DNA from: a virus | Taxonomy: Duplodnaviria > Caudoviricetes | Virus record (IMG/VR): IMGVR_UViG_3300021426_000064 | Coordinates: 64,001-128,000 of that record | Direction: 5' to 3' (one strand) | Length of the DNA: 64,000 nucleotides | Shown here: piece by piece, positions 1 through 64,000 of the stretch | Numbering within the stretch: position 1 is the first letter of the stretch | How the letters are laid out: every line of letters starts with the position of its first letter | Program-made: the position numbers and the translations under genes | The notes under the pieces: generated by a model | What the model was told of the DNA's origin: nothing | Database searches by the model: none | The model's input: the letters and a program-made list of their open reading frames with translations, nothing else

Positions 1-1
1 A

Positions 2-3000
2 GCTATTAAAGAGAAGATGTATGATGTCAGCGGTATTGAAAAAGTATACAGTGGCAAGGAAAAAATAGAAAATCTCGTCGAGAAAATCACAGAGTCTATT
101 TTTGAGCCAACCAGCTTATTCAATCTGAAAGATAATAAAGTTACAAAAGCCGCACAAGACGAATTAGTTAAGCATGGATATTCCCCGTGGGAAGCAGAAG
201 AAATTATTCGTGACCGTGATAAGCGGATGGGGGCAACCAAGAGGTATTTGCGTAATGCTCTGACCCCGATTCTTAGTGCGGGTAATCAGGTAACGCACAG
301 GTTCGATTTAAGCAGAAAACGGCTTGAGCTTATTGATGATTCCAACGGCAACGTGTTTGATATTTCTTATCTGTTGCCGATAGAACGTTATGATTCTAAG
401 ACAGGCCGGTTCTATACACAGTTAGGCAATTCCCAAATTGCTACGCTTAAAACGCTGGGCCGTAGTATGAATGACGAAACCGGTGCGCTAGGGGATTTTG
501 GATTACGTACACAAATCGACATCGCGGCAGACCATTTGGCGCGATACGCAAGATACGCCAATAATACGGGGCGCACAGCAAGCGAAAACATCAGTACACT
601 GCAGTGGGTGATGAAAAAAGCAGTTGAGCTTATTCGTCCCGACAGTGTAACAAGATACGACCATCAGGATAAACGTTTTGGCTTGATGCTCGACTTTATG
701 CCGCTGGTAAAAGAGTTTGGCTATTTTAAGCAGACTGGTGCGTTTACCGACCTAAGCCTTAGTGAGGGGACAACTAAAGCTCTAAATGCCATGGCGAAGC
801 GGCTCGCAAAAGAAAACGAGAACGTAGAAGCCGGCAAAAAGTCTATGGCTGTTAACGATGTAAAACCGGATGAACTCGAAGCCATTTATAAAGACTTCGA
901 TACCATTTTCGGCGCCTTAGCAGAAGATAGTAAGTTTTCACAAGCTGTATTTGGCAATCTGCCACAAAGCAAAAAAGAATACGCACAATCCAGATTAGCT
1001 CATATCAACAGGCATGCCGTCAAAGATCCGAGCAGAGCGCTGGCTTCATTTACAAACACGGGGTATGATGCAACGGCTTTCGCTGGCAAAGATAATCGTT
1101 CCGTAACTGTTGCTACAGCCAGAGCTCGGACGATGGATGTAGACAGCTTCTTACGTGAAGATGAGAGCCGAAAAGAGCTTGTCCGTGGCGGCAGGATTCT
1201 CCTTACCGAAGCTGAAGAAGCCGACATAACGCATGGGCGCTACGGAACCATTCGCACGAGAGCACTGAATATTGATACTTCGGTTTACGAGTCTGTGATT
1301 GCCGCCCGCCTTGAAGACGAAGCAAGCGGTAAGGTTCAAAAGGTATTATCCAGCCTTAAGGATTCGGACGAAGTAGTCCGCTTCTTGAACGAGAACGGCT
1401 CAATAGCTAATCCGCGGCTTCTGCATTTATTCCCGAAAAATATTAATCAGAAACACCTGACGGATGGCCTTATTGATATAGATGAACTCCAAGGCACTGC
1501 AACTATAGAGGCAATAGAAAACGAGAAGAAGGTTCGTCGCGCCACAGAAGAAGTGGTAGAGCTTGTCCGGGAAGCGGATAAGGTCGCCTTCAAATATGCG
1601 GCTGACGGTCGCGGCTGGGAATATGTCCAGCGCGGTGATATTATTGCCTGGGATAAAAGTTATGCCGGTACTCCGTCAAAAGTACGAGCAGAGCGAGAGG
1701 GATATCTTTATAAGCGCTACTTCATGGGAGGACGTGAAGTAGATGAGGCCGAAATCAATGATGTACTCAATAAGCATTTTGACAAATTCAAAGAGTATGG
1801 CAGGGGTGTATCTTCTAAAACCAATGCTGAAATCAGGCAAATAGCGGCAGAGATTTTATCCGGAGAGGGGTACACACTCCGCTACATTGTTAAGTCTGGA
1901 GACGCTCTGGGGTATCAGAAGCTCATAGACAATAAAGAAAAAGCCGTAAACGACTTTTTACTGGCCGGTCTCGGTGAAGCTGATGAAGACATTAAAAAGC
2001 TTTTAGTCCCCAAAGAAGGCGGCGTGGCAAAAAAGGTTCTTCGTCCGTCACCAGAGGCCCTGAAGGATATCGAGCACTTTAATGCTTATCTGGAAGCGAA
2101 TGGGTATCGAGCAATTGACAAAAAATCTATTGCGGATTGGGGCGAATTTAAGAAAAAGGTTATCGCCGAACAGTCGGTTAAATTTGATGCGGTAACACAA
2201 TCGTTACAAGACGCTGGCTTTGTAGATAAGGACACAATCAAAAACGGCGTGAATCGTCTCGGCATTGTTAGCACGGCAATGCTTGAACAGATGAAAGATT
2301 CGCACCGAGAAAATGATCGTATCGAATCCCGTATTGCCGATGCAATCGACGCACATGCTAGAGCAATAGAAGCTGACGAAAAAGCTAAGGCTAAAGCAAA
2401 AGGGGTTAAGTATGCCGGTTCTTTTGAAGCTGCCTATCAAAAAGCATCCGAAGAGATCCTTGGCCAATTGCAGCAGAAAGCTGTATTTAAGGACAAAGAC
2501 GGCAATAATCTTCTCGCCGATTTGGACTTGTCAGCTGAAAGAAGGTATGACGGCATTGTCCTTAGCAATGATTTGTACACCGTCGATATTGATAAGCTGG
2601 ATAAAATCGTTGGCCAATATGTAAAAGAAAACCGCATTACGGCGGATGGTGTTAGCGAAAGTGTTCGAAAAGCAATAGCTTCTTCCATCGAGTACAACGC
2701 CGGTGTAGAGATGGATAAGAAGGAATCGGCGTTCAGGGAAGGCCGCCTATCGCAAGAAGCATACGATAAAGCAAAAGGCGATTTTCAGGATCAAATAAAA
2801 AAGGCTGAAAGAGTTGCCGGCGGTGACAAAAACGAAGTTCTTGGCTATCAAAAAGTATCAGGACTATCCGTAGCCGCAGATGCTGATGAGGTAGGCCTCA
2901 ATAACGGCAGCAACAGCAAAGGCGTAAAGATGACACGCCGTCTTGCCCAGAACCTTAACCAGGAGGTCATGGATGAGAAAGGGCTCGATTCGGTTCGCCT

Positions 3001-6000
3001 GGCTTATGAAAAGATGTTGCAGAATGCCTCAGGGGAAGAACAGCAGCAGGAGATTCTTGACCGCTTTAACAGGCGCTATAAAGACTTTGGTGTATCCGCA
3101 AAATGGAATGCGGAAGATGGCAAGCTGACGGCCACTTACAGCGAGCCGGGAAAGCTACATCGCATAAATGCAGACATAATCAAGAACATGGAAGAGGAAA
3201 TAATCCGTGGTCAGGGATTTGGGGCTATATGGGGTGATGGCGTTAGTACTGGCGGGGTTCGTGGTGTTATCATAGACGGGCATGTTCATGCAGATGATAT
3301 GCGCGAACTTAAACAGCGTGGCATCAGTGAGAAGTCCATCAATACAATGATTAAAGCTTATGAAGAAGCCCACGGAGCTAAAATCATTGGCATGAATAAC
3401 TTCCTTAACCAGTATTCTTATCAGTCCAGTGCCGCGGCCAATGAATTCAACGCCCAGATGGGAAAAGCCGAAACAGAAGCTGAGCGCGCCGAATTAATCG
3501 AACGATTTACCAAAAGCAATCCTGATTTTAATGTAAGAGGAATCTGGGAACTAAACACAGATAAGCAGTTCTTCCAAAATGACCCTCTGAACCCGAATAA
3601 TCGTAATATGATTATTGATATGGGCGAAGGCGCAGTTCAGCGCTACGTTGCCGTGCCAATGGAAAACCTCTCCATGATGGATGCAGCAAATGGAGAAGGA
3701 GTAATATCTGGTTCGGCTGTCCGCGACAATATTAGCAGCCTCCACCACTATTTTGAAGAGCAAAGATATCGCGGCGCTACAGTAAGCGAGTTTTATAAGA
3801 ACAAGTACAATGAAGGAATTAGTGATCTTTTAAAATCGATAGTAAATCTCTCGGTTCACAAAGAAGGCGCTGCAGCTCAGGTAACAAGCGATTATATTAC
3901 GGGGTCTGGCACATTCAAGGCTGATATTATCCGTATGACCGCAGACAATAATTTTGAGACTATTGTTCGTAACGAAGCGGGCGAAGTTGTAAACGGCAAA
4001 AAGAAAGCCTTTGGTTTGATGAATACAGCCAAAGTAGATGGAATGAGTCTTGCTGACCATATCAGGGCCGGGCACAATATTAACGCTACATTCCTTGGTG
4101 AAGATTTCTTTGTAAATGCCTTGCAGGATGACAGTTTGTCTGGAATCTTGGGACAACTCGGTATAAAGGATAATAAAAAAATAGTCAATGACTTCCTCGA
4201 TAATATAAACGATGGCGGCGGATTGGGCTTGCAGATGAGACAGCCTGCCGAGTATAATACGTCAGTTGGTGGTTCGTATTTATTCCTTGACAGAAGTCTT
4301 TCTCGTAACCAGGCAAGAATAACACAAAGTACACTTGCCGGCCAGAACGGCGATAAGGACGGTGACTTGGTTTATGCACTGCTTGCCCGTGCAGATGCAC
4401 AAATTAAAGTCACTGGTGTAAACGAGGACGGAGAAGAAGTTGTATTAAAATCCTTCAATGCTCGCATTAACAATCTGCAGAAAAACCTGATAGAGAATAA
4501 TCTGGATGCCGGGAATCTTGGTATTAAAGACCTGGAGAATTTCTCGGACGTAAAGATAAGCGTAGGTTTTTCCGGGAAAGACCCGTTTGAGGCATACGCC
4601 CGTTCAGCGGAAGTAATTGGTACGTCTTCACTCACAGGCGTAAAAAGAGATGTACTAACGCTTAACGACCTAGACAAAGCTATCAGGATCCGCAACGAAA
4701 AAGCAGAGACAATGGTTGCTGGCAGAGTTTGGAATTCAAATCAGTTGAGCGTGAGTGACCGCAACAAATTCAATGAAGCTTTTGAACAGGAAATTCAGGG
4801 CAGCAAGGAATTTAACCAAGCTATTGAGGAGTACAACAAAGAGAATGGTAAATCAATAACTGCCGAAACCCTGACGGCAGATAGTTTAGCTACGAATTCT
4901 GATGGACAGGGCATTGCAGATAGATACTTGAAAATTCGATACGGTAAAGACACTACGTCGGATGAGTATAATGCAGAGGCCGAAATTCTGGCCAACAGAG
5001 TAAATAAGCTGAATATGGATGATGAAATTGCAGCACATATGGGCAAAGAAAGAGCTGGTATTTTTAACATGAATACCTACCGCATGACCCAGGTTGCACA
5101 TATTATCCGCGATCACGGTTTAGACAATGGCTTAACTGATGCCGACCTAAACATAATTAACCAGTTTATGGTTCATGTCAAGGAAGCTGGTCAGGCTCCT
5201 AAAAACGCGACAGCGACAGCTTCCAGTCTGGAGGGGCTCGACACGGCGCTGAAAGACTTCTGGGGTATTGGCACGGGCCGGAATGGAGTAGTCTATCAAA
5301 AACAGGCAGACCCGACAAAGTTAAACGAACTCATTGATGAGGTTTACGCTGGAGGCATTAAGGAGTTTAAAAAACTTCCGGAACGGATGAAGGATCCGGA
5401 AACCGGCACTGTGAGTGCTGACAGGATTAAGGAAGCTTTCAGCCATCTTATGTCTGAGGGCAATTCCCTTAATGGCGAGCTTTACAAAGCTTTGCGTGTC
5501 GGCTATGCGATGGATATGTCATACACCAATATTGGTACGCCAGATGAAGGCGATATGCTCTACCGTGCTAATCAGATTAAAGATAAGTGGGTAGAAGACA
5601 TTGGGTTTGAAGATGCCAAGACGCAGCACGTCGATATTATGACAACTCCGTCAAGGATCGCGGGAACCTCTGAATTTAGCGACACACCGTATACCCCGGA
5701 CGAAATGATTGGAGATCTTCCGGAAGGCGAGCTGACAATGGGAGATCAGGTGCGAGGCCTGTTAAGTTCGATAAAAAAGAACTTCAAGGGGCATGGTGCG
5801 ATGGCCATGCTCGGTTTTGCCGGAGCCACAATGGCAATCGGTATGGCGGGTGGAGCACCTACCGCACCAACACCGACTCAAGGGCAGGCGCAGGGGATAC
5901 AGCAAGAAAATGCGATTTATGAAATCCCCAGCACGATGAGTATGCAGGGGGTTCAGAGCGGGGCTAACCAGTCATACATTATCAACGTAAATGCATCCAC

Positions 6001-6157
6001 AGATAAGGGGCGCGACTTTGCAACAAATGTAATTAATCAAGCGTTTGCCAATATGCCGCAAGGTGCCGGCGGCAACACCATGACTATGAATATCAAAGAC
6101 TCGTCTAGTAATATCGGCTACAGTGATATTGCTTCATATGTCTCAGACATGTTATAG
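2..6157 (+). CDS. Giant virion protein, 5'-truncated; tape-measure-position protein carrying a putative single-chain two-barrel (beta/beta'-like) RNA polymerase domain
   Basis: Frame is open from position 2 (no stop before ATG 17), so the gene probably starts upstream. Contains MRQP (R at nt 4238) followed 38 aa later by NGDKDGD (4346-4366), like beta' NRAP...NADFDGD. Weaker beta-like motifs are LNENGSIANPRL (~1385), EYVQRGDIIAWDK (~1619) and QKLIDNKEKAV (~1916). The C-terminus has a hydrophobic GAMAMLGFAGATMAIGMAGG segment. It lies just upstream of hub/spike/baseplate genes. Confidence 0.7.
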   Translation, partial: AIKEKMYDVSGIEKVYSGKEKIENLVEKITESIFEPTSLFNLKDNKVTKAAQDELVKHGYSPWEAEEIIRDRDKRMGATKRYLRNALTPILSAGNQVTHRFDLSRKRLELIDDSNGNVFDISYLLPIERYDSKTGRFYTQLGNSQIATLKTLGRSMNDETGALGDFGLRTQIDIAADHLARYARYANNTGRTASENISTLQWVMKKAVELIRPDSVTRYDHQDKRFGLMLDFMPLVKEFGYFKQTGAFTDLSLSEGTTKALNAMAKRLAKENENVEAGKKSMAVNDVKPDELEAIYKDFDTIFGALAEDSKFSQAVFGNLPQSKKEYAQSRLAHINRHAVKDPSRALASFTNTGYDATAFAGKDNRSVTVATARARTMDVDSFLREDESRKELVRGGRILLTEAEEADITHGRYGTIRTRALNIDTSVYESVIAARLEDEASGKVQKVLSSLKDSDEVVRFLNENGSIANPRLLHLFPKNINQKHLTDGLIDIDELQGTATIEAIENEKKVRRATEEVVELVREADKVAFKYAADGRGWEYVQRGDIIAWDKSYAGTPSKVRAEREGYLYKRYFMGGREVDEAEINDVLNKHFDKFKEYGRGVSSKTNAEIRQIAAEILSGEGYTLRYIVKSGDALGYQKLIDNKEKAVNDFLLAGLGEADEDIKKLLVPKEGGVAKKVLRPSPEALKDIEHFNAYLEANGYRAIDKKSIADWGEFKKKVIAEQSVKFDAVTQSLQDAGFVDKDTIKNGVNRLGIVSTAMLEQMKDSHRENDRIESRIADAIDAHARAIEADEKAKAKAKGVKYAGSFEAAYQKASEEILGQLQQKAVFKDKDGNNLLADLDLSAERRYDGIVLSNDLYTVDIDKLDKIVGQYVKENRITADGVSESVRKAIASSIEYNAGVEMDKKESAFREGRLSQEAYDKAKGDFQDQIKKAERVAGGDKNEVLGYQKVSGLSVAADADEVGLNNGSNSKGVKMTRRLAQNLNQEVMDEKGLDSVRLAYEKMLQNASGEEQQQEILDRFNRRYKDFGVSAKWNAEDGKLTATYSEPGKLHRINADIIKNMEEEIIRGQGFGAIWGDGVSTGGVRGVIIDGHVHADDMRELKQRGISEKSINTMIKAYEEAHGAKIIGMNNFLNQYSYQSSAAANEFNAQMGKAETEAERAELIERFTKSNPDFNVRGIWELNTDKQFFQNDPLNPNNRNMIIDMGEGAVQRYVAVPMENLSMMDAANGEGVISGSAVRDNISSLHHYFEEQRYRGATVSEFYKNKYNEGISDLLKSIVNLSVHKEGAAAQVTSDYITGSGTFKADIIRMTADNNFETIVRNEAGEVVNGKKKAFGLMNTAKVDGMSLADHIRAGHNINATFLGEDFFVNALQDDSLSGILGQLGIKDNKKIVNDFLDNINDGGGLGLQMRQPAEYNTSVGGSYLFLDRSLSRNQARITQSTLAGQNGDKDGDLVYALLARADAQIKVTGVNEDGEEVVLKSFNARINNLQKNLIENNLDAGNLGIKDLENFSDVKISVGFSGKDPFEAYARSAEVIGTSSLTGVKRDVLTLNDLDKAIRIRNEKAETMVAGRVWNSNQLSVSDRNKFNEAFEQEIQGSKEFNQAIEEYNKENGKSITAETLTADSLATNSDGQGIADRYLKIRYGKDTTSDEYNAEAEILANRVNKLNMDDEIAAHMGKERAGIFNMNTYRMTQVAHIIRDHGLDNGLTDADLNIINQFMVHVKEAGQAPKNATATASSLEGLDTALKDFWGIGTGRNGVVYQKQADPTKLNELIDEVYAGGIKEFKKLPERMKDPETGTVSADRIKEAFSHLMSEGNSLNGELYKALRVGYAMDMSYTNIGTPDEGDMLYRANQIKDKWVEDIGFEDAKTQHVDIMTTPSRIAGTSEFSDTPYTPDEMIGDLPEGELTMGDQVRGLLSSIKKNFKGHGAMAMLGFAGATMAIGMAGGAPTAPTPTQGQAQGIQQENAIYEIPSTMSMQGVQSGANQSYIINVNASTDKGRDFATNVINQAFANMPQGAGGNTMTMNIKDSSSNIGYSDIASYVSDML

Positions 6158-6164
6158 ACTTTAC

Positions 6165-6200
6165 AAAAGACCAGGGCAATAGTTTCTGGTCTTCTTTTTT
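6165..6200 (+). terminator. Probable intrinsic terminator
   Basis: Stem AAGACCAG (6167-6174)/CTGGTCTT (6186-6193) followed by CTTTTTT, directly after the TAG stop. Confidence 0.65.
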
Positions 6201-6223
6201 ATAGAAAACTCGGAGGAAATAAA

Positions 6224-9200
6224 GTGGTAACTGATTTTATAAACCCCGCAATCGGCTTGCCGGATATGGGGGATTTTTACTACGATGCACCTGATCAGGA
6301 ATCGTATTTTGGCGAAATGGATAAAAACCTCAACTCTGTTAGGCGTGACAGAGCCAATTCTGCGGAAGCGTACAGATTCTATCAGGAAGACCCTCCGCAG
6401 CCCGGCGCCGATGAACAGGGAAAAGTCTATGTTTTTGACGTAGAACTTGGCGCAAAAGGTATCGGCGATGACAGTGAAGAAGTGGCTGGCATTAAAGTAG
6501 ACGACGGCGACACGCTTGCAATCCCCGTCGGAAGTATTCATCCAGCCGACGAGAAAAGTGAAAAATACCTGAGCTATATAAAGGGGTATACCAGCACTCA
6601 TAATAGCAGTGGAGAGGCCACGGCTGTAAATGTTCGTTTTGCGGGACTCGATACAAAGGAATTGCCCCATTATCGCAAGATTGGCATGGACGAGCTCAAC
6701 CAAAAAGAGCTGTCTCAGGTAGACCTCGGCACAGCCCTTGGGAATAAAAATTATATGGTGTCCAAGTACAAAAGCTGGATGCAGACTCGCAAAACATTGG
6801 ACAAAGCTTACGACGGCTACAAAACCAAAGGCACGTTCTTTGACTATGCGCAGCCCAGTGATAGTGTTGTAAATGTGGTAAAACTGGACGACGATAAATA
6901 CCATCAGTATTTTTCTGATGGTACAAACGGCTATGTCCTTGTAGCAAATGCAACAAATGATTACAGTCCGGAAACCATTGCTGATGCAGGCATTGGTCGT
7001 GATGTTGTAGTAAATGCGCTAAACGATGCAGAAGCTATGCGTATTGTGGTGGATGGTACGCAGATTACCCGTGATGGCGGCAACATCAAAACAATGTTTA
7101 ACACAGAACTGTACGGATCGGGATTCGAAAATGAAGCAAGACGCCAATTAGATATGCTTTTTGACTCCTATACAAAACACCAGCGCCCCGGTTTTAATAC
7201 ATGGGGGCAGGATGCGTATGGCCGCTGTATTAGCGCTGTCTATGTCAAAATTAAGGGCCAGTGGATTAACCTTAACAAACTGGTTATTGCCGATACAAAC
7301 ATGACGGAGATTAACAAGTATAATGATGGCGATCAGGCTTCCACAGCAATTAATCTGGATAGCTACGAATATGACAAGAAAGCCTATGCCGATAGTTTGT
7401 ACGCCGACACGAGCAAGTTTGACGATCGTGAACAGGTGCAGAAACAGATTTTTGGACAAACCTGGAAAGCCCTGAAAGATTGGACGGTTACAATTGGTGA
7501 TGTGACGCTTTTTGTACCGCCGACCAGTATTCGCACACTTACACAGACTAAGGCTGAAAGAATGCCGCTTATCCGTGCAAAAGGGTCTATGGCAAAAAGC
7601 TCGACAAAGAACCAGCGAATCATTGAGATGGACTTGTATTTCAATGAAGACCGCGGCATTAACGGCTATGAATATAAAACCAATACCCGTCCGGATAATA
7701 AAGGTAAGAATGTCACATACTGGATGAATGGGCTGCGCGCGCTGTATGCTCAGTTTCGTGTAGCACCATTTTTGCCAATAGAAAGCTATTACATCAATAC
7801 TGTGTTAGGTGTAGATGCAGTTTCGCTTGTGAGTTTCTCCTGCGAGACGGTTCCTAATTTTCCTAAGCTGATAAAAGCCACAATCCAGTTGTCTGAGTTT
7901 GAGTATCGCATTTATATGCCGGAAATCCCCTTTGATGACGGCAGCGATGATGATACGGAGGTTCGTAATTACTTTAGTAAGCAGATAAACTATCCGCTGT
8001 TCCGCTACTATTACCAACGACTGCTGCGGAACGGCGAAGAGTTGAGAGGGGTTAAATTCCTCGACAAAAAGTACATCACCAGCACCTTTGGCAACAAAAC
8101 ATGCCTTGTCCCAGCTAACTTCGTAGATCCGTACATTCGATTCTATGTACCGAACAAAAATCAGTTGGAAAGATTAAAGAAGGCAAAGCTTGAACGCATG
8201 GCTCGCCCCAACACAGTTCGCGACATAACGAAGACTGAGCTTAACTTTGCCGATGAGATGGCAAAAGTAAAGAATGAGATAGATTATATTAATACCTCAC
8301 AGTCGCCACTCGATAAGGTCAATGATTATTTAAAGGCGCCGGAGCTCGATGGCTATGTTCTTGCTGGCGTTAACAACCGGATGGTGATTGGTAAAGCTGG
8401 CGCGGCCGGCACTTTTGTACCGGATGAAGAGAAGACAAGAGAATTAGAAAGCCTGCTTAGTGAGGCAACAACCTACTATGAAGTGGGACTTACTTCTTTA
8501 AAAAGAGAAGATGGCCAGCCTCTTTGCCAAAAACAAGGGGCAACAACATTCGGTCCGTCTAATTCTGACGGTTCTATTTACGGCGCCGACTTTTCAATCA
8601 ATGTTGAATATCCGGATATATCCGAAGACTCTCTTAACAACTTGAGGACATTATCTTCGATTTCAGGCGTTGCCTCTGCGGACGAAACCTTTGTTAACAG
8701 AAACCTTCGTCTTAGAATGTCTGTAGACTTTGGGGAGAGTAATCTGACGTATGCGTCAAATTTGTTAAAAGGCGCCGCGCTCGGTAAGGGCGAATCCTTA
8801 TTCTACTTTGATGTTAATGCAGACTCGAGCTTCTTAAATTTCCTTGCCGAAGTAAACAATAAACAGGGGGTAGGCGGTAACGAAGACGCTAACGGCGCAA
8901 AAGCGTTAGTTGATTTTGTAAGTTCTGCTACATTAGAATTTGAGCCGTATAATGATGATGAAGACTTCTTGGTAGAAGCTATTCACATCAACACCAGCAA
9001 CACATTTGCTCAGGTAACTCTGCAGGAAACGTCAGGGTATGCTCCTCAGTATATGGGAGGAACAGATGTATCTCTTCAGATTAGTATGTATACGCAGAGT
9101 AAAAAGGCAGCCTCTGCAATTAATGCGCTGCCGCATGTATCGGCGGAATTTGCCCGCAATTATCGATTGGTTCTGGCGGCGTGGCCATTAAAAATCGAAA

Positions 9201-12200
9201 CGGAGTTTACTAAGCTGTTTGGCATCACCGATGTAATGGTGGAAGCTTGTGAAGTGGATACGGTTCCGAATTATCCTGGGCTTTATCATATTACAATGAG
9301 CCTGGTATCCGTAGACAGGTCTCTGCGTAATAGAGAATCTCTACAACAGAAAGATATGAAAAACTTCCACAACCTGTCTGTGCAAGGTATCGCTCGTGAG
9401 CGCAGATGGTCCTACACGCAGATGACAGAATATCTTTCTGAGGCAGAATTGTATCCGGATCTTGAATTACCAACTCTTAAGGAGCTGGCAGAGAATGGTT
9501 TTAATTTTATCCGCTACTCAAATACAAAGCGTGTTTATCCTGATCCGGATTTCTACTTCACGTACAGCTATGTCTTAATGAGCCAGCTTATTCGAGAAGC
9601 TGTGCTTAATTCGCTTAACTCCGATGCGTGCCAGACGGTAATTAAAGATACGACGGGCAAGGAAATCAGCGGCAGTCTTGCAAACCGCATGGGCTCCTGG
9701 AATCGAAATTATGAATTATCCAGGGGGTGGGATAAGGACCTTAGTTCCGTATTCCAGAATGACGACCTTATTACCGCCCGCATTATTTCTGATTACGAGA
9801 ATGTTGCTGACGACGAACGCGATGAAACATGGACAATAGCACCAAATGTGAAGGTGGCCATGATGGAAAAGCGTATGCTTAACCGCATTAACGATTCTTC
9901 CAAGCAAAGCTATCAGGAAAAGAACGGAGCAAATATTCATTCGTCTACGACATATGATAATGCGGATGGAATAAAGAAACCAGTGACTGGTCAAACAACC
10001 GAAACCGATAAAGACGGCAATGTGACCGAGTTAAAGGATGCGCCAGACAATACCGGTAATACCGGATTGTCAAATGAAGACAATAAGGGAAATCTCGAAA
10101 GGTTAAAGCAGCAGCAACAGGATATCAAAGATGAAAAAGCTACAGGTAAATATTCCTCTGCCATGTATAAAAAGAACGAGGAAATTTCCAATCGTATAAA
10201 CGGTGTTATTAAACATTATCAAAACACGTCGATTGACGAAATGGGCGGCAGTATTGGAGATGCCGTACAGCAACTGGTTGCTGCGTTCAATACTTGCCCC
10301 AAATACAATAACTCGCACATAGAAGGTGTTCCAGGACAAGGCAGGAGCGAAATACCAAACGGGTTGTTTGGTAAAATCCCCGCATTCTTGGATGCGGCTG
10401 CTGACGCCATTTGCAGTAATAACGGTGTTGACTACAGTGAAGAGACGGCAGACCATTTAAACGCCGCCGCTACGGCATTTGGAGGTACAGTTGCAACATC
10501 AATGGGTGTCGGTGCAGCGATAGGTTCGGTTGCAACACCAGTTGGAACAGTAGCAGGTGTAGCAGCTGGTGCTGCAGTGGGAACAGTAGCTGGTACAGTA
10601 GCAGCTGTCGCATCGGTAGCGACAGGAGCGCACTCTAAAAATGAAAAAGCTCCGTGGAGACACAGCACTAAGTATCGCGGGCGGCTTAAAATCGATGGCG
10701 TAGAACAAGTGTGGGCTTTCGATGACAAGGATCCGAAAAAGGATTACAAAATCGAAATGATTGCAAAGAACGCTACCGAGTTTGGGTATTTTAACTTCAA
10801 GTTCTATACACCGGAAGAATTAGAAGACCGGTTTGGTTACTATGGCCATATCGAACGGGACGACACGGTAGAAAATAGCGAAACTGTTGTAGAGGCTCAT
10901 CCTCGTGTTGGAAGGTACTTGGCTGACCCGTATTATCGGTATGCAAACGCAGAAGTGCAAGAAGCGTATGTTAAGAAGTGCCTAACTGATTATGATTTTG
11001 CCAAAAAAGCATTCCTTAGAATCTGTATGCTGTATATGCAGGTGTTGGTAAGCTACAGCATTTTCCCGTCGTTCTCTTATGACGTAATGCGGGATGCTTT
11101 TACCAATGAAGAGAATATGCGAAAAGTTTTGGCTGGCGTTGAAGAACTGCGAGCAAAGAAAGCTGCAGAGGAAAGAACTAAATCCGAAACGCAAAAACAG
11201 TACGGCACGTCCAAGAAGTATTCTCAGAAAAAACAGCCAGGAGAAGTGAAAAAGGATGCTGCCAGCGTAGTATCATATGTTGGTGATGCCATCCCTGAGG
11301 GAGAAAAAGGCAAAGAAGCAGAAGGTAAGGATACAGAAGCCAAAGAAGGGAACGCACAAGAGAATAACGGCGATAAAAAATCGAGTACAGACAAGGCTGC
11401 TACCGAGCAAGCCACGACAGATTCTGCCAATGCTAAAAAGACGGCAGTGCTCAATAAGTCGTTATCGGATTATGCCAAGAAGATTAACGAGAACAAAGAA
11501 GCTATGGACAATGGCAAACTGTTCCTCATGTGCGCCATGGGTGTTGTCGATGGAGATAAGAATTTCCTTAAACTTCTTCTTAACAGAGAATACGATTCCT
11601 TGAATGCAATCGCAATGGCAGCATGTAGCGGAAAAACGTCTCCAAATAAGAAGGATGCTACGTACGAAACGCGCCTTCGGAGCTTTATTCGGGCATTGGC
11701 CGGTGAAAATGTTATTGACAACTCGTTGATTGGTTCTGGTGAAACTGAGGCACCGGCAGCCGTTTTAGGGGAGAATAACTCCCGTTATAACTGCTCGGCT
11801 GCTGCTGAAGACCCGACCATGTATATGGTGCACAGCTTCTATGATATGGTCGTCCATGATTGCCGTGGGAGAATGCTTCGAGCCTTCCCAACATTCTATA
11901 TGTTTTTCATTGATGAAGGACGCAAGATTGGTAAGTTCAGGCTTCATGACAACTTCTACAACATAAATGCAATCTCCAGTATAACGATTTCAAAGTCACG
12001 CAAAAACCCTACTGACGTAGCGGAAGTCGTAATGACCAACTTCTTTAATACATTTACAACAGAAGATGAAGATTTGAATATGAACTATTCGACGAATTTT
12101 ACGGATGTATTTAAATCTTTGTGGCTGCCTACCTTGCAGTCCTATGCTGTAGATGAAGAAGAGCGCCGCACAAACGCCCCTAAGGCTGAACGATTCAGGT

Positions 12201-14992
12201 TACGACCGGGCGCAAGGGTTCATATCCGTATTGGCTATGGCGCCGATGCTTCTCATCTGCCGATTAGTTTTAATGGGATGATTGCGGAAGTAGATAACGG
12301 CGATGTAGTAAAACTCATTTGTCAAAGCGATGGCGGAGAAATCTGTAAGCCCATTCTTCTAGAAAAGAAAGCGTCAGAACTTCAGGGGATTGATGGCGTT
12401 GGTTGGTCATCCGTTGCTGAAAACGGCGATACCCCGAAGAGTATTATGCGTAGCCTGATGTGCTTAAAAGGCGGGCTTATCAATTCCTATATGCACGATA
12501 AAGGCTGGGATGACGCGGCAAATCTTATTGGTACGCCAATAAACCCGTTAGGAATTTATCACTTTGGTAATCCCGATATGGCATATGCCGGAGACCCCGA
12601 ACCAGTACAAAACATCTTCGAGATTGGCCTTAAGGCAGGTTCGGACCGATACCTAAACGTCTCAGGGGATGACCATAAAGAAGGCGTGCTTGAGGGAATG
12701 GTAAATACCATTAAGGGCAAGGATGAGGATATTGCAACACACCTGCAGTTCGAAGTGTTCGGCAAAACTGTCTGGGATGTAGCAAATATCTGCCGGAGCA
12801 CCGATCCGGAATACTACGCGGCTGTCCGGCCATTCCATATGCGCTCTACATTATTTATCGGGCGCGCGCATGACTACTATGCTTATGATTATGAGCAAAA
12901 GGGCGGCACATGGATTGAAAAGCGCAAGCCATTCCAGCAGGCGCATATCTATACGTCACTCTCTGATATTATTGACAATCGGCTGGCGGTTTCTCCAAAA
13001 GACATCAAGACGTGCGCTATTGGCATGTATGAAGTAGAAGGCTTTATGAATGCCAGGGTACAGAAGAAAACCGACCCACAGTGGGTAGATGCAGCAATAT
13101 ATCCGGAGTACCAAAAAACAATGTATGTAGATACAAAACTCTTTGGTGAAGCGTCTAGAAAGCTTGGCATCATAAGTGATGTTACTGGGTGGTTTACCAA
13201 TGGTGTATTCAATAGCTGGCTGGATCGTGGTTTTGACAAGGAGGGCGATGCGCAAAATCATCATGCTCTCGCAGTAAAGATGACCATTAGTGCCCTTAAG
13301 GACGCGATGAAAGAAATGTATCAAGGGAATATTGTTGTTATTGGCGACCCAACAGTACAGCCTAACGATCGCATAATCCTAAACGATACATACAATTACA
13401 TCAACGGGCAGTGCCTTGTCCGCGATGTAGTTCAAGTATTCTCCAGTGAAAATGGTTTTAGAACAGTGCTTACACCGGATCTCATCACCACACAGGTGGG
13501 GGATGCGTCTGCTGGGGAATCTAAAAATCAGTCCTTTGGCTGTCTTGGTGTAAATACTGTAGTTGGCACACTGGGCGCGATTTGCGGAGCGAAGCTTATG
13601 CAGGGGGCAGCATCAGGATTGTTTAAAAGCCTGCAGAGCATAAAAAACAGCGAGAATGCTGTAAAAGTTGGTAACTTAATCAAAAGCACAGGCTCTGCTA
13701 TAAATGAAAGCAAGGTTGTGCAGGTCGGTAAAAATGTTCTTGGTGGGTTTTCGAAATTTGGCAATGCTTTAAGTAAGATTGGAAGTGTTGCTCGTGCAGT
13801 TTCAACTGTAGCCAGTGGAGCTGAAGCAGTAGCTGGCGCAGTGGCCGGCGGCGCAGAGGCTGTAGCCGCTGCGGTCACGGCTGGAGGCGCGGCAACGGCG
13901 GCGGCAATTGCTGCTCCACTTGTTCCGGTATTTATATTGGGGCTTGGTGCCATAGAAGATATTGTGGCAAGTAAATTCAATAGCAGGAAGACGCTAGTAA
14001 TATTCCCGTTAATGAAATACAACAAGCCATATGTTGGCGGAATTGATGGCCACGTTGGTTCTGTGTACGGAGCACCAAACTTTGGATCTGAAGATGCAAT
14101 ACAGTCTATATTTACGACGCTGTCGAATGCAAGCAACTACCCCTATTTTTCGAAAGTGGTAAACGCCCTGTTCGGAAAAGACGGTATTATGGATATTCAT
14201 CAGAGCTTTGGTTTGGATGAGTGCCAGAAGATTGCTAACGATGAAGGTCTTGCGCAAACTGCATATCGCCAAATAAACAATAGCCAAATAAACAACTTCT
14301 CGAAAGCATCTTTTAACCCGCTTAAGCCGCGCATGTCTGTACGGAGTAACAATGCCATTCAAAAAGCAAAAGCCCTTTATGGCGTAACCGGAAAAACTCC
14401 TGACGATATAAATGCGGATACAAAGATGAAGGAAATGAAGAGCGTTATTCATGACGAGACATTGAAGCAATACTTCACTAATGGGTTCTTCCGTGTAGCA
14501 GCACACGAGAAAGGTTTTACAGCAGATATCAGTGACAAGATTGAATGTATCTGTATTAAAAATCCAGACAGTGAAGAATACTACTACATTAATGCTATCC
14601 TGGACAGTAATGGGTGCTATGACATACCATTTGTACACAAAGAAGCGGCGGGAGTCCTGCATGATATCATTGTGAGGTCGTTTGTTTTTATGGCTGGTAC
14701 AGAACAAGAACGCGATGCATATAAATGGTATGAAGACAATAAAGGGTCATTCATAACACTGACTTCGGCCTTAAAGTGTGGCTCGTCCAAGAATTATGAA
14801 TCCACAGGCTTCTCGTTTGTATTAACCGCCTCGGACGATAAATCTCAAAAGGCGCTTTCTAGTGCTATTGATTTTATCAATCGCCAAATGGCGGAAACGC
14901 ATAATAAGATGGAGGCTGTACCAGAGGCAGTAATGACTAAGAAGGAAAGTGGCCGAGATGTATTTATTGTAGTGCATCCGCCACAGAGGTAA
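6224..14992 (+). CDS. 2922-aa multidomain virion protein: N-terminal thermonuclease (SNase) domain, duplicated tail-initiator-like domain, baseplate hub (gp27/late-control D)-like region
   Basis: GGAGG RBS and GTG start. SNase motifs VDDGDT, VRFAGLDTKE, QDAYGR and INLNKLVI. Duplicated motif ETVPNFPKLIKATIQL / DTVPNYPGLYHITMSL. Hub-like motifs LRPGARVHIRIGYG...FNGMIAEV and GNIVVIGDPTVQPNDRI...VRDVVQVFSSENGFRTVL. Two Gly/Ala-rich hydrophobic segments. Confidence 0.7.
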   Translation: MVTDFINPAIGLPDMGDFYYDAPDQESYFGEMDKNLNSVRRDRANSAEAYRFYQEDPPQPGADEQGKVYVFDVELGAKGIGDDSEEVAGIKVDDGDTLAIPVGSIHPADEKSEKYLSYIKGYTSTHNSSGEATAVNVRFAGLDTKELPHYRKIGMDELNQKELSQVDLGTALGNKNYMVSKYKSWMQTRKTLDKAYDGYKTKGTFFDYAQPSDSVVNVVKLDDDKYHQYFSDGTNGYVLVANATNDYSPETIADAGIGRDVVVNALNDAEAMRIVVDGTQITRDGGNIKTMFNTELYGSGFENEARRQLDMLFDSYTKHQRPGFNTWGQDAYGRCISAVYVKIKGQWINLNKLVIADTNMTEINKYNDGDQASTAINLDSYEYDKKAYADSLYADTSKFDDREQVQKQIFGQTWKALKDWTVTIGDVTLFVPPTSIRTLTQTKAERMPLIRAKGSMAKSSTKNQRIIEMDLYFNEDRGINGYEYKTNTRPDNKGKNVTYWMNGLRALYAQFRVAPFLPIESYYINTVLGVDAVSLVSFSCETVPNFPKLIKATIQLSEFEYRIYMPEIPFDDGSDDDTEVRNYFSKQINYPLFRYYYQRLLRNGEELRGVKFLDKKYITSTFGNKTCLVPANFVDPYIRFYVPNKNQLERLKKAKLERMARPNTVRDITKTELNFADEMAKVKNEIDYINTSQSPLDKVNDYLKAPELDGYVLAGVNNRMVIGKAGAAGTFVPDEEKTRELESLLSEATTYYEVGLTSLKREDGQPLCQKQGATTFGPSNSDGSIYGADFSINVEYPDISEDSLNNLRTLSSISGVASADETFVNRNLRLRMSVDFGESNLTYASNLLKGAALGKGESLFYFDVNADSSFLNFLAEVNNKQGVGGNEDANGAKALVDFVSSATLEFEPYNDDEDFLVEAIHINTSNTFAQVTLQETSGYAPQYMGGTDVSLQISMYTQSKKAASAINALPHVSAEFARNYRLVLAAWPLKIETEFTKLFGITDVMVEACEVDTVPNYPGLYHITMSLVSVDRSLRNRESLQQKDMKNFHNLSVQGIARERRWSYTQMTEYLSEAELYPDLELPTLKELAENGFNFIRYSNTKRVYPDPDFYFTYSYVLMSQLIREAVLNSLNSDACQTVIKDTTGKEISGSLANRMGSWNRNYELSRGWDKDLSSVFQNDDLITARIISDYENVADDERDETWTIAPNVKVAMMEKRMLNRINDSSKQSYQEKNGANIHSSTTYDNADGIKKPVTGQTTETDKDGNVTELKDAPDNTGNTGLSNEDNKGNLERLKQQQQDIKDEKATGKYSSAMYKKNEEISNRINGVIKHYQNTSIDEMGGSIGDAVQQLVAAFNTCPKYNNSHIEGVPGQGRSEIPNGLFGKIPAFLDAAADAICSNNGVDYSEETADHLNAAATAFGGTVATSMGVGAAIGSVATPVGTVAGVAAGAAVGTVAGTVAAVASVATGAHSKNEKAPWRHSTKYRGRLKIDGVEQVWAFDDKDPKKDYKIEMIAKNATEFGYFNFKFYTPEELEDRFGYYGHIERDDTVENSETVVEAHPRVGRYLADPYYRYANAEVQEAYVKKCLTDYDFAKKAFLRICMLYMQVLVSYSIFPSFSYDVMRDAFTNEENMRKVLAGVEELRAKKAAEERTKSETQKQYGTSKKYSQKKQPGEVKKDAASVVSYVGDAIPEGEKGKEAEGKDTEAKEGNAQENNGDKKSSTDKAATEQATTDSANAKKTAVLNKSLSDYAKKINENKEAMDNGKLFLMCAMGVVDGDKNFLKLLLNREYDSLNAIAMAACSGKTSPNKKDATYETRLRSFIRALAGENVIDNSLIGSGETEAPAAVLGENNSRYNCSAAAEDPTMYMVHSFYDMVVHDCRGRMLRAFPTFYMFFIDEGRKIGKFRLHDNFYNINAISSITISKSRKNPTDVAEVVMTNFFNTFTTEDEDLNMNYSTNFTDVFKSLWLPTLQSYAVDEEERRTNAPKAERFRLRPGARVHIRIGYGADASHLPISFNGMIAEVDNGDVVKLICQSDGGEICKPILLEKKASELQGIDGVGWSSVAENGDTPKSIMRSLMCLKGGLINSYMHDKGWDDAANLIGTPINPLGIYHFGNPDMAYAGDPEPVQNIFEIGLKAGSDRYLNVSGDDHKEGVLEGMVNTIKGKDEDIATHLQFEVFGKTVWDVANICRSTDPEYYAAVRPFHMRSTLFIGRAHDYYAYDYEQKGGTWIEKRKPFQQAHIYTSLSDIIDNRLAVSPKDIKTCAIGMYEVEGFMNARVQKKTDPQWVDAAIYPEYQKTMYVDTKLFGEASRKLGIISDVTGWFTNGVFNSWLDRGFDKEGDAQNHHALAVKMTISALKDAMKEMYQGNIVVIGDPTVQPNDRIILNDTYNYINGQCLVRDVVQVFSSENGFRTVLTPDLITTQVGDASAGESKNQSFGCLGVNTVVGTLGAICGAKLMQGAASGLFKSLQSIKNSENAVKVGNLIKSTGSAINESKVVQVGKNVLGGFSKFGNALSKIGSVARAVSTVASGAEAVAGAVAGGAEAVAAAVTAGGAATAAAIAAPLVPVFILGLGAIEDIVASKFNSRKTLVIFPLMKYNKPYVGGIDGHVGSVYGAPNFGSEDAIQSIFTTLSNASNYPYFSKVVNALFGKDGIMDIHQSFGLDECQKIANDEGLAQTAYRQINNSQINNFSKASFNPLKPRMSVRSNNAIQKAKALYGVTGKTPDDINADTKMKEMKSVIHDETLKQYFTNGFFRVAAHEKGFTADISDKIECICIKNPDSEEYYYINAILDSNGCYDIPFVHKEAAGVLHDIIVRSFVFMAGTEQERDAYKWYEDNKGSFITLTSALKCGSSKNYESTGFSFVLTASDDKSQKALSSAIDFINRQMAETHNKMEAVPEAVMTKKESGRDVFIVVHPPQR

Positions 14993-14996
14993 ATAA

Positions 14997-15359
14997 ATGG
15001 GAGTACTTGGAAATGCAATGAAAAATGGTGTCATTGGCGAAGCTATGCGCTCCGCCAATCGGGACCAACAGACTGTTGCCAAAGTACTCAGCGCAGATGA
15101 GTCCAACAATCAGTGTACTGTAGAGTACATGGATAGGGACGGAAGTAAGGTAAAAATAGATAAGGCTATGGTGGATCTGCGGAATAAGGACTGGTTCCCC
15201 AGCAAGGGGGACATAGTCCTTATCCGTGTATCTGGCCGTTCTGCGCTAGTGGAGCAGCAGTACACAGAAGATTATAATGCGGATGTCCGTAGTAAACAGA
15301 AGTTAAGTAACGACGTCACCCCGGATGGTGACGGAACTGTAGCAGGTTCAATTTTTTGA
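14997..15359 (+). CDS. Putative baseplate spike OB-fold protein (gpV/gp5 N-terminal-like)
   Basis: AKVLSADESNNQCTVEY...WFPSKGDIVLI matches the OB-fold pattern (P-x-x-G-D-x-V) and follows the hub-like gene. Confidence 0.55.
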   Translation: MGVLGNAMKNGVIGEAMRSANRDQQTVAKVLSADESNNQCTVEYMDRDGSKVKIDKAMVDLRNKDWFPSKGDIVLIRVSGRSALVEQQYTEDYNADVRSKQKLSNDVTPDGDGTVAGSIF

Positions 15360-15366
15360 GGAAATT

Positions 15367-16452
15367 ATGGCAGAAAATAAATCAGAAAAGTTTGCACTGC
15401 AGGTTGGTGCGGTAAAGCCAGACTTGCGGGCAAATATCAATGCACTGAGAAAGCGGGCGGATTATGCTGACCGTTCCACTGACTCAGCTATGGTGGGCAA
15501 TAACGGCAATGCCTCTCTACGCCTGTTCGATAAGAAAATAAATCAGGCAGCATCCCAGAATTCGTCCCAAAAGATGACAGATAAGCAAAATATCACCACA
15601 TCTTTTGAGGAACGTCATGTGACCAACAGATATAGTTTGGAAGCCTATGACTTTATCTTTAATGGTCATAAGCTCAATCCTAACCTCTGGGAATATAGCG
15701 ATTTTAAGAAGTATACGGATATGTATGGGCAGGAACATGCAGTCGGCGGTTTTACCATGATGGGTACTATTCTTACCCCGTCATGGGATGAACAGCTGCA
15801 TCGGTATGTTCTCATCCGACGTCAGACACGTATGCCGTTCTTCTCGCCGAAGAATAATGTGCCGGAAATCTTAAAGACCCTGAATATTGACGACCCGACC
15901 AAAGTCGCCTACAAATACGGCGTAAAGCAGTCGTCCGAAACGGCACAACAGTATTATGAACGCGTAGGCAAGAACTTCGACCAGAAAAAATATTACACTG
16001 GCGCTACCGCACCGAATCCAAATGGTGGCGGCGCTGGCACTGCTACGGCAGAGATTATTGAAAAGGCTGTTCAATGGTGTATTAAGATTGCTAACGATGA
16101 GGATGGTCAGATTCATCACTATTCCCAGCAGAACAGACAAGGCCCGGATTATGATTGTACGTCTTTCGTATGTGCTGGTTTGCAAGCGGGTGGACTGGAT
16201 ATTCCGTTTTTGGGTGGCGGAGATTTTGATAATGCAATCTTAAACTATGGTTTTGAACGACTCCCATTCCCCGGTCTTGAGGGGTTGCAGCGCGGGGATA
16301 TCATGAGCAATCCGTCGCATGTTGAATGGTATATCGGTAACAACCAGCGTTGCGGTGCGCATACCGATAGTAAGCCTGCTGAAAAACAGATTAGTGTAGA
16401 GCAATATTGGGAAGGTCAGGGGTGGACAGATATTTTCCGATATAAAGGGTGA
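15367..16452 (+). CDS. Tail-associated protein with C-terminal NlpC/P60 (papain-like) peptidoglycan endopeptidase
   Basis: YSQ...GPDYDCTSFV (catalytic Cys), LQRGDI...SHVEWYIG (His) and CGAH; Gly/Pro linker before the domain. Confidence 0.8.
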   Translation: MAENKSEKFALQVGAVKPDLRANINALRKRADYADRSTDSAMVGNNGNASLRLFDKKINQAASQNSSQKMTDKQNITTSFEERHVTNRYSLEAYDFIFNGHKLNPNLWEYSDFKKYTDMYGQEHAVGGFTMMGTILTPSWDEQLHRYVLIRRQTRMPFFSPKNNVPEILKTLNIDDPTKVAYKYGVKQSSETAQQYYERVGKNFDQKKYYTGATAPNPNGGGAGTATAEIIEKAVQWCIKIANDEDGQIHHYSQQNRQGPDYDCTSFVCAGLQAGGLDIPFLGGGDFDNAILNYGFERLPFPGLEGLQRGDIMSNPSHVEWYIGNNQRCGAHTDSKPAEKQISVEQYWEGQGWTDIFRYKG

Positions 16453-16455
16453 TTA

Positions 16456-18210
16456 GTGATGGCGCAGATACCTAGCTATAATAAAATAGATTATCAAAAC
16501 GATTCCAAGCTTGTCGTATATGCAAAACAGCAGGCGATAGCGAAGGCGATGTTAAAGACATCGCCTACTGTTACTGCAAAGACGAGCATTATTGCAGGAA
16601 ATCAATCCAGCAGCACAAGGTATGAAGTCCCAGAATATAACAAGATTGACTACAAAAATGATTCTTTGGCGGTTATTACTGCGAAGCAAAAGGCGATTGT
16701 AAAGGCGCAGGGGGCGTTCTTACCTGTAGCCAAGACGAATAACACCACCAGCGCTCCAGCAAAAAAAACGAGTGCTCCGCAGTATGAGATACCCAGCTAC
16801 AATAAAATAGACTACGCTAACGACTCACTAGCAGTAATTCAGGCGAAGAGACTGGCAATTGCCAATGCGCAGGGAGCTAACGGTCAAGAAGCAAAAACTC
16901 CAACAGTTAGTGTGTCGGTTAGTGAAGAAGCAGTCACAGTGATTTCGCCTAAAACCGAAAACGCAGTAAAAACCGAAGCCGAGAAAAAGAGTGAAGAAGC
17001 TAAAGCAAAAAAACTCAAAGAGGCTGAGGATCGAAAAAAGAAACGGGATAAAGAGTTTCAGGAGAAAACAGCTGTTGTTCAAAAGAATAGTGAAGAAGCC
17101 GCCAAAAATGTACAAAAGTATGTCGCCGAGCAATTAAAAGCCAACACCGAGAAGAAAAAGGACAAGGATAAGGACAAGGTAGCATCTTCATCTGAAGCGC
17201 TGAAAGAGATGAAAGATAACGTAAAAGGTGTATGGAAGAACTTGGTATCCCCCCTTAGCGGTTCTCTCAGCGACGCTGCAAAAAATATAAAATCAGATGA
17301 AGCCGCGAAAAGCATTATCGGTGAAATCAAAAAGACCTCGCAAGGGATAGGTAAGATAGAGGATTTTCTTAAAGGCGCAAGCGGCTTATCAAACGAAGAC
17401 CTTATTAAACTCAGCACAAAATCTATTCTGGATTTCCAAAAAGATATTCTCAGTCAAAATTTAACCCAGCAAGCTATCCTGGATAGCATAACAAAACGCA
17501 TTGCCGAGCAGGAAGGCAATATAGCTAAGCTGGCTCAGAATATAGCAGACCAGTACCTTGTCCAAAAAGCGTATATTAATACATATCTGAAAAATACCCT
17601 TGGCAATCCGGAGTTTATGGAAAATATGTCGAAGACAATTGGCGGCCAGGTTAATGACTACATTGATGCATTATCAAACGAAAAAATTAATTCGGTAAAT
17701 AATCGGATTAATACAACCATCGACAATACATTCAACCGTATAACAAGCCAGGTAGAATCGACAACACAAAAGATAAACACAAAACTGGATGACCTGCTGA
17801 AGTTGGACATTGTAAATGACCTTAACCAAAAGCTTGAGAAAAGCATTTCTCTAGAGGCGTTTGAGAAGCGGTTGAACGCAAATCCGTTAACACAGGTATT
17901 GTCACCGAGTATTATGGCGATTTGTCAAGCAGGCAAGTTATCTGTTCTTAACTCCTTTAAGCAACCGAAGATGCTTGAAACAATTACAAAGGTTCAAACC
18001 AAGATTAAGGCGGTTCAAGAAAACCTTAATAAAGCAAAAGAATTCATTGCGAACAAAACAAAGCAGCTCAAGGAGTACGTGGACAATCTTAAAAAGAAAG
18101 CTACAGAAGCAGTTAAGCAGTTTGCCAATAAAGTTGTAGCGGACATAAAGAATAAGATTTCAGTAGCAATATCGGGAGCGCTAGGCAGTGTGGCCGGAGG
18201 TCTACTTTAA
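16456..18210 (+). CDS. Hypothetical coiled-coil protein with three N-terminal repeats
   Basis: 584-aa ORF; 3 copies of (I/V)PxYNKIDYxNDS...AKQ; Lys/Glu-rich helical remainder. Confidence 0.75.
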   Translation: MMAQIPSYNKIDYQNDSKLVVYAKQQAIAKAMLKTSPTVTAKTSIIAGNQSSSTRYEVPEYNKIDYKNDSLAVITAKQKAIVKAQGAFLPVAKTNNTTSAPAKKTSAPQYEIPSYNKIDYANDSLAVIQAKRLAIANAQGANGQEAKTPTVSVSVSEEAVTVISPKTENAVKTEAEKKSEEAKAKKLKEAEDRKKKRDKEFQEKTAVVQKNSEEAAKNVQKYVAEQLKANTEKKKDKDKDKVASSSEALKEMKDNVKGVWKNLVSPLSGSLSDAAKNIKSDEAAKSIIGEIKKTSQGIGKIEDFLKGASGLSNEDLIKLSTKSILDFQKDILSQNLTQQAILDSITKRIAEQEGNIAKLAQNIADQYLVQKAYINTYLKNTLGNPEFMENMSKTIGGQVNDYIDALSNEKINSVNNRINTTIDNTFNRITSQVESTTQKINTKLDDLLKLDIVNDLNQKLEKSISLEAFEKRLNANPLTQVLSPSIMAICQAGKLSVLNSFKQPKMLETITKVQTKIKAVQENLNKAKEFIANKTKQLKEYVDNLKKKATEAVKQFANKVVADIKNKISVAISGALGSVAGGLL

Positions 18211-18222
18211 GGTGGTGGAAGA

Positions 18223-18747
18223 ATGCTAGATTTAGAAATGACGGACAATGGAGATCTTGCATGGTCTTCGGTGTCGAGCTCGGGCGCTTTTCATTTAAGG
18301 TTTGCGCTGGCAGATTACAAAACGCAGCATATACATTTTCTTTGTAGGCCGACAAGCCGTTTGCAAAACAAACATCGCAAGGGGCAGCGCATTCGCTTCT
18401 GTTTTGCGGAACCAGGAGAAGAGTTTAAGGTACAAACCGGCTTGGTTCAGAATGAAGATGAACGACTACAAGCACTCTACATTGCACTTCGCACAGAGCT
18501 TGGCGATGTAAATGACGATACGGTGGGTTCTGATTTCTATAAAGAGGCTCACCATATCATAGCAGATGCTAATGATTTATCGACTATCCGTGATAAAGCT
18601 GCGGAAGTAGTTGAACGCTTCTTTCCGGGCTCAGTCCTCGAAGCTGAATACTCAATATGTCCAGAGGCAAAAAACTTTAAGTATCAGTCAGTGAAGTTTA
18701 CAATAAAAGATAAAGACAACGAGGTTGTAGCTTCGTTTGTATTCTGA
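18223..18747 (+). CDS. Putative baseplate wedge/sheath initiator (gp25/XkdS-like)
   Basis: MLDLEMTDNGDL N-terminus and LQALYIALRTELGD...VGSDF pattern; position in the baseplate cluster. Confidence 0.55.
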   Translation: MLDLEMTDNGDLAWSSVSSSGAFHLRFALADYKTQHIHFLCRPTSRLQNKHRKGQRIRFCFAEPGEEFKVQTGLVQNEDERLQALYIALRTELGDVNDDTVGSDFYKEAHHIIADANDLSTIRDKAAEVVERFFPGSVLEAEYSICPEAKNFKYQSVKFTIKDKDNEVVASFVF

Positions 18748-18773
18748 GAGAGCGAAAGCTCTCTATTTTTTTT
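18747..18773 (+). terminator. Intrinsic terminator insulating the NAD operon from upstream transcription
   Basis: AGAGAGC-GAAA-GCTCTCT followed by ATTTTTTTT. Confidence 0.8.
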
Positions 18774-18803
18774 GAAAAAATTTGCTTTGCTGTAAAAATA
18801 GTC

Positions 18804-18832
18804 TTGACAAATGTGGTAATGTGTACTACGAT
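18804..18832 (+). promoter_or_regulatory. Sigma-A/70-type promoter of the NAD salvage operon
   Basis: TTGACA (18804-18809), 17-bp spacer, TACGAT (18827-18832); AT-rich upstream. Confidence 0.8.
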
Positions 18833-18855
18833 TAATGTAGTACAAGATACCACAA
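18811..18855. promoter_or_regulatory. Two tandem putative NrtR operators
   Basis: ATGTG-GT-AATGTGT-AC-TACGA (18811-18831) and ATGTA-GT-ACAAGAT-AC-CACAA (18835-18855). Both are imperfect 21-bp palindromes with the GT-N7-AC core known for NrtR sites; they overlap the promoter spacer/-10 and +1. Confidence 0.7.
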
Positions 18856-18871
18856 AAAAGAGGTTGATTAT

Positions 18872-19657
18872 ATGTCAGATACACAAGAAGAGAAGGAATT
18901 TCTCAAGAACTACGATGCGGCACAGTATGAAAGACCATCCGTAACAGCAGATGTTGTTATTTTTACTGTAGACAGAGATAACGAATTAAGTATCCTGTTG
19001 ATAAAGCGCGGAGGGCATCCTTTTAAGGACCATTGGGCTATCCCAGGTGGATTTCTTGAGGCTGGAAAAGAATCCATTGATGAGGCTGCCGCCCGCGAGC
19101 TGTACGAGGAAACGGGAATAAAGGTTTCTGATGGCATCGAACTTAGGCAGCTTATCACAGTTGGTGAACCGGATCGCGACCCGAGAACACATGTCGTGAG
19201 TGTAGTTTATACGGCATTGGTCCCCAAAGGACTTCTACATATAAAAGCAGGGGATGATGCAAAAGAAGCGCAGCTTTTTAAAATTCGCAATGGGTTCGAC
19301 GAAGAAGGAAACCGTAGGATGCGCCTTGTTGGTGATAAGATTTCACTTACCACGGATAACCTTGCATTCGATCATGCCCGTATTGTGAAAATTGCATTGA
19401 AAAGGCTCAAAGGACGGTTAGCATATACGGACGACGCCTTCGCAATGCTCAAGAATAAAAAATGTTTTAAGATTTACGAGCTCAAGAAAATTCACGAAAC
19501 CATTTTACAAAAAGTAATCGACAGAGCGAATTTCCGTAAAATGTTTATTCGAAACTTTGTCGATACCGGTAAGGTTAGAGAATTAAAAAAAGATGAAGTT
19601 GAAGGTGCTGTAAAAACAGCAATGTATATGTATGTTGGAGGAAATGAGCATGAGTAA
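18872..19657 (+). CDS. nrtR: NrtR-family regulator (Nudix ADP-ribose domain + winged HTH)
   Basis: PSVTADVVIF, Nudix box GGFLEAGKESIDEAAARELYEETGI, RDPR, LAFDH, C-terminal wHTH FKIYELKKIHETIL...DRANFRK. Confidence 0.9.
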   Translation: MSDTQEEKEFLKNYDAAQYERPSVTADVVIFTVDRDNELSILLIKRGGHPFKDHWAIPGGFLEAGKESIDEAAARELYEETGIKVSDGIELRQLITVGEPDRDPRTHVVSVVYTALVPKGLLHIKAGDDAKEAQLFKIRNGFDEEGNRRMRLVGDKISLTTDNLAFDHARIVKIALKRLKGRLAYTDDAFAMLKNKKCFKIYELKKIHETILQKVIDRANFRKMFIRNFVDTGKVRELKKDEVEGAVKTAMYMYVGGNEHE

Positions 19658-20201
19658 AAAAGTATTGATTGTTGTTGACATGCAGAACGATTTTATCGAT
19701 GGTGCACTGGGCACTAAAGAAGCTGAGGCTATTGTCGATAACGTAGCCAAGAAGGTTGCGGAGGCAAAAAAGAACGGCGATATCATTATCTTCACGCAGG
19801 ATACACATACGGAAGATTACCTCAACACGCAGGAAGGTAAGAATCTGCCGGTGCCTCACTGTATTAAAGGAACAGATGGCTGGAAGATAACCAACAAGAT
19901 TGACATTCCTGAAAAATGTCTGACGTACGAAAAAGGTTCCTTCGGCTCTGGTGAACTTGGCAAAGACCTTTCCAACAGCGAAGGAGAAATCAGTGCGATT
20001 GAATTCGTTGGGCTCTGCACAGATATCTGCGTACTGTCCAACGCGGTAATTGCAAAAGCGGCACTGCCGGAAGTTCCCATCACAGTAGACGCCGCATGCT
20101 GCGCGGGCGTAACACCGAAGAGCCATGATGAAGCTCTTGGCGCATTGCAGATGATTCAGGTAAAAGTCGCAAACCAAGGGCAGGAACCCTGGAGGGCATA
20201 A
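19650..20201 (+). CDS. pncA: Nicotinamidase (isochorismatase family)
   Basis: LIVVDMQNDF, DTH, PHC, EKGSFG, VGLCTDICV. Start reassigned to ATG 19650, 8 nt after GGAGG. Confidence 0.88.
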   Translation: MSKKVLIVVDMQNDFIDGALGTKEAEAIVDNVAKKVAEAKKNGDIIIFTQDTHTEDYLNTQEGKNLPVPHCIKGTDGWKITNKIDIPEKCLTYEKGSFGSGELGKDLSNSEGEISAIEFVGLCTDICVLSNAVIAKAALPEVPITVDAACCAGVTPKSHDEALGALQMIQVKVANQGQEPWRA

Positions 20202-20202
20202 A

Positions 20203-20739
20203 ATGCGCGTCGGAATTTACTTTGGTTGCTTTATCCCGCTTCATAAAGGACATGAAGCAATAATTAAAACAGCTCTAGCCGAAAATGACCATTTAATTCT
20301 GGGCGTTTGTGGGTATGATAATGACCGCGGCCATGATTATATTCCGTTTCGGCAGCGTATCAATCTTATATCAAAGATATATGGCCGGCGCAAGAATATG
20401 ACTCTGGCGGTTGTAGATGATAAGAAAATCGGCCTCACGGGAACGTTTAGTTTAAGCGCCTGGGAAACTTGGTGCAGCGAATTATTCCGAAACTCTGGGT
20501 TTGACCCCGGTGATAAGGCAAATCAATATGTCTGGTATTCTGGCGAAAAGGATTATCTGGAGAAGATACAGCAGTTATATCCTAGCCACGAAATGCGGTA
20601 CATTTCCAGAGATGTGATTCCGATTTCGGGAACAGAAATCAGAGCAAATACCGGTAAACATATCACGCATATTAATCCGTTCTTTGCTTCATACTTAGCA
20701 GAACGGGGATTATTGGAGGATAACGAATATGAAGTTTAA
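20203..20739 (+). CDS. NMN/NaMN adenylyltransferase, NadR/NadM-like (HxGH nucleotidyltransferase)
   Basis: GCFIPLHKGH and PISGTEIR signature motifs; context within the NAD operon. Confidence 0.8.
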   Translation: MRVGIYFGCFIPLHKGHEAIIKTALAENDHLILGVCGYDNDRGHDYIPFRQRINLISKIYGRRKNMTLAVVDDKKIGLTGTFSLSAWETWCSELFRNSGFDPGDKANQYVWYSGEKDYLEKIQQLYPSHEMRYISRDVIPISGTEIRANTGKHITHINPFFASYLAERGLLEDNEYEV

Positions 20740-21946
20740 TCAGATTATCAATTCTCTTTTAGAAACCGACCTTTACAAGTTCAGCATGGGACAGGCCATC
20801 TTCCATCAGGCCAGCGAATATGAAACCACATGGTCTTTTAAATGCCGCAATAAAGACGTATTCTTTACGCCGGAAATGGTTGAAGAAATCCGTGAGCAGA
20901 TAAAAGCATTCTGTGGCCTGCGTTTTACGGAAGACGAGCTTCAGTATCTGGCCGGAATCAAATGGCTGAAGAAGTCTTATATCAACCATCTGCGCCTGTG
21001 GCGGCCCAATTTTGAGGATTTTGATATCAAGGCGGGCGGCGAAAAGGGTCTTATTCTTGAGGCCAAAGGTACGCTTCTGGACACATCCATGTATGAAATT
21101 CCGACTCTGGCCATTGTTAACGAGGTATATTACCGGTTCCGTGACGACTACGCAATGCTGGTAGAAGATTCCAAGGCTCGTACACGGGCAAAAGCAGAAA
21201 AGATTCAGATGGGCAAGTATTGGCTGCCGGTATTCTCTGAATTTGGCCTGCGCCGCCGCCTTTGTGCAGAAGCACAGGAATTTGCTGTAGAAACATTCTC
21301 CAAGCTGGATTGTCATGATGTCCTGCGTTCCTATTTTGTTGGCACCTCCAACGTTTATCTGGCCAAGAAATATGGCGTAACGCCGGTAGGCACGATGGCA
21401 CATGAATGGATTATGTGCATGGGGCAGGGCAACCATTTGTATAATCCTTCCTACTCCAACAAGGTAGCATTGGAAGCTTGGGTAAGAGAGTACGGCGTAG
21501 ATAATGGTATCGCACTTACCGATACGATTACGACGGACTGCTTCCTGCGCGACTTCAACAAGACGCTGGCTACGCTCTTCAGTGGTGTACGTCATGACTC
21601 CGGTGACCCGTTTGTATGGGGCGACAAGATGATTGACCATTACACTCGTCTTGGCATTGACCCGATGACGAAGACCCTGCTGTTCTCTGACTCTCTGAAC
21701 TTTGAGAAGGCAGACAAAATTGCCCACTATTTCGAGGGCAAGGCCAAGGTCGCTTTCGGCATTGGTACTTATATTGCCAACGACACCTATGCTGAGCCCT
21801 TGAACATTGTCATGAAGGTGACGGAATGCAATGGCAGCCCGGTTGCAAAAATCTCCGATACCGCTGGTAAGGGGATGTGCAAGAGTCAGGAATATGTGGA
21901 CTACTTGCAGAGAGCTATTGACTGGCGCTTGAAGAACAAAGACTAA
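20729..21946 (+). CDS. pncB: Nicotinate phosphoribosyltransferase
   Basis: LLETDLYKFSM, EFGLRRR, GTSNV, GTMAHEW (phospho-His), GVRHDSGDP, FSDSL, FGIGT, LNIVMK, KISD. Confidence 0.95.
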   Translation: MKFNQIINSLLETDLYKFSMGQAIFHQASEYETTWSFKCRNKDVFFTPEMVEEIREQIKAFCGLRFTEDELQYLAGIKWLKKSYINHLRLWRPNFEDFDIKAGGEKGLILEAKGTLLDTSMYEIPTLAIVNEVYYRFRDDYAMLVEDSKARTRAKAEKIQMGKYWLPVFSEFGLRRRLCAEAQEFAVETFSKLDCHDVLRSYFVGTSNVYLAKKYGVTPVGTMAHEWIMCMGQGNHLYNPSYSNKVALEAWVREYGVDNGIALTDTITTDCFLRDFNKTLATLFSGVRHDSGDPFVWGDKMIDHYTRLGIDPMTKTLLFSDSLNFEKADKIAHYFEGKAKVAFGIGTYIANDTYAEPLNIVMKVTECNGSPVAKISDTAGKGMCKSQEYVDYLQRAIDWRLKNKD

Positions 21947-22012
21947 GGGGTGTGGCTCCTCGCTGTTTAGTATGGGTATAGTATAGATATATATACAGAA
22001 AGGACAATCGCT

Positions 22013-22921
22013 TTGAATATCAAATGCTCATATATTGGTTGTGAAGAAAATGCTACATGCATCACAACTGTAATGAATAGACAAATCCCATCATGCGAAC
22101 ATCATAAAGATAAATTTAACATCATTGAAGGTACATCAAACGTTTTGAAATGTGGTCCTGAATTTGATGCAAAGAAAGATAAAGAAAAGATTATCAGCTT
22201 TTTGAGAAACTGGTTTGCCGAAAACGGCACACCGGAAACAAAAGCTGTGATAGGCATTTCCGGAGGCAAGGACTCTTCTATTGCTGCAGCACTTTGCGTA
22301 GAAGCACTGGGGAAAGATAGTGTCATCGGAGTTCTTATGCCCAATGGCATTCAGCCAGACATTGATGATGCGCTTGAGGTGGTAAAACATCTCGGTATCA
22401 AATACCGCATTGTCAATATTGAATCGTCGTACAAAGCCATGCTTAAAGCGCTGCAATATACCGAGGCTAAAGTTGATAACAACTTCCATTTTTCAGTTAC
22501 AGACCAGCTTCTTCAGAATCTTGCGCCAAGGTTACGGATGGCAACGTTATATGCTATAGCGCAGGGAGTAGAAGGCGGTGGCCGCGTTATCAATACCTGC
22601 AACCGTTCTGAAGACTATGTAGGTTATTCGACAAAATTCGGTGATAGCGCCGGCGACGTTTCCCCGCTTGGCGCTTATACCGTAGATGAAGTCCTGGCCA
22701 TTGGAGCACTTTTGGACATTCCGGAAAGGCTGGTACACAAAACTCCTTCCGACGGTCTCTGCGGCAAAACCGATGAAGACAACCTGGGCTTTACTTATGC
22801 CGTTTTAGACAAGTATATAAAAACCGGCGAATGTGAGGATGAACTGGTGCAGAAGCGAATTGATGAGCTGCATTATATCAATCTTCACAAACTCAAGCCA
22901 ATGCCAATGGTTAAGCGGTAA
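22013..22921 (+). CDS. nadE: NH3-dependent NAD+ synthetase with Cys/His-rich N-terminal extension
   Basis: IGISGGKDSS, NLAPRLRMATLY, TCNRSEDYVGYSTKFGD, KTPSDGL, TDEDNLGFTY; no glutaminase domain; RBS AGAAAGGA before the TTG start. Confidence 0.93.
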   Translation: MNIKCSYIGCEENATCITTVMNRQIPSCEHHKDKFNIIEGTSNVLKCGPEFDAKKDKEKIISFLRNWFAENGTPETKAVIGISGGKDSSIAAALCVEALGKDSVIGVLMPNGIQPDIDDALEVVKHLGIKYRIVNIESSYKAMLKALQYTEAKVDNNFHFSVTDQLLQNLAPRLRMATLYAIAQGVEGGGRVINTCNRSEDYVGYSTKFGDSAGDVSPLGAYTVDEVLAIGALLDIPERLVHKTPSDGLCGKTDEDNLGFTYAVLDKYIKTGECEDELVQKRIDELHYINLHKLKPMPMVKR

Positions 22922-22926
22922 TCAGC

Positions 22927-22962
22927 AAAAAGCTTCTATCGAATGATAGAGGCTTTTTATTT
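22927..22962 (+). terminator. Intrinsic terminator ending the NAD operon (possibly bidirectional)
   Basis: AAAAAGCTTCTATC-GAAT-GATAGAGGCTTTTT. Confidence 0.8.
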
Positions 22963-23040
22963 ATGCGTGGACTAAAGCATTCCAGATGGTAATGTCTGGA
23001 CTAGATAAAATTCGGAAAACACCAGATAGGAAGGAAAACA

Positions 23041-23829
23041 ATGCGTACAGCTGAAGATATAAATTTAAGCATAAAAGATAGTTTTTATAAGTTAACCGGG
23101 CGGGAATACCGGGCGGGAAGCGCACTGGGGTTTATTACGGACGCTGTGTCGCGCGAAATGGAAACGGCTCATCTTGAAATCGAGCGCAATAAAAATCCCC
23201 ATATCTATACAAATCTATACGGGGAAGACCTTGATAAAATGGGGGCATTTGTGAATGTTCCTCGCGAAGCCGGCGAAGATGATATGACATACCTGTACAG
23301 GATTATGAATTGGACATATTTAAAAGCAGGGGCAAATAATATTGCTGTAAACGACTCTTTGCTTAACCTGGAGTATGCTTCCGATGCCCAATACTATCCG
23401 AAACTTCATGGCGCGGGAACGGGTGTTATTTACATTATCCCAACAGAGTATAGCGACGATATTATGGCAAAGGCGTTGGCCGAGGTAAAAAAGCGGGTTG
23501 AAAATGTTATTTCGCCAGAGTCTTATACGGAATATATTATTCCCACGGCGGTGCCGGTTAATCTGATATGCCACTTAGAAGTAAACGGCGGCGATGTTTC
23601 TTACATTAAGGATAAGATTACAGAGGCGCTAAAAGAATACATCAATGGGATTGCTCCAAACACCTACCTGTCCGTCGGCGAAATGAACCGGATTGGGCTG
23701 GAAATGGATAATGTTGATTTCTTCTCGATAGATGGAGTCTATCTTAACGAGGAATACAATACTGATACAAAAATACTGCAAGAGCTAGAAACTAAAATGT
23801 TATTTCAGGAAATAAGCTGGGAGGATTAA
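23041..23829 (+). CDS. Baseplate J-like wedge protein
   Basis: LYGEDLDKMGAFVNVPREAGEDDMTYLYRI, AQYYP..GAGTGVIYI, ITEALKEYINGI..LSVGEM patterns typical of baseplate J. Confidence 0.7.
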   Translation: MRTAEDINLSIKDSFYKLTGREYRAGSALGFITDAVSREMETAHLEIERNKNPHIYTNLYGEDLDKMGAFVNVPREAGEDDMTYLYRIMNWTYLKAGANNIAVNDSLLNLEYASDAQYYPKLHGAGTGVIYIIPTEYSDDIMAKALAEVKKRVENVISPESYTEYIIPTAVPVNLICHLEVNGGDVSYIKDKITEALKEYINGIAPNTYLSVGEMNRIGLEMDNVDFFSIDGVYLNEEYNTDTKILQELETKMLFQEISWED

Positions 23830-23834
23830 AACAC

Positions 23835-26800
23835 ATGAGCTTGTCTATGGAATCTGTCTTGCCGAGCATGAAGCGAAGCTTCCCCAGCTGGTCAGACATT
23901 CGTAAGCGCACAGACAAATCGATTGGCGGCGCGCTGGTAAAATCATATGCAAGAGAAGCAGACTATATTCAGGATGCGATAAATGACTATCGTAAGATAT
24001 TCTTCCTGTTAAACTACAAGGGACACGAAGATGAGTTTGCGGACTATCTTTATCTCGCAACTGTGGGTAAACAGGATGCAATTAATATAGTTGGCTTCGA
24101 ATGCAGAGTGACCAAAGACGACAACGAATTTTACGGCAACATGGACAAGATGGCCTTATATCGGGATGGTTATCTTATGTTCCATGAAAAAGTCCTGCCA
24201 GAGGGCGCCGAGCAGAAAACCATCCAATACCAGATTGAAAGTGGCAGTGTCTACGAGGTAGAACTTCATAAAGAGCATATCTGGAACGCCTTTGATGAAT
24301 TCGCCTTATTTGCCGGATTAACACGGTATGGCAACGAAACAAACAAAGAGCTTGCCGAAAGAACCGTCCAGGTTTTCAAGGAGTTCCCAAATCCGACCCG
24401 AACCGGTATTGGTAACGCTATACAGGATGCAATAACTCCTCACGATACCATTCTTGACGAAGATATCGATGTTTATAAAATCAGTGATGAAAAGTTCGAT
24501 CTTGGCCGTGAGGATCACAAAGCGATATACGAAGATTTGGTTCAGCTGAACAGAGATATCTTCCGAGCCAAAACATGGAATCGCGATACATGGGAACATG
24601 GCTTCCAAAAGACGGATTATATCCCTCATGCATGGGATGCTCCGATGGAAGCCTTCCAAAACGGTGTAGGGTATAACGATTCGCTGCGGACGGACTATAT
24701 TAAACGATTAGGACAGAGCGAGACAACAGATATTGAAGTCAACGCCTATAAAAAAGACTTCGAAAAAATCCGCCAATATATTGGCCGCACAAATATAGAG
24801 GCGTCTATCCAGTTAACGTTAACTAAATATACTGATGTGGTTAATCCGAAAAATGTGGAATTCTGTATCAGGGCATATGACGTTCTCAAGATACCTAACC
24901 CGAAAGATATTCATGTGCTTGGTACGAGAAAACAGAATGGCGAAAAACGCTACTATGTGGATGACCTTGCAACGGAAACGCATGGCGTAACCCGTGTCGC
25001 AAATAATAGGCTGGAGAAGAATACTTCATACAAGCTTCGTTTTACACCAAAAGATACGTTCTCAGGAATGAGTGTTGAAAAATGCAGACTGGCGTATGAC
25101 GGCGGCGATAAGGACTTGCGTAGGGAATATTCTTATTACAAGTTGAAAGACGGCAGTATTGTAAATCAGAATGTTGCTGCACATATCACATCTACATCAC
25201 AAGTTACAACAAACCATAATATTGAAGATTGCAGTACAGGGGTCACTGTTGGCCACAGTGATACAAAAGGGTCGTTCGGAGTAGATGTTACCGGCATGGC
25301 CAAAGAAATGATTAACTATAGTGTAAGCTGCCGGCGTATTGATATCACGTCGTCAAGCTATGTAGAAGGGCGCAACGGATTTGAGTTATCCTCAGACGGT
25401 AAGTCACTTTTTAATAATCGCCCAGATTCTTTGGGACAGATTATTATTGGAGGCCAGGGCAGGGAACTTAGCTGCAACTCATACTCTTTTACACTGGAAG
25501 CTTCTGCAATCCCTGCGCTCCAGGGGGCAATAACGGTTACGGAAATCGTTGATGGACAGATAACACAAATGACTTATCGTCAACCACAAGAAGTGGTTCG
25601 CGAATTTAAGAAGCGCTCGGAAGTTCAGGTTATTATCCAGAAATATGGTCAGAACCCTGTGAAAATCAAGAACATCGCTATGGCAAGCTATGATGTTCAC
25701 ATCGGCATGTCTGATGGCACACCTTTGGTGGTGGCCGGGAAAAATACGCGATTGCCGGAAAATGTGGATGGAAAAATACTCACGGTAGAACTTATTCCGT
25801 ACACAGCGGCATATCCTGTACTTGAATATCTGCATATTGGCGGAAGTTTAAAGGGCGCCCGTTACGAAATCGATTTTGATACCAACGGGAAGAATAATCC
25901 GGAGCTAGATATCGACACAGATTGTAACGTCACACTGTATAAAAAAGTGGGTGGCAGTAGTGTTTTAGTTGGAAGTGAAAATAGGTATACCACAAAGGCT
26001 GTATTCAGAAATACCTCTTCCTCCTCGTTTGGGCAAATTGTTTTAGACTTGGGAAATTTTGCTTCTATATCCAGTGCAAGCCGAAAGATTAATGACCAGT
26101 ACAGTGGTACGAATAAGAAGTATATCGAGCTGGCTCCCGGCGAAGAAATTTTTGAGATGGACATTGCCGGCGAGGTAATCCGGCAAATTACCAATAAGCC
26201 GTTAACAGAATACCTGTTTGGTGCAAATACGCAAAATAAAGAGGTATATGCTACCCGGGGGACAAGCGGGTACATTTTAGTAAAAGACGTTGCAAGTGGC
26301 CAGATAAAAAAAGTAACAATTCCGTATGCGGATTTGGATGGCCGTGCTGACACGTATCAGTTAACAGGATTGCCAAGAGAGCTATCCGCAGAATTTGTGA
26401 CATCCAATGGCGAGATCAGGGAAGTATCCAATTCCGGTAATGGTAGCGTATTTGACCATCTTGGTATTGCTTATAAGCAAGCATCAGAATATGTTGCCTA
26501 TAACACGGTTTCAATGATCAAAGAAAAACAGGCCGGTGTTGAAATGGTTAATACATTTACACCGGTTATGTCTTTGACGGAACTGCGATACTATGTTATT
26601 GCCGCCACAAAAAACATTAGTGACAACATGGTGGTATTTGGTACATCAAAAGATAATTGGAGTCTGGGTGTTGATCCTAAAGGAATAGATGTCAGCACGA
26701 CGCTGGAAACAAAGAATGCGGATTCTTGGATCATTAGTATTAACAATGTCAGCAACAGATATATTCTTGCAAATGAAGTGCCATTAGAGGAAAGATACTT

Positions 26801-28871
26801 CATTGAACAGGATGGGCTATATCACGACCTTCGCGAATATATGGTTACAACAGAACCCGGCTTAAAAATTAACTACGAGATTGAGCCAGGAATCGAAGAA
26901 AATATAACCGTAAAGAGTAAGCTGGTAAATAAGCTAAGATACTCTAATATAAACGAAATTAAAATCTACCAAGGGACAGCAATAATTAGCAGCGGTTTTG
27001 AAGTGCTAAAAGATGAAGGACTTATTGTCTGGTCGGATGGGCGGTATTTGGGTGTACCTTTGAAGGTTGTTTATTCGATAAAAAGACCGTCCACAGTATC
27101 TTATACCAGGGAGTATGAAGACAAGCTGTACAAACTGGTTAGTTTTTCGGCTGAAGCCTACAAGCTTATCGGGACAAAAGTTTATAAAAACTGTCCAGAT
27201 GGCGCACAGTATACCCTTCGCTTCGAAGAAGAGCCCGATAAGATAATCACGTCCTGCACAAACGCTTCGTTTAATACATCTGTGCTGAACGGAGTATTGA
27301 CGGCGGCCCGAGTAACAGATGAGGACAAGATAGCCGTACACAATGGTTACATTTATGACCAAGGGCGGGAATACTATTTCTTTAGCGACGTATTCAATGA
27401 CCGTGTTGATGTGTTCAGTAATATCGAAATGCATGATGTTACGCGTCTTAATGGGGAACTATTATTCCACATGCGCTCTACAAACTACCTGCCCTATTCT
27501 AGTATGAAAACGTCTGTTATGGCAGACCTCTGTTCTATTGACCTAACTAAGAGGCTCCCGCCGGGGATAAGCAAGGCTAATCATTTAACTGCATGTGAGG
27601 GGTACAACCTTTGGCACACGGTTAATATGAAAATTGCTTTGGCGGAAAATGGGCTGAACGGCTATGCTTTGGCATTAAAATCTCTCGATAAAACTGGGGG
27701 ATATGCAGCATTAGATGTCACTTCTTTTTATGTCGAAGGGAATGCTATATCTCTTCAAGTTACCGGCGATTTACAGGCGGAGATTGTCAAAGAAACACAA
27801 CTGGACGGCCTCACAATGACCAAGTCTGTATTCCTTGAAAGAGAAAATGGGAAAACGTTGGTTATGGATGATGATATTGCGTATACCATCTGCGGGGAGC
27901 CAGAAAAGAATTGCCGATATTTTATAGTTCTTTCTGGCACAAACGGCGTCATTGACGATCTTGTATCTTTGCCATATGTGGATTTAAGGGCCATGAAAGC
28001 TACGCACAAAAAGAATATAAGCAAACTGAACTTTAACATAACTGAGAAAATGCCAGAGAAGTATGAATACGACCTCGAATTTGATGTCGTAGGTGCTTCG
28101 TACAAAGACCTCAATATTCACAGTCAGACAAGGGAAATTGAAACCACGGCAGATGTAGAATATGGACTCACGCTTGTGGAATCCGTAGACCTTGAAAAGT
28201 GCATGATTTCAAGAATGCAGATAACAAAAGGTACGATTGTGGCTACACTTAATGAGGGGTACGCAAAGACGCCCATATTCTTTACACATACGAAATCTTC
28301 AGTGTACGCCTTGTATGTAAAAATCAATGATATCATTGAAGGCCGCTACAAAGGGTTTACTATAAAGCTCTATGGCTCTAATACGAGAAGCGGTGGATAC
28401 ACCCTGCTTGCAACAGAGGAGAATACAAACATTCTTTCAATTCCCCACAATCTCGTACGAAACTACTACTATGTGGAAGTTATTGCTGATAAAAATAAAG
28501 TAATTCATAGCATAGATGTTTACGCAAGATATGCTGAAACCGAAGACGGCGGAAAGCTTGCGCCAACGAGAATTGAAAAAGGCACGTTTATTAGCAAGAT
28601 ATATGACGTTGGAGAAACAGCAAATTATATCCTCCAGGATATTGACTATGTGACAAACAACCATGACGACGATATTGAGTTTTATGTCCGCGGCGTGCGT
28701 GAGGGGAAGAACAGTTTAGTATTTACCCCTTGGAGAAAATACGTGGCAAACGCAGATAAGTTAAAACAGATTCGCTATGATGGTTATTCTCTGTTCCAGT
28801 TTAAGATAAATGTCAATAGCCCCGCAGCAACCCTTAAGGTGAATAAATTTAGAATGGTGGTCGCATCGTAA
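23835..28871 (+). CDS. Large putative baseplate/tail structural protein (1678 aa)
   Basis: Long ORF directly after baseplate J; beta-rich; N-terminal WNAFDEFALFAGLTRYGNETNKEL resembles wedge proteins. Confidence 0.65.
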   Translation: MSLSMESVLPSMKRSFPSWSDIRKRTDKSIGGALVKSYAREADYIQDAINDYRKIFFLLNYKGHEDEFADYLYLATVGKQDAINIVGFECRVTKDDNEFYGNMDKMALYRDGYLMFHEKVLPEGAEQKTIQYQIESGSVYEVELHKEHIWNAFDEFALFAGLTRYGNETNKELAERTVQVFKEFPNPTRTGIGNAIQDAITPHDTILDEDIDVYKISDEKFDLGREDHKAIYEDLVQLNRDIFRAKTWNRDTWEHGFQKTDYIPHAWDAPMEAFQNGVGYNDSLRTDYIKRLGQSETTDIEVNAYKKDFEKIRQYIGRTNIEASIQLTLTKYTDVVNPKNVEFCIRAYDVLKIPNPKDIHVLGTRKQNGEKRYYVDDLATETHGVTRVANNRLEKNTSYKLRFTPKDTFSGMSVEKCRLAYDGGDKDLRREYSYYKLKDGSIVNQNVAAHITSTSQVTTNHNIEDCSTGVTVGHSDTKGSFGVDVTGMAKEMINYSVSCRRIDITSSSYVEGRNGFELSSDGKSLFNNRPDSLGQIIIGGQGRELSCNSYSFTLEASAIPALQGAITVTEIVDGQITQMTYRQPQEVVREFKKRSEVQVIIQKYGQNPVKIKNIAMASYDVHIGMSDGTPLVVAGKNTRLPENVDGKILTVELIPYTAAYPVLEYLHIGGSLKGARYEIDFDTNGKNNPELDIDTDCNVTLYKKVGGSSVLVGSENRYTTKAVFRNTSSSSFGQIVLDLGNFASISSASRKINDQYSGTNKKYIELAPGEEIFEMDIAGEVIRQITNKPLTEYLFGANTQNKEVYATRGTSGYILVKDVASGQIKKVTIPYADLDGRADTYQLTGLPRELSAEFVTSNGEIREVSNSGNGSVFDHLGIAYKQASEYVAYNTVSMIKEKQAGVEMVNTFTPVMSLTELRYYVIAATKNISDNMVVFGTSKDNWSLGVDPKGIDVSTTLETKNADSWIISINNVSNRYILANEVPLEERYFIEQDGLYHDLREYMVTTEPGLKINYEIEPGIEENITVKSKLVNKLRYSNINEIKIYQGTAIISSGFEVLKDEGLIVWSDGRYLGVPLKVVYSIKRPSTVSYTREYEDKLYKLVSFSAEAYKLIGTKVYKNCPDGAQYTLRFEEEPDKIITSCTNASFNTSVLNGVLTAARVTDEDKIAVHNGYIYDQGREYYFFSDVFNDRVDVFSNIEMHDVTRLNGELLFHMRSTNYLPYSSMKTSVMADLCSIDLTKRLPPGISKANHLTACEGYNLWHTVNMKIALAENGLNGYALALKSLDKTGGYAALDVTSFYVEGNAISLQVTGDLQAEIVKETQLDGLTMTKSVFLERENGKTLVMDDDIAYTICGEPEKNCRYFIVLSGTNGVIDDLVSLPYVDLRAMKATHKKNISKLNFNITEKMPEKYEYDLEFDVVGASYKDLNIHSQTREIETTADVEYGLTLVESVDLEKCMISRMQITKGTIVATLNEGYAKTPIFFTHTKSSVYALYVKINDIIEGRYKGFTIKLYGSNTRSGGYTLLATEENTNILSIPHNLVRNYYYVEVIADKNKVIHSIDVYARYAETEDGGKLAPTRIEKGTFISKIYDVGETANYILQDIDYVTNNHDDDIEFYVRGVREGKNSLVFTPWRKYVANADKLKQIRYDGYSLFQFKINVNSPAATLKVNKFRMVVAS

Positions 28872-30739
28872 TGCAGGAAATATTTCAAACAAATGGCCGC
28901 ATAGAAAGCATGGATGGAATGCACTTCTACGAGCAGGACATTGTTATGCTAAACTACATATATACCGGTGATGTGACAATCGAAGCGGAGATCGACTATG
29001 CTATGCCGGGATTTGGTTTTGTGTTTGCTTCGTACAGCATTGGTTTTACCAGTGCTGACGAGGCACGCAATGCCATATTGGTTAAAGTTGGCGGCTTAGA
29101 TTTCTCCGTATATAAGAAGAGTCTTGGAACGCAAAGCCGGTTATACGATTCCAGTTGTCCTTTTTCTCCGGATAAGAAAACGCATAAACTGAAGTTCCAG
29201 AAAACTGGGACATATGTTTATTGCTACGAGGTTATCGGGGAAAAAGAACAGGAGCTTGGGCACTTTAATACAAAAACCGATATTGATAAGTTCTATATCG
29301 GCGTGTATTCCAATAAAGGTAACACAGTGAAGCGGATGGACATTTATGATAACCGTCCGCAACATTGGTTCACCAATATACGAAATACTAATGGCGGTAG
29401 AATTTCTTTTGAACAGAATGCGTTCAAGGTTGAAAATGCCGAAAAGGATGCCGAAATCGACCAGGAACTTATCTTTTTAAAGCGAGGAAGATATTTCCTT
29501 GACTACAAGGAAGAGCCTGTAAATGGTGATTTAGATAAACGCGTGTTTGTTTTTAATTCGGCTGAGCCGAGAATAAAGGCGCCGGAAAAGACAAAACTGA
29601 AATTTGACAAACTTAGGTATGGGGAAATCCCGTACTTTGACATGGATACGGATGGTTACGTAAACATTCTATGGCAAATTGCGTCGGGGAAAATTTCTGA
29701 TATTGCAATTAAAGATGACCATCGTCAGGATTTTGTGCCAACGGGAGACACCATAGAAGAGCGAGAAGGCAGCTATATTTTAGTTCGAATGAAAGGGTTG
29801 AAGAAAGTTGATTGGACAGGTGTTGTCGAAAAAATACCGGCATCTGCACTGACACAAAAGATACCATACAGTTTGTTCAGCTACGATGGCTCGACTCTGA
29901 GTATAGATACTGCAGGAGTAAAGCTCAACAAGTCATACAATTATCTGTTTGAAAACATTGCGACAGATACATGGAAGCTTACAGTAACCGAAGACTTTGG
30001 GAAAGAACCAAGAGTTGTTTATGCACATACCTATACTTCTAAAAATCAGACCGCTAGAATTTTCGACGCGGTTTCGGCAAAAATCACCGGCCTGACAATT
30101 GTAAAAGAAGATGGCGAAGAAATTGACATCATTAACCGGCGTTCCATCCGCAAAATTGTGCCTGCAGCAGTAAAAGGGCCGATTATTGTTACAGATAGCG
30201 ACAATATTCCATTGGACTTGTCTGCTTCCTACAGGGTACTCCCTGATGAGCGGATTGTATTCACGAACTATGAACGGGAAGTCTTTGACGTTGAGGAATC
30301 CTTCTTGCTAAATAAGGTTGCCAGTGAAAACACGGACATCATTTTGTACGGTGTCTATGGCGACATAGATAAAAGCCAGATGTATCATATTCGGGATGAA
30401 GCGATGATTTCCGACATAAGTTACGCCGTGCAAAGATACGATATTATTAGTAGTGACTTGTTTAAGGTTCAAGATAGGCAGCTTATTGTCCCGGATAACA
30501 GCGTGCTGCAGCGCGGGTATAGCTCCTTCATTGTAGAGTATTTGAAGGAAGACAGTTATTGTATTAACACATCGGCTGATGGAACCGAGTATGTGGTAGA
30601 TATTGTTACAAAGTCACCGGTTATCAATACGATGTATGACATGACTGAAGATGGCCGTGTCAGAACATATAAGATTGATGACACACTAAAACCTGGAGAC
30701 AATAGTTATCTTGTATTGAGAAAGGATGAATTAAGCTGA
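28871..30739 (+). CDS. Putative structural protein (beta-sandwich rich)
   Basis: 622-aa ORF coupled by TAATG overlap within the structural operon. Confidence 0.65.
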   Translation: MQEIFQTNGRIESMDGMHFYEQDIVMLNYIYTGDVTIEAEIDYAMPGFGFVFASYSIGFTSADEARNAILVKVGGLDFSVYKKSLGTQSRLYDSSCPFSPDKKTHKLKFQKTGTYVYCYEVIGEKEQELGHFNTKTDIDKFYIGVYSNKGNTVKRMDIYDNRPQHWFTNIRNTNGGRISFEQNAFKVENAEKDAEIDQELIFLKRGRYFLDYKEEPVNGDLDKRVFVFNSAEPRIKAPEKTKLKFDKLRYGEIPYFDMDTDGYVNILWQIASGKISDIAIKDDHRQDFVPTGDTIEEREGSYILVRMKGLKKVDWTGVVEKIPASALTQKIPYSLFSYDGSTLSIDTAGVKLNKSYNYLFENIATDTWKLTVTEDFGKEPRVVYAHTYTSKNQTARIFDAVSAKITGLTIVKEDGEEIDIINRRSIRKIVPAAVKGPIIVTDSDNIPLDLSASYRVLPDERIVFTNYEREVFDVEESFLLNKVASENTDIILYGVYGDIDKSQMYHIRDEAMISDISYAVQRYDIISSDLFKVQDRQLIVPDNSVLQRGYSSFIVEYLKEDSYCINTSADGTEYVVDIVTKSPVINTMYDMTEDGRVRTYKIDDTLKPGDNSYLVLRKDELS

Positions 30740-32508
30740 AGATATACCCATCCCCGCATGTTGTGCGGGCTACAAAAAAACCGGGCTTTTTAGACATCCC
30801 ACTTTCTCATGTTGAAAAAGAATTTCATCCGGAAAGAATTATCACGGAAATATCCTCGGACTTTGCGGTAAGCAAAAGCGAGTATATAGCTCCGTACCAG
30901 TGGTTCACAACCAACAAGTTTATTGCGTTTAACGAAGATAAGCAGGTGGCAGAACTGCCGCTGCGATACAACAACCATAAGTATACCTACGAACCGGCAG
31001 GATACAAAGAGTTTATGCCGGAAACATTCGATTTCTCCTTTATGGCAAAAAGAGATGATTCCTACTCCAGTATAGAAGACTATGACTTGAAAGTGGGTGT
31101 GTATGACCAGGTAGGCGCAAAGGATTTTGCATCGCAGTTAATGGCGATTTTTGGCGACGCTTCGTACAGAGGTGTGTCGCCGGCCAATGTAAAGGTCAAT
31201 GGGCGGGATAAAAATCCGGAAAAGCTGCTCGTTAAAAATACAGAGAATCTCGACTGGCTCATTGTACAGACAAAGGATGCTGTAACCACAAAAGATGGAA
31301 GCGTTGCTGCTATAAACTATAGCGACCTTATGAAAACAGGTTGCAATATATGGGTTACGCTTTCCGATGAGGGAATGAGCGCGTTTATGAAAAAGAGCGA
31401 AGCCCCATATAAGCTAAAGGCAAAAGATATTGGTTTGAACGAACTGGGGGGAGAGAGAGAATATCTGTTTACCAGTAGTTATTCGTACCAAGCCAAGACA
31501 AATAATGATTATGATGGACTAGACGCAGGGCAACTCAAGATTATACTGGATGGGCGAATAAATTCCCCGATAATCATTCTTGAGAAAAATGCGCGAGGGT
31601 ATATTGTTATTTCCCACGAAAGAATGTTCTCGGAAAAAGTGCTTAAATATCACGCCTCATTCATTTACAATATTTTGGTATCCGGCTACTTAAAGGGGTA
31701 TGTGTTTACTCAGAATAAAGAGCTATGGATAACAAATGATGTAGTGGACTATATGGGGTCGGTAAAAACACCGCTCAGAAAAACACATCCCAGTGTCAAT
31801 ACGCAGGACATGATAAATGGACGGGCAAAAAAATTTAGCATAGCAGAGTATACTATCAGCAAACCGGACGTAATGCTCGAAACGATTGATACTAATGGCA
31901 ACGTGCATTTTAACAAGATACTGACAACGGATCCGAAAAGACAGAACGGCGAGGTGTCGGTGTATACGACACAGGGCACAGTTATGTTCTATAAGCAGGA
32001 TGAATATCTGCTAGTAGAAGATGAGGTGCATTTCTTTTCCGAGATTGACGACGAAGAAAACTGTTATGTAACCATAGAGCCTTTTGTTTCGTCAAGCAAT
32101 AGGCTGGTTGTAAGTCGGCCAAAGAAAATGAAGATTGAACATCTTGATATTCAGTATGATGTTTATGTGCTCCCAATTGGTATGGATGGCGAATCAGAAG
32201 TTATGCTGATTGAACATAGCAAGTGGAAAACAATGGGAGCGGCAGTAAAAGTTGCCAGCATTCATGTGGAGTTTCAAGGGGAGCCGGCAGCCTACGACAT
32301 TCGGTTGTTGGGCGGCGGGTTACCATCAGAATATACAGACTACGAAATGATGGATATCGGTCACGTTAAAGGCAGGCCGTATCGTGTAGGCGTAGCAGCT
32401 GTAATAGAGCTCCCTAAAAAGTATCAGATTTATGACGAACGCATTAAAGAATCTGTAGACCGCTATAAAGTGGCTGCAGACCAAATGTACGTAACCTATA
32501 AGGATTGA
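30736..32508 (+). CDS. Putative structural protein; start possibly CTG 30736 (ORF-track start GTG 30763)
   Basis: Long ORF; strong RBS AGAAAGGA lies 9 nt before an in-frame CTG overlapping the previous TGA. Confidence 0.65.
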   Translation: MKIYPSPHVVRATKKPGFLDIPLSHVEKEFHPERIITEISSDFAVSKSEYIAPYQWFTTNKFIAFNEDKQVAELPLRYNNHKYTYEPAGYKEFMPETFDFSFMAKRDDSYSSIEDYDLKVGVYDQVGAKDFASQLMAIFGDASYRGVSPANVKVNGRDKNPEKLLVKNTENLDWLIVQTKDAVTTKDGSVAAINYSDLMKTGCNIWVTLSDEGMSAFMKKSEAPYKLKAKDIGLNELGGEREYLFTSSYSYQAKTNNDYDGLDAGQLKIILDGRINSPIIILEKNARGYIVISHERMFSEKVLKYHASFIYNILVSGYLKGYVFTQNKELWITNDVVDYMGSVKTPLRKTHPSVNTQDMINGRAKKFSIAEYTISKPDVMLETIDTNGNVHFNKILTTDPKRQNGEVSVYTTQGTVMFYKQDEYLLVEDEVHFFSEIDDEENCYVTIEPFVSSSNRLVVSRPKKMKIEHLDIQYDVYVLPIGMDGESEVMLIEHSKWKTMGAAVKVASIHVEFQGEPAAYDIRLLGGGLPSEYTDYEMMDIGHVKGRPYRVGVAAVIELPKKYQIYDERIKESVDRYKVAADQMYVTYKD

Positions 32509-32518
32509 GGCATTTTGA

Positions 32519-34480
32519 ATGATAGAGAACAAACTAAAAGTTATTGACTTCTCTGCAGCCCTGCGGTCAGAACCTCTGAACTACAACTTTGACATTGTTA
32601 AAGGTTGGGTAGATCGGGAAAGGCTCAGGACTGGCGGATACGGGCTGGTTGAGGGTTTTGACATTTCCTATGCGGGAAATTACTTTGTGGATATCAGCGA
32701 AGGTATTCTGATTGACCGTGTTGGCGAGGAAATTATCGTACCGGCTACGAGAATTCAGTTTGCTCCGCCAACATACGAGAAGATTATGGAGCGGGTACAG
32801 GTTTCCGACGATGGCGAAATCCTGCTGAAGTATTGTCCATATTCTCCGAGCGCAGAGGGACTAATCTCCGTCAATGCATATCGGGCGACAAACTATAAAA
32901 CAGAAGAACTGGTTATTAGCGACCCTAGTGGTACATTAGGAAACCTGAAGCCGATTAACGTAGACGGTCGGAAGGTGGGCGTAACCACAAGATCCGCAGG
33001 ACTCATTGTTGAGGTGGAGTATTTTTACTGCAATGACCGTATCGATGCGATTATGATTAATGACCAAGCGCAGTACAGCACGGAGTTTGGCATTAACGCG
33101 GAGTCGCCAAGTGTGGCGAATATTGATTTGGGGCCACGCTTTTTAATCGCTTTTGCCCATTGGATTGTTGGTGAGACGATTGATGTAGAGTTTATTGTTG
33201 ACGAAAGAACGTATCGCAAGGTTTACGTCGACAAGCTGAACAGACTCTTCTTAAATGGCAAGCTTTATCAGGAACCCAAGTTTATCTATTTTGTTGAACC
33301 GGAATTCCCTGAAGAAAACGATGTTTGGTATGACTACAAGAGCAATACACTGAATATCTGGTCGCAGAACGGTGGTGTGTGGGGCTGGAGAATTATGAAT
33401 GACTTCACTAATGTGCCATTGCGCAGCGTAAAAATGTGGACGGAGAAAGATTTCCCCAGCGATGCACAGACGTTTTTGTTTAAGGATGACGAAACGAATT
33501 TCCGATATATCCCTAACACAAACGCTCTGGAAATCATAATCGACCAGCAAACCGTAATGAAAGACCAGTTTACGGAAGTGGTGCAGGCCGGGGCGAAGCC
33601 GTACCTGTCCTCTGGTATCGGCTTCAAACTGATTGAGCCCCTGGATAGACCGACAGTCGTGCAGTGTATTGTTCATCATGTGGTGAAGAACGCGCCACTT
33701 AGAAATGTATTCCAGCGGGCGGCTATATTTACGACGGAGAATTTCTTCCCCTATAACGCGACGGCAAATCCTCAAAAGATTTTCATCACAGATTTGCCAT
33801 ATGTAATTAAGGCAACGCAGCTTGAAGTATTTCTTGAAGGTAGGCGGCTTACCCGCGACGTTGATTTTGCTGAAATGGTGACTAACGAGAAAAACGCCAC
33901 GGATGCAGATAAGGATAAGACGACAAAATATTTCCGGATCATGTGCAATATTGCGGATGGCCAGCGAATTTCATATAAGATTTCGCGTTATGTTTGGAGC
34001 TATGACCAACTTAACGAGATGATGGATGAAATTGAACAGAAGGCCGATAAGGCGCTAAAGAACACAGCAGCCTTAAACGATAAAGTCGATACGATGTCAA
34101 GTAACATTGGCACGGTATTAGATTCGCTTAAGGGGCGCTTGCAGCAAGCAGAAGAAAAGCTTGATACATTGAAGGATTATCGGAAGACTGCAGAAAAGAT
34201 CAAGCTTGCAGATTTGGATAGCGATCTGCGTAAGAGTCTCGTAAAATCGCGCGCGCAGCTTGTATTCAATGCTTCTAACGTTGACAACATTATAAATGAT
34301 TGCAAGAAGGAAGACTACGTAAGTATAGTCTGTGTCAATAGCGAAGGAATAACACCTCTTAACGAGGACTCTGAATACAGCCTTACTTACAACAACGGTA
34401 AGGCCACAATAGAACTGGAGTCTGAATGGATGTCTCCAGACAATACTTTGTATGTAAACATCATCCGTATAGGGCGATGA
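32519..34480 (+). CDS. Putative tail/baseplate-fibre adaptor protein
   Basis: 653 aa; GYGLVEGFDI...ISEGILID N-terminus, LEVFLEGRRL domain, C-terminal coiled coil. Confidence 0.6.
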   Translation: MIENKLKVIDFSAALRSEPLNYNFDIVKGWVDRERLRTGGYGLVEGFDISYAGNYFVDISEGILIDRVGEEIIVPATRIQFAPPTYEKIMERVQVSDDGEILLKYCPYSPSAEGLISVNAYRATNYKTEELVISDPSGTLGNLKPINVDGRKVGVTTRSAGLIVEVEYFYCNDRIDAIMINDQAQYSTEFGINAESPSVANIDLGPRFLIAFAHWIVGETIDVEFIVDERTYRKVYVDKLNRLFLNGKLYQEPKFIYFVEPEFPEENDVWYDYKSNTLNIWSQNGGVWGWRIMNDFTNVPLRSVKMWTEKDFPSDAQTFLFKDDETNFRYIPNTNALEIIIDQQTVMKDQFTEVVQAGAKPYLSSGIGFKLIEPLDRPTVVQCIVHHVVKNAPLRNVFQRAAIFTTENFFPYNATANPQKIFITDLPYVIKATQLEVFLEGRRLTRDVDFAEMVTNEKNATDADKDKTTKYFRIMCNIADGQRISYKISRYVWSYDQLNEMMDEIEQKADKALKNTAALNDKVDTMSSNIGTVLDSLKGRLQQAEEKLDTLKDYRKTAEKIKLADLDSDLRKSLVKSRAQLVFNASNVDNIINDCKKEDYVSIVCVNSEGITPLNEDSEYSLTYNNGKATIELESEWMSPDNTLYVNIIRIGR

Positions 34481-34506
34481 CTGGTTTAGAGGGGTAATAT
34501 TGGAAT

Positions 34507-34956
34507 ATGAAAAAACCTTCAATAACATGGTTTGTGCGGCGAGACCCAGAAGATAGTTATGAGGAAACAAGTGACTTCTATGCAGGGTCGTACAACCAGG
34601 AAGATAGCCTGGAAATAGAGTTCATGGTTTGGAATAACCGATACGGTACAGAAAGAGTGTCTGACCTTAAAGACTTCGGCGTGACTGTTTCGTTTGATCA
34701 CGAGGAAGACAGCACTCTGTTGAAATATTGTCAATTTTTATTAAATGGCGGATACTATCTTATCCCGGAAGTAAATGGCAATGAAGCGACGGTTCAGTTC
34801 CCGAAGGATATAGTGCTTAGTGGCGCTGTTAACAATGGGGAATTGGGTAGCACAGATAACTACCTGACGCTTAAGATGATATTAACCGTGCCGGCCAGCA
34901 AAAAGCTGAAAATGAATGATATTAAAGGCATGACGTTTAATGTAACAAACTTATAA
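34507..34956 (+). CDS. Hypothetical (likely structural) protein
   Basis: 149-aa ORF with RBS in the operon. Confidence 0.7.
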   Translation: MKKPSITWFVRRDPEDSYEETSDFYAGSYNQEDSLEIEFMVWNNRYGTERVSDLKDFGVTVSFDHEEDSTLLKYCQFLLNGGYYLIPEVNGNEATVQFPKDIVLSGAVNNGELGSTDNYLTLKMILTVPASKKLKMNDIKGMTFNVTNL

Positions 34957-34961
34957 AGGGG

Positions 34962-37904
34962 ATGCAGTTTTTGAGTAAAACTACAATTGGTTTTAGTGAT
35001 AATAAACAGAATATCGGCGGTGTCAGTATCATCGACAAATACATAGCTGACAAAAAGCTGACGGATTTGGATTTGCGCTTGGCGGCAGAAGGTATGCCCA
35101 AGACACTTAATCAGAAAACATTGGCATATGATCCCGCAAGCGGCCAGATTTATATCGGCGATAGCGCAGGCAAACCGATTACGGTTTCGAACATCAAAGT
35201 TATTGTGTCCATGGATGAACTGCCTGCAACCGGCGTTGACAATGTTTTGTATGTTGGCCTCAATGAGAAAGCATTTGCGGTTTGGGACAGCAGCAACAAC
35301 GCCTGGGTTAAAATGGCTTCGGATGGCTCCGGCAGTGCTGTATTGGATAAATCGGTAGAAGTATATCCGACAAAAGCAAATTTCCCGCTCGAAGGTAAGA
35401 AAGATAAATTATATATCACAAACGATGCGAAATGTTACTTCTTTGCCGACGGTGAATACAAGCCCATGTTTGAGGGTAAGGCAGACACCTATACAAAAGC
35501 AGAGGCAGATGCTAAGTTTATTCAGGCTGCAGTTTTGGATAAAAAGGCAAATGCTGCTGACGTATACAGTAAAGCAGATGTGGACAGCTTGCTTGAAAGT
35601 GTACAAGGCGTAAAGGGTGACCGCGGTGAACAGGGCCTGCAGGGTGAACCCGGTAAGGACGGCGCTCCTGGTAAAGATGGTAAGGATGGCGTAGACGGCA
35701 AGAATGGCAAATCGGCCTATGATATTGCGGTTGAAAATGGGTTCGGTGGCAACCAGACTGCATGGCTGCAGTCATTAAAAGGCGAGACTGGCGATAAAGG
35801 CGAAACCGGTGTACAGGGGCCCCAGGGCGAAAAAGGTGACACCGGCGCGCAAGGCCCGAAAGGCGATACGGGTGCTCAAGGACCTAAAGGTGATAAGGGC
35901 GATACCGGAGCACAAGGACCTCAGGGCGAACAGGGTAAACAAGGTTTGCCAGGTGTTGACGGTGTAGATGGTAAAGATGGCAAAGACGGAGCAGAAGGAA
36001 AATCTGCTTACGAAATTGCTGTGAAAAATGGTTTCGATGGTACTGAACAGGAATGGTTAGACTCCCTTAAAGGTGTAGACGGTGTTCAAGGCCCGAAAGG
36101 TGAGCAAGGTATTCAGGGTGTTCAAGGCGAACAGGGTGCTCAGGGTATTCAGGGTGAAATTGGTCCGCAGGGTCCGCAAGGTGAAGTTGGCCCGCAGGGT
36201 GAGAAAGGCGCTGATGGTAAATCAGCTTACGAGATTGCTGTAGCAAACGGCTTCGTTGGTTCCGAATCAGACTGGCTGGCGTCCCTCAAAGGTGAAAGTC
36301 TTAATCCTGAAAGCTATTACAGCAAAGCCGAGGTTGACCAGAAAATTGCTGACGCTGCTGCAGGCGAAGAAGTAGACCTTAGCGGATATGCAAAGGCGGA
36401 TGCCCTGAATGATAAAGCTGACAAAAACGATGTTTATAGTGTTGCCGCCGCTGATGCTAAGTTTGCCACGATAAAAACGGTTGAAGAAAAACTTGCAGAA
36501 GTATCCACCATTAAAGGCGATAAGGGCGACCAGGGCGAAGTTGGTCCTCAAGGGCCGCAGGGTGAACAGGGCATCCAAGGTATTCAGGGTGAGCAAGGTG
36601 TTCAAGGGCCGCAGGGCGAAGCAGGCAAAGACGGTAAAGACGGTGCAAGCGGAAAAAGCGCTTACGAGATTGCCGTAGCTAATGGTTTTGTTGGTGGAGA
36701 AGAAGCTTGGCTTGAATCGCTCAAGGGCGAAAAAGGTGTCGACGGTAAAGACGGTAAAGATGGCGAACAAGGCCCGCAAGGTGAAGCTGGTGAACAAGGA
36801 CCGAAAGGTGATCCTGGACAGGATGGTCGTGATGGCGTAGACGGTAAGGACGGCCAGAACGGCAAAGATGGTAAAGACGGTAAGAGTGCCTACGAGATTG
36901 CTCAGGAAAATGGCTTTACAGGCACGGAAGCGGAATGGGTAGAATCCCTTAAAGGCGCAGACGCAGAGCCTGTAGATACCTCTAAATTTGCTCAGAAGTC
37001 TGATTTAGAAGGACTCGCAAAAGCCGAAGATATTCCCGACGTAAGCAACCTCGCTACTAAAGATGACATTCCTGACGTAAGCGTATTGGCTAAAAAGAGT
37101 GACATCCCCGATGTGTCTAACTTGGCTACTAAAGACGATATTCCTGACCTCACGGGCTATGCCAAGACCGAGGATATCCCTAAGCAGAAAACTCTGGCAG
37201 AACTCGGCGGCGTAACGCAGGCAGGCGTTGAGTCCATTATTCAGGCGAAAGATTTTACTTCTACTGATGTAGTACGTCAGATGATTGCCGATGCTATAGC
37301 AAAAGCTTTAAAAGATAATGAAAATAGCGGCGGCAGCGCTACTCCTTCTGACCCCACTCCAGCAGATCCCACTCCGACTACTCCAGATACACCGGCTGAA
37401 GAACCGAGCGATAGTGATTGGAAGTGGACGAAATATCTCGTAATGCCGGCTGGAACTACGGACATTACTGAAGACATGGATACCTTCTTCGGCGAGAAAT
37501 TTAACCACCCGGATGAATTCGTTGGCGCCGACATGGATATGAAAAATACCACAACTGAATTCCGCTTTATCGGAACCTTACGTTCTCGTCAGTCTGACAA
37601 GCCCGCTTATTTAGTTGACAGTATTGATCAGGCTCCTGCAATTGGTGTAGATTACAGCAAGAAGTTTAAAGACGGCATGAGAGTTCCTATCGATGGATTC
37701 GAAGACGAAGGAAAAGCCGCATTTGATGAAGCCCTCAAAGAAGAAAACATCATTACGACAGGTATCATGCAGTATGACGGAGAAGCGGTTTTGAACCTCA
37801 GCTACACCAGCGTTGCTTGTGACCAGTTGTATATGGTTCGTAAGATTAAAGACGGCAAGGTTATTCCTGAATTCTCGTTAGGAGAAAGAATTGACGGGAA
37901 ATAA
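34962..37904 (+). CDS. Collagen-like fibre protein
   Basis: Multiple G-X-Y tracts punctuated by 5 GKSAY(D/E)IA..NGF.G...W..SLKG modules, then DIPDVS repeats, a Pro/Thr linker and a C-terminal globular domain. Confidence 0.85.
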   Translation: MQFLSKTTIGFSDNKQNIGGVSIIDKYIADKKLTDLDLRLAAEGMPKTLNQKTLAYDPASGQIYIGDSAGKPITVSNIKVIVSMDELPATGVDNVLYVGLNEKAFAVWDSSNNAWVKMASDGSGSAVLDKSVEVYPTKANFPLEGKKDKLYITNDAKCYFFADGEYKPMFEGKADTYTKAEADAKFIQAAVLDKKANAADVYSKADVDSLLESVQGVKGDRGEQGLQGEPGKDGAPGKDGKDGVDGKNGKSAYDIAVENGFGGNQTAWLQSLKGETGDKGETGVQGPQGEKGDTGAQGPKGDTGAQGPKGDKGDTGAQGPQGEQGKQGLPGVDGVDGKDGKDGAEGKSAYEIAVKNGFDGTEQEWLDSLKGVDGVQGPKGEQGIQGVQGEQGAQGIQGEIGPQGPQGEVGPQGEKGADGKSAYEIAVANGFVGSESDWLASLKGESLNPESYYSKAEVDQKIADAAAGEEVDLSGYAKADALNDKADKNDVYSVAAADAKFATIKTVEEKLAEVSTIKGDKGDQGEVGPQGPQGEQGIQGIQGEQGVQGPQGEAGKDGKDGASGKSAYEIAVANGFVGGEEAWLESLKGEKGVDGKDGKDGEQGPQGEAGEQGPKGDPGQDGRDGVDGKDGQNGKDGKDGKSAYEIAQENGFTGTEAEWVESLKGADAEPVDTSKFAQKSDLEGLAKAEDIPDVSNLATKDDIPDVSVLAKKSDIPDVSNLATKDDIPDLTGYAKTEDIPKQKTLAELGGVTQAGVESIIQAKDFTSTDVVRQMIADAIAKALKDNENSGGSATPSDPTPADPTPTTPDTPAEEPSDSDWKWTKYLVMPAGTTDITEDMDTFFGEKFNHPDEFVGADMDMKNTTTEFRFIGTLRSRQSDKPAYLVDSIDQAPAIGVDYSKKFKDGMRVPIDGFEDEGKAAFDEALKEENIITTGIMQYDGEAVLNLSYTSVACDQLYMVRKIKDGKVIPEFSLGERIDGK

Positions 37905-37926
37905 TTAGAAAGGAGTTCATTTACTG

Positions 37927-38529
37927 ATGTATTCTCAAAATGACGAACCAACAAAAAGTTTTAATGAACTTCAGTCCGACATTCTAGGCGAAAAAATCAC
38001 CAACAATCCGTTGATGAAGGCCAGTAAAATGGTCGCCAAAAACAAAGCGTTAAACACTAAACAAAAAACAGTGATTAACGCAATCAACGAATTGCTTACA
38101 AATTTAGGAGGCTCACAAGCGCAGACCGAAAAAAGTTTAGCGCAAATGTATGATGTACTCGGCGATTTCGCTCAAAAACCCGAGTTAACTAATGAGCTTA
38201 CATCTCGCGGCGTAGAAACGGTTTTGGCCCTCGCCGCCAAAGCTTACGATGATGTGCAGGTTGTTAAGAATTTAGCTCAGGATGACTACGAAGATGTATT
38301 CCATATAGCTGAGGGACAAACTCAATCCGAGTTTGTCCTGACGCATAAGCCTATCGGGAAAATCCGTATGTATATAGATGGTATCCGGTACTTCCATGAA
38401 TGCATTGAGTATAGTCCTGATACAAATACGGTCAAGTGGGTTAATGACTCCTCTAAAGAAGAGGGGTTTGACATCACCGATGCTGATGTAGTTATTGAAT
38501 ACGATTACAGCGCGAGCGAAGAAGCCTAG
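37927..38529 (+). CDS. Putative structural/fibre-associated protein
   Basis: LNTKQKTVINAINEL motif common in phage fibre proteins; IRMYIDGIRY domain; RBS AGAAAGGAG. Confidence 0.65.
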   Translation: MYSQNDEPTKSFNELQSDILGEKITNNPLMKASKMVAKNKALNTKQKTVINAINELLTNLGGSQAQTEKSLAQMYDVLGDFAQKPELTNELTSRGVETVLALAAKAYDDVQVVKNLAQDDYEDVFHIAEGQTQSEFVLTHKPIGKIRMYIDGIRYFHECIEYSPDTNTVKWVNDSSKEEGFDITDADVVIEYDYSASEEA

Positions 38530-38538
38530 CAACTCGCG

Positions 38539-38827
38539 TTATTTAAAACTCGGAGGTTCGACACGACAAGGTTGGTGTACAACACCAATAAGTCACTGTT
38601 TTAGACCTCCGAGTTTTTTATATTATTTAAAGCTCGGAGGTTTGCAGTATTTGACCTCTGGTGTGAAAAGGCCTACAGAAATGTGGCGTATTGTCACAAC
38701 TACCTTGAGCTACGGCCGCACAATACGCTTTCTTCTATGGATTATCAAGAGTAGCGGGCGGCTATAGTTGGCATATCGTTATGGAAAACTCGGAGGTTCA
38801 GAAAAACTACCTCCGAGTTTTTTATAA
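38539..38827. repeat. Intergenic cluster of direct and inverted TTATnnAAAACTCGGAGGT repeats; candidate structured ncRNA or regulatory locus
   Basis: Direct copies at 38539-38558, 38623-38642 and 38779-38798; inverted copies at 38605-38622 and 38809-38827; additional internal hairpins. Confidence 0.85.
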
Positions 38828-38890
38828 TATCCGCCCCAAAGATAGTAATATTCGAGAAGATAATCTAACGTAGAAGCAAAGAAAGGATGG

Positions 38891-41461
38891 GTGGGCGCAT
38901 TGGCCACTACTACCCGCGGCATACGCAAGGTAAGCGAAAATATACTCAGTCATGGTAGAGCGATTATCGTAACTGAGAAAGATAAAAACAAGTACAAGTG
39001 GAGCGAAATCCCGGTAGGCTCCAAGTTCATAGATTCTGTTACCGGCATTGAAATGGTTAAGCTGGAGGGGGAAAGTGACTGGGTCCCCAAAGGCGTCAAA
39101 AACGACGGCACAATCAATGTTGTGAAAGATAGCCGTGTTAGTATCGAGACGTTTGTTATTAAACAGCTGGAAGTGCCAGGTACGAAACGGGAATTTACTT
39201 ATTATTATGACAGTCAAAAAGATGACGCACATGTTCGTCACGGTATCATCCTGTATAAGAACGCCATGGGGATGTGTGGTGAATATGGCCAGTACGGCAC
39301 GTATCCGACATGGACAGAATGTAAAAGATATTTAATTCTGGACAATAATGCGCCGGAGAACCAGTACAAAAACACACAAAGAGTAGGTTATGTGTTTAGC
39401 CTGGAGCGGGGTGATTACGCTATGTATCGCAACCACCTCAAGATCTCCATCGATGATGTGTTACATCGCACCGTTAAGTCTGGCGGCGTAAAAGAAGTTA
39501 GTGAAACCCGCTTCTGTCTTACAGAAGACCTGCTGGAAAATGGTATGGAGGTTACGGCGGAGTATATCCATGCTTTTAGATTAGGCAATCCATACCCGCG
39601 CACATTTATAAACCCGAACGAGCCGGACAAAACCGCTGCAGAAGTGGGCGATTTTTGGCTGGATACGGACGGTACGCTGGCCGACGATGACCCGCTGGGC
39701 GATTATATCGAAGATGACGGAATGATTGATTGGGCGCGCATTAGACCTAAGACCCGTCCAAAGTCTTTAGCTGGTTATGGCATCGAAGATAAAGTATCTT
39801 ATGTAGGGCATACTCATGTTCCCAAAGATGTCCTGGGCATTGAAAAAGTTAAAGTTGATAATGCTAGACATGCTGATACAGCCGACGTGGCTACGAATGC
39901 TGGTTATGCTACCAATGCCGGACATGCTTCTAGTGCAGATAAAGCTACTGACGCTACGAAAGCCGCAAATGCAGACAAGGCCGCGCTTGCTACAAGAGCT
40001 TTGAGCGCGGATAATGCTACTGAAGCAAAACACGCTGCTTCTGCTACCAAGGCCAATAGCGCAGACAACGCTTCGGAAGCTAACCATGCCGTTTCAGCTA
40101 ATAAGGCAAAAAATGCGGAAAATGCGGATGAGGCTAAGCATGCAGCTACAGCTTCTAAGGCTGATTTGGCCACTAAGGCTACAAACGCGGATAATGCTTC
40201 TGAAGCTAACCATGCTGCCACAGCTTCTAAGGCTGATAATGCTACGAAGGCTTCTAAGGCTGATAATGCTACATATGCCGACAAAGCGGGCAGAGCTGAT
40301 AAAGCTACCAATGCAGACAACGCAACTTACGCTGAAAATGCCAATAATGCTAAAGAAGCTACCCATGCGGCTACAGCTACTAAGGCAGATAGCGCGACAA
40401 AAGCAACTTCGGCAGATAGTGCTACGCGCGCTACCAATGCCGACAAAGCGGCAAACGCTGAAAATGCGAATGAAGCTAAACATGCTCTAAATGCCGATAA
40501 CGCCAAAGAAGCAAAACATGCCGCAACAGCAACTACGGCCGATAGTGCTGCCAAGGCGACCACAGCAAACACCGCTACAAAAGCAAATAGCGCTACAACG
40601 GCTGATATAGCAACTAGGGCATACAATGCCGACAACGCAAAAGAAGCTACCCATGCCGCTTCTGCAACTAAAGCCGACAACGCTACAAAAGCTACTAGCG
40701 CGGATAACGCTTCTTACGCGACTAAAGCAGGTACTGCAGATAGCGCAGCCAGAGCGACCAATGCCGACAATGCTGGAAGAGCCACGAATGATGGAAACGG
40801 AAATAATATTGCCAGCACATATGCGACTAAAAACGATTTAAATGCTACCAATAATCGCCTTAATGGGAAAGAGTTCGTTAAAAACGGAACTACTTCTAAA
40901 GCTATCTCCTTTAAATATGAAACAGAAAACGGTAAGAACGTCGTAGCTCCTTATGTAGATGGAGTAAAAATTCCTATATCTACTGCTGGAATACTGCATA
41001 AAGCACCTTTTTCATTTACTCCATTGATAGACTGGGCAACCATGGAAGCAAAAAGAAATGGCGGCGAGAAAGTAAAAAATATTGTCAATAATGGACATGG
41101 AGTTACAGCATACGGAGGGGACACTTCTTTTTCGTATCAGAAATCTGGCGGAGATGGCACTTATGGAGATATATTCCTAAAACAAAGTTATAAAAATTTT
41201 GATGTTATACTTATACATGGATGCAATGATGAGGGAAGCTATAATTGGTTTTCTGCGTGGGAAACGTGGCATTTACAGTATGCTTTTGAGCACTGCCAAA
41301 GGTTTGGCATAAACAAAGACGACACGTATAATGATCATTATTGGCAAGTTTTTGGATCTGTAAAGCATGGCACAAATAATTATACTCTTTCAACTGATAC
41401 ATTCTGGAGTTGCTATGATCAGAATTGCGGTATCATCGAAATATATGGATTAAAATTTTAA
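38891..41461 (+). CDS. Tail fibre protein with long Ala-x-x-Ala repeat shaft
   Basis: PKSLAGYGIED motif, ~300 aa of ADNA/ATKA/AKHA repeats, distinct C-terminal globular domain. Confidence 0.75.
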   Translation: MGALATTTRGIRKVSENILSHGRAIIVTEKDKNKYKWSEIPVGSKFIDSVTGIEMVKLEGESDWVPKGVKNDGTINVVKDSRVSIETFVIKQLEVPGTKREFTYYYDSQKDDAHVRHGIILYKNAMGMCGEYGQYGTYPTWTECKRYLILDNNAPENQYKNTQRVGYVFSLERGDYAMYRNHLKISIDDVLHRTVKSGGVKEVSETRFCLTEDLLENGMEVTAEYIHAFRLGNPYPRTFINPNEPDKTAAEVGDFWLDTDGTLADDDPLGDYIEDDGMIDWARIRPKTRPKSLAGYGIEDKVSYVGHTHVPKDVLGIEKVKVDNARHADTADVATNAGYATNAGHASSADKATDATKAANADKAALATRALSADNATEAKHAASATKANSADNASEANHAVSANKAKNAENADEAKHAATASKADLATKATNADNASEANHAATASKADNATKASKADNATYADKAGRADKATNADNATYAENANNAKEATHAATATKADSATKATSADSATRATNADKAANAENANEAKHALNADNAKEAKHAATATTADSAAKATTANTATKANSATTADIATRAYNADNAKEATHAASATKADNATKATSADNASYATKAGTADSAARATNADNAGRATNDGNGNNIASTYATKNDLNATNNRLNGKEFVKNGTTSKAISFKYETENGKNVVAPYVDGVKIPISTAGILHKAPFSFTPLIDWATMEAKRNGGEKVKNIVNNGHGVTAYGGDTSFSYQKSGGDGTYGDIFLKQSYKNFDVILIHGCNDEGSYNWFSAWETWHLQYAFEHCQRFGINKDDTYNDHYWQVFGSVKHGTNNYTLSTDTFWSCYDQNCGIIEIYGLKF

Positions 41462-41512
41462 TGTTTTTGTTTCCGATAATAATTAAATATGACAAGAAAG
41501 GTGTAATAAATT

Positions 41513-43474
41513 ATGCCACAAAAAATACGCCTTCGTGACTTAGACCCCTCGCTTAGAGCACTTATCGCCGGCGGGGAAGCCACGGAGGGTCAAATAAACC
41601 TTTTACTTTCTCAGTATAGAAAGAAGACCGAAGTAATCAAGGAGCAGGATATTGATGCGGACTACCGTAATGGTATCTATTCCAGAATTAATGAAGTAAA
41701 ATCTAAATTAGAGGCTCACTTGGCTCAAGCTCTTGTTGTCGCAGCTAAGGATTTAGACCCAGCTCTACTTCAGAGGATTAGTAGTCTGGAGGATAAGGTC
41801 GGCGCGATTAAACCCGGAAAAGATTATGAGGCTGAAATAAAAGCCCTGCAAAACAGCATTAAAGAGCTTCGCGACATTATTGACGCGCTAAATGTTGAGG
41901 GGATTAATCGTACACTTACTTCCTTATCAGCCTCAATTGATTCTGCACAAAATGAAATCAATCAGATCAAAGTTTTAAACAATACGTTCTTAAATCGCTT
42001 CTCTACTATTGAAAATACCTTAGCCAACAAGAGAGATAAAGACGTGTCAATCGTAGAGTCTGACCTTGATGCTGCTGTTGCTGACAAATTAAATAAAGGA
42101 GTAACGGCATTATCAAAAACGGACTCGTTAACGAACACGATAAATGAAGGTTTAAATAAAAAGCGGGATAAGGACGTTCTAATTAGCGAAGATGACCTTG
42201 ACTCTGGTGTTCGTAGTAAACTAAATACTTTAGCGGAAGTTAATGAAACCGTTACTTCCCTGCCCGCGGAAATGGAACTACTGCTCGCAAAAAAACGAGA
42301 TAAAGATGTTCCTATCGCAGAAACAGATTTAAATGACAGTATTAACGAACAACTTGCTCATATAAGAGAAATCGATAGTACTATTTCTAATCTGTCTGTG
42401 TCTATTGATAATAAGCTAAACGGAAAACGAGATAAAAGTGTTCTCATTGGCCGCAATGACTTAAGCAAGCCTGTCAATGACGAATTAGACAAAATTGATT
42501 CTTTGGCTTTGCAAGTTAATACTTACAAAACAAATATGGAATCCGCACTTGCCAACAAACGAGATAAGGACGCAGCCATTAAAAAGAGTGACTTAGATTC
42601 AGAAGTGATTCAAGAGTTTAATCGTATTGATAGTTTATCCAGCAAAATCGATACGGTGAAATCGGATACGACAACGCTTCTCAACGGCAAAAGAGACAAG
42701 AATGTAGCGATTAAGAAAAACGATTTGGACTCAGTCGTAGTCCAAGAGCTGGACAAAATCACACCGTTAATCAATCGCTTTAATTCTTTCGAGACATCAA
42801 CTAATAACGCGTTGAATGCTAAGCGTAGCAAGGATGTTCTAATTAACGAAGCAGATTTAAACTCGGCACTTTTAAATAAAATAAATCGAGGTAACTCAGC
42901 CGTTGATGCTGTTGCTGAACTATCGTCCAGAATGAATTTATTTCCAAATGTGCAGCCCGGAGATTATCTTACGGTTAATTCTGCAAATGGCTCTGTTAGT
43001 GGAAAAAAAGTTTTTATTCAGATGTATTCTGTAGCAGACGAAGCAGATAAAAATGCTTTGGTCAACAACGCCTCGGTTTCTACGCTTTTTGTTCGTAGCA
43101 CCGGCAAGGTGTATGAAAAAAAGAATGGAAGCTTTGCTGAAAATGCTAGTTTCTTTGAAAACAATCCTAGTTACTGGAACACTTTTATAGTTGACCAAAC
43201 TTCTAACGTTATAGTCGCTTACGTATTAAGTGGTGGACAAGTTCTCCGCTTTAACGTAAAAGAGCAGAGAAAAACCGCAACACTAAATGCCGGAGCAAGC
43301 ATTTCGTTTGCTTGTGTGAATGCTATGTCGGTTCCAGTCCGGGTGTTAGCTAAGGAATCGAGCGGCAAATATACCCCGGCCGACGGAGTAGTTAGTGTCC
43401 TGTATGACGCCGGTTCTTATACACTCCGAAACGAATCTGATGAAAATTTAAGCATTGTAGTTATAGAGGGATAA
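41513..43474 (+). CDS. Fibre-like protein with seven 44-aa KRDKD repeats
   Basis: KR(D/S)K motifs at exactly 132-nt spacing (42029, 42161, 42293, 42425, 42557, 42689, 42821). Confidence 0.8.
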   Translation: MPQKIRLRDLDPSLRALIAGGEATEGQINLLLSQYRKKTEVIKEQDIDADYRNGIYSRINEVKSKLEAHLAQALVVAAKDLDPALLQRISSLEDKVGAIKPGKDYEAEIKALQNSIKELRDIIDALNVEGINRTLTSLSASIDSAQNEINQIKVLNNTFLNRFSTIENTLANKRDKDVSIVESDLDAAVADKLNKGVTALSKTDSLTNTINEGLNKKRDKDVLISEDDLDSGVRSKLNTLAEVNETVTSLPAEMELLLAKKRDKDVPIAETDLNDSINEQLAHIREIDSTISNLSVSIDNKLNGKRDKSVLIGRNDLSKPVNDELDKIDSLALQVNTYKTNMESALANKRDKDAAIKKSDLDSEVIQEFNRIDSLSSKIDTVKSDTTTLLNGKRDKNVAIKKNDLDSVVVQELDKITPLINRFNSFETSTNNALNAKRSKDVLINEADLNSALLNKINRGNSAVDAVAELSSRMNLFPNVQPGDYLTVNSANGSVSGKKVFIQMYSVADEADKNALVNNASVSTLFVRSTGKVYEKKNGSFAENASFFENNPSYWNTFIVDQTSNVIVAYVLSGGQVLRFNVKEQRKTATLNAGASISFACVNAMSVPVRVLAKESSGKYTPADGVVSVLYDAGSYTLRNESDENLSIVVIEG

Positions 43475-43478
43475 TTAA

Positions 43479-44801
43479 ATGGCACTATTAAAATGGTTTA
43501 AAGAGCGGTTAGCAAATGGCACCCCCGTCTGGGAAGGCATTTACGACAATGCTATTCGCAATCGACTGAGACGAGATAAAAACTTGGCCGACTTAAACGA
43601 CAGAGCCGAGGCTCGTAAAAATCTGGATCTTGTTGGTGAAGTAGAAACTCACTGGCATGATACGAGATATATGCCTCACATTAACAAACTTAGAACAGAC
43701 ACAAACAACCTTCGCACAGATCTTACTGCTGATGAAAAAGTAATTAATAATAACGTCCAAAGGCTTAATGGTCATGATACGGAAATCAATAAGCTTAAAG
43801 ACAGGGCGACTAAGCTTGAAGGCCGCGCAACTAAGCTTGAAGGCCGCGCGGATGCTTTAGAGTCGCGAGCGACAAACCTCGAAACCCGCGCCTCGTCCCT
43901 GGAAAATCGTGCTAATAACTTAGAGACTAGGGCGACTAAAGTTGAGGGTCGTTGCGGTACGCTTGAAAATGACGTATCAAATTTAAAGACCGCTAAAACA
44001 AATTTAGAAAGCCGTGCCACCACATTAGAAGGACGCGCAAGCACCTTGGAAGGACGTGCCACTAAATTAGAAGGACGCGCTACAACACTTGAAGGTGAAG
44101 TATCTACATTAAAAAATCGCGCTACTAAATTAGAAAGTCGAGCAACTGATTTAGAAACTAGAGCCACGAAAGTGGAGGGGCGAGCTTCTAAATTAGAATC
44201 AAGATGTACTACCATTGAGGGAGACGCGGCAAAACTTACGAGTCGCGTCAGCTCTCTCGAAAATAAAACATGGATAGAAAAGGCCGGACATGCAACGTCG
44301 GCTGACTCGGCAACAACAGCTGGGTCGGCTACCACGGCATCTGAAGCTACCCACGCTTCTACGGCAGACAAAGCCGACTCGGCAACCACAGCAGGTTCTG
44401 CCGATAAAGCTAAAGAAGCTGATCATGCCTTATCAGCAGATAGTGCCACAAAAGCCAATGAGGCTAATTATGCTACCAAAGCTGGAACAGCAGATAGCGC
44501 AACTAAAGCTAATAGTGCTACAAAAGCGGACTCGGCTGATAGTGCCAAGGAGGCTGGTCATGCTGCTAAAGCAGACACTGCAACCAAGGCGGATAGCGCA
44601 ACTAAAGCCACTAATGACGGAAACAATCGCAATATTGTTGACACATACGCAACAAAAACAGACGTAAATGGCGAAATAAAAAAGCTGTCAGATAGGATAG
44701 CCATATTAGAAAAATGGATAAAAAATGGCCCCAAAAACGAGCTCTTTGACGAAGAAGGACGTTTGTGTTTCCCGAATGGTGAAAAGTTCTGGATAGGATA
44801 A
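43479..44801 (+). CDS. Coiled-coil/AxxA-repeat fibre protein
   Basis: KNLADL..RAEARKNL and HWHDTRY fibre motifs; heptad RATKLEG repeats; AxxA repeats. Confidence 0.75.
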   Translation: MALLKWFKERLANGTPVWEGIYDNAIRNRLRRDKNLADLNDRAEARKNLDLVGEVETHWHDTRYMPHINKLRTDTNNLRTDLTADEKVINNNVQRLNGHDTEINKLKDRATKLEGRATKLEGRADALESRATNLETRASSLENRANNLETRATKVEGRCGTLENDVSNLKTAKTNLESRATTLEGRASTLEGRATKLEGRATTLEGEVSTLKNRATKLESRATDLETRATKVEGRASKLESRCTTIEGDAAKLTSRVSSLENKTWIEKAGHATSADSATTAGSATTASEATHASTADKADSATTAGSADKAKEADHALSADSATKANEANYATKAGTADSATKANSATKADSADSAKEAGHAAKADTATKADSATKATNDGNNRNIVDTYATKTDVNGEIKKLSDRIAILEKWIKNGPKNELFDEEGRLCFPNGEKFWIG

Positions 44802-44806
44802 AAGAT

Positions 44807-45706
44807 ATGACTAACTTAAATTACACAAAAAACAATAAGCAAGACTCTGCGAGAGGGTACACCCAAACAGAACTGGCAGATGCATTATCAAATGGAGATA
44901 TCTACGATATTCCAAATGTTACGTCTAGCTTTCTCTCCTGTTCAGTAAGTGGTAAAGAATATTACGCCAGGGCTGCCGATCTAGCCAATGCAGAACAAAG
45001 TTCGTCCGCAACGGATACGATAAATACGATTTCCCACTACGAAAATACCGCAAGTAGCCACGGACAATGGGTAGGAGTAAAAGCCCTTGGCTGGCTAGAC
45101 TTGTCCAAATACACTAAGGGAAGCACTATAGCCGTAAAAGGGAAAATTAATGTAACTATGCACGACCAAGGAGTGGGACGCCGCTCAGCACCGCATGATG
45201 GTCCTAGTACAAGATTAGTGGTTCTTGCCGGCAATTCAGATTATAACAATTACCAACGTGGTTGGGGCGGTCATTATGAATATTTCGGTACAGGCCAAGA
45301 TACCCGGTCTGTTTGGTTTCGAGATGGAGATTATGGCGACTATGCCTATTTTTTTGATGACATAGTTGCTGGCGCTTGCAGTCAGAGGGGGCAAGCATAC
45401 CCCAGCGACTGGCAGAAGCACTACGAAAACCCCAATTTAAAAGAAGTAAACATGCCTATAGTATGTTATAACGGAGACCGGGGGACGCATACCGTTAATA
45501 TAAATATCAAGTTTACCAAGAAAGAGGAAAAATACCTAACCATAATGGCGGGTTTCCATGCATGGAAAGATTTTGGCGGTGATAATGCAGGCAGGCTCGT
45601 AACCAGCATCGCCTCCGGAAAAGTTTCAGTTGGCTATGCTCTTAGTGAAAAAACAGACATGCATTTTACAAGAAACGGCAAAGAGTATGTATATATCAAA
45701 TCATAA
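44807..45706 (+). CDS. Hypothetical protein, possible receptor-binding tip
   Basis: 299-aa Gly/Tyr/Trp-rich ORF ending the fibre cluster. Confidence 0.6.
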   Translation: MTNLNYTKNNKQDSARGYTQTELADALSNGDIYDIPNVTSSFLSCSVSGKEYYARAADLANAEQSSSATDTINTISHYENTASSHGQWVGVKALGWLDLSKYTKGSTIAVKGKINVTMHDQGVGRRSAPHDGPSTRLVVLAGNSDYNNYQRGWGGHYEYFGTGQDTRSVWFRDGDYGDYAYFFDDIVAGACSQRGQAYPSDWQKHYENPNLKEVNMPIVCYNGDRGTHTVNINIKFTKKEEKYLTIMAGFHAWKDFGGDNAGRLVTSIASGKVSVGYALSEKTDMHFTRNGKEYVYIKS

Positions 45707-45757
45707 GCTTGCGCGTTGTGACAAATAGTTCTGCTTTTTATTAATATCTCAAATCAT

Positions 45758-45790
45758 AATGCCGCCTTTGTTTGGCGGCATTTACTATTT
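45758..45790 (+). terminator. Intrinsic terminator
   Basis: AATGCCGCC-TTTGTTT-GGCGGCATT followed by TT ACTATT. Confidence 0.75.
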
Positions 45791-45926
45791 GTACAAGGTA
45801 ACAGATATCCAGAAATATACAAAAGGCAGGCGTGAGGCTTGTTCAAAAATGACATCGTAGTAGTAATATACGATCAGAATTAACCTCATAAAAACAAGCA
45901 AACGAAAAGAAAGTTGGTGTGCTTCA

Positions 45927-48900
45927 TTGACTCTCCCATATAGCCGGAAATTCAATTCTGGTCGACAGTCAGAGCAGTTCTATAATGAAGAGCTGCATAA
46001 AATATATGAATCCACGAAGCATTTAACAGATAGCCCGCCAGCAAATCAAGAGCCCACGGCAAAGTTACATCGTTCCATGTGGCATGATGAAAAACATAAC
46101 CAGCTCAAATGGTGGGATAAAATAAACAGCAAGTGGCGCACGTACTATGAAAAAGAATTCAAGATTACGGGCGAAATTATGTCCATATTGCCTCCGGAGG
46201 CACCGGTTTACGGGCAGCTCTGGTTACATAACGGAGTTCTTTGCTATTACGATGGCGTAAATTGGAATCCTGTAAAGGCTCTCCTACAGGATGGTTCTCA
46301 GTTCTCTTTGGATGTGTTCAAGAACTTTATTATGGTGTCCCCTCTGTGGAAAATTGGAGACACTATCGTCGGCGATAAAGAATTGGAAATGTTCATTAAG
46401 GAAGAGCGAAAATACCTCCAAGGGATCTTGGATGCAAAAACAGACTCTATGATAACAGGTGACGGAACGGAATGGGATCTTAAGTATCAGGCCGACGTAG
46501 ACTATCCTCAATTGCCAGCCACACCTATAGATAAAAAAGTTCAGCTCCTCGTGCCAAATATCGATTACGGTAGGCTGTTTTTAGGACACCTTCTAGATTC
46601 GGATAAATATGAAGAAATATCAAAGGTCTGCATCCAGTATCAGCGCAACGATATTATTAACAAGGGGCCGTCACTCATTCATTTGAACCCTGGGCGCATC
46701 ACAAAAATCACGAAGCGCTTGATTATGATTGACCGTGAAAATCCGCGCATACAAATTCTGGCAGGAAACACAGAGTTCTATGGTTTCCACGAAGGCAATC
46801 CTCTTGGCGATTTGTTGATTCCAGACCAGAACTACCAGAATGAAGATGGAACTCTCGGAAGTCTATTTAAAGACTATACTATGGTGGAAGACGGCATTCT
46901 GCTGTCATATGATGCTGCGCAAAACTATGACTACGTTCTGGCTATCACATATGAATTCAGCTGGATGAAGAGCACAGGCAGAATGTCCCGGGGCAGCAAC
47001 CATGATAACAGTAACTGCTTCTATGTAGACAATTTTGTTGGTCCGTTGAACGTCTTTGTTGAAGGCTATGACCTGGAGGACCCGTATTTTGAAGAAGATG
47101 GAATGGATCAAACCGTTACCGTCAAAGAAAAAGTAGATGGGCTTACGGTCTCCATGCTGCATACCCCTAGCCGAGAATATGGCTATATTCGCAGAATCGA
47201 CGTTAATAACAATGCAGTCATCCGCCCGCTAAGAAACTACAAACAGCCGCTGCTATTTGTAAACGGGCAAGCAATGCATCCCAAATACGACAATATCCAA
47301 TGGAATTCGGATGGTACAATAACGATACCCGGCGGAAAGATGGATATGATGTGGAGCATCGTTGACCTTTCGGGTACGCAGGAAGACGGCACGAATGGCA
47401 TTGTTGAGTTCACCGCTCCGATAACTTCTGGTCTTGTTGGTCAGGACGGGAAAATTAGCTATGCTGCTGGTTTTATTCCGGACGCATCCGTAACCAATGC
47501 GGTACTCTTTATCGACGGTTTGTTGGTAAAAAAAGAAGACATCATTATAGAACGGGCAACCCGCAAGATAACGATTAGCGGCGGACTCAATCCTGGGCAG
47601 GAATACATCCTCATCTACGATAAGTATAATTGGCTTTACGACGAAAAGTATATCACGCCGGCATTGCCAGTAGGTAAGTTTACCGATTCCCTGGTATACA
47701 TGAATGGGCATTTGCTTTGCAATGGCGAAGCTCTGGATGTGGTTGCAAAACCGTACCACCAGAAAATTGAGCCGGACGGCACGACAAGCATGGAACCGTA
47801 CCCCGGCATATTCAATGAAGTAAAATGCTTCAAAACAGTAACTTTGGCGGCAGATGGTTTTACCGAATTAGTTACGCGCGACTATCGTGTATATGACCCA
47901 AAAGAGCAAAAGTGGAATCCAATACAGTCTTACCAGGTTGCAGGTATTAAAGGATTTGCTTATAGCTATGAAGATATGCCTAAGAGCGTTCACATCCTAA
48001 TACCGTACGACACCACAGATGATATAAGGATTTTTGCTTTTAACACTGCGAATTCGGTCGAACACCCTCTTATTGTTGGCAATATCCTGGCAGACAATGA
48101 CCACCCCATTCTCACTGTCGGTAACGGCAAATATTGGGATGCCAATCAAGGGAAAGAAGTTCCCTTCTCCGATCCGAACCGGAACAGACTTGCAACCCCG
48201 TTCATATTTGGTAAGAACACGTTGCGTGTATGGTGTAACGGTATTCGTCAGTACCCGGCAGTAGAAAACAAATGTGACGGTATTGTTGAATACATGGACG
48301 GAAACGCAGAAGTGGATGGCAGCGGTAATGCATTCCGACTCCCAGAACCGTTTTCTGGTAAAATCACCTATGCAATAGAACTGCCAGATACTGGTGCTGG
48401 TAAATCGTGTTCCATGGAAGTGTTAAATCACAAAAACGTCCTTCCGGGGTACGTCAATATGTATAAGACAGAACTGCCAATGTTCCCTGGTAGGGTAACG
48501 ATATATGTTAACGGAATTCGGTTGCCGGAAAACCAGTACAGTGTTATGGATAACCATACGATTCTTATTGATAACGAGCAGGCTCTTATTGGTAGCAGCC
48601 GTAATTATCCCAAGGAAACATTGGTCGCTAACCGGAAAAAGTACACGCTTGAGCATAAGCAGGACGACTTAATTCTCGTAGAAGTGCGTCAGGACGAAAG
48701 AGTAGAAGCGACCATAGAATGCCAGGGGCATCCCGTATACGAGTTGCCTATCGAAAAATATGAGCTTGATCCGGCCGTGTTGGAGCCGGCTGACGAAATG
48801 ATGATTTTTGTCAACGGACTGTACTTTGGCCCTAAAATGAATGATGGTTATAAGTGCAATGTACTTCGCGGCAGCATCTCGGTAACTCAGGAAGATACTT

Positions 48901-49037
48901 TAGAAATCATGAACCATGACGAGGAGGATATTTTCCTGAAAGGTAACGAAGAATACCATAAGACAAATTATGCCGCGATGACCGATGGCAAAAGATATGA
49001 GCAAAAGAATGCCACGCTAACTTTAGAATGGAGATAA
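45927..49037 (+). CDS. Large putative virion protein with repeated hydrophobic-x-(V/I)(N/D)G beta domains
   Basis: 1036 aa; LNVFVEG, LLFVNG, VLFIDG, LVYMNG, LRVWCNG, VTIYVNG, MIFVNG. Confidence 0.65.
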   Translation: MTLPYSRKFNSGRQSEQFYNEELHKIYESTKHLTDSPPANQEPTAKLHRSMWHDEKHNQLKWWDKINSKWRTYYEKEFKITGEIMSILPPEAPVYGQLWLHNGVLCYYDGVNWNPVKALLQDGSQFSLDVFKNFIMVSPLWKIGDTIVGDKELEMFIKEERKYLQGILDAKTDSMITGDGTEWDLKYQADVDYPQLPATPIDKKVQLLVPNIDYGRLFLGHLLDSDKYEEISKVCIQYQRNDIINKGPSLIHLNPGRITKITKRLIMIDRENPRIQILAGNTEFYGFHEGNPLGDLLIPDQNYQNEDGTLGSLFKDYTMVEDGILLSYDAAQNYDYVLAITYEFSWMKSTGRMSRGSNHDNSNCFYVDNFVGPLNVFVEGYDLEDPYFEEDGMDQTVTVKEKVDGLTVSMLHTPSREYGYIRRIDVNNNAVIRPLRNYKQPLLFVNGQAMHPKYDNIQWNSDGTITIPGGKMDMMWSIVDLSGTQEDGTNGIVEFTAPITSGLVGQDGKISYAAGFIPDASVTNAVLFIDGLLVKKEDIIIERATRKITISGGLNPGQEYILIYDKYNWLYDEKYITPALPVGKFTDSLVYMNGHLLCNGEALDVVAKPYHQKIEPDGTTSMEPYPGIFNEVKCFKTVTLAADGFTELVTRDYRVYDPKEQKWNPIQSYQVAGIKGFAYSYEDMPKSVHILIPYDTTDDIRIFAFNTANSVEHPLIVGNILADNDHPILTVGNGKYWDANQGKEVPFSDPNRNRLATPFIFGKNTLRVWCNGIRQYPAVENKCDGIVEYMDGNAEVDGSGNAFRLPEPFSGKITYAIELPDTGAGKSCSMEVLNHKNVLPGYVNMYKTELPMFPGRVTIYVNGIRLPENQYSVMDNHTILIDNEQALIGSSRNYPKETLVANRKKYTLEHKQDDLILVEVRQDERVEATIECQGHPVYELPIEKYELDPAVLEPADEMMIFVNGLYFGPKMNDGYKCNVLRGSISVTQEDTLEIMNHDEEDIFLKGNEEYHKTNYAAMTDGKRYEQKNATLTLEWR

Positions 49038-49041
49038 TAAC

Positions 49042-51210
49042 ATGATTAAACCAGGACATACAAGCCTGAACATGGAAGACATTTCGGAGGACTTACGCGT
49101 TGTCCATCGCCACATTGCTAAGGTGGCTCCTTCAACAACAGACCCTAACACGGGTGCTGAGGTCTTTATGCGTCAGGATGGGGATATTAACAAGCCTGTC
49201 CTCCCGAACTATCGTAATAAAATTGTCAAAGCAGATGATGTAGATCTCGTTGGCGGGATTGAAGCGGGAAGAATCGCGGTTGCTGTAAGCAAGGACAATC
49301 GAACAACTATAGATAACGCCATGAAGCTCAATGGCCATCCTGCTGAAGACTTTACGACAGCAGAAAAGGGCAGGAAGATGGAAGAGGCCACGGAGCAGGT
49401 TACGCTACATTACGGCAATGACATCGCCTCAATTCGCGATGAGCTTTACCAGCTTAAACACGCACTTGAGAAAAACGGCCTTATCCACTTAACCAATGAG
49501 CATTTTGGCTATAACGATACGTTCCGAAATGGATATAAACCGTATGAATATGAAGAGCTGGGGCGGCCGACAATTGACTGTCCCTCGGCCGACAAAATCC
49601 GTCTTGACGAAGAAGCAGTTAAGAAGCTCGATGTAGGCGACTTTATTGCTATCTACTTCCGTGACGAAGAAAAAGTGGATGTTGTTCAGATTGCATCCAT
49701 CGGAGCTGATGGCCAGACTCTGACATTGGATGAGGGTATGACGCATGGCAACATGACTAAGGAAAACATTATTGTTTATAAAAGCTATGGTGTATCCCGC
49801 GACGGCAACTTTTATTTCGCCCGCGATGTAGAATTTAAAGTCGGCGATGAAAATATCTGGTCGGGACTTGATGACGATACCACGGTATCTCTTTACCGCC
49901 CAGTGTCGGAAGAACAGAGCTCTTATGGGTATGGGTTCCGTATTCCCGAAAGCAAGCACGGCTTCCTGACCAAGTTCCAGATTTACGCACACGCTATTGG
50001 AACGCCGACGCTTACCTGCTACATTTTTGATGAACAGGATATTGGCAATTTTAAGAATCCGGTACAGGCAGAAAACCTCTATAAAAGCGGCGATGTAAAC
50101 GCAGATGGCGAACCGAAGATGCACTTCTTCGCAAAATCCAACCCTGTAAATCTTGACCCTACGCTGGGCGAGCATATTGTTACATTCGATTTTTGGAATG
50201 CAGAGTCTGAATCTTATCCTCTCGTAATGCGCAAGGACACGCCGACAAATCGCGTCCGTTATGTAGCAGTTATTTGCGGAACCTTTGTAGATGACAATAA
50301 CTATGCAAATGTACGATTCATCATGAACGCTGGAGGAAAAGGCGGCGATCTGGAAACCAACAATAAGGTATACCGCTACACCGAGCAGCTGGATACTTCC
50401 GTAACGCCGGCACTTTCACACAACACGGAAGATGACGGCAAGGACATGTATTATGCGGTCATTATGCGAGAAGCAATTGAGCACGAGATGGACGCACAGA
50501 ACCGTGGTTTGTATTCGGCCATCATAACCAGTCCAAAAGGTATGCCGGTCTCAAGAGCAAGGCTTACCATGCGTATTAAGCGCGAAGGCGGACTTTGGGA
50601 TGCAAACATCTCTGAACCAAACGTCTACGGCATTAGTGAAAGAGTATCATTCCCAACAGAAGTGTTTAAAAACTTCCCCGAAAGAAAGGCTTCCTTTAGA
50701 ACAGCAGACACTCTCGGCCTGCAAGATGATATTCGTTTGCCAATGGAGTTAAGAAATACTGCTGGCGTATATACGAGAAAACCTGATACCATTATCGGCA
50801 ACAACATCGTAAAAGGGACGCCAAATACGACCTCGATTGTTCCAAGTGAGCCGATCATCGTTAAACCGGACGATATGGTGTATCGCAATGCATACCAGGT
50901 TTCCGTAAAGGGTAAGATGTATGAATACGACGCAAACAAAAAACAGTTTGTTGTAACTTCACAGAGTAAGGTGTTCCTTAAGCCTATCGCCGTAATTCCG
51001 GACGGCTGCAAGGATAAGAAAGACGTATATTCTGACCGCATCATCTGGGAGGGCGACTTCCGGACAAAAGAAGGTAATCCTCTTTATTTTAACGAGTTGG
51101 AATTGCAGGTTTTCTGGCATAAGCCTGCGTTCTCTGAACTTACAACTGTTGCAACAGAACAGATGGGCGTTATTCACGACCTCATTTTCTCTACCGACAG
51201 AACGGTGTAA
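49042..51210 (+). CDS. Putative virion structural protein
   Basis: 722-aa ORF; DNAMKLNGHPAEDF fibre-type motif. Confidence 0.65.
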   Translation: MIKPGHTSLNMEDISEDLRVVHRHIAKVAPSTTDPNTGAEVFMRQDGDINKPVLPNYRNKIVKADDVDLVGGIEAGRIAVAVSKDNRTTIDNAMKLNGHPAEDFTTAEKGRKMEEATEQVTLHYGNDIASIRDELYQLKHALEKNGLIHLTNEHFGYNDTFRNGYKPYEYEELGRPTIDCPSADKIRLDEEAVKKLDVGDFIAIYFRDEEKVDVVQIASIGADGQTLTLDEGMTHGNMTKENIIVYKSYGVSRDGNFYFARDVEFKVGDENIWSGLDDDTTVSLYRPVSEEQSSYGYGFRIPESKHGFLTKFQIYAHAIGTPTLTCYIFDEQDIGNFKNPVQAENLYKSGDVNADGEPKMHFFAKSNPVNLDPTLGEHIVTFDFWNAESESYPLVMRKDTPTNRVRYVAVICGTFVDDNNYANVRFIMNAGGKGGDLETNNKVYRYTEQLDTSVTPALSHNTEDDGKDMYYAVIMREAIEHEMDAQNRGLYSAIITSPKGMPVSRARLTMRIKREGGLWDANISEPNVYGISERVSFPTEVFKNFPERKASFRTADTLGLQDDIRLPMELRNTAGVYTRKPDTIIGNNIVKGTPNTTSIVPSEPIIVKPDDMVYRNAYQVSVKGKMYEYDANKKQFVVTSQSKVFLKPIAVIPDGCKDKKDVYSDRIIWEGDFRTKEGNPLYFNELELQVFWHKPAFSELTTVATEQMGVIHDLIFSTDRTV

Positions 51211-51218
51211 ATCGAAAC

Positions 51219-51247
51219 AGCCGCCCTCTAAGTGGGCGGCTTTTGTT
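51219..51247 (+). terminator. Intrinsic terminator
   Basis: AGCCGCCC-TCTAAGT-GGGCGGCT followed by TTTGTT. Confidence 0.8.
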
Positions 51248-51312
51248 ATACACGGACACAATAAGGCGGCAAAGATGGTAATACCACGATAGCACTAATT
51301 TTTGGAGGAAAT

Positions 51313-52167
51313 ATGGCGAACATAACGAATACCGACGAGCTTGTCGATAATATAAAGACCTTGACCACACCAATAGATTTGCCGGCGGGAACATTTAACG
51401 AAAAAATGAGCGCCAGCGAAGTAAATGGTCTTTTCCAGGGCATAGAGACATGCCTAAACAAACTATATGAAAAACTCCGTATGCTGGAAGACCTACATAC
51501 GTTTAGTGAAGAATATATTAAGAACGAATTTAATAAAGTGAAGCCCGAGCTGGATGACGCTATTGTAAAACTTGACCAGGCAGAAGAAGATTATTCAAAC
51601 ACGAAAACAAAGGCGAATTTGCTTACGTTTGTCGGCGGCAATGTAATGACAGATCGCGATGGCTCCTCAATAAACTCTGCACAGATAGTCGATGGAGATG
51701 TTATCCTGGCCGGCTCTGTTAATATCTTAGAAGCAATACCAGCGAAGGTGGTTGTCAACTCTTCGGATATCCCGTATAGAAGAAGTAAAATGCCGGCAGA
51801 CAACTACAAAACTTTTTATGCAATGGAGTCTATGCCGAGTGAGCCGGTTAAAGAGTCAATTGACCTCTTTTTTGCGCGCCCGACCATAATCAATTTTATG
51901 AAGACATCCGCATTTAACTCCGCAATTAGTAATGTTGCAATCTATAAGTCGAATGATGATGTAGTTAATATTGATCCGGGTACAATGGTTTTTCCAGAAT
52001 GTACGGCAACTGGCATACATATGGATTTAACAGGTGGTAAAATTGAGCCTGTTGTTACGGAGATAACTGGCGAGAAGGACACATTCTGTGACCTTGAAGG
52101 AGAATATGAATCGGATGTGCTGGACAGCATATTTGAAAAACATGTAAAGGACAATGGTGGGGAATAA
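51313..52167 (+). CDS. Hypothetical (likely structural) protein
   Basis: GGAGG RBS; 284 aa; N-terminal helix then beta domain. Confidence 0.7.
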   Translation: MANITNTDELVDNIKTLTTPIDLPAGTFNEKMSASEVNGLFQGIETCLNKLYEKLRMLEDLHTFSEEYIKNEFNKVKPELDDAIVKLDQAEEDYSNTKTKANLLTFVGGNVMTDRDGSSINSAQIVDGDVILAGSVNILEAIPAKVVVNSSDIPYRRSKMPADNYKTFYAMESMPSEPVKESIDLFFARPTIINFMKTSAFNSAISNVAIYKSNDDVVNIDPGTMVFPECTATGIHMDLTGGKIEPVVTEITGEKDTFCDLEGEYESDVLDSIFEKHVKDNGGE

Positions 52168-52889
52168 TGTATATAAATCTGCTCAATGCCCAGTGTATTC
52201 CAAATGAGGCTGTCGTCAAAAAGACAAAAGAAGGACTCTTATACTTTGACGGCAACAGCTGGAAGTATTTAACAAAAAAAGAATACAGGGTATTGGAAGA
52301 AGGGGACGGGTATAGTACCAAAAAAGTCGGCAAAAACACGTACGTAAATATATCGGAAGATGAGCTCGTGCCAGCAGAAAAGGTTGCGACCAAGACAGCG
52401 AGGTACTATACAAACTACTTCGGGCTCAATGACTTAGTGATTGGCGACAGGAAATTCTATCAAACCAGCGGCCTGTTAACGGATGATATTTATGTGGAAA
52501 AAGGAAAGCCCGTAAAATTAAAAGCTAATATCCGGGCGCGGGAATTTACAAGCGTCGAGTTTTCCATCATAGATGGTGGCGAAGAAATACCCGTTCTCTT
52601 GGACGGGGAGGATAAGGTTGTAGACGAAAGGTTGTTCTTTGGCTGCGACACACGAATGGTCGGTACAGGAAAGGTATATAAAAAGGATTTTAAATCCCTC
52701 ACCCATGAACCGAACGATAGTGATTTTTTCAACAACTTCATTTTGACGGTTTCCTATATGCCGGATGAAAAATACCGAACGTATACACCTAAACATGATA
52801 AAGTTAAAGTTAAAGTTGTTATCCGGTTGTATAAGGAAAATGCATTGAGCCCTGAGATTTCCAACATAATACTTACACAGGAGGTGTAA
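52167..52889 (+). CDS. Hypothetical (likely structural) protein
   Basis: 240 aa, coupled by TAATG overlap. Confidence 0.7.
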   Translation: MYINLLNAQCIPNEAVVKKTKEGLLYFDGNSWKYLTKKEYRVLEEGDGYSTKKVGKNTYVNISEDELVPAEKVATKTARYYTNYFGLNDLVIGDRKFYQTSGLLTDDIYVEKGKPVKLKANIRAREFTSVEFSIIDGGEEIPVLLDGEDKVVDERLFFGCDTRMVGTGKVYKKDFKSLTHEPNDSDFFNNFILTVSYMPDEKYRTYTPKHDKVKVKVVIRLYKENALSPEISNIILTQEV

Positions 52890-52891
52890 AG

Positions 52892-54379
52892 ATGGCGACA
52901 ACGCAATTATTAGACAACTCGCTTGAGCTGCAGAAGGACTTATACAGCATTATCGTTCCTGAGGAAAGCGTAATTAAGACAGATGAGTTTCGCAAGGAAT
53001 ATGCAAAAGTAATCGCTGCGGCGCCATTTTCCGACGAGAGTCGCGCTGACGAAATTGTCGCCAGTAAAGATAACGAGCCAATTTTTGAAATCAAAAAGAT
53101 GCATCCGGAAGACCAACCAAAACGGACAGACCTAGTTCAGATGGCTACCGATATAGCTGTAGACCTAACTACTGCAGATTATCAGGTTGTCAATACGGCA
53201 AACCGATACACGGCTCTTATCGCCGGCACAATTAACCGGATGAATGCCATTAAGGAGCGAATTCTTCGGAATAAAGAACGGCTGGAAGATATTAATTTTA
53301 TTACGGCAGCGTATAAGGGATTAAGCGATTCTGTAATCATTACAGAGGATTTATGTTCCGGCTCATACTTGTATCATAACGGAGTGTATGGAGCGTTTTG
53401 CTCGCAAGCTCCGTCAGAAATAAAGAAGGACGTGCAAATCCTCTCTGTGGAAGGAAACGGATATGTAGGAAATGCGCATGTACTGACTCAGGGGGATAAG
53501 TATCTTGAAGATACTGATAATCGCGGAAACTTAGAGTATATCTCGGATGACAGCCCGCTGACAGTATTTGAATATTCCAGAATCTGCAGCAAGGACGTAT
53601 CGCAATACAGATTAAATAAAAGTACTGCGTATGATGTAAATCAGGATGACAAAGACGTCAATTGTATAATCACCCTGATGAGTAAAAATGCAAGCGGTAT
53701 AAATATGGTGGACATTGATTCCGCCGGAGGCGCGGTTGTCATTAAGGATGTGTTGGTGTCCAGTGACAATATTAATTACCGCAGTATTTTGCAATCGGAA
53801 ATCGATATGCGTGTGGACATGTATCATGCAGCCAACCAGATTGCCGGCAGCGGAAAAGTTTGCTTTCCTACATCCCGCTATGTAAAACTTGTGCTTTCTT
53901 CCAGTTATTGTGAGCCGGGGGAAGTCTTGGGGTATAGTGAAGTAGATTTAAGCGGAGAAAAACCGGAGGTGGTTATCCGCCGGCTAAAGAATGCAATGCG
54001 CAAAGTAATTAAAATTGGCAGTTTGAATGCGTATGAGTGCGAATACGATATGGGCAATATATTGACCGGCGACCTTGCTCCTACCGAAGGCTGCAAAACA
54101 GTTGCAGTATTTGCCAATGAATGCGTTCCGTATGGCATAGAAAATCCTGAAGAAGCTGTAAAATATACACTTTACATAAATGGCGTGGAATATCCCGTAG
54201 TGCCGATTAACAGCGACAAACCTGGCATAAAAATGATTTCTTGTACAGAAAGTCAGTTTGAAGGCGTTAATGTAAAGTTCATCGGAGAAAAGATAAAAAC
54301 AATTCAGCTCAGGGTGAAGATTGAGAGTGGTAAAGGCATGACGCCATTTGTTGGCAATTTAAAACTTTGCATAGGATAA
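52892..54379 (+). CDS. Hypothetical (likely structural) protein
   Basis: 495 aa, GGAGG RBS. Confidence 0.7.
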   Translation: MATTQLLDNSLELQKDLYSIIVPEESVIKTDEFRKEYAKVIAAAPFSDESRADEIVASKDNEPIFEIKKMHPEDQPKRTDLVQMATDIAVDLTTADYQVVNTANRYTALIAGTINRMNAIKERILRNKERLEDINFITAAYKGLSDSVIITEDLCSGSYLYHNGVYGAFCSQAPSEIKKDVQILSVEGNGYVGNAHVLTQGDKYLEDTDNRGNLEYISDDSPLTVFEYSRICSKDVSQYRLNKSTAYDVNQDDKDVNCIITLMSKNASGINMVDIDSAGGAVVIKDVLVSSDNINYRSILQSEIDMRVDMYHAANQIAGSGKVCFPTSRYVKLVLSSSYCEPGEVLGYSEVDLSGEKPEVVIRRLKNAMRKVIKIGSLNAYECEYDMGNILTGDLAPTEGCKTVAVFANECVPYGIENPEEAVKYTLYINGVEYPVVPINSDKPGIKMISCTESQFEGVNVKFIGEKIKTIQLRVKIESGKGMTPFVGNLKLCIG

Positions 54380-54385
54380 AACAAT

Positions 54386-55576
54386 ATGTATCTAGAAAGA
54401 TTAAAGAAGTTAAAGGAACTAAAGGATCTTACGGAGCGCGCTCTTTTACAACAGGGAGAATTTCCGGACAAGATGTACGTGAAGCAGCTGCTCGGCGGAA
54501 TGGATACCCGGTATGCAATATTTAAATATGATAATGTTCAGCCGGACACGGGGTTCGACCTTGAAAAAATGATTAATGATTTGCGCTGCATCCAAAAAGA
54601 CCTGAATATCATTTATGAAATCGTTGACGAGCTGGCACGGGAAAAGTACACCAGACTGGAGTCTTTTGTTAATGGGTATCTGTCTTCGCTGGAGAATATT
54701 GCAGACAGAGCCGATAAAAAGGCAATGGAGAAAATTGAAACGACATCTCTTGGTGCTTCAATTGTTTTCTTTACCAACGATGTGTCGGCCGTGCGCATTG
54801 AAGACACGACAGCAAGTATACAGATTACAAATCTTAAATGTACTCCACAAAGCAAATTGTATGGTTCGATTATTGGTACGGGATTCAATGTTGAAGATGT
54901 CGTTTTTCAGATAGGTGAGCGTCGATTCTCTCCGTACACAGTAAATAGGAGTACGTTTAAAGTCGGCGGCGAACTGGAGTGTAACACATACACTTATGCT
55001 GTAAACGAAGAATATCCCGTTGGCAATGCATTTAAGATTCCAAATTCGACGATTGAAGCCAGTGAAAAGAACAAATACGAAGTGTATGGTGCGCGCGACA
55101 AAGTTAAAGTGGCGTCAAATACGCGTTTAGAATTGATACCGGTTACAAAACTGCAAGGTAGTATAGCTACAGAAACCACAACATATTCGTTCTACATTGG
55201 AAACGCAACCAAGATCACATTTGATTTCTCGGCCGAGCCGACTTACAAGAACTTCAGCTCGTATGAGAATCAAAACCTGGATAAGAATAGGATATATCGC
55301 TTTGAGTTTACGGTTCCTGCGGGCACTTCTTTCTCGTGGGTTCATGACGGAACTATCTTTGCTACGAAGGAGAAAACGTCTATAAACGGTTCTGAGTTAT
55401 GCATAGTGGAAAATACGATGGCCAAAGACTTTATCATTTACGAGTACGCACCAGGAGATAAGGTAGTGTATGACGATGTGAAAATCATCATACATAATAT
55501 CAGGCAGGAAGTATTCCGCATTGAGTCTGTGGCCATAAAAGAAATTAGCGAGACGGGGGTGGCGGCGCCGGTATGA
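54386..55576 (+). CDS. Hypothetical (likely structural) protein
   Basis: 396 aa in the operon. Confidence 0.7.
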   Translation: MYLERLKKLKELKDLTERALLQQGEFPDKMYVKQLLGGMDTRYAIFKYDNVQPDTGFDLEKMINDLRCIQKDLNIIYEIVDELAREKYTRLESFVNGYLSSLENIADRADKKAMEKIETTSLGASIVFFTNDVSAVRIEDTTASIQITNLKCTPQSKLYGSIIGTGFNVEDVVFQIGERRFSPYTVNRSTFKVGGELECNTYTYAVNEEYPVGNAFKIPNSTIEASEKNKYEVYGARDKVKVASNTRLELIPVTKLQGSIATETTTYSFYIGNATKITFDFSAEPTYKNFSSYENQNLDKNRIYRFEFTVPAGTSFSWVHDGTIFATKEKTSINGSELCIVENTMAKDFIIYEYAPGDKVVYDDVKIIIHNIRQEVFRIESVAIKEISETGVAAPV

Positions 55577-55797
55577 TTCTATATAATATGCGATATCGCG
55601 GCCCGTATGAATATGAGAAGTTCATTCTCAATGTTTTTCAATATCACAATGAGATACTGCGCATGAAAAAAGAGCTTAACGAGAAGAACGAACAAAATAT
55701 AACAGAGCTCACCGCAAAACTGGATAAGCTCAGAGAAAAAGTAGATGAACTAAGCAACCAGATTTTGATATTGCGGGAAAAAGCTACAGCAGTATAA
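55573..55797 (+). CDS. Small coiled-coil hypothetical protein
   Basis: 74 aa, ATGA overlap with the previous gene. Confidence 0.65.
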   Translation: MILYNMRYRGPYEYEKFILNVFQYHNEILRMKKELNEKNEQNITELTAKLDKLREKVDELSNQILILREKATAV

Positions 55798-55808
55798 GAG
55801 GAAACGAA

Positions 55809-56852
55809 ATGATAGATAAACCAACAACAAGCGAAGTTATGGATATTTTTAATGCGGCCTATGATGATGCCAAAAAGATAGACCAGAACATTCGTGACAC
55901 CAAAAAAGTGCTGAGCGAAAAACTTGAGCTTCTCAGTACGCAAATGGAATACATGGCAAGTCAGGTATTAACAGCATCCGAACAGACCGGTGTTGTAAAA
56001 GAAAAAATCTTCTTGGCAGATGCGGATAAAGTTGGGCGATATGACCAGTTCGGAATGACTGTCCACCCCAAGTTTGTAAAAGATCCGCGGGATTTGTTTA
56101 ACTACCGGTCCACAAAGGGGTATATGTTTAAAGGGAATGTAACCACGCTGATAAACGGCGAAGAGGATTCAGACTACACAGAATGTCTTAAGCAGGATAC
56201 AGTGAATGGCAAAAAATACATGATTAAGGAATATGACAGCAGCGATATCACGCTGACAATCCTCCCTAACCTGCGAGCGCCATTGGGCAGCTTACAGTTT
56301 AATATGCTCGAAATCATGCCTTATTTGCCGGGATCGTTTAACATTGAATCGATCAAAGTGTTCTCCAGGGATAATCTGGAAGTCGAAACGCAGGCTCTGA
56401 ATAACGGTATTATCCGGGTTGGTGCACAGCGGATTGTCTTCTCCGGAAAAACAGAGCTGGGTAAGATAGAGATTAAAATTCGTCTGCTGTATAAAAATTC
56501 ATCCGGCAAGTATCCGTTTGGCTTAAAGCACTTGTATGTGCAAGAGGCCGAATTTGAAGACGATTGCTACGTCATTGTCCGCGCCGACAAAACCAAAGCG
56601 ATTTCCTATATATATGATAGCATTGTGGTTAAAAATCAGTATGGCGTAGACACTTCGGCATCAAGCAAGGAATATGATATCCATTACTACGCTTTTTTTG
56701 ACGGGGAAAATCCTGACCGCGAACTTGAGGTGTCAAAACCTGCTGCACTGAATTACATTGCCACGAACACAAAAACAGTGTTTATCAAAATTCCTGTAGA
56801 AACAGCTATTATAGCTATTACGCCAAACATTTCAACGGAAACGATTAGTTGA
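55809..56852 (+). CDS. Hypothetical (likely structural) protein
   Basis: 347 aa; last gene before a terminator. Confidence 0.7.
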   Translation: MIDKPTTSEVMDIFNAAYDDAKKIDQNIRDTKKVLSEKLELLSTQMEYMASQVLTASEQTGVVKEKIFLADADKVGRYDQFGMTVHPKFVKDPRDLFNYRSTKGYMFKGNVTTLINGEEDSDYTECLKQDTVNGKKYMIKEYDSSDITLTILPNLRAPLGSLQFNMLEIMPYLPGSFNIESIKVFSRDNLEVETQALNNGIIRVGAQRIVFSGKTELGKIEIKIRLLYKNSSGKYPFGLKHLYVQEAEFEDDCYVIVRADKTKAISYIYDSIVVKNQYGVDTSASSKEYDIHYYAFFDGENPDRELEVSKPAALNYIATNTKTVFIKIPVETAIIAITPNISTETIS

Positions 56853-56857
56853 CCCCG

Positions 56858-56890
56858 ATACCGCCCGCGATAAGCAGGCGGTATTTTTAT
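56858..56890 (+). terminator. Intrinsic terminator ending the structural region
   Basis: ATACCGCC...GGCGGTAT followed by TTTTAT. Confidence 0.8.
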
Positions 56891-56934
56891 CTTGTATATA
56901 GTCAGAAAAATTTTAACATTTTGAAAAAATAGTA

Positions 56935-56963
56935 TTGCCAAAATGAGACCGTTGTGATAATAT
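56935..56963 (+). promoter_or_regulatory. Sigma-A-type promoter of the replication operon
   Basis: TTGCCA (56935-56940), 17-bp spacer, extended TG-a-TAATAT (-10 at 56958-56963). Confidence 0.65.
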
Positions 56964-56993
56964 GTAAGTAGAGCGTAAGAAGTATGTAAGAAG
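56964..56993 (+). repeat. Three GTAAG(A/T)AG repeats at 11-bp period
   Basis: Copies at 56964, 56975 and 56986. Confidence 0.75.
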
Positions 56994-57011
56994 TGAAAGG
57001 GGATAAAGAAG

Positions 57012-57677
57012 ATGCAGGTCACGGATGCGAATTTTTTCTACAAGAACTACGTCGGGTATTATCCTAATGAAGATTGGATGTTTGAATCTACACAAGGCAT
57101 GATTGAACATTACGTTGAGTCTGGCCTGAAAGAAAAGCTATTGGATATATACGAAGCATGTGCCGGGGATGGTGTCCTTGCTGCAGATAATATCCCGTAT
57201 GAATTGTGGCAGGATGGGAATATCCTTATTCCCGGCAGGTTCTATTTACACCCCGAGCTGACATTAATGCAGCGAGCACCGGAAATAAATATTTTTACCG
57301 GCGAAGCGGTAGTAAGGCCTCATTATCGGGAAATAAGGGAACTGTACACGCTAAACGACGTCTTACTGTATGCAGGGAAGATGCTGCGCAGAGATACATT
57401 GCTTAAAGATGAAAAACAAGATATCGGCGCCATAAAACATTTACTTAAGCGATATGCAAGACAACAGGAAGAACTTGGCATTATGGCGCTGGATATGATT
57501 CTTTACCTCATACGCCATCATAAAGGCGAAAGGATAGAGCTTCTTAACATATCTCAGGACGAAGATATTGTAGCACAGCAGGTAAGAGCGTACGCAGAAA
57601 AGCTAAAGACAATGGGCAGACACAAAATAATTTGGAGGGAAAATATAAGATGCTGTCGGAAGGATTCATTGAAGTAG
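57012..57677 (+). CDS. Hypothetical protein heading the primase-helicase operon
   Basis: 221 aa with RBS; no recognised motif. Confidence 0.7.
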   Translation: MQVTDANFFYKNYVGYYPNEDWMFESTQGMIEHYVESGLKEKLLDIYEACAGDGVLAADNIPYELWQDGNILIPGRFYLHPELTLMQRAPEINIFTGEAVVRPHYREIRELYTLNDVLLYAGKMLRRDTLLKDEKQDIGAIKHLLKRYARQQEELGIMALDMILYLIRHHKGERIELLNISQDEDIVAQQVRAYAEKLKTMGRHKIIWRENIRCCRKDSLK

Positions 57678-58711
57678 GTGGAAAGTGTGGCAACTACTTC
57701 ACAAGAAATATGGTTTACCCGCTGAATAATCGGCAAAAAGCTTTTGCCGACCTTAAAAAGAAAACAGGCGGCAGGGATATGTATTACTGTACGTATGTAT
57801 TCGACAATAAGACCCGTGAAAAAGGGACAAGGTTCTTTTCGCCGCTCTATTTCGACATTGATGGGGATATTCAGACTGACGAGGGCTTTGAACGGGTAAG
57901 GCTGGCAGCACTATCCCTTGCGACAATTCTTAATATAGAACTGAGGCTGAACGTAAATGAAATGAAGTTCTATTTTTCTGGCGGAAAAGGCTTTCATGTT
58001 TTTATTGACCCTCGTATTCTGGGGGTAAAACCAAGCACAAAACTTCCGGCATTATACAAGCTGTATGTATCTTACTTAAGCCGTAAGATAGAAAACGGCG
58101 CGCTACTGGACACAAGAATATATGACAGTCGCCGCCTGATTCGTTTCCCGAATACGATAAATGACAAAACCGGCTTATATAAAATTCCGATAACATACAA
58201 CCAACTTCGGACGCTTACAAGGGAGCAACTTTTCAGCTTAGCGAAAAACCCTCAGCAGGAATATGTTACTTCGGTAAAATTCAATCAGGAGGCGGCAAGC
58301 CGCTTTGTAGATAAGCTCCGCGAAATGGCGCAGGAACAGGCACAGCCAACAAGTAGTAATATACATATACCAAGCAGCGCTCAAAAATTGCCGTTATGTG
58401 TAAAGCATCTGCTCTCGACGACAGTAGACAAAGGCGGCAGGAACAATACACTCGCATTGATAGCGTCCCTTCTTGTTCAGAATGGTTATGTAGGGGATGT
58501 CGCAATCAGTATACTGCAGGATTGGAATATGGGCAACGCTGAGCCGCTTACTGACCATGAACTTATCACGACATATAACAGCGCTGAACGAATGGCAAGA
58601 GCGGGCAGGGGATATGGATGTTCTTCTATAAGACAACAAGGGGCTTTTGCTCCAAGGGAAGTTTGTCCAAAATGTAAGATTTTTAAATGTAAACACGGGG
58701 CGGGGAGATAA
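57650..58711 (+). CDS. Archaeo-eukaryotic-type primase/primase-polymerase with C-terminal PriCT/PriL-like domain
   Basis: LYFDIDGD, FSGGKGFHV, RLIRFPNTINDKTG, GGRNNTL, and Cys cluster LPLC...GCSSI...CPKC. Start set at ATG 57650 after GGAGG. Confidence 0.85.
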   Translation: MLSEGFIEVGGKCGNYFTRNMVYPLNNRQKAFADLKKKTGGRDMYYCTYVFDNKTREKGTRFFSPLYFDIDGDIQTDEGFERVRLAALSLATILNIELRLNVNEMKFYFSGGKGFHVFIDPRILGVKPSTKLPALYKLYVSYLSRKIENGALLDTRIYDSRRLIRFPNTINDKTGLYKIPITYNQLRTLTREQLFSLAKNPQQEYVTSVKFNQEAASRFVDKLREMAQEQAQPTSSNIHIPSSAQKLPLCVKHLLSTTVDKGGRNNTLALIASLLVQNGYVGDVAISILQDWNMGNAEPLTDHELITTYNSAERMARAGRGYGCSSIRQQGAFAPREVCPKCKIFKCKHGAGR

Positions 58712-59875
58712 ATGGACGAGAAAGAGATTTTAGAGGAAAACATGCCGGAAGAAAATAGCAATAAAAATACAGAGAAACGGCCTGTGGCAGACCTTAGTTT
58801 CCTTGACGATGCGTTTGACGAAGAGCTGAATGTACATGAAGCACAGGAGGTCGGTGTATCGGATAAATATGCCGTAGCGCCGATAGATGTATTCGAAGCA
58901 TCCAGACAGTATATTGATGACTTTGAAAATGCCTGCCAGAACGAAGGCACCGGATATGAAGCGCCGAATTTTCCTATCTGGTCAGAAAAGATGGAGGGGC
59001 TTATGAATGGCTTCTATATCTTTGCCGGATATTCGAACTCAGGGAAAAGCGCTACGTGCATGAACTTAGCTATGGATTATGCGCTCAATGAAGATAACCA
59101 CCTGTATCTTATCTATTATTCGTTGGACGATACCAAGGAGGATATCTATTCCCGCATTATCGCTATGAAGTATCGTTTACCGATTTCTGTAATCCGTAAA
59201 CCGAAACGTTACGAGAAGATGATCGAAGAAGGCAAGGAAAATACGGCACTTTATCAGAAGCAGCTTGACTTGCGCAAAAAGGCCGTTGAGGACATTAAGA
59301 GGTTCTCTCATAAGTTCATGGTTAAAGATGGCGAAGAGATTGATTGTATCGAAAAGATGCTCAACCATGCCAAGATGGTAAAGAGCTACTTACAGACCCG
59401 CGACCCGCAGGCAAATATTCTGGTTGTGATAGACTCTTTGATGGATATCAATATTGACTCGCAGAACTATCGAGAAGAAAAAGACCGCAATACGGCAATA
59501 TCTAAGCTGGTTAAGAAGTATGCCACGACAGAGCTTAAATGCCCTATATTTGGTACAGCCCATGTACGTAAAAACTCTGGCCGTCGTATTACGATCAGTG
59601 ACCTTAAAGAATCTGGGCGCTACGAATATGATGCTCGCGCGGTCTTCCTGATTACGAATGATGTTTCCCGTAACGGGCAAAATGCAGAGATTTACTTTAC
59701 GCAAGGCAATGATGATATTACAAAGCATCCGGTGCTTGAAATCTATTGGTCCAAAAATAAAACATCTTCATTCAAGGAAAGAACGTATTGTTATTTCAGC
59801 CCTGAAACTTCTCTGGCTATTGAGGTAAAAAAAGAACAGGCAGAAGAATACGACTCTATTATTTATGCCGAGTAA
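58712..59875 (+). CDS. DnaB-like (SF4) replicative helicase
   Basis: Walker A AGYSNSGKS, YYSLD, Walker B VVIDSL, ISDLKESGRYEYDA, KNK. Confidence 0.85.
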   Translation: MDEKEILEENMPEENSNKNTEKRPVADLSFLDDAFDEELNVHEAQEVGVSDKYAVAPIDVFEASRQYIDDFENACQNEGTGYEAPNFPIWSEKMEGLMNGFYIFAGYSNSGKSATCMNLAMDYALNEDNHLYLIYYSLDDTKEDIYSRIIAMKYRLPISVIRKPKRYEKMIEEGKENTALYQKQLDLRKKAVEDIKRFSHKFMVKDGEEIDCIEKMLNHAKMVKSYLQTRDPQANILVVIDSLMDINIDSQNYREEKDRNTAISKLVKKYATTELKCPIFGTAHVRKNSGRRITISDLKESGRYEYDARAVFLITNDVSRNGQNAEIYFTQGNDDITKHPVLEIYWSKNKTSSFKERTYCYFSPETSLAIEVKKEQAEEYDSIIYAE

Positions 59876-59879
59876 CGAC

Positions 59880-59913
59880 AATCCGCCGAACACATTCGTG
59901 CCGGCGGATTTTT
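59880..59913 (+). terminator. Intrinsic terminator
   Basis: AATCCGCCG...CGGCGGATT followed by TTT. Confidence 0.8.
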
Positions 59914-59928
59914 GCGTGTTTTACTTTG

Positions 59929-59987
59929 CTTCTTACCTACTTCTTAAATACTTCTTACATATTTTATATTGACAAATGTGTAAGAAG
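59929..59987. repeat. GTAAGAAG motif array: three minus-strand copies at 11-bp period plus one plus-strand copy
   Basis: CTTCTTA(C/A) at 59929, 59940 and 59951; GTAAGAAG at 59980. Confidence 0.75.
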
Positions 59988-59997
59988 TGGATATAAT
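59969..59997 (+). promoter_or_regulatory. Consensus sigma-A promoter
   Basis: TTGACA (59969-59974), 17-bp spacer, TATAAT (59992-59997). Confidence 0.9.
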
Positions 59998-60052
59998 AAG
60001 AACATAGAAAAGAAACTAAATACAGAGAAAAAACGTAGAAAGGAAGACGTTT

Positions 60053-60799
60053 TTGGCTATGAATACGCTCGTAGTTAAAGAGATCCCAATGATAGTCATG
60101 GGAGAAACACCGCTGATTAACAGCAGTGAGCTGGCCAGAATCTTCGGTAAAAAACACGGCAACTTTGTTAACGCCACTAAGATTTACCTCGACTCTCTTC
60201 CGATTGCCAGGAAACATATTAAGCCTTCTGAAGACAACGATAGCTATATGTTCGACTTGCAGGGGTTCACATCAATTACCCCATATATCGTAGGCAGTGA
60301 AAAGAGCAAAGCGATGAAGGTTGCAGAGGCTTTCGAAGAAGCATACCGACAGATTTCCCGTAACCGCGAAAACGAAGCAACGGATCGGCTAAGAAAAGCC
60401 GCAATGCAGTTTAAGGAAGAGCGCGATGATGCCGCAGAAAAGGTAAAAACGCTGGATGCGCTCTGCAACACCAGAGATTATTATTCGTTTTCCGATGCAG
60501 CTAAGTTAATCGGTATCCCACGCAAACGACTTATCCGCGCTTTGGAAGAACATGAATACATCATTCGCAAAGCAAGAGCCGGCCGCTACAAACAGACGAC
60601 ACTGATGCCAAAAGCCAAATACATGGCAGACGGACAGGGCGAAGGGCTGTTTGTGCTGAAGCAACTGAAGTTTGGTCCGGCATGGAAAAATGAAAAAGGC
60701 GAAACCTGCCAAAGCATGGTGCTTCACCCATATCTTACTGAAAAAGGTGTGGCAAGAATGCATGTGCTTCTAAAGAAGTGGGGTGAGCTCGCTGCGTGA
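60053..60799 (+). CDS. Rha-like / antirepressor KilAC(ANT)-domain protein
   Basis: INSSELARIFGKKHGNFV (Rha-like); FSDAAKLIGI.RKRLIRAL...YLTEKG (KilAC-like). Confidence 0.75.
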   Translation: MAMNTLVVKEIPMIVMGETPLINSSELARIFGKKHGNFVNATKIYLDSLPIARKHIKPSEDNDSYMFDLQGFTSITPYIVGSEKSKAMKVAEAFEEAYRQISRNRENEATDRLRKAAMQFKEERDDAAEKVKTLDALCNTRDYYSFSDAAKLIGIPRKRLIRALEEHEYIIRKARAGRYKQTTLMPKAKYMADGQGEGLFVLKQLKFGPAWKNEKGETCQSMVLHPYLTEKGVARMHVLLKKWGELAA

Positions 60800-61022
60800 G
60801 ATAAAAACGTGGAATTCTCCACTGGGGGCTAGAATACATTGCCCGAACTTTGATCCGTGTCCACTTTGTTATGGCTGCCGCAATTATACAGAGAAAGCTG
60901 TCCGCTGTGACCGCTGTGCTGAAGATGATAAAAAGCGCAATGTATGTAATACAATAAGCCATACTGAAAAAGCGCTGGGTATGATGATTAGGCAAACCAC
61001 TGTAAAAATATACGAGGAATAA
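60783..61022 (+). CDS. Small Cys-rich putative Zn-binding protein
   Basis: CPNFDPCPLCYGC...CDRC...C; GTG start overlapping the previous gene. Confidence 0.65.
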   Translation: MSSLREIKTWNSPLGARIHCPNFDPCPLCYGCRNYTEKAVRCDRCAEDDKKRNVCNTISHTEKALGMMIRQTTVKIYEE

Positions 61023-61026
61023 TAAA

Positions 61027-61689
61027 TTGGAAGATTATAGAATTAATAAAATATATACGAATCCAGAGGATATGTATGCGTGGCAGGGAAAAATCAAAGA
61101 CCACGTAAATACAGACGAAAGTGACGGAGTTACTATTCTGGCTCCGGAAGGATACGGCAAGACCTATTTCTGCCGTGATATGATTAATGAATGGCTGGAA
61201 ATGCTTGCTCCGGGTGCAAATATCCTGTACTATTCGCCCAAACATGATGCCTGTGATAGGATGGCCGTAACATGTGCTTTTATTCAACAAGGGCATATGA
61301 CCAGAGATTACACGATAACCAATGATGCTCAGCAGACGATTGTTATCCCTGTAACTGCACAGCAGCTAAAAGATGTGCTTTCGTCGGCAATGAGGTTCGA
61401 CCTTATCATTATCGATGATGCAGATATAATGGGGAATGCCGCTCTCCACTCTATTATCCTGAAGGGTATGCTTGACGACGCAAAACTGGTCATCGTCGGC
61501 ACATCCCATGAGAATGAAGAAATTCAGCTCAGTAAGAGTATCTGGAAATGGCTTCTCAATCATCCGTGCTATACAGCATTTGAGGTTGTTAAACCGAGTT
61601 TACTACCGCAGGAAGAAGAAGCAGGAAAAACCATGATTGACCACCTGATAAGTATTCTTCATCCTATGAAGTATCATTATGTAGCGTAA
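61027..61689 (+). CDS. Stand-alone P-loop NTPase (helicase/terminase ATPase-like single domain)
   Basis: ILAPEGYGKT (Walker A), LIIIDDAD (Walker B), VIVGTS. Confidence 0.65.
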   Translation: MEDYRINKIYTNPEDMYAWQGKIKDHVNTDESDGVTILAPEGYGKTYFCRDMINEWLEMLAPGANILYYSPKHDACDRMAVTCAFIQQGHMTRDYTITNDAQQTIVIPVTAQQLKDVLSSAMRFDLIIIDDADIMGNAALHSIILKGMLDDAKLVIVGTSHENEEIQLSKSIWKWLLNHPCYTAFEVVKPSLLPQEEEAGKTMIDHLISILHPMKYHYVA

Positions 61690-61711
61690 AGGAAAGCAGG
61701 TAAACCAAAGT

Positions 61712-62014
61712 ATGACAAAAATCATTCCTATCGGAGAAAAGCTTCTGATTAAACCGGAAGTAAAAAACGATAAGCAGACAGCTTCCGGTATTGTAATTCC
61801 CGAAACATCTGTGGATAAGCCGCAGATTGGCGAAGTAGTGGCTGCTGGCGAAGGCCGCATCCTGGAAAATGGTACAATGATGCCGCTTACGGTTAAAGTC
61901 GGCGACCGAGTTCTTTTCCGCAAATTCGCAGGAACAGAAATTAAAATCGACAAGGAAGACGATGTTCTTCTGCTGGTAACAGAACGCGATATTCTGGGTA
62001 TCATCCAGAAATAA
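61712..62014 (+). CDS. groES: Co-chaperonin GroES (Cpn10)
   Basis: IIPIGEKLLIK, TASGIVIP, GEVVAAGEG, VKVGDRVLFRKFAGTEIK, ERDILGI. Confidence 0.95.
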   Translation: MTKIIPIGEKLLIKPEVKNDKQTASGIVIPETSVDKPQIGEVVAAGEGRILENGTMMPLTVKVGDRVLFRKFAGTEIKIDKEDDVLLLVTERDILGIIQK

Positions 62015-62071
62015 TGCAGATTTAGGCCGCCCATAGCGGGCGGCTGACAATCTAACCGGAGGAAAATAATT

Positions 62072-62647
62072 TTGCAATCTAATAATCAAAACATCAATCA
62101 TCTCGAATTTTGGGCCAACCAGAAAGATATTTTGACGGGCACCTTGAACGCGATGCAGGCTGAAAGACTGGAGAACGCTGTAAAGAAGCTCTATTATCCT
62201 GAATTGCAGCAGTTTGTTGTTCTGGTTCTGACCCGTAAGGTTGAAGAAGATGGCGAAATCGAAGATGCCTTGGGCGCATTTGAGTTAGGCGTAAGATACT
62301 TTACCGAGCGCGGGTATTACTACGAAATGGCCCCCAATAAGCAGACGTGCACATTCTTAGCGTCGCTCCTTCTGCATAACGTATACTTCAATCACCATAT
62401 CCATAACGCTTTTGATTGGCTCAGAGTTTTCAAACTCCGTGACGAAACCGAAGGCCTGGCTTATGCGCTTTATGAAATAATGGAATATAATGACCGCGGC
62501 ATGTTTGAATTTGTATATCAGAATGTTGAAGCTCAGCTGGGCGAAGCAATGCCAACACCGGGCAATCGTCCGGTTCGTGGTCAGAATACGGAGCATTTCT
62601 GGAACGTGCTCTGGTTCTATTATCATGGCACACATTCGAAATGGTAA
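62072..62647 (+). CDS. Hypothetical protein
   Basis: GGAGG RBS and TTG start, 191 aa; LLLHNV could be a degenerate HD motif. Confidence 0.65.
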   Translation: MQSNNQNINHLEFWANQKDILTGTLNAMQAERLENAVKKLYYPELQQFVVLVLTRKVEEDGEIEDALGAFELGVRYFTERGYYYEMAPNKQTCTFLASLLLHNVYFNHHIHNAFDWLRVFKLRDETEGLAYALYEIMEYNDRGMFEFVYQNVEAQLGEAMPTPGNRPVRGQNTEHFWNVLWFYYHGTHSKW

Positions 62648-63369
62648 TTGAAATAACAGAAGAACAGCTTTTTGATTACATGAACTGTCCGGTGCGGTAT
62701 GCCATAAAATATGGCAAGAATCATATCAAAGTACCGCCGCAGATAACTTTTCCAAAGCTGTTAAATCAGGTTGTGTATGGATTTTGTCAGTCGCTAAAGG
62801 ACGGCATTGTGCTGCCGCCCGATAAAATAAAGCGAAAATGGGACACGGTTTGTAAAAATCATCCCGACAAAATCACCCAGGATAAAATCCGTGAAGGATT
62901 CGGGGCTCTGTATAGGTTTTATGAGTATGCAGAGGAAAACCAAATACTGGTTGCGGATATTGGTTCTCCCTATATCCTTCGCGTTAAAGATGGAGACGAC
63001 ACATACATTTATAACGGAACATTGGGGATAATCCTGTCTAACAAAGATGGTGAGCCGGAAAATTTCAAAACAGATTTTTCCAGCAGGTTTCCAGAGCAAA
63101 GCAAACTGGATATGAATCTCAAGACCACGCTTGATCATGTAGGTTTTTATGAACTCTACAATTTGCCACTGAGTGGAACACGGGTTCACCATGTAAAAAA
63201 GAGCCGGGATTTTTATACCACCCGCGATATCCCAAGCTCAACAAAAAGAGTAAGGACAATAATCGCTAATGTCTGTAAGTCAATAAGGCATAATATCTGG
63301 TATCCTCACGAGACTCCGTTGTGTTCTTCCTGTGAAGTAAGAGATTTTTGTATGATGTATGGCTCCTGA
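62641..63369 (+). CDS. Cas4/AddB-like PD-(D/E)XK-fold protein with Fe-S-type cysteines, possibly inactive
   Basis: YMNCPVRY at the N-terminus and CSSCEVRDFC at the C-terminus; catalytic motifs look degenerate. Confidence 0.7.
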   Translation: MVIEITEEQLFDYMNCPVRYAIKYGKNHIKVPPQITFPKLLNQVVYGFCQSLKDGIVLPPDKIKRKWDTVCKNHPDKITQDKIREGFGALYRFYEYAEENQILVADIGSPYILRVKDGDDTYIYNGTLGIILSNKDGEPENFKTDFSSRFPEQSKLDMNLKTTLDHVGFYELYNLPLSGTRVHHVKKSRDFYTTRDIPSSTKRVRTIIANVCKSIRHNIWYPHETPLCSSCEVRDFCMMYGS

Positions 63370-63406
63370 TATAGAGCTAAGTAGTTTTTTGTTAACGAGG
63401 TATAAG

Positions 63407-63568
63407 ATGCTTAATTTAACCGAAAGAGTCGGCGCGGAGCCGAAAGTCACAAAAGGTGGTCTTCCCGGTGTATCGGTAAGCATCGGAGGGGCAATCCCCT
63501 TTGATGATGATGTACCGCCCACGCAGCCGAAAAAGAAAACCGCCAAAAGCGAAGATAAGAAGGCGTGA
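63407..63568 (+). CDS. Small hypothetical protein
   Basis: ATG 63407 preceded by GAGG; 53 aa. Confidence 0.5.
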   Translation: MLNLTERVGAEPKVTKGGLPGVSVSIGGAIPFDDDVPPTQPKKKTAKSEDKKA

Positions 63569-63572
63569 CAAA

Positions 63573-64000
63573 ATGCCAATAATTCGCAGGCGAAAAACAG
63601 CGGTAAAACCTAAAACCGCAAGTAAGAGGACTTACGAGATTGATGGAAAGGTATATACAAGCAAATCCCTGAGAGACTATCATGTAGAGCTAAATGAATA
63701 TGTAAAGTCAGGACTGATAAAATCCTTTGAATTGCCCGAAGGAAAACTCACAAAGTCTAAATTCCATTCCATCAAAGCGGTTATCAATGGTATCGAGTTT
63801 GATTCACTTAATGAATCTCGGTACTATATCCATGTTCTGGAGGAAGTAAAGGCCGGCAATATTAAGTCTTACGAACTTCAGAAAGCGTACGAAATTGTAC
63901 CCGCCCATATCCGGCGCGGCAAAAAAGTACGCAAAATGGAATACCTGGCAGACTTTGTTTGTCAGATGGCAGACGGCACAGAAAAGGTAATCGACGTGAA
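63573..64000 (+). CDS. DUF1064-like PD-(D/E)XK nuclease, 3'-truncated by the window end
   Basis: Not in the ORF track. Translates MPIIRRRK...SKFHSIKAVINGIEFDSLNESRYY...YELQKAYEI...EYLADFV...VIDV and is open to the end of the window. Confidence 0.75.
   Translation, partial: MPIIRRRKTAVKPKTASKRTYEIDGKVYTSKSLRDYHVELNEYVKSGLIKSFELPEGKLTKSKFHSIKAVINGIEFDSLNESRYYIHVLEEVKAGNIKSYELQKAYEIVPAHIRRGKKVRKMEYLADFVCQMADGTEKVIDV

Follow-up and report, generated by a model that had tools for sequence, protein, structure and literature searches.

A giant tail-module protein with a putative fused beta::beta' RNA polymerase core in an uncultured jumbo phage related to 0305phi8-36

Described virion, fused and single-chain RNA polymerases

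An RNA polymerase (RNAP) that is carried in the virion or fused to a tape-measure protein is already a known kind of phage enzyme; the giant protein described here, P0003, presents what is predicted to be a fused beta::beta' form of multisubunit type in a tail-module giant. In Thermus phage P23-45 one RNAP, of the virion, is fused to the tape measure, and another is non-virion (PMC10770324), a precedent that an earlier sequence-only reading of this locus had invoked and that is real. The P23-45 protein, gp96 (PDB 8H2M/8H2N; Chaban et al. 2024, PMC10770324), resembles P0003 as modelled in being a two-barrel RNAP within a giant in the tape-measure slot, and the role proposed for both is to transcribe the first genes on entry. 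P23-45 has a further single-chain RNAP with a gene of its own, and so, probably, does the phage described here, in a YonO-like form. However, gp96, a flat enzyme that lacks a clamp, is a member of the YonO/crAss/QDE-1 clade, whereas the predicted folds of P0003 match the multisubunit beta/beta' type, clamp region included. In gp96 the polymerase is N-terminal and is followed by about 4,000 residues of ruler; in P0003 it lies at approximately residues 1380-2620, with only about 480 residues after it and no long ruler. Furthermore, P23-45 is a siphovirus whereas the phage described here is a myovirus, and the two proteins show no sequence similarity.

Phages of the phiKZ type package a copy of a virion RNAP, which is carried in the head. 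This enzyme is not encoded in the tail module, unlike P0003, which is a tail-module giant. The RNAPs of the jumbo phages phiKZ (PDB 7OGP/7OGR; Z 12.4-12.8) and AR9 (7S00; Z 11.1) are nevertheless the best structural neighbours of the beta-like module of P0003, and they are also among the best matches of its beta'-like module (Z 8.5). Both enzymes are minimal beta/beta' cores without alpha or omega; they are split over 4-5 polypeptides and are seen by profile methods, whereas P0003 fuses beta and beta' in one chain.

The crAss-like phages are podoviruses, and gp66 of one of them, phi14:2, is a giant virion protein that is ejected. Like P0003, gp66 (PDB 6VR4) and QDE-1 of N. crassa are single-chain two-barrel proteins with a DxDGD motif, but they belong to an RdRP-like clade that is devoid of the flap-type insert. 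Beta::beta' fusions of the NCgl1702 type, from mobile elements of Corynebacterium, are to our knowledge not tail-encoded. They exceed 2,000 aa, as does P0003 (Iyer 2003; PMC2919709), evolve very fast, with only about 40 core residues recognisable (PMC2919709), and have been reported without an SBHM/flap insert (PMC7824862), a description that sets them apart from P0003. The 0305phi8-36-like phages, Iyer's group 3, have been credited only with a YonO-like RNAP (PMC7824862); if the interpretation presented here is true, this lineage also possesses a multisubunit-type RNAP fusion.

The P0003 gene and its place in the tail module

The window, that is, the whole stretch of 64,000 nucleotides analysed, is part of a 184-kb record that is 78% complete, so that further RNAP genes may be missing from it. 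Its source is an uncultured jumbo myovirus of about 235 kb, a distant relative of Bacillus phage 0305phi8-36; judging only from the nearest cultured relatives, the host is probably a member of the Bacillota. The sequence-only reading had concerned positions 2..6157. The open reading frame there (+ strand, frame 2) exists and comprises 2,051 codons plus the stop, but it represents only the C-terminal part of a 3,102-aa protein whose whole gene spans positions 60849-70157 of the record (G000). The edge of the window cuts the gene: its start lies 3.15 kb upstream, and residues 1-1051 are encoded outside the window, at G000 60849-64000.

P0003 occupies the slot of gp146 in 0305phi8-36, between a gp145-like giant and a gp147-like hub. 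The genes for the sheath, the tube, a tube paralogue, a gp142-like protein, gp143/144-like chaperones, the gp145-like giant and the gp147-like hub are homologous and collinear with those of 0305phi8-36, MTATph1 and ME3, and the chaperones are one gene away from P0003, as they are from gp146 in 0305phi8-36. P0003 and both flanking giants are encoded on one strand with short gaps, and this arrangement of three giants was also found around four distant P0003 homologues. The next gene (window 6224..14992, + strand) encodes a gp147 homologue, a giant baseplate hub protein of 2,922 aa that includes a lysin part. The 0305phi8-36 record annotates the counterparts of both neighbours as virion components, gp145 on the basis of mass spectrometry and gp147 as baseplate hub; gp146 itself was detected in virions by mass spectrometry and has been taken for the tape measure (record note; PMC2147016).

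With gp146, which is similar in size (2,537 aa), P0003 shares the slot and a hydrophobic segment, located about 110 residues from the C-terminus in gp146. In P0003 this single Gly/Ala-rich segment comprises residues 2983-3003 (window 5795..5857, + strand), begins with GAMAMLGFAG (protein position 2983, position 1932 of the window ORF, frame 2) and sits some 100-120 residues before the C-terminus in all homologues checked. The tail that follows it (window 5858..6154, + strand) is the most conserved part of the family (mean conservation 0.64-0.77), and we propose that it anchors the protein to the hub or to the tail tip. Thus, homologues and synteny bear out what had been read from the sequence, a hydrophobic C-terminus and a location directly before the hub. 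Unlike P0003, gp146 has no DxDGD and no RNAP signature, and neither HMM nor BLAST comparison revealed similarity between the two. More generally, neither gp146 nor any known tape measure was significantly similar to P0003 in sequence, and Pfam and PHROGs gave no tape-measure match; a likeness of the P0003 C-terminus to those of 0305phi8-36 gp146 and MTATph1 CDS31 was visible by eye, though it did not rise above shuffled sequences. As the polymerase module takes up about 1,250 to 1,600 of the 3,102 residues, little obviously ruler-like sequence is left. The true tape measure could instead be the gp145-like giant, whose gene immediately follows those of the chaperones.

Conserved motifs and predicted fold of the polymerase modules

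Searches of Pfam, PHROGs and PDB sequences gave no match of P0003 to an RNAP, and its hhalign comparison with E. coli beta and beta' was insignificant, DKDGD being the sole stretch that it placed against NADFDGD of beta'. Across the whole 184-kb record (78% complete), the Pfam RNAP models RNA_pol_Rpb1_2 and RNA_pol_Rpb2_6 found no match even at E<=10, while they matched 14 of 14 control genomes; no canonical RNAP was detectable in this record. A separate YonO-like polymerase candidate is located at G000 5418-8741.

The peptides on which the polymerase claim had been built are all present in frame 2 of the + strand: LQMRQPAEYN at protein position 2461 (window-ORF position 1410), GDKDGD at 2501 (1450), LNENGSIANPRL at 1513 (462), EYVQRGDIIAWDK at 1591 (540) and QKLIDNKEKAV at 1690 (639), besides the hydrophobic one described above. 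DKDGD (residues 2502-2506; window 4352..4366, + strand) is a putative metal-binding aspartate triad. The motif was kept in 21 of the 21 P0003 homologues covering the site, at 19-40% identity, with K, T, Q, M, F, V, N or A as the variable residue of D-x-D-G-D. Among 15 full-length relatives (mean column identity 29%), R2464, P2466, Y2469, S2472, K2338 and K2357 are invariant, and so are E1515, E1697 and K1698 on the beta-like side. The first four form the block R2464-Q-P2466-x-x-Y2469-x-x-S2472 (window 4238..4264, + strand), comparable to R425-A-P-T-L-H of beta'; an R-x-P about 35 residues ahead of the triad is a feature of the superfamily (Rpb1 R446/P448; PMC2919709). From R2464 to D2502 there are 38 residues, compared with 35 in E. 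coli beta' (R425 to D460), the same values as had been counted from the sequence, which agree with both P0003 and the rpoC product. Upstream, the block SKxG...GSGxFK, which contains the invariant K2338 and K2357 (window 3860..3919, + strand), parallels GKQG...YSGRSVI of beta', where the barrel begins.

From protein composition, DxDGD is expected by chance 0.06-0.09 times per protein of the size of P0003, and about 0.001-0.002 times when RxP is also required 30-45 residues upstream. Since the six-frame open reading frames of the record contain four DxDGD, this motif alone is weak evidence, and it is conservation across the family, rather than occurrence of the motifs, that decides whether they are real. 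The retention of RxP and DxDGD by homologues had been set beforehand as one of the points on which the claim could fail, and both are kept in the alignment of the family. The P0003 family matches 5, plausibly 8, of the 8 universal two-barrel residues (list in PMC2919709). No positions in the family are more conserved than the putative catalytic residues, a pattern that would be expected only under selection for catalysis.

The AlphaFold model of residues 2202-2613 (beta'-like module; window 3452..4687, + strand; pLDDT 79.7) aligned at Z 9.5-10, over 255-285 residues, with E. coli beta' 23-625, the part containing the clamp core and the catalytic double-psi beta-barrel (DPBB). Foldseek returned 285 PDB matches for this module at E<=1e-3, and the best ones listed were all beta'/Rpb1. 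In a search of 48,161 chains independent of Foldseek, 13 of the best 14 matches were largest RNAP subunits or single-chain two-barrel RNAPs (Z 8.0-9.4), the lone exception being an entry labelled 'P74 gp62' at rank 10. A double-psi beta-barrel around DKDGD had been postulated, and the predicted structure agrees with it, the barrel lying within an N-terminal half like that of beta'. The loop that carries DKDGD connects strands of this barrel, which can be aligned both with the DPBB of beta'/Rpb1 and with isolated DPBB domains. The single-chain clade scored Z 8.1 against this module with QDE-1 (145 residues) and Z 6.9 with P23-45 gp96 (86-90 residues). Among viral proteins, those nearest in fold include one annotated as 'minor tail protein', and the weaker matches include uncharacterised proteins of crAss-like phages. 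Downstream, a possible bridge helix (ERAGIFNMNTYRMT...; window 5045..5128, + strand) contains the invariant G2737; the surrounding R-x-G-[LI]-x-[DN]-[TM] resembles ARKGLADTALKTA of beta' by pattern only, which makes these residues a candidate for that element.

Residues 1380-2025 (beta-like module; window 986..2923, + strand; AlphaFold model, pLDDT 80.6) aligned with E. coli beta 552-1266 at Z of about 12, with 300-364 residues aligned; this part of beta holds a DPBB with the flap-type insert. The best 50 Foldseek matches were all beta/Rpb2. In the independent search of 48,161 chains the best 9 were all second-largest RNAP subunits (Z 9.6-12.4), unrelated chains scoring Z 8 or less, and the non-virion RNAP of phiKZ was the best structural match. 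In two-barrel RNAPs the second barrel (DPBB-B) supplies two basic residues and one acidic residue, K979, K987 and D837 in Rpb2. Here the candidate counterpart of beta E813/D814 is E1515, in LNENGS (window 1391..1393, + strand), and those of the active-site lysines K1065 and K1073 are K1691 and K1698 (K1691-x6-K1698; window 1919..1942, + strand), on the basis of conservation and position in the fold. About 14 of the 15 relatives retain K1691, as read by eye from the alignment; in the model both lysines sit on a beta-hairpin (strands 310-315 and 318-323), and a beta-rich insert separates E1515 from K1691. The three residues are conserved in the expected order, with a lysine spacing of 7 instead of 8 and with E instead of D as the acidic residue. 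The weaker beta-like motifs proposed upstream of the triad fall in this segment, which is predicted to fold like beta 552-1266 and in which E1515, K1691 and K1698 are conserved. Atlas shape matches to biotinyl/lipoyl and barrel-sandwich-hybrid domains were weak (TM 0.2 or less).

From the beta and beta' fold matches of the two models, therefore, the centre of P0003 appears to be a fused beta::beta' of multisubunit type. The alignments extend beyond the barrels, spanning the N-terminal clamp region of beta' as well as the flap (SBHM) insert of beta, and they support a very diverged single-chain beta::beta' RNAP core that is less like the enzymes of crAss-like phages, YonO and P23-45. Accordingly, the two-barrel fold that had been claimed stands, but its placement does not: the nearest structures are the multisubunit RNAPs of phiKZ, AR9 and bacteria, and not crAss gp66, QDE-1, YonO or the P23-45 enzyme.

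In the N-terminal region, residues 190-490 follow the motif pattern of DEDDh (DnaQ/RNase T-like) exonucleases (DxE, Nx(3-4)D, Hx4D). Exo I (D196-x-E198), Exo II (N364-x4-D369) and Exo III (H482-x4-D487) occur in order and are invariant or nearly so in 15 homologues. Two of the 15 members showed weak Pfam matches, to DNA_pol_B_exo1 (0.0039) and RNase_H_2 (0.024), while neither a PDB profile search nor an hhalign comparison with E. coli DnaQ yielded a match for this region. Judged by its motifs only, it is a putative DEDDh-like exonuclease.

Possible roles of P0003

Because a protein in the tape-measure slot contains an RNAP core, the phage probably delivers its own transcription enzyme together with its DNA. 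We favour, with moderate confidence, the view that P0003 is a tail-module protein with a central fused RNAP (about residues 1380-2620, perhaps to about 2980) that is packaged, ejected and transcribes the first genes. This explanation is built on the predicted fold, on catalytic motifs kept across the family and on a gene order that is likewise conserved. From these we infer packaging, ejection, template and timing, with presence in the virion and injection read from gene order. The protein, in which a DEDDh-like N-terminal region, the polymerase, a single hydrophobic segment and a strongly conserved C-terminal tail follow one another, would be built into the tail lumen where a tape measure lies, its C-terminus reaching the hub. 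Contraction of the sheath would expel it, the hydrophobic segment helping it to cross the membrane or to anchor there, and the polymerase would refold in or at the host cell and transcribe the first phage genes independently of the host RNAP, perhaps also helping to draw the DNA in. The YonO-like polymerase may take over later. What counts against packaging is that, if ejected, a core of multisubunit type would have to traverse the tail tube unfolded.

Alternatively, P0003 might be a working RNAP that is made during infection, stays out of the virion and is merely located in the late structural operon. We regard this as unlikely, given that the gene lies between homologues of two virion-annotated proteins in an order kept in four distant relatives, and that a conserved C-terminal hydrophobic segment and tail are hard to explain in a cytoplasmic enzyme. 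It is true that the absence of sequence homology to gp146 and known tape measures suits such an enzyme, and that the best fold matches are the non-virion enzymes of phiKZ and AR9, phiKZ-type phages being known to have non-virion RNAPs. However, an enzyme produced only with the late genes could not serve early transcription, and for a non-virion role the YonO-like candidate is already available.

It also seems improbable that the two-barrel core is active as something other than a promoter-dependent transcriptase, for instance in primer synthesis, RNA copying or as a genome-pulling motor. Two-barrel enzymes do include RNA-dependent polymerases and PolD (PMC10770324, PMC2919709), polymerase-mediated injection was raised by Hardies et al. 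for the 0305phi8-36 lineage (PMC2147016), and the exonuclease-like domain in the same chain may point to some other activity on nucleic acids; yet the match takes in the beta' clamp and the beta flap-type insert, both characteristic of multisubunit enzymes that depend on DNA (PMC7824862), and DNA-dependent transcriptases are the structures it comes closest to.

Phage ME3 encodes an uncharacterised protein whose fold is close to that of the beta'-like module. If this protein is ME3_36 (1,603 aa), which fills the same slot, and the size of the BFVD piece points that way, the slot has an occupant without DxDGD and the chemistry can be lost there. This would favour the view that P0003 is a structural relic, with a fold derived from an RNAP but no polymerase activity, retained for a role in the tail lumen or in ejection. 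That the catalytic residues are the most conserved ones in a family of such low identity renders this very improbable for P0003. Finally, the notion of an ordinary tape-measure protein with chance look-alike motifs, to which the other DxDGD of the record and the failure of every sequence method to link P0003 to RNAP might lend themselves, is refuted by the family-wide conservation of the motifs and by two independent fold matches, to beta and to beta', in the right order.

Extent and predicted fold of the giant protein

The window edge truncates the reading frame at positions 2-6157 on its 5' side; hence the sequence-only reading, which had proposed a two-barrel RNA polymerase (RNAP) active site in a giant protein of the tail module, was limited to residues 1052-3102. 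The upstream part of the gene was retrieved from the IMG/VR virus record (184,341 bp, estimated completeness 78%), of which the window covers positions 64001-128000 and where the whole-record reading frame spans positions 60849-70157 (+) and encodes a protein of 3,102 residues, P0003, containing all the peptides quoted in that reading. Residues 1501-2700, used as the phmmer query in an exhaustive search of 1.84 billion cluster representatives, matched 21 clusters; most are proteins of 2,660-3,412 aa, and a few are shorter fragments. Close relatives were also recovered by a word-indexed search. ENA, JGI and Logan assemblies are the source of these homologues, the longest contig reaching 327 kb.

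Sequence comparison did not identify P0003 as a polymerase. Pfam, PHROGs and 50,697 phage records queried by tblastn gave no useful match. Among PDB sequences, the best matches to the single sequence (phmmer) and to the profile (hmmsearch) were a de novo protein and antibodies, and hhalign of the family profiles with E. coli beta and beta' found nothing significant, aligning only NADFDGD (E 0.09). The Pfam RNAP models (PF00623, PF00562 and PF05183) had no match in the whole record and were positive in 14/14 control genomes. The catalytic core is missed by standard annotation (Pfam, PHROGs, BLAST), yet it is readily found by structure prediction, which implies that many genes of uncultured phages labelled as "tape measure" or "hypothetical giant" may encode enzymes.

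Family alignments of 19-20 sequences served as input for two AlphaFold2 models. For the model of residues 2000-2700 (pLDDT 79.7, pTM 0.72), the Foldseek matches at E<=1e-3 numbered 285 PDB chains; all top matches listed were the largest RNAP subunit. When a Foldseek-independent aligner was run against 48,161 representative chains, largest RNAP subunits or single-chain two-barrel RNAPs took 13 of the top 14 places (Z 8.0-9.4), among them Pol II, archaeal A', M. tuberculosis beta', vaccinia, the AR9 and phiKZ non-virion RNAPs and QDE-1; the sole exception, at rank 10, was a chain titled P74 gp62. The tape-measure-fused virion RNAP of Thermus phage P23-45, gp96, scored Z 6.9, and plain double-psi beta-barrel domains ranked lower still. 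Residues 2202-2613 (model residues 203-614) aligned with E. coli beta' 23-625 (Z 9.5-10, 255-285 residues). The predicted structure around DKDGD is of beta' type with a double-psi beta-barrel, the fold that the sequence-only reading had required for its proposal. The closest viral fold neighbours of this beta'-like model include a "minor tail protein" of an uncultured siphovirus, and the third best is an uncharacterised protein of Acinetobacter phage ME3 (BFVD A0A172Q021_2, E 3.3e-7).

The model of residues 1380-2060 (pLDDT 80.6, pTM 0.78) had only second-largest subunits in its Foldseek top 50, with weak E-values (8e-3 to 0.1). The independent search returned nine second-largest subunits at Z 9.6-12.4, chain C of the phiKZ non-virion RNAP being the best, and unrelated helical hairpins at Z 8 or less; the model aligned with E. 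coli beta 552-1266 at Z ~12 over 300-364 residues. The weaker beta-like motifs that had been picked out upstream of DKDGD fall within this predicted fold, where E1515 lies ahead of the first strand of the barrel, a beta-rich insert holding EYVQRGDIIAWDK comes next, and K1691-x6-K1698 is placed on a hairpin. It is plausible from the model that E1515 corresponds to beta E813/D814, the insert to the flap, and K1691/K1698 to K1065/K1073, and we propose these as candidate equivalences. A shape search of the ESM Atlas with the beta-like model gave only biotinyl/lipoyl-type domains at TM 0.2 or less, and a predicted complex of the two modules scored 0.01, which argues neither for nor against their association.

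Catalytic residues and polymerase lineage

The DxDGD motif alone is weak proof of a polymerase, because it is expected ~0.06-0.09 times per protein of P0003 composition and occurs four times among six-frame ORFs across the whole record. The pattern was kept in every homologue covering the site, with K, T, Q, M, F, V, N or A at the second position. Across 15 full-length relatives, whose mean column identity is 29%, R2464, P2466, D2502, D2504, G2505 and D2506 were invariant, so that both RxP and DxDGD proved to be conserved; Y2469, S2472, K2338 and K2357 were invariant as well, as were E1515, E1697, K1698, K1816, H1819 and R2031. Ruprich-Robert and Thuriaux listed eight residues universal in two-barrel polymerases (PMC2919709), and the R, P, D, D and D of P0003 are the five beta'-side members of this set. 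The R-to-D spacing is 38 residues in P0003 against 35 in E. coli beta', as had been noted, and the block SKxG...GSGxFK parallels GKQG...YSGRSVI of the latter.

Taken on its predicted models, the single chain of P0003 carries the C-terminal two thirds of beta followed by the N-terminal half of beta'. The extent of the match, which comprises the clamp region and a flap-type insert, features that define lineages (PMC7824862), together with the ranking of the fold matches, places the enzyme nearer to the multisubunit lineage than to that of YonO, RdRP, crAss and P23-45. The region 2620-2980 includes an invariant G2737, and the sequence pattern around it resembles the start of a bridge helix, for which it is a candidate; an Atlas feature search with residues 2610-2980 yielded nothing informative.

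At the N-terminus, D196-x-E198, N364-x4-D369 and H482-x4-D487 show little or no variation. These motifs form the DEDDh exonuclease pattern, and we consider the presence of such a domain an even bet: weak Pfam hints for this region appeared in two of the 15 family members, and neither the PDB profile search nor hhalign with E. coli DnaQ supported it.

Tail-module position and proposed delivery

BLASTP of the ORFs of the record revealed that its tail module is collinear with those of Bacillus phage 0305phi8-36 and Moorella phage MTATph1, in the order sheath, tube, tube paralogue, gp142-like protein, gp143/144-like chaperones, gp145-like giant, P0003 and gp147-like hub. P0003 occupies the gp146 slot and, as the sequence-only reading had it, lies directly before the hub gene (window 6224-14992, +), which encodes a 2,922-aa baseplate hub giant matching phrog_20474 "endolysin" and resembling gp147. 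The hub giant and the two preceding genes form a conserved three-giant block of ~8,250 codons in total. Around four distant homologues of P0003 this arrangement was found with all three giants in three cases; the fourth starts at a contig edge, leaving only the downstream giant visible.

The 0305phi8-36 record annotates gp146 as a hypothetical tape measure and, from mass spectrometry, as a virion protein; its tape-measure assignment by Hardies et al. rests mainly on tail length (PMC2147016). BLASTP, HMM and hhalign detected no similarity of P0003 to gp146 or gp145, to the MTATph1 giants or to ME3_36, the 1,603-aa protein occupying the same slot in phage ME3 (L013:9459-14270), and DxDGD is absent from gp146, the MTATph1 slot genes and ME3_36. 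Judged by piece size, the ME3 protein that matched the beta'-like fold may be ME3_36; lacking DxDGD and sequence similarity, it may be a degenerate relative of P0003. The MTATph1 slot gene (L005:12036-19392) is seemingly split by a transposase into CDS27, transposase CDS28 and CDS31, the last bearing the C-terminal hydrophobic segment and tail motif.

The upstream giant of 2,231 aa (record positions 54098-60793, L002:10098-16790, +) is a homologue of 0305phi8-36 gp145, a virion protein, and of MTATph1 CDS26, and its residues 1968-1999 form an HNH nuclease motif. Given its place directly after the tail chaperones, it may instead be the true tape measure; P0003 has little sequence left over to serve as a ruler. 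An Rnl-type RNA ligase, an RNA repair gene, also lies within the tail gene module (L002:4356-5501, record positions 48356-49501, +).

P0003 has one hydrophobic segment (residues 2983-3003), ~100-120 residues before the end in all homologues checked, and conservation within the family peaks in the stretch that comes after it. Every occupant of the slot (P0003, gp146, MTATph1 CDS31 and ME3_36) has a hydrophobic segment ~110 residues from its end. The C-terminal region of P0003 (window 5795-6154, +), comprising the segment and the tail, was compared with those of the other occupants. By eye, Y-x-[IV]-N-V...K-G-x-D and [LM]-N-I-x-D-x-S are common to these C-termini; since the C-terminal HMM scored gp146, CDS31 and ME3_36 no better than shuffled sequences, we do not claim this likeness as homology.

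P0003 combines an RNAP-type fold in two correctly ordered modules, conserved catalytic residues and a conserved position in the tail module. Tail-fused and virion RNAPs are already known, and P23-45 gp96 is a precedent for an injected, tape-measure-fused enzyme (PMC10770324). In the proposed mechanism, P0003 would be assembled inside the tail lumen, placing its C-terminus at the hub, and expelled upon contraction; it would insert into the membrane or anchor there through its hydrophobic segment, then refold and transcribe the first genes without need of the host enzyme. Passage of a cell-type RNAP core through a tail tube would raise the mechanistic question of its unfolding and refolding. A fuller scheme, in which a complete beta::beta' RNAP passes down the contractile-tail lumen, is membrane-anchored by its C-terminal hydrophobic module, and at the entry pore transcribes the incoming genome and so helps to pull it in, with the DEDDh exonuclease acting on host or nascent nucleic acid, seems to us rather doubtful. 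If true, it would represent an injection-coupled transcription machine arisen independently of those of P23-45, crAss and N4, within a lineage so far credited with a YonO-like enzyme only.

To our knowledge, virion-delivered RNAPs are confined to a few phage groups (N4, crAss-like, phiKZ-like and P23-45). The literature searched described no multisubunit-type beta::beta' fusion within the giant at the tape-measure slot of a contractile-tailed jumbo phage. The P0003 family, carried by jumbo myoviruses distantly related to 0305phi8-36, would be a sequence-invisible addition to the virion-type RNAPs, of the single-chain beta/beta' type and with putative delivery, and would supply reconstructions of two-barrel polymerase evolution with a deeply diverged branch.

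A candidate second polymerase and neighbouring genes

Iyer et al. credited the 0305phi8-36 group with a YonO-like enzyme only (PMC7824862), which in that phage is ORF99 (PMC2147016; PMC7824862). A possible counterpart is P0027, a protein of 1,108 aa encoded among the replication genes (record positions 5418-8741, L006:5418-8741, -), in which KYP...AGSDRDGDK is invariant in five homologues. In its more distant homologues, which are longer proteins, helix-hairpin-helix (HhH) domains are present too; a separate HhH gene adjoins P0027 downstream (L006:3456-5321, -). By Atlas language-model features, 19 of 30 matches were clusters with Pfam RdRP (score 0.92). P0027 had no Pfam, PHROG or phage tblastn match, and hhalign found no link to the beta'-like profile; lacking Pfam, hhalign and tblastn support, its candidacy as a second, non-virion two-barrel RNAP like ORF99 stays a lead. 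Were this reading true, the phage would follow a two-polymerase logic as in P23-45.

Near the right end of the record lies a further RNA repair gene, an RtcB ligase (L007:8366-9568, record positions 174366-175568, -). Between the hub and baseplate genes we observed a run of NAD-related genes (window 18872-22921, +) encoding a Nudix/NrtR-like protein, phrog_19305, NMN adenylyltransferase, a nicotinamide/nicotinate phosphoribosyltransferase-like protein and NAD synthetase. A 980-aa protein (window 34962-37904, +) carries collagen-like repeats strongly matching many tail-fibre PHROGs.

Follow-up and report, generated by a model that had tools for sequence, protein, structure and literature searches.

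A regulated NAD+ salvage cassette in a large phage, probably captured for the most part from a chromosomal operon of rumen Selenomonas

Results

The window analyzed here is a stretch of 64,000 nucleotides from a 184-kb viral record of IMG/VR (IMGVR_UViG_3300021426_000064). At positions 18747-22965 it holds a unit of five intact, co-directional genes on the + strand: nrtR, pncA, a gene for a NadR-type NMN adenylyltransferase (NMNAT), pncB, and nadE. The unit is ordered as a terminator, a sigma-70-type promoter, two NrtR operators, the genes, and a second terminator (Table 1), and it lies in a tail/baseplate gene block, between two tail/baseplate genes. The original prediction, made from the letters of the window, had described these five genes as a cassette with its own promoter and with terminators on both sides, inside a virion operon. 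The gene identities were borne out by Pfam and NCBIfam profiles, motifs, and matches to solved structures, and both the flanking signals and the setting agreed with the description.

Table 1. Positions of genes and predicted signals at the cassette locus
Feature	Position	Strand	Description
Upstream virion gene	18223-18747		174-aa ORF
Intrinsic terminator	18747-18773	+	7-bp GC-rich stem, GAAA loop, T8 run; closes the upstream virion gene
Sigma-70-type promoter	18804-18832	+	TTGACA-17 nt-TACGAT; 10/12 consensus matches
Candidate NrtR operator 1	18813-18829	+	17-bp palindrome GTGGTA-N5-TACTAC; fills promoter spacer and -10 region
Candidate NrtR operator 2	18837-18853	+	17-bp palindrome GTAGTA-N5-TACCAC; 7 nt after operator 1
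nrtR	18872-19657	+	261 aa; Nudix-like sensor domain and C-terminal winged helix
pncA	19650-20201	+	Nicotinamidase, 183 aa; isochorismatase fold 3e-25
Stand-alone NadR-type NMN adenylyltransferase	20203-20739	+	178 aa; non-host gene of the cassette, between pncA and pncB
pncB	20729-21946	+	Nicotinate phosphoribosyltransferase, 405 aa
Strain-specific insertion	21947-22156	+	About 190 nt, separating pncB from the conserved nadE start
nadE	22013 or 22145 to 22921	+	NH3-dependent NAD synthetase family; core starts near 22157; alternative start TTG 22145
Terminator hairpin	22927-22965	+	14-bp stem in MFE and centroid folds, z = -3.9; A-tract 5', T-tract 3'

The DNA that carries the cassette is that of a true phage. 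The record is classed as viral and 78% complete, and PHROG matches on it include major head, portal, and tail sheath proteins (1e-35 to 1e-52). The identical locus is present in ENA and Logan assemblies, the cassette junctions recur unchanged in three assemblies made independently and in five contigs of IMG/VR, and IMG/VR relatives keep synteny around the cassette. Diverged relatives share the locus, and a more distant relative (L188) has an empty site, which shows that the cassette was inserted cleanly between two phage genes that are conserved. One relative, G031, is 235.5 kb long at 96% completeness. A NAD-dependent DNA ligase was found in five of the six near-complete phages bearing the NMNAT, including a 99% relative of this phage, but not on the 184-kb record itself. 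No prs gene had been seen in the window, and a search for the Pribosyltran_N domain likewise found none in the 184-kb record or in two relatives that are 90-96% complete.

In the product of nrtR, the Nudix domain (Pfam NUDIX, 2e-20) covers residues 27-138, and the winged helix NrtR_WHD at residues 198-236 scores 27.0 bits, right at the cut-off of 27. The best solved relatives are PDB 2FML (5e-33, both domains) and the Shewanella NrtR 3GZ5 (two stretches). The protein falls short of the narrower NCBIfam equivalog NF050029 (133 bits, cut-off 400); the REUxEE motif is intact, with G-x6-E spacing. Two hallmarks of the NrtR family, a Nudix domain fused to a winged helix and palindromic GT-N7-AC operators in the promoter of NAD genes, are found at this locus.

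Across the entire 184-kb record, the pattern RTRGTA-N5-TACYAY matches exactly twice, against 0.02 matches expected by chance; both matches are in the window, on the cassette promoter, in line with the NrtR control that had been predicted. Operator 1 fits the NrtR core GT-N7-AC (PMC2330246) and differs very little from the one in S. ruminantium S137 (L091); for Shewanella prs-nadV, too, NrtR sites in tandem have been described (PMC2330246). The -10 hexamer TACGAT is weak. Operator positions are conserved across orthologous operons, and the layout of TTGACA plus operator likewise precedes nrtR in homologous operons, those of Selenomonas among them. In vitro, ADP-ribose counteracts the DNA binding of NrtR from other species (PMC2330246, PMC12735969), and by analogy it would release the phage NrtR from DNA. 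At the other end, the terminator hairpin closes the cassette before a baseplate-like gene at 23041.

The start of pncA was corrected from 19632 to 19650, which has GGAGG 7 nt upstream and overlaps the nrtR stop; pncA is predicted to be translationally coupled to nrtR. The D/K/C triad and metal ligands (D-x-H...H) of PncA align with those of the P. horikoshii nicotinamidase 1ILW. PncB scores above two NCBIfam equivalog cut-offs, TIGR01514 (412.6 bits, cut-off 269.6) and NF003704 (471.7 bits, cut-off 379). NadE reaches 169 bits for TIGR00552, against a cut-off of 63.7, and has the SGGKDS ATP-pyrophosphatase loop; its solved matches are PDB 3FIU, the top match, which we take to be the Francisella enzyme, and 2E18, both at about 1e-33. 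Upstream of the NadE core, the insertion is in frame from TTG 22013 and would give the protein a Cys/His-rich extension of 48 aa. It is missing in the 99%-identical relative L003, in L005, and in the host, occurs nowhere else in the genome and at none of the other loci, and has a GC content of 0.35. It disturbs the nadE start in this isolate.

The NMNAT carries the motifs GxFxPxHxGH and ISGTEIR. It matches PDB 6GYE at 1e-20; by profile, it matches 6GYE at 2e-46, the NARP3 enzyme 9X6F at 5e-21, and NadD at 3e-4. In the AF2 model (pLDDT 93) the best folds are NadR (TM 0.71-0.75), and the profiles and the model together assign the adenylyltransferase to the NadR type. No homologue was found in 24 Selenomonas species genomes; the family is rare and occurs mainly in other large phages, with 44-52% identity to members in complete large phages. 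A search for NadD (TIGR00482) gave nothing above the cut-off in the 184-kb record or in relatives of 90-100% completeness, while the host genomes encode NadD. E. coli NadR, the sole family member with citable specificity, is reported to be NMN-specific (PMC8745210). Because of this specificity and the lack of a phage NadD, the route from nicotinamide to NAD+ may depend on host NadD, which weakens the idea of an independent reconstitution. Of the route that had been proposed as complete, PncA, PncB, and NadE are encoded, but a NadD-type enzyme for its step from NaMN to NaAD was not found on the phage.

The order nrtR-pncA-pncB-nadE was present on the chromosome in all four Selenomonas species examined at this locus. 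Identity to the Selenomonas proteins is 67-70% for NrtR, 60-65% for PncA, 83-87% for PncB, and 67-77% for the NadE core, and the phage PncBs form one clade nested inside the Selenomonas clade. All five cassette genes are under purifying selection, with dN/dS of 0.02-0.18; in the comparison with the second phage lineage, dS has reached saturation.

Discussion

One of the closest known systems is the operon of Selenomonas ruminantium and S. caprae (L083, L091-L094). In it, four genes have the same order and orientation as in the cassette, at 60-87% identity, and the promoter layout is shared, with two tandem palindromic operators directly after TTGACA, near-identical in S137. The phage copy differs in the NadR-type NMNAT added between pncA and pncB, in its position between tail genes of a phage, and, in this isolate, in the 190-nt insertion before nadE. 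The NrtR regulons of salvage pathway I (PMC2330246) are also similar, in that their Preiss-Handler operons begin with the gene of an ADP-ribose-responsive Nudix/wHTH repressor and have the GT-N7-AC core and tandem sites overlapping the promoter; they are bacterial and contain NadD, whereas the cassette is phage-borne with a NadR-type enzyme.

Preiss-Handler clusters have been reported in gut jumbo phages named NAD-jumbo phages, such as Kuafu_71 with pncB-nadD-nadE, and a role of these clusters in counter-defence was proposed there as a hypothesis (Microbiome 2024, PMC11662467). In this respect the original prediction is outdated. The likeness lies in large gut or rumen phages with clustered genes of the deamidated route and companion NAD-consuming enzymes. 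NrtR and operators are absent from that paper; the adenylyltransferase it names is nadD, and pncA appears only in passing. NAD-jumbo phages are defined by a genome above 200 kb and all genes of one NAD+ pathway (PMC11662467); judging from relative G031, our phage is probably above this size, and whether it has all genes hinges on acceptance of NaMN by the NadR-type enzyme. In our literature search, we found no description of a phage-borne NrtR switch or of a NadR-type enzyme replacing NadD.

According to the literature, neither NARP1 nor NARP2 runs through the deamidating route, as the original prediction had stated. The place of a third NAD-reconstitution pathway, which it had offered to the cassette, is already taken by NARP3, consisting of PnuC and the NadR-like Bas30_86 (Sci Adv 2026, PMC13464706). 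The NMNAT domain of Bas30_86 is a homologue of the phage NMNAT, and the end step from NMN and ATP to NAD+ is common to NARP2, NARP3, and the cassette, but here nicotinamide enters by deamidation. Other NARP3 parts were not found: there was no match to PnuC (PF04973) and none to AAA_28/RNK above the cut-off, and the 178-aa NMNAT is the AT domain only. For NARP2 (Nampt and Nmnat), Nmnat is present, but Nampt was not found, the single NAPRTase-family match per genome being PncB by equivalog score. The NARP1 parts (Adps and Namat) were not found either, with no Pribosyltran_N domain and with PncB as the sole NAPRTase-family gene.

In Francisella tularensis, NaMN is converted to NMN by the NMN synthetase NadE* and then to NAD by NadM, according to the summary of Sorci et al. 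2009 in PMC3376133. The cassette resembles this route in having a NadE-family enzyme and an NMN-preferring adenylyltransferase with no NadD in the unit, and in 3FIU as the top match of its NadE. A difference from Francisella is that the host NadE to which the phage NadE is 67-77% identical operates alongside NadD; in addition, 2E18 scores equally well.

We consider it probable that the carrier is a contractile-tailed phage of rumen Selenomonas, about 235 kb in size, and that the cassette is a self-contained transcription unit (a moron) whose nrtR, pncA, pncB, and nadE descend from a Selenomonas chromosomal operon captured once. Together with an NMNAT from the phage gene pool, the captured operon would then serve on-demand upkeep of NAD+ in the infected cell. 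NrtR would occupy the two tandem palindromes covering the promoter, and because the operators are nearly the same, either the phage or the host protein could act. ADP-ribose, the mark of NAD+ cleavage, would free the promoter, as expected from the family. PncA would convert nicotinamide to nicotinate, and PncB would convert nicotinate to NaMN with host PRPP. For the adenylylation of NaMN, host NadD is the likeliest agent, at somewhat below an even chance; a bifunctional phage enzyme is possible, and a reversed order, in which NadE first amidates NaMN to NMN as in Francisella, is rather unlikely. NadE would complete NAD+. The NMNAT may also re-adenylylate the NMN released as a by-product by the NAD-dependent DNA ligase of close relatives. 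The net effect would be a NAD+ pool held up on demand, without the need of host gene expression and amplified by the copy number of the phage genome. Blunting of NAD-depleting defences is a plausible consequence of such a cassette. The cassette is genuine and probably of use to the phage; since the host owns the same operon, the added benefit is one of dosage and timing only.

The cassette might instead be kept chiefly for counter-defence, rebuilding NAD+ fast enough against Thoeris, DSR, SIR2-HerA, and TIR effectors, with nicotinamide as substrate and ADP-ribose as inducer, and thus be a fourth functional NAD reconstitution pathway. NADase defences yield products that suit the logic of NrtR and ADP-ribose, the NMNAT has a relative in the NARP3 enzyme, a 328-aa homologue of the NMNAT adjoins an AcrVA2-like gene on a phage-like contig, and the idea is in print for phage NAD clusters, as noted above. 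SIR2_2 domains occur in 5 and TIR_2 domains in 2 of 24 Selenomonas species genomes, which puts such defences on the scene, but in a minority of genomes only. With four ATP-consuming steps, host PRPP, and perhaps host NadD, the route would be slower and less autonomous than NARP1-3, and the host operon of the same design serves ordinary housekeeping. The NAD-consuming ligase of the lineage accounts for a need of NAD+ without any defence, so that general NAD upkeep rivals the anti-defence explanation, which we regard as unlikely, though a serious contender. A stronger version seems doubtful to us: a working, NadD-independent, ADP-ribose-inducible reconstitution in which the NadR-type enzyme replaces NadD, by accepting NaMN or by following an NMN-synthetase-like NadE. 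In it, resident host NrtR would silence the incoming operon, because the operators match those of the host, until a NADase defence releases ADP-ribose; this would be a self-triggering counter-defence distinct from NARP1-3.

A benefit to the lysogenized host, by extra niacin and nicotinamide salvage for rumen Selenomonas from a resident prophage or plasmid-prophage rather than for lytic growth, is very unlikely. The insulated architecture of the insert, with its host-type promoter and terminators on both sides, would suit such a role, as would the tyrosine integrase and ParA-like protein encoded in the genome and the presence of NadA, for the de novo route, in only 13 of 24 Selenomonas species genomes. 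The gain would be small, however, as all four Selenomonas genomes examined own the operon; neither an attachment site nor a lysogen was found, and the phage-specific NMNAT and the ligase suggest phage needs. The original prediction had itself named an ordinary host operon on a chimeric or chromosomal contig as the finding that would speak against it: the operon is of the host by descent, but the DNA is real phage. The high host identity of PncB and the host-like GC3 of pncA and pncB could also point to a recently transduced, functionless fragment. Passenger DNA or an assembly artefact is largely refuted and highly improbable, given the recurrent junctions, the empty site in L188, and the retention of the genes, at dN/dS of at most 0.18, across phage lineages with saturated synonymous sites.

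NAD+ depletion is a common means by which bacteria abort phage infection. For three phage pathways, rebuilding of NAD+ has been demonstrated by experiment; none is deamidating, and none is known to have its own metabolite-sensing switch. The value of the present locus is tempered by the NAD clusters already published for gut jumbo phages. It offers a clean and evolutionarily dated case in which a phage appears to have acquired a complete, regulated operon of its host together with the repressor and operators, kept it under selection, and supplemented it with an enzyme drawn from the phage gene pool. The locus is also a concrete construct for two questions: whether the Preiss-Handler route may rescue phages from NADase defences, and whether ADP-ribose sensing would provide control on demand.

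Gene content and insulation of the cassette

The cassette consists of five closely packed genes, nrtR, pncA, NMNAT, pncB and nadE. Pfam and NCBIfam profiles called an NrtR-like Nudix protein with a winged helix, an isochorismatase-fold protein, a HIGH-motif nucleotidyltransferase, PncB and NadE, and the curated NCBIfam equivalog cut-offs were exceeded by PncB and NadE. When compared with the Pyrococcus nicotinamidase 1ILW, the isochorismatase-fold protein retained the Asp/Lys/Cys triad and the metal ligands. Its true start is an ATG with GGAGG upstream, overlapping the nrtR stop, and NadE contains an SGGKDS loop. Because the genes are preceded by a terminator, have their own promoter and are followed by a hairpin with a T-tract, the cassette is insulated. 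The five-gene operon proposed from the sequence alone was thus borne out by domain profiles, motifs, promoter and terminators on both sides.

Positions of features in the phage record and in other loci
Feature	Record	Position	Strand
Cassette, terminator to terminator	window	18747-22965	+
Upstream terminator	window	18747-18773	
Promoter, TTGACA-17-TACGAT	window	18804-18832	
True pncA start, ATG	window	19650	
Insertion between pncB and nadE	window	21947-22156	
Alternative nadE start, TTG	window	22145	
Downstream 14-bp hairpin and T-tract	window	22927-22965	
980-aa collagen-repeat tail-fibre protein	window	34962-37904	
Primase-like protein	window	57632-58711	
ADP-ribosylglycohydrolase	G000:C1, whole record	162938-163837	-
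Tyrosine integrase	G000:C1, whole record	167133-168119	+
NAD-dependent DNA ligase	G032:C1, 99% relative	24896-25594	
NAD-dependent DNA ligase	G031:C1, second lineage	184175-184864	
IscB endonuclease	L005, second lineage	5604-6872	
Cassette variant	L177	3513-11281	
Cassette variant	L089	6670-11044	
328-aa NMNAT homologue and neighbours	L178	6001-8180	

Neither the 99%-identical relative nor the host nor the second phage lineage has the insertion of about 190 nt (GC 0.35) that separates pncB from nadE. If read in frame, the insertion would give NadE 48 additional residues with a CxxxxC...C...CxHH pattern, and the alternative start would make it non-coding; searches found neither a repeat nor a homologue of its peptide. 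In L005 (IMGVR_UViG_3300023713_000001), a 422-aa IscB RNA-guided endonuclease (NF040563, 1e-112) sits between nrtR and pncA, so the operon is split, and the same record carries an RRXRR/IscB-like match and an IS200 Y1 transposase at other places. The L177 variant has an AAA_28 kinase-like gene ahead of nrtR, and a radical SAM gene with small ORFs between pncB and nadE; in the L089 variant a nucleoside 2-deoxyribosyltransferase-like gene occupies the latter position.

The cassette is carried on phage DNA

The window spans bases 64001-128000 of a single 184,341-bp record, which was classed as viral, linear and 78% complete. A megablast search with the locus found no match among GenBank phages. 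A PHROG scan of the adjoining proteins was almost empty, with weak baseplate matches for a 262-aa protein and collagen-like tail-fibre matches further out, so 105 ORFs of the record were scanned. Major head protein, portal and tail sheath families were matched at 1e-35 to 1e-52, together with DNA polymerase III alpha, helicases, RtcB, RNA ligase and PhoH.

The identical locus, including both junctions, was present in a 334-kb ENA contig, and a Logan contig that stops within nadE had the upstream junction in common. In five IMG/VR contigs of two lineages, the cassette lay between the same structural genes, with PncB identities of 99% in one lineage and 93% in the other; G031, of the second lineage, is 235.5 kb long with 96% completeness. 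In the more distant relative L188, the two flanking genes (174 aa and 262 aa) have homologues that are only 33 nt apart, without the cassette, and this arrangement is an empty site. The cassette DNA is phage DNA, and not chromosomal or chimeric, as indicated by the structural genes, the junctions repeated in other assemblies and the empty site.

The record also carries genes for a ParA-like protein and for a tyrosine integrase (PF00589, 1.5e-23). The phage could be temperate, or it could be a plasmid-prophage. PHROG matches reached 1e-75 for the tail-fibre protein and 8.5e-34 for the primase-like protein (phrog_16345); the majority of the remaining large ORFs in the window had none.

Host origin and purifying selection

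The PncB proteins of S. ruminantium, S. caprae and Selenomonas sp. share 83-87% identity with that of the phage, and the next-closest cellular PncB, from Lachnospiraceae, was about 70% identical. All four fetched Selenomonas loci had the order nrtR-pncA-pncB-nadE and lacked the adenylyltransferase. A quick maximum-likelihood tree, with SH-aLRT as the only support measure, placed the phage PncBs in a single clade inside the Selenomonas clade, adjoining the group of S. ruminantium strain S137. Within the phage lineage dN/dS was 0.02-0.18 for all five genes, which are under purifying selection, and synonymous sites were saturated between the two phage lineages. The simplest reading is one old capture, after which the cassette was kept.

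A NadR-type adenylyltransferase in the fifth gene

The 178-aa adenylyltransferase carries GxFxPxHxGH and ISGTEIR motifs, and Lactococcus NadR is its best match among solved structures. Profile matches were strongest to 6GYE (2e-46), 9X6F (the NARP3 enzyme Bas30_86, 5e-21) and 1LW7 (3e-18), compared with 4e-6 for NadM and 3e-4 for NadD. The AF2 model (pLDDT 93) had NadR as its best fold match (TM 0.71-0.75). By profile, the product is classed as NadR-type. No RNK partner, which would make a split NadR, was found. E. coli NadR was reported to be NMN-specific (PMC8745210).

The protein is rare: at E <=1e-3 it matched just 238 clusters out of 1.8 billion representatives. No homologue was found in any Selenomonas species genome searched, and a pattern search of the species genome collection gave no close relatives. 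The nearest relatives (44-52% identical) were in other complete IMG/VR phages of 172-467 kb, where they share the locus with pncA, pncB and nadE. That IMG/VR matches of about 70% identity were misfiled bacteria was ruled out for the four NMNAT-carrying records checked; all were classed as complete viral, three with terminal repeats. The Butyrivibrio chromosomal operon, nrtR-pncA-X-pncB-nadE, holds a 28%-identical homologue in the same slot (X), between pncA and pncB. Further homologues lay on phage-like contigs. One of them, on L178, is 50% identical over the AT domain, has an extra C-terminal half of unassigned family, and adjoins an AcrVA2-like gene; both belong to a stretch of small ORFs, all on one strand, of the kind typical of early regions in phages.

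Supply of the NaMN adenylylation step

The original prediction described a complete route from nicotinamide to NAD+. Genes for the PncA, PncB and NadE steps were confirmed, but since NadD was found neither in this phage record nor in relatives 90-100% complete, NaMN adenylylation may not be phage-encoded. The operon enzyme would be forced into this step if the bacteria were without NadD; this was ruled out, as NadD scored above cut-off in all four Selenomonas and Butyrivibrio genomes checked. This leaves three readings: the step could be supplied by host NadD, the NadR-type enzyme could be bifunctional, or the order of steps could be Francisella-like, in which NadE acts as an NMN synthetase (PMC3376133). 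We favour supply of the NaMN step by host NadD, because phage NadE is 67-77% identical to the host NadE that is partnered by NadD.

A NAD-dependent DNA ligase was encoded by the 99% relative, by G031 of the second lineage and by three of the four other NMNAT-bearing phages. It was not found on the 184-kb fragment, which probably lacks the part of the genome that carries it, given its presence in near-complete relatives. NAD-dependent DNA ligase releases NMN. As the relatives' ligase would do so, an NMN-specific enzyme would have a clear role whichever reading of the NaMN step holds. Outside the window, an ADP-ribosylglycohydrolase (PF03747, 1e-50) is a second phage gene tied to NAD/ADP-ribose chemistry.

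NrtR and its operators

Directly 3' of the -35 box are two 17-bp palindromes, GTGGTA-N5-TACTAC and GTAGTA-N5-TACCAC, spaced by 7 nt. The pattern RTRGTA-N5-TACYAY occurs at just these two sites in the window and in the entire 184-kb record (0.02 expected by chance). It includes the GT-N7-AC core, which Rodionov et al. derived for the majority of NrtR groups (PMC2330246). Tandem NrtR sites overlapping promoters are documented (PMC2330246), and NrtR of other species is freed from DNA by ADP-ribose in vitro (PMC2330246; PMC12735969). The Nudix box retains REUxEE with one additional residue ahead of the first Glu.

All fetched orthologous operons with NrtR at least 50% identical had an equal promoter and operator layout ahead of nrtR, and the half-site sequence co-varied with lineage. 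Since the phage operators are nearly letter-for-letter those of S. ruminantium S137, the host repressor is likely to cross-regulate them.

Relation to known systems and possible role

The phage genome search found no prs, whose absence had been noted from the sequence, and no Nampt, PnuC or RNK; none of NARP1, NARP2 and NARP3 is therefore present as such. The deamidating route goes unmentioned in the NARP1/2 paper, in agreement with the original prediction that these pathways lie outside it. The cassette had also been proposed as a third NAD-reconstitution pathway, a place already taken, as NARP3 denotes PnuC plus NadR. Gut jumbo phages with Preiss-Handler clusters (pncB-nadD-nadE) were published in 2024, with NAD-consuming enzymes alongside and a stated counter-defence hypothesis; those clusters use nadD, whereas the adenylyltransferase here is NadR-type (PMC11662467). 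In the Aravind-group survey of viral NAD/ADPr systems, NrtR is mentioned for bacterial systems only. Two features appear to be undescribed in the literature searched: the phage-borne repressor-operator switch, and a NadR-type enzyme instead of NadD.

An anti-NADase role of the cassette is plausible, and SIR2_2 and TIR_2 were present in 5 and 2 of 24 Selenomonas species, respectively. The competing explanation is simple NAD+ upkeep in a phage with a ligase, and the literature search turned up no experiment testing PncA/PncB/NadE as an anti-defence. On this Selenomonas jumbo phage, the cassette is a selected module of host origin for NAD+ salvage and recycling, gated by NrtR.

Follow-up and report, generated by a model that had tools for sequence, protein, structure and literature searches.

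Predicted tandem NrtR operators overlap the promoter of an NAD salvage cassette in a large phage

The DNA analyzed here (the window, 64,000 nucleotides in full) comprises bases 64001-128000 of a 184-kb IMG/VR virus record with a CheckV completeness estimate of 78%. Its identity as a phage rests on the IMG/VR virus record, on a large terminase (PHROG 2 match), and on matches to collagen-like tail-fibre proteins, all encoded in the same record. Pfam searches of this 78%-complete record for Terminase_6N and Phage_sheath_1 gave no match, and blastn against a phage collection gave no more than two matches, both weak and partial. Near the terminase gene, at a distance of a few kb, lie a ParA-like (PHROG 164, 6e-51) and a ParB-like gene (L101:12144-14124; about 26143-28123 of the record), which hint at plasmid-like partition of the phage genome.

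Five tightly packed genes in the order nrtR-pncA-NMNAT-pncB-nadE make up an NAD cassette on the plus strand, the strand that also carries all of the large genes surrounding it. On the upstream side, an intrinsic terminator (18747..18775, plus strand), formed by a 7-bp GC-containing stem and a run of eight Ts, closes the gene for a 174-aa protein and insulates the cassette; its stem is kept in sister phages with compensatory changes. A sigma-70-type promoter (18804..18832, plus strand) and two predicted NrtR operators (18813..18829 and 18837..18853) follow, and a ribosome site (AGAGG, 18859-18863) precedes the nrtR ATG at 18872. The nrtR gene (18872..19657) encodes 261 aa, with a Nudix domain (box at nt 19046-19120) and a C-terminal winged helix, the putative recognition helix of which lies at nt 19520-19558. 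Its stop codon is overlapped by the start of pncA (19650..20201), which encodes a nicotinamidase of the isochorismatase family (Pfam PF00857, 3e-25). Next come a nucleotide adenylyltransferase gene of the NadR NMNAT-domain type (20203..20739; Pfam CTP_transf_like, 2e-7), the nicotinate phosphoribosyltransferase gene pncB (20729..21946; Pfam NAPRTase, 2e-67; NF003704, 2e-141, above cut-off), and the NAD synthase gene nadE (22013..22921; Pfam NAD_synthase, 8e-52; TIGR00552, 1e-49). A second intrinsic terminator (22927..22962, plus strand) closes the cassette with a 14-bp stem and a T-run (−17.6 kcal/mol, z −4.5; none of 200 shuffles was equally stable). The cassette holds no PnuC, Nampt, or PRPS-like genes.

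Two of the enzyme genes have features of their own. The third gene of the cassette had originally been named nadD, a name that we replace: the NadR NMNAT domain (TIGR01526, 7e-22) fits it better than NadD models do, with the match confined to model positions 1-158 of 325, which is the NMNAT half of NadR alone. It had no matching counterpart in the Selenomonas-type loci compared below (L005-L016), and we take it to be a phage-side addition to the operon. The same order, pncA-NMNAT-pncB, is found in an unrelated 253-kb viral contig (L106/L107), where it follows a Clostridia-type NrtR and two sites 24 bp apart, and this arrangement may be a phage-side trait. Whether the cassette makes up a complete pathway depends on which substrate the NMNAT uses, NMN or NaMN. 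The nadE frame, from its TTG start at 22013, begins with a 48-aa Cys/His-rich N-terminal extension; the conserved part starts near 22156, and relatives align from residue 49. This extension may be a small zinc-binding module or what is left of an inserted element. It is encoded by an insertion of about 202-214 bp between pncB and nadE (21947-22160 of the window) that is peculiar to this phage and single-copy in the record; the insertion is absent from a 98%-identical relative (L001), and contigs of three sequencing runs skip it.

The promoter proposed in the original prediction, TTGACA-17-TACGAT directly before nrtR, is present, with TTGACA at 18804-18809, a 17-nt spacer, and TACGAT at 18827-18832 (10 of 12 matches). 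So are the two palindromes with a GT-N7-AC core, 24 bp apart, which are real, though clearest as 17-mers. Site A is GTGGTAatgtgTACTAC (18813-18829, centre 18821) and site B is GTAGTAcaagaTACCAC (18837-18853, centre 18845), 24 bp apart from centre to centre. Both fit the pattern GTRGTA-N5-TACYAC, each with five of six half-site pairs matched and the GT-N7-AC core that Rodionov et al. gave for NrtR sites in 2008 (PMC2330246). Taken as the 21-mers first proposed (18811-18831 and 18835-18855), pairing falls to 5 of 10 positions in site A and 6 of 10 in site B. The coordinates also bear out the claimed placement over the −35/−10 spacer, the −10, and the +1: site A lies across the spacer and reaches into the first part of the −10, and site B takes in both the predicted +1 (about 18839-18840) and the beginning of the leader.

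These sites are rare in the genome. Allowing at most one mismatch, GTRGTA-N5-TACYAC occurs three times in the window, against 0.22 expected, and none of 100 shuffles reached three; as exact copies, sites A and B are the only ones in the 184-kb record. A weight matrix trained on bacterial sites alone, with phage loci excluded, ranked site B first (18.4) and site A second (12.4) over the whole record. In mononucleotide shuffles of the genome, however, the matrix maxima averaged 14.9 and reached 18.5, so that site A falls below the mean. Because site A is not significant alone, the case for operators rests on the pair, its position, and its conservation. Two weaker matrix matches 39 bp apart (147430 and 147469 of the record, outside the window) showed no promoter context and were taken as chance.

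The region could also be read as one long inverted repeat, with 18-nt arms (18812-18829 and 18837-18854, 83% complementary) and a 7-nt gap, that acts as an RNA or DNA hairpin or as the site of an unrelated factor. Two adjacent palindromes of one motif, however, inevitably combine into a longer inverted repeat. Each site is palindromic on its own in bacterial relatives, where the N5 centres and the bases between the sites vary freely. Furthermore, of the two arms, only the right one is downstream of the predicted +1, so that no RNA hairpin would form. We rejected this reading, which we regard as extremely improbable. It is instead very probable, from motif, position, and conservation, that both palindromes are operators of the phage NrtR.

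The cellular NrtRs nearest to the phage protein (67-71% identity) come from Selenomonas ruminantium and relatives, in which nrtR is the first gene of a chromosomal nrtR-pncA-pncB-nadE operon. The other phage proteins are 58-64% (PncA), 84-87% (PncB), and 67-77% (NadE) identical in amino acids to their Selenomonas counterparts. From Oscillospiraceae to Selenomonas, the bacterial control regions share one layout: the −35, a gap of 2-4 nt, site 1 holding the −10 in its right half, a gap of 7 nt, and site 2. This layout holds in Lachnospiraceae, Oscillospiraceae, and Eubacteriaceae, and many Clostridia, like Selenomonas, have the promoter with two sites 24 bp apart before nrtR. Of the 22 strict site pairs upstream of nrtR in 55 bacterial loci of the NrtR clade, 16 are exactly 24 bp apart. 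The control region of S. ruminantium S137 (L010) agrees with that of the phage in the −35 and in all 24 half-site bases, whereas the intervening bases differ. Half-sites co-vary with the recognition helix, GTA going with DR[AS]NFRK and GTC with DKPNFRR; other Selenomonas strains have GTC/GAC half-sites and the DKPNFRR helix. In some Selenomonas operons (L005, L012, and L016, upstream of nrtR), another NrtR-type site, the third, follows about 24 bp downstream, and the phage has room for only two sites before its ribosome site.

Bacterial NrtR regulons, among them published ones of comparable gene content such as that of C. acetobutylicum (PMC2330246), and the S. ruminantium operons (L005-L017) thus share with the phage unit the regulator family, the GT-N7-AC palindrome of the 21-bp class, the promoter-overlapping sites, the nrtR-headed operon, and the enzymes. 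Compared with the S. ruminantium operons, the phage unit is an insulated cassette among virion genes, has the NadR-type adenylyltransferase added between pncA and pncB, and lacks the third operator. By this comparison, the promoter, both operators, the 24-bp spacing, and a Nudix box with one extra residue (see below) are all read as inherited from the Selenomonas/Clostridia operon design, and none as a phage invention.

Three cassette-bearing phage lineages could be compared: the window together with L001 as one, L003 as the second, and L009 as the third. Among them, the stretch that runs from the −35 through site B (50 bp) shows 90-94% identity, against 53-61% for the intergenic DNA flanking it and 43-57% for the four-fold degenerate sites of nrtR. 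This indicates that the sites are under selection in the phage and are not merely recent baggage. Half-site changes are few and mostly at the degenerate R/Y positions; site B is identical in L003 and differs at one half-site position in L009. No phage relative departs from the −35 sequence, and the −10 varies within TAnnnT alone (TATGAT, TACAAT). In sister phages (L003:6754-8374, and also L004 and L092), a 432-aa open reading frame lies between nrtR and pncA, which splits the operon and leaves the operators undisturbed. Inspection by eye shows a PLMP-like N-terminus, stretches rich in arginine, and an HNH motif in its product, and the frame resembles an IscB-type or HNH nuclease gene. RNA-library contigs from two runs contain parts of a relative's operon (85-97% identity); being assembled contigs, they show neither transcription nor a start site, and the flanks that they leave uncovered carry no weight as evidence.

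The phage NrtRs group together (support 98/97), with the NrtRs of Selenomonadaceae as their sister clade, and the two are joined at 100/99 apart from Clostridia. A distant phage, L095, in which the flanking virion genes are the same, has only a 145-bp gap (L095:6856-7001) at the place of the cassette. This phage shares the virion gene order, with homologues of the 2922-, 120-, 361-, 584-, 174-, 262-, and 1678-aa proteins. Given its own promoter, a terminator on each side, its absence from L095, and the Selenomonadaceae sister clade, we read the unit as a moron-like, host-derived insertion. Gene similarity, in turn, points to Selenomonas-like bacteria as hosts of the phage. NrtR-like genes also adjoin NAD genes in about ten further viral contigs. 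Our literature search found no published report of a phage-encoded NrtR or of NrtR operators in phages.

We assign the regulator itself to the NrtR family on several lines of sequence and structure comparison, in agreement with its original identification. Residues 27-138 match the Nudix domain (Pfam PF00293, 2e-20), and the winged helix matches NrtR_WHD (PF21906) with 27.0 bits, exactly at the cut-off. The NCBIfam model for the ADPR-responsive repressor (NF050029) matches with 1.4e-38, under the equivalog cut-off of that narrow model. An Enterococcus NrtR-family structure (PDB 2fml) aligns in sequence over the full length (5e-33), and Shewanella NrtR (3gz5) aligns in two stretches, the second covering 3gz5 residues 140-212. 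An AlphaFold (AF2) model of the phage protein (pLDDT 89.5) gave full-length Foldseek matches to 2fml, AraR, 5bs6, and the soNrtR-DNA complex 3gz6, and Nudix-domain matches that include 3gz8. The linkage to NAD genes agrees with this assignment. A close parallel is Shewanella oneidensis NrtR (PMC2330246; PDB 3gz5/3gz6), an ADPR-sensitive repressor with tandem operators before prs-nadV and the same two-domain fold (target-normalised TM 0.72-0.75 in Foldseek, with about 26% identity in the structural alignment). It differs in controlling the NadV route, not PncA/PncB, and in its degenerate Nudix box, RKLAEKT, where the phage has RELYEETGI.

The phage Nudix box (residues 59-83) reads G-x6-E-x7-RELYEETGI. 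Its REUXEEXGU part is intact, and the sequence thus upholds the earlier observation of a catalytic RELYEE kept alongside a one-residue insertion: the first spacing is G-x6-E in place of the canonical GX5E, one residue longer than in 2fml and P0027. Because the G-x6-E box is common to Selenomonas and many Clostridia relatives, it is no phage-specific feature. A protein with such a box might be mainly an enzyme, a pyrophosphatase of ADPR or of a signal nucleotide, with the operators served by the NrtR of the host. The phage and Selenomonas clade conserves the intact part of the box, an NrtR protein whose box is intact can be an active enzyme (NuhA; PMC2330246), and the host has identical operators. 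However, the G-x6-E spacing departs from the canonical box, and the altered-box NrtRs that have been tested were inactive (PMC2330246, PMC6800001). The winged helix is also conserved as strongly as the Nudix core: among 64 sequences, N220, F221, and R227 are invariant and R222 is nearly so. We consider a mainly enzymatic role improbable, and return to NrtR as a repressor.

The best-supported reading of the control region is promoter occlusion with autorepression, which would be exerted by a pair of NrtR dimers on the tandem palindromes, centred 24 bp from each other. Since the bound sites would occupy the spacer, the −10, and the +1 of a promoter for the host RNA polymerase, initiation would be blocked, including that of nrtR itself. 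By analogy with characterized NrtRs, ADP-ribose, or a closely related nucleotide that is a breakdown product or intermediate of NAD, would bind the Nudix domain and release the repressor; the enzymes of the released operon would then recycle nicotinamide to NAD. We find it likely, taking this explanation as a whole, that the control region heads an autonomous transcription unit of host origin, placed among virion genes in a large rumen/gut phage, occluded by NrtR and opened by an ADPR-type effector. Furthermore, because the operator half-sites are identical to those of some S. ruminantium strains, a resident host NrtR should repress the incoming phage operon, and the phage NrtR should likewise act on the host operon. 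The matching operators make such cross-regulation between host and phage likely.

The effector of the Nudix domain is most probably ADP-ribose, again by analogy. AraR, a relative of NrtR, binds arabinose, so that ADPR is not the effector of every NrtR relative. Release by ADP-ribose has been shown for the NrtRs of Synechocystis, Shewanella, and M. smegmatis (PMC2330246, PMC6800001). It acts on soNrtR and syNrtR at 10-100 µM and is the most effective anti-repressor of those two proteins, with soNrtR also released in vitro by several other dinucleotides (PMC2330246); for MsNrtR, 50 mM ADPR was reported to be necessary (PMC6800001). With a switch of this kind, the phage would probably rebuild NAD only while NAD breaks down and, as the original prediction had it, express the operon mainly when host NADases fire.

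What the phage gains from this is a separate question. A counter-defence role is plausible, because NADase defences yield ADPR and nicotinamide (10.1101/2024.02.11.579819), the pathway starts at nicotinamide, and SIR2_2-domain genes occur in 5 of the 24 genomes of the Selenomonas genus set. In one genome of this genus (L100, G016:C10:192988-193392), the SIR2_2 domain is part of an open frame of 1006 aa, which matches DSR-type NADase defence proteins in size. In its fullest form, the cassette would be an inducible counter-defence keyed to the NAD alarm of the host. Host NrtR would silence the operon until a SIR2- or TIR-type NADase makes ADPR, whereupon host and phage salvage operons would fire together and turn nicotinamide into NAD; the 24-bp pair would give a cooperative switch, and an active Nudix site would destroy the inducer and reset the system. 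We put this full scheme forward only tentatively and think it rather unlikely in all its parts.

The same genes may serve a plainer purpose. The phage could have captured a whole bacterial operon to raise NAD for its own replication, the NrtR switch coming along and keeping the set-point of the host with no special link to NADase immunity. All elements of the switch are inherited unchanged from bacterial operons, and this homeostatic reading therefore accounts for the sequence data just as well. 'NAD-jumbo phages' with Preiss-Handler clusters have been described as metabolic boosters (PMC11662467), and SIR2_2-domain genes are present in only the 5 of 24 genomes noted above. Against it, the strong purifying selection on the switch in the phage lineages implies that the regulation as such is of importance to the phage, and the compound from which the pathway starts, nicotinamide, and the presumed inducer, ADPR, are the two products of NADase defence (10.1101/2024.02.11.579819). 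Likewise, a Pfam search of the 78%-complete record gave no match for an NAD-dependent ligase. We regard mere homeostasis as a serious possibility, if one that we would not bet on. Homeostatic and counter-defence roles do not exclude each other.

Other phages are known to rebuild or boost NAD. NARP1, NARP2, and NARP3 are likewise phage-encoded routes that rebuild NAD from products of NADase defence (10.1101/2024.02.11.579819; PMC13464706). Their defining enzyme pairs are Adps and Namat, Nampt and Nmnat, and PnuC with a NadR-like RNK-NMNAT. None of these pairs is found in the cassette, which encodes a nicotinamidase, an NMNAT-domain protein, a NAPRTase, and an NAD synthase; its chemistry, unlike that of NARP1-3, is the deamidating Preiss-Handler route via PncA, PncB, and NadE. 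The available portions of the same sources describe no transcriptional switch for NARP1-3 (10.1101/2024.02.11.579819; PMC13464706). The 'NAD-jumbo phages' with a pncB-nadD-nadE cluster, e.g., Kuafu_71 (PMC11662467), are also large gut phages with clustered Preiss-Handler genes; in that paper the word 'Nudix' is absent, and neither NrtR nor an operator is named.

Both tandem NrtR operators and, in jumbo phages, clusters of Preiss-Handler genes were thus already known, and the design of the switch is a straight copy of a known bacterial one. NARP1-3 were described as enzyme sets, and the timing of their use by the phage is not addressed in the portions of those reports available. Here, a phage keeps a metabolite-sensing repressor and its predicted operators, under clear selection, before a full nicotinamide-to-NAD route. 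This is a clean natural example of a whole regulatory unit, with promoter, operators, regulator, and enzymes, that has moved from host to phage. If the effector is ADP-ribose, a product of NADase immunity would itself turn on the counter-measure, which would be a cheap and self-limiting design.
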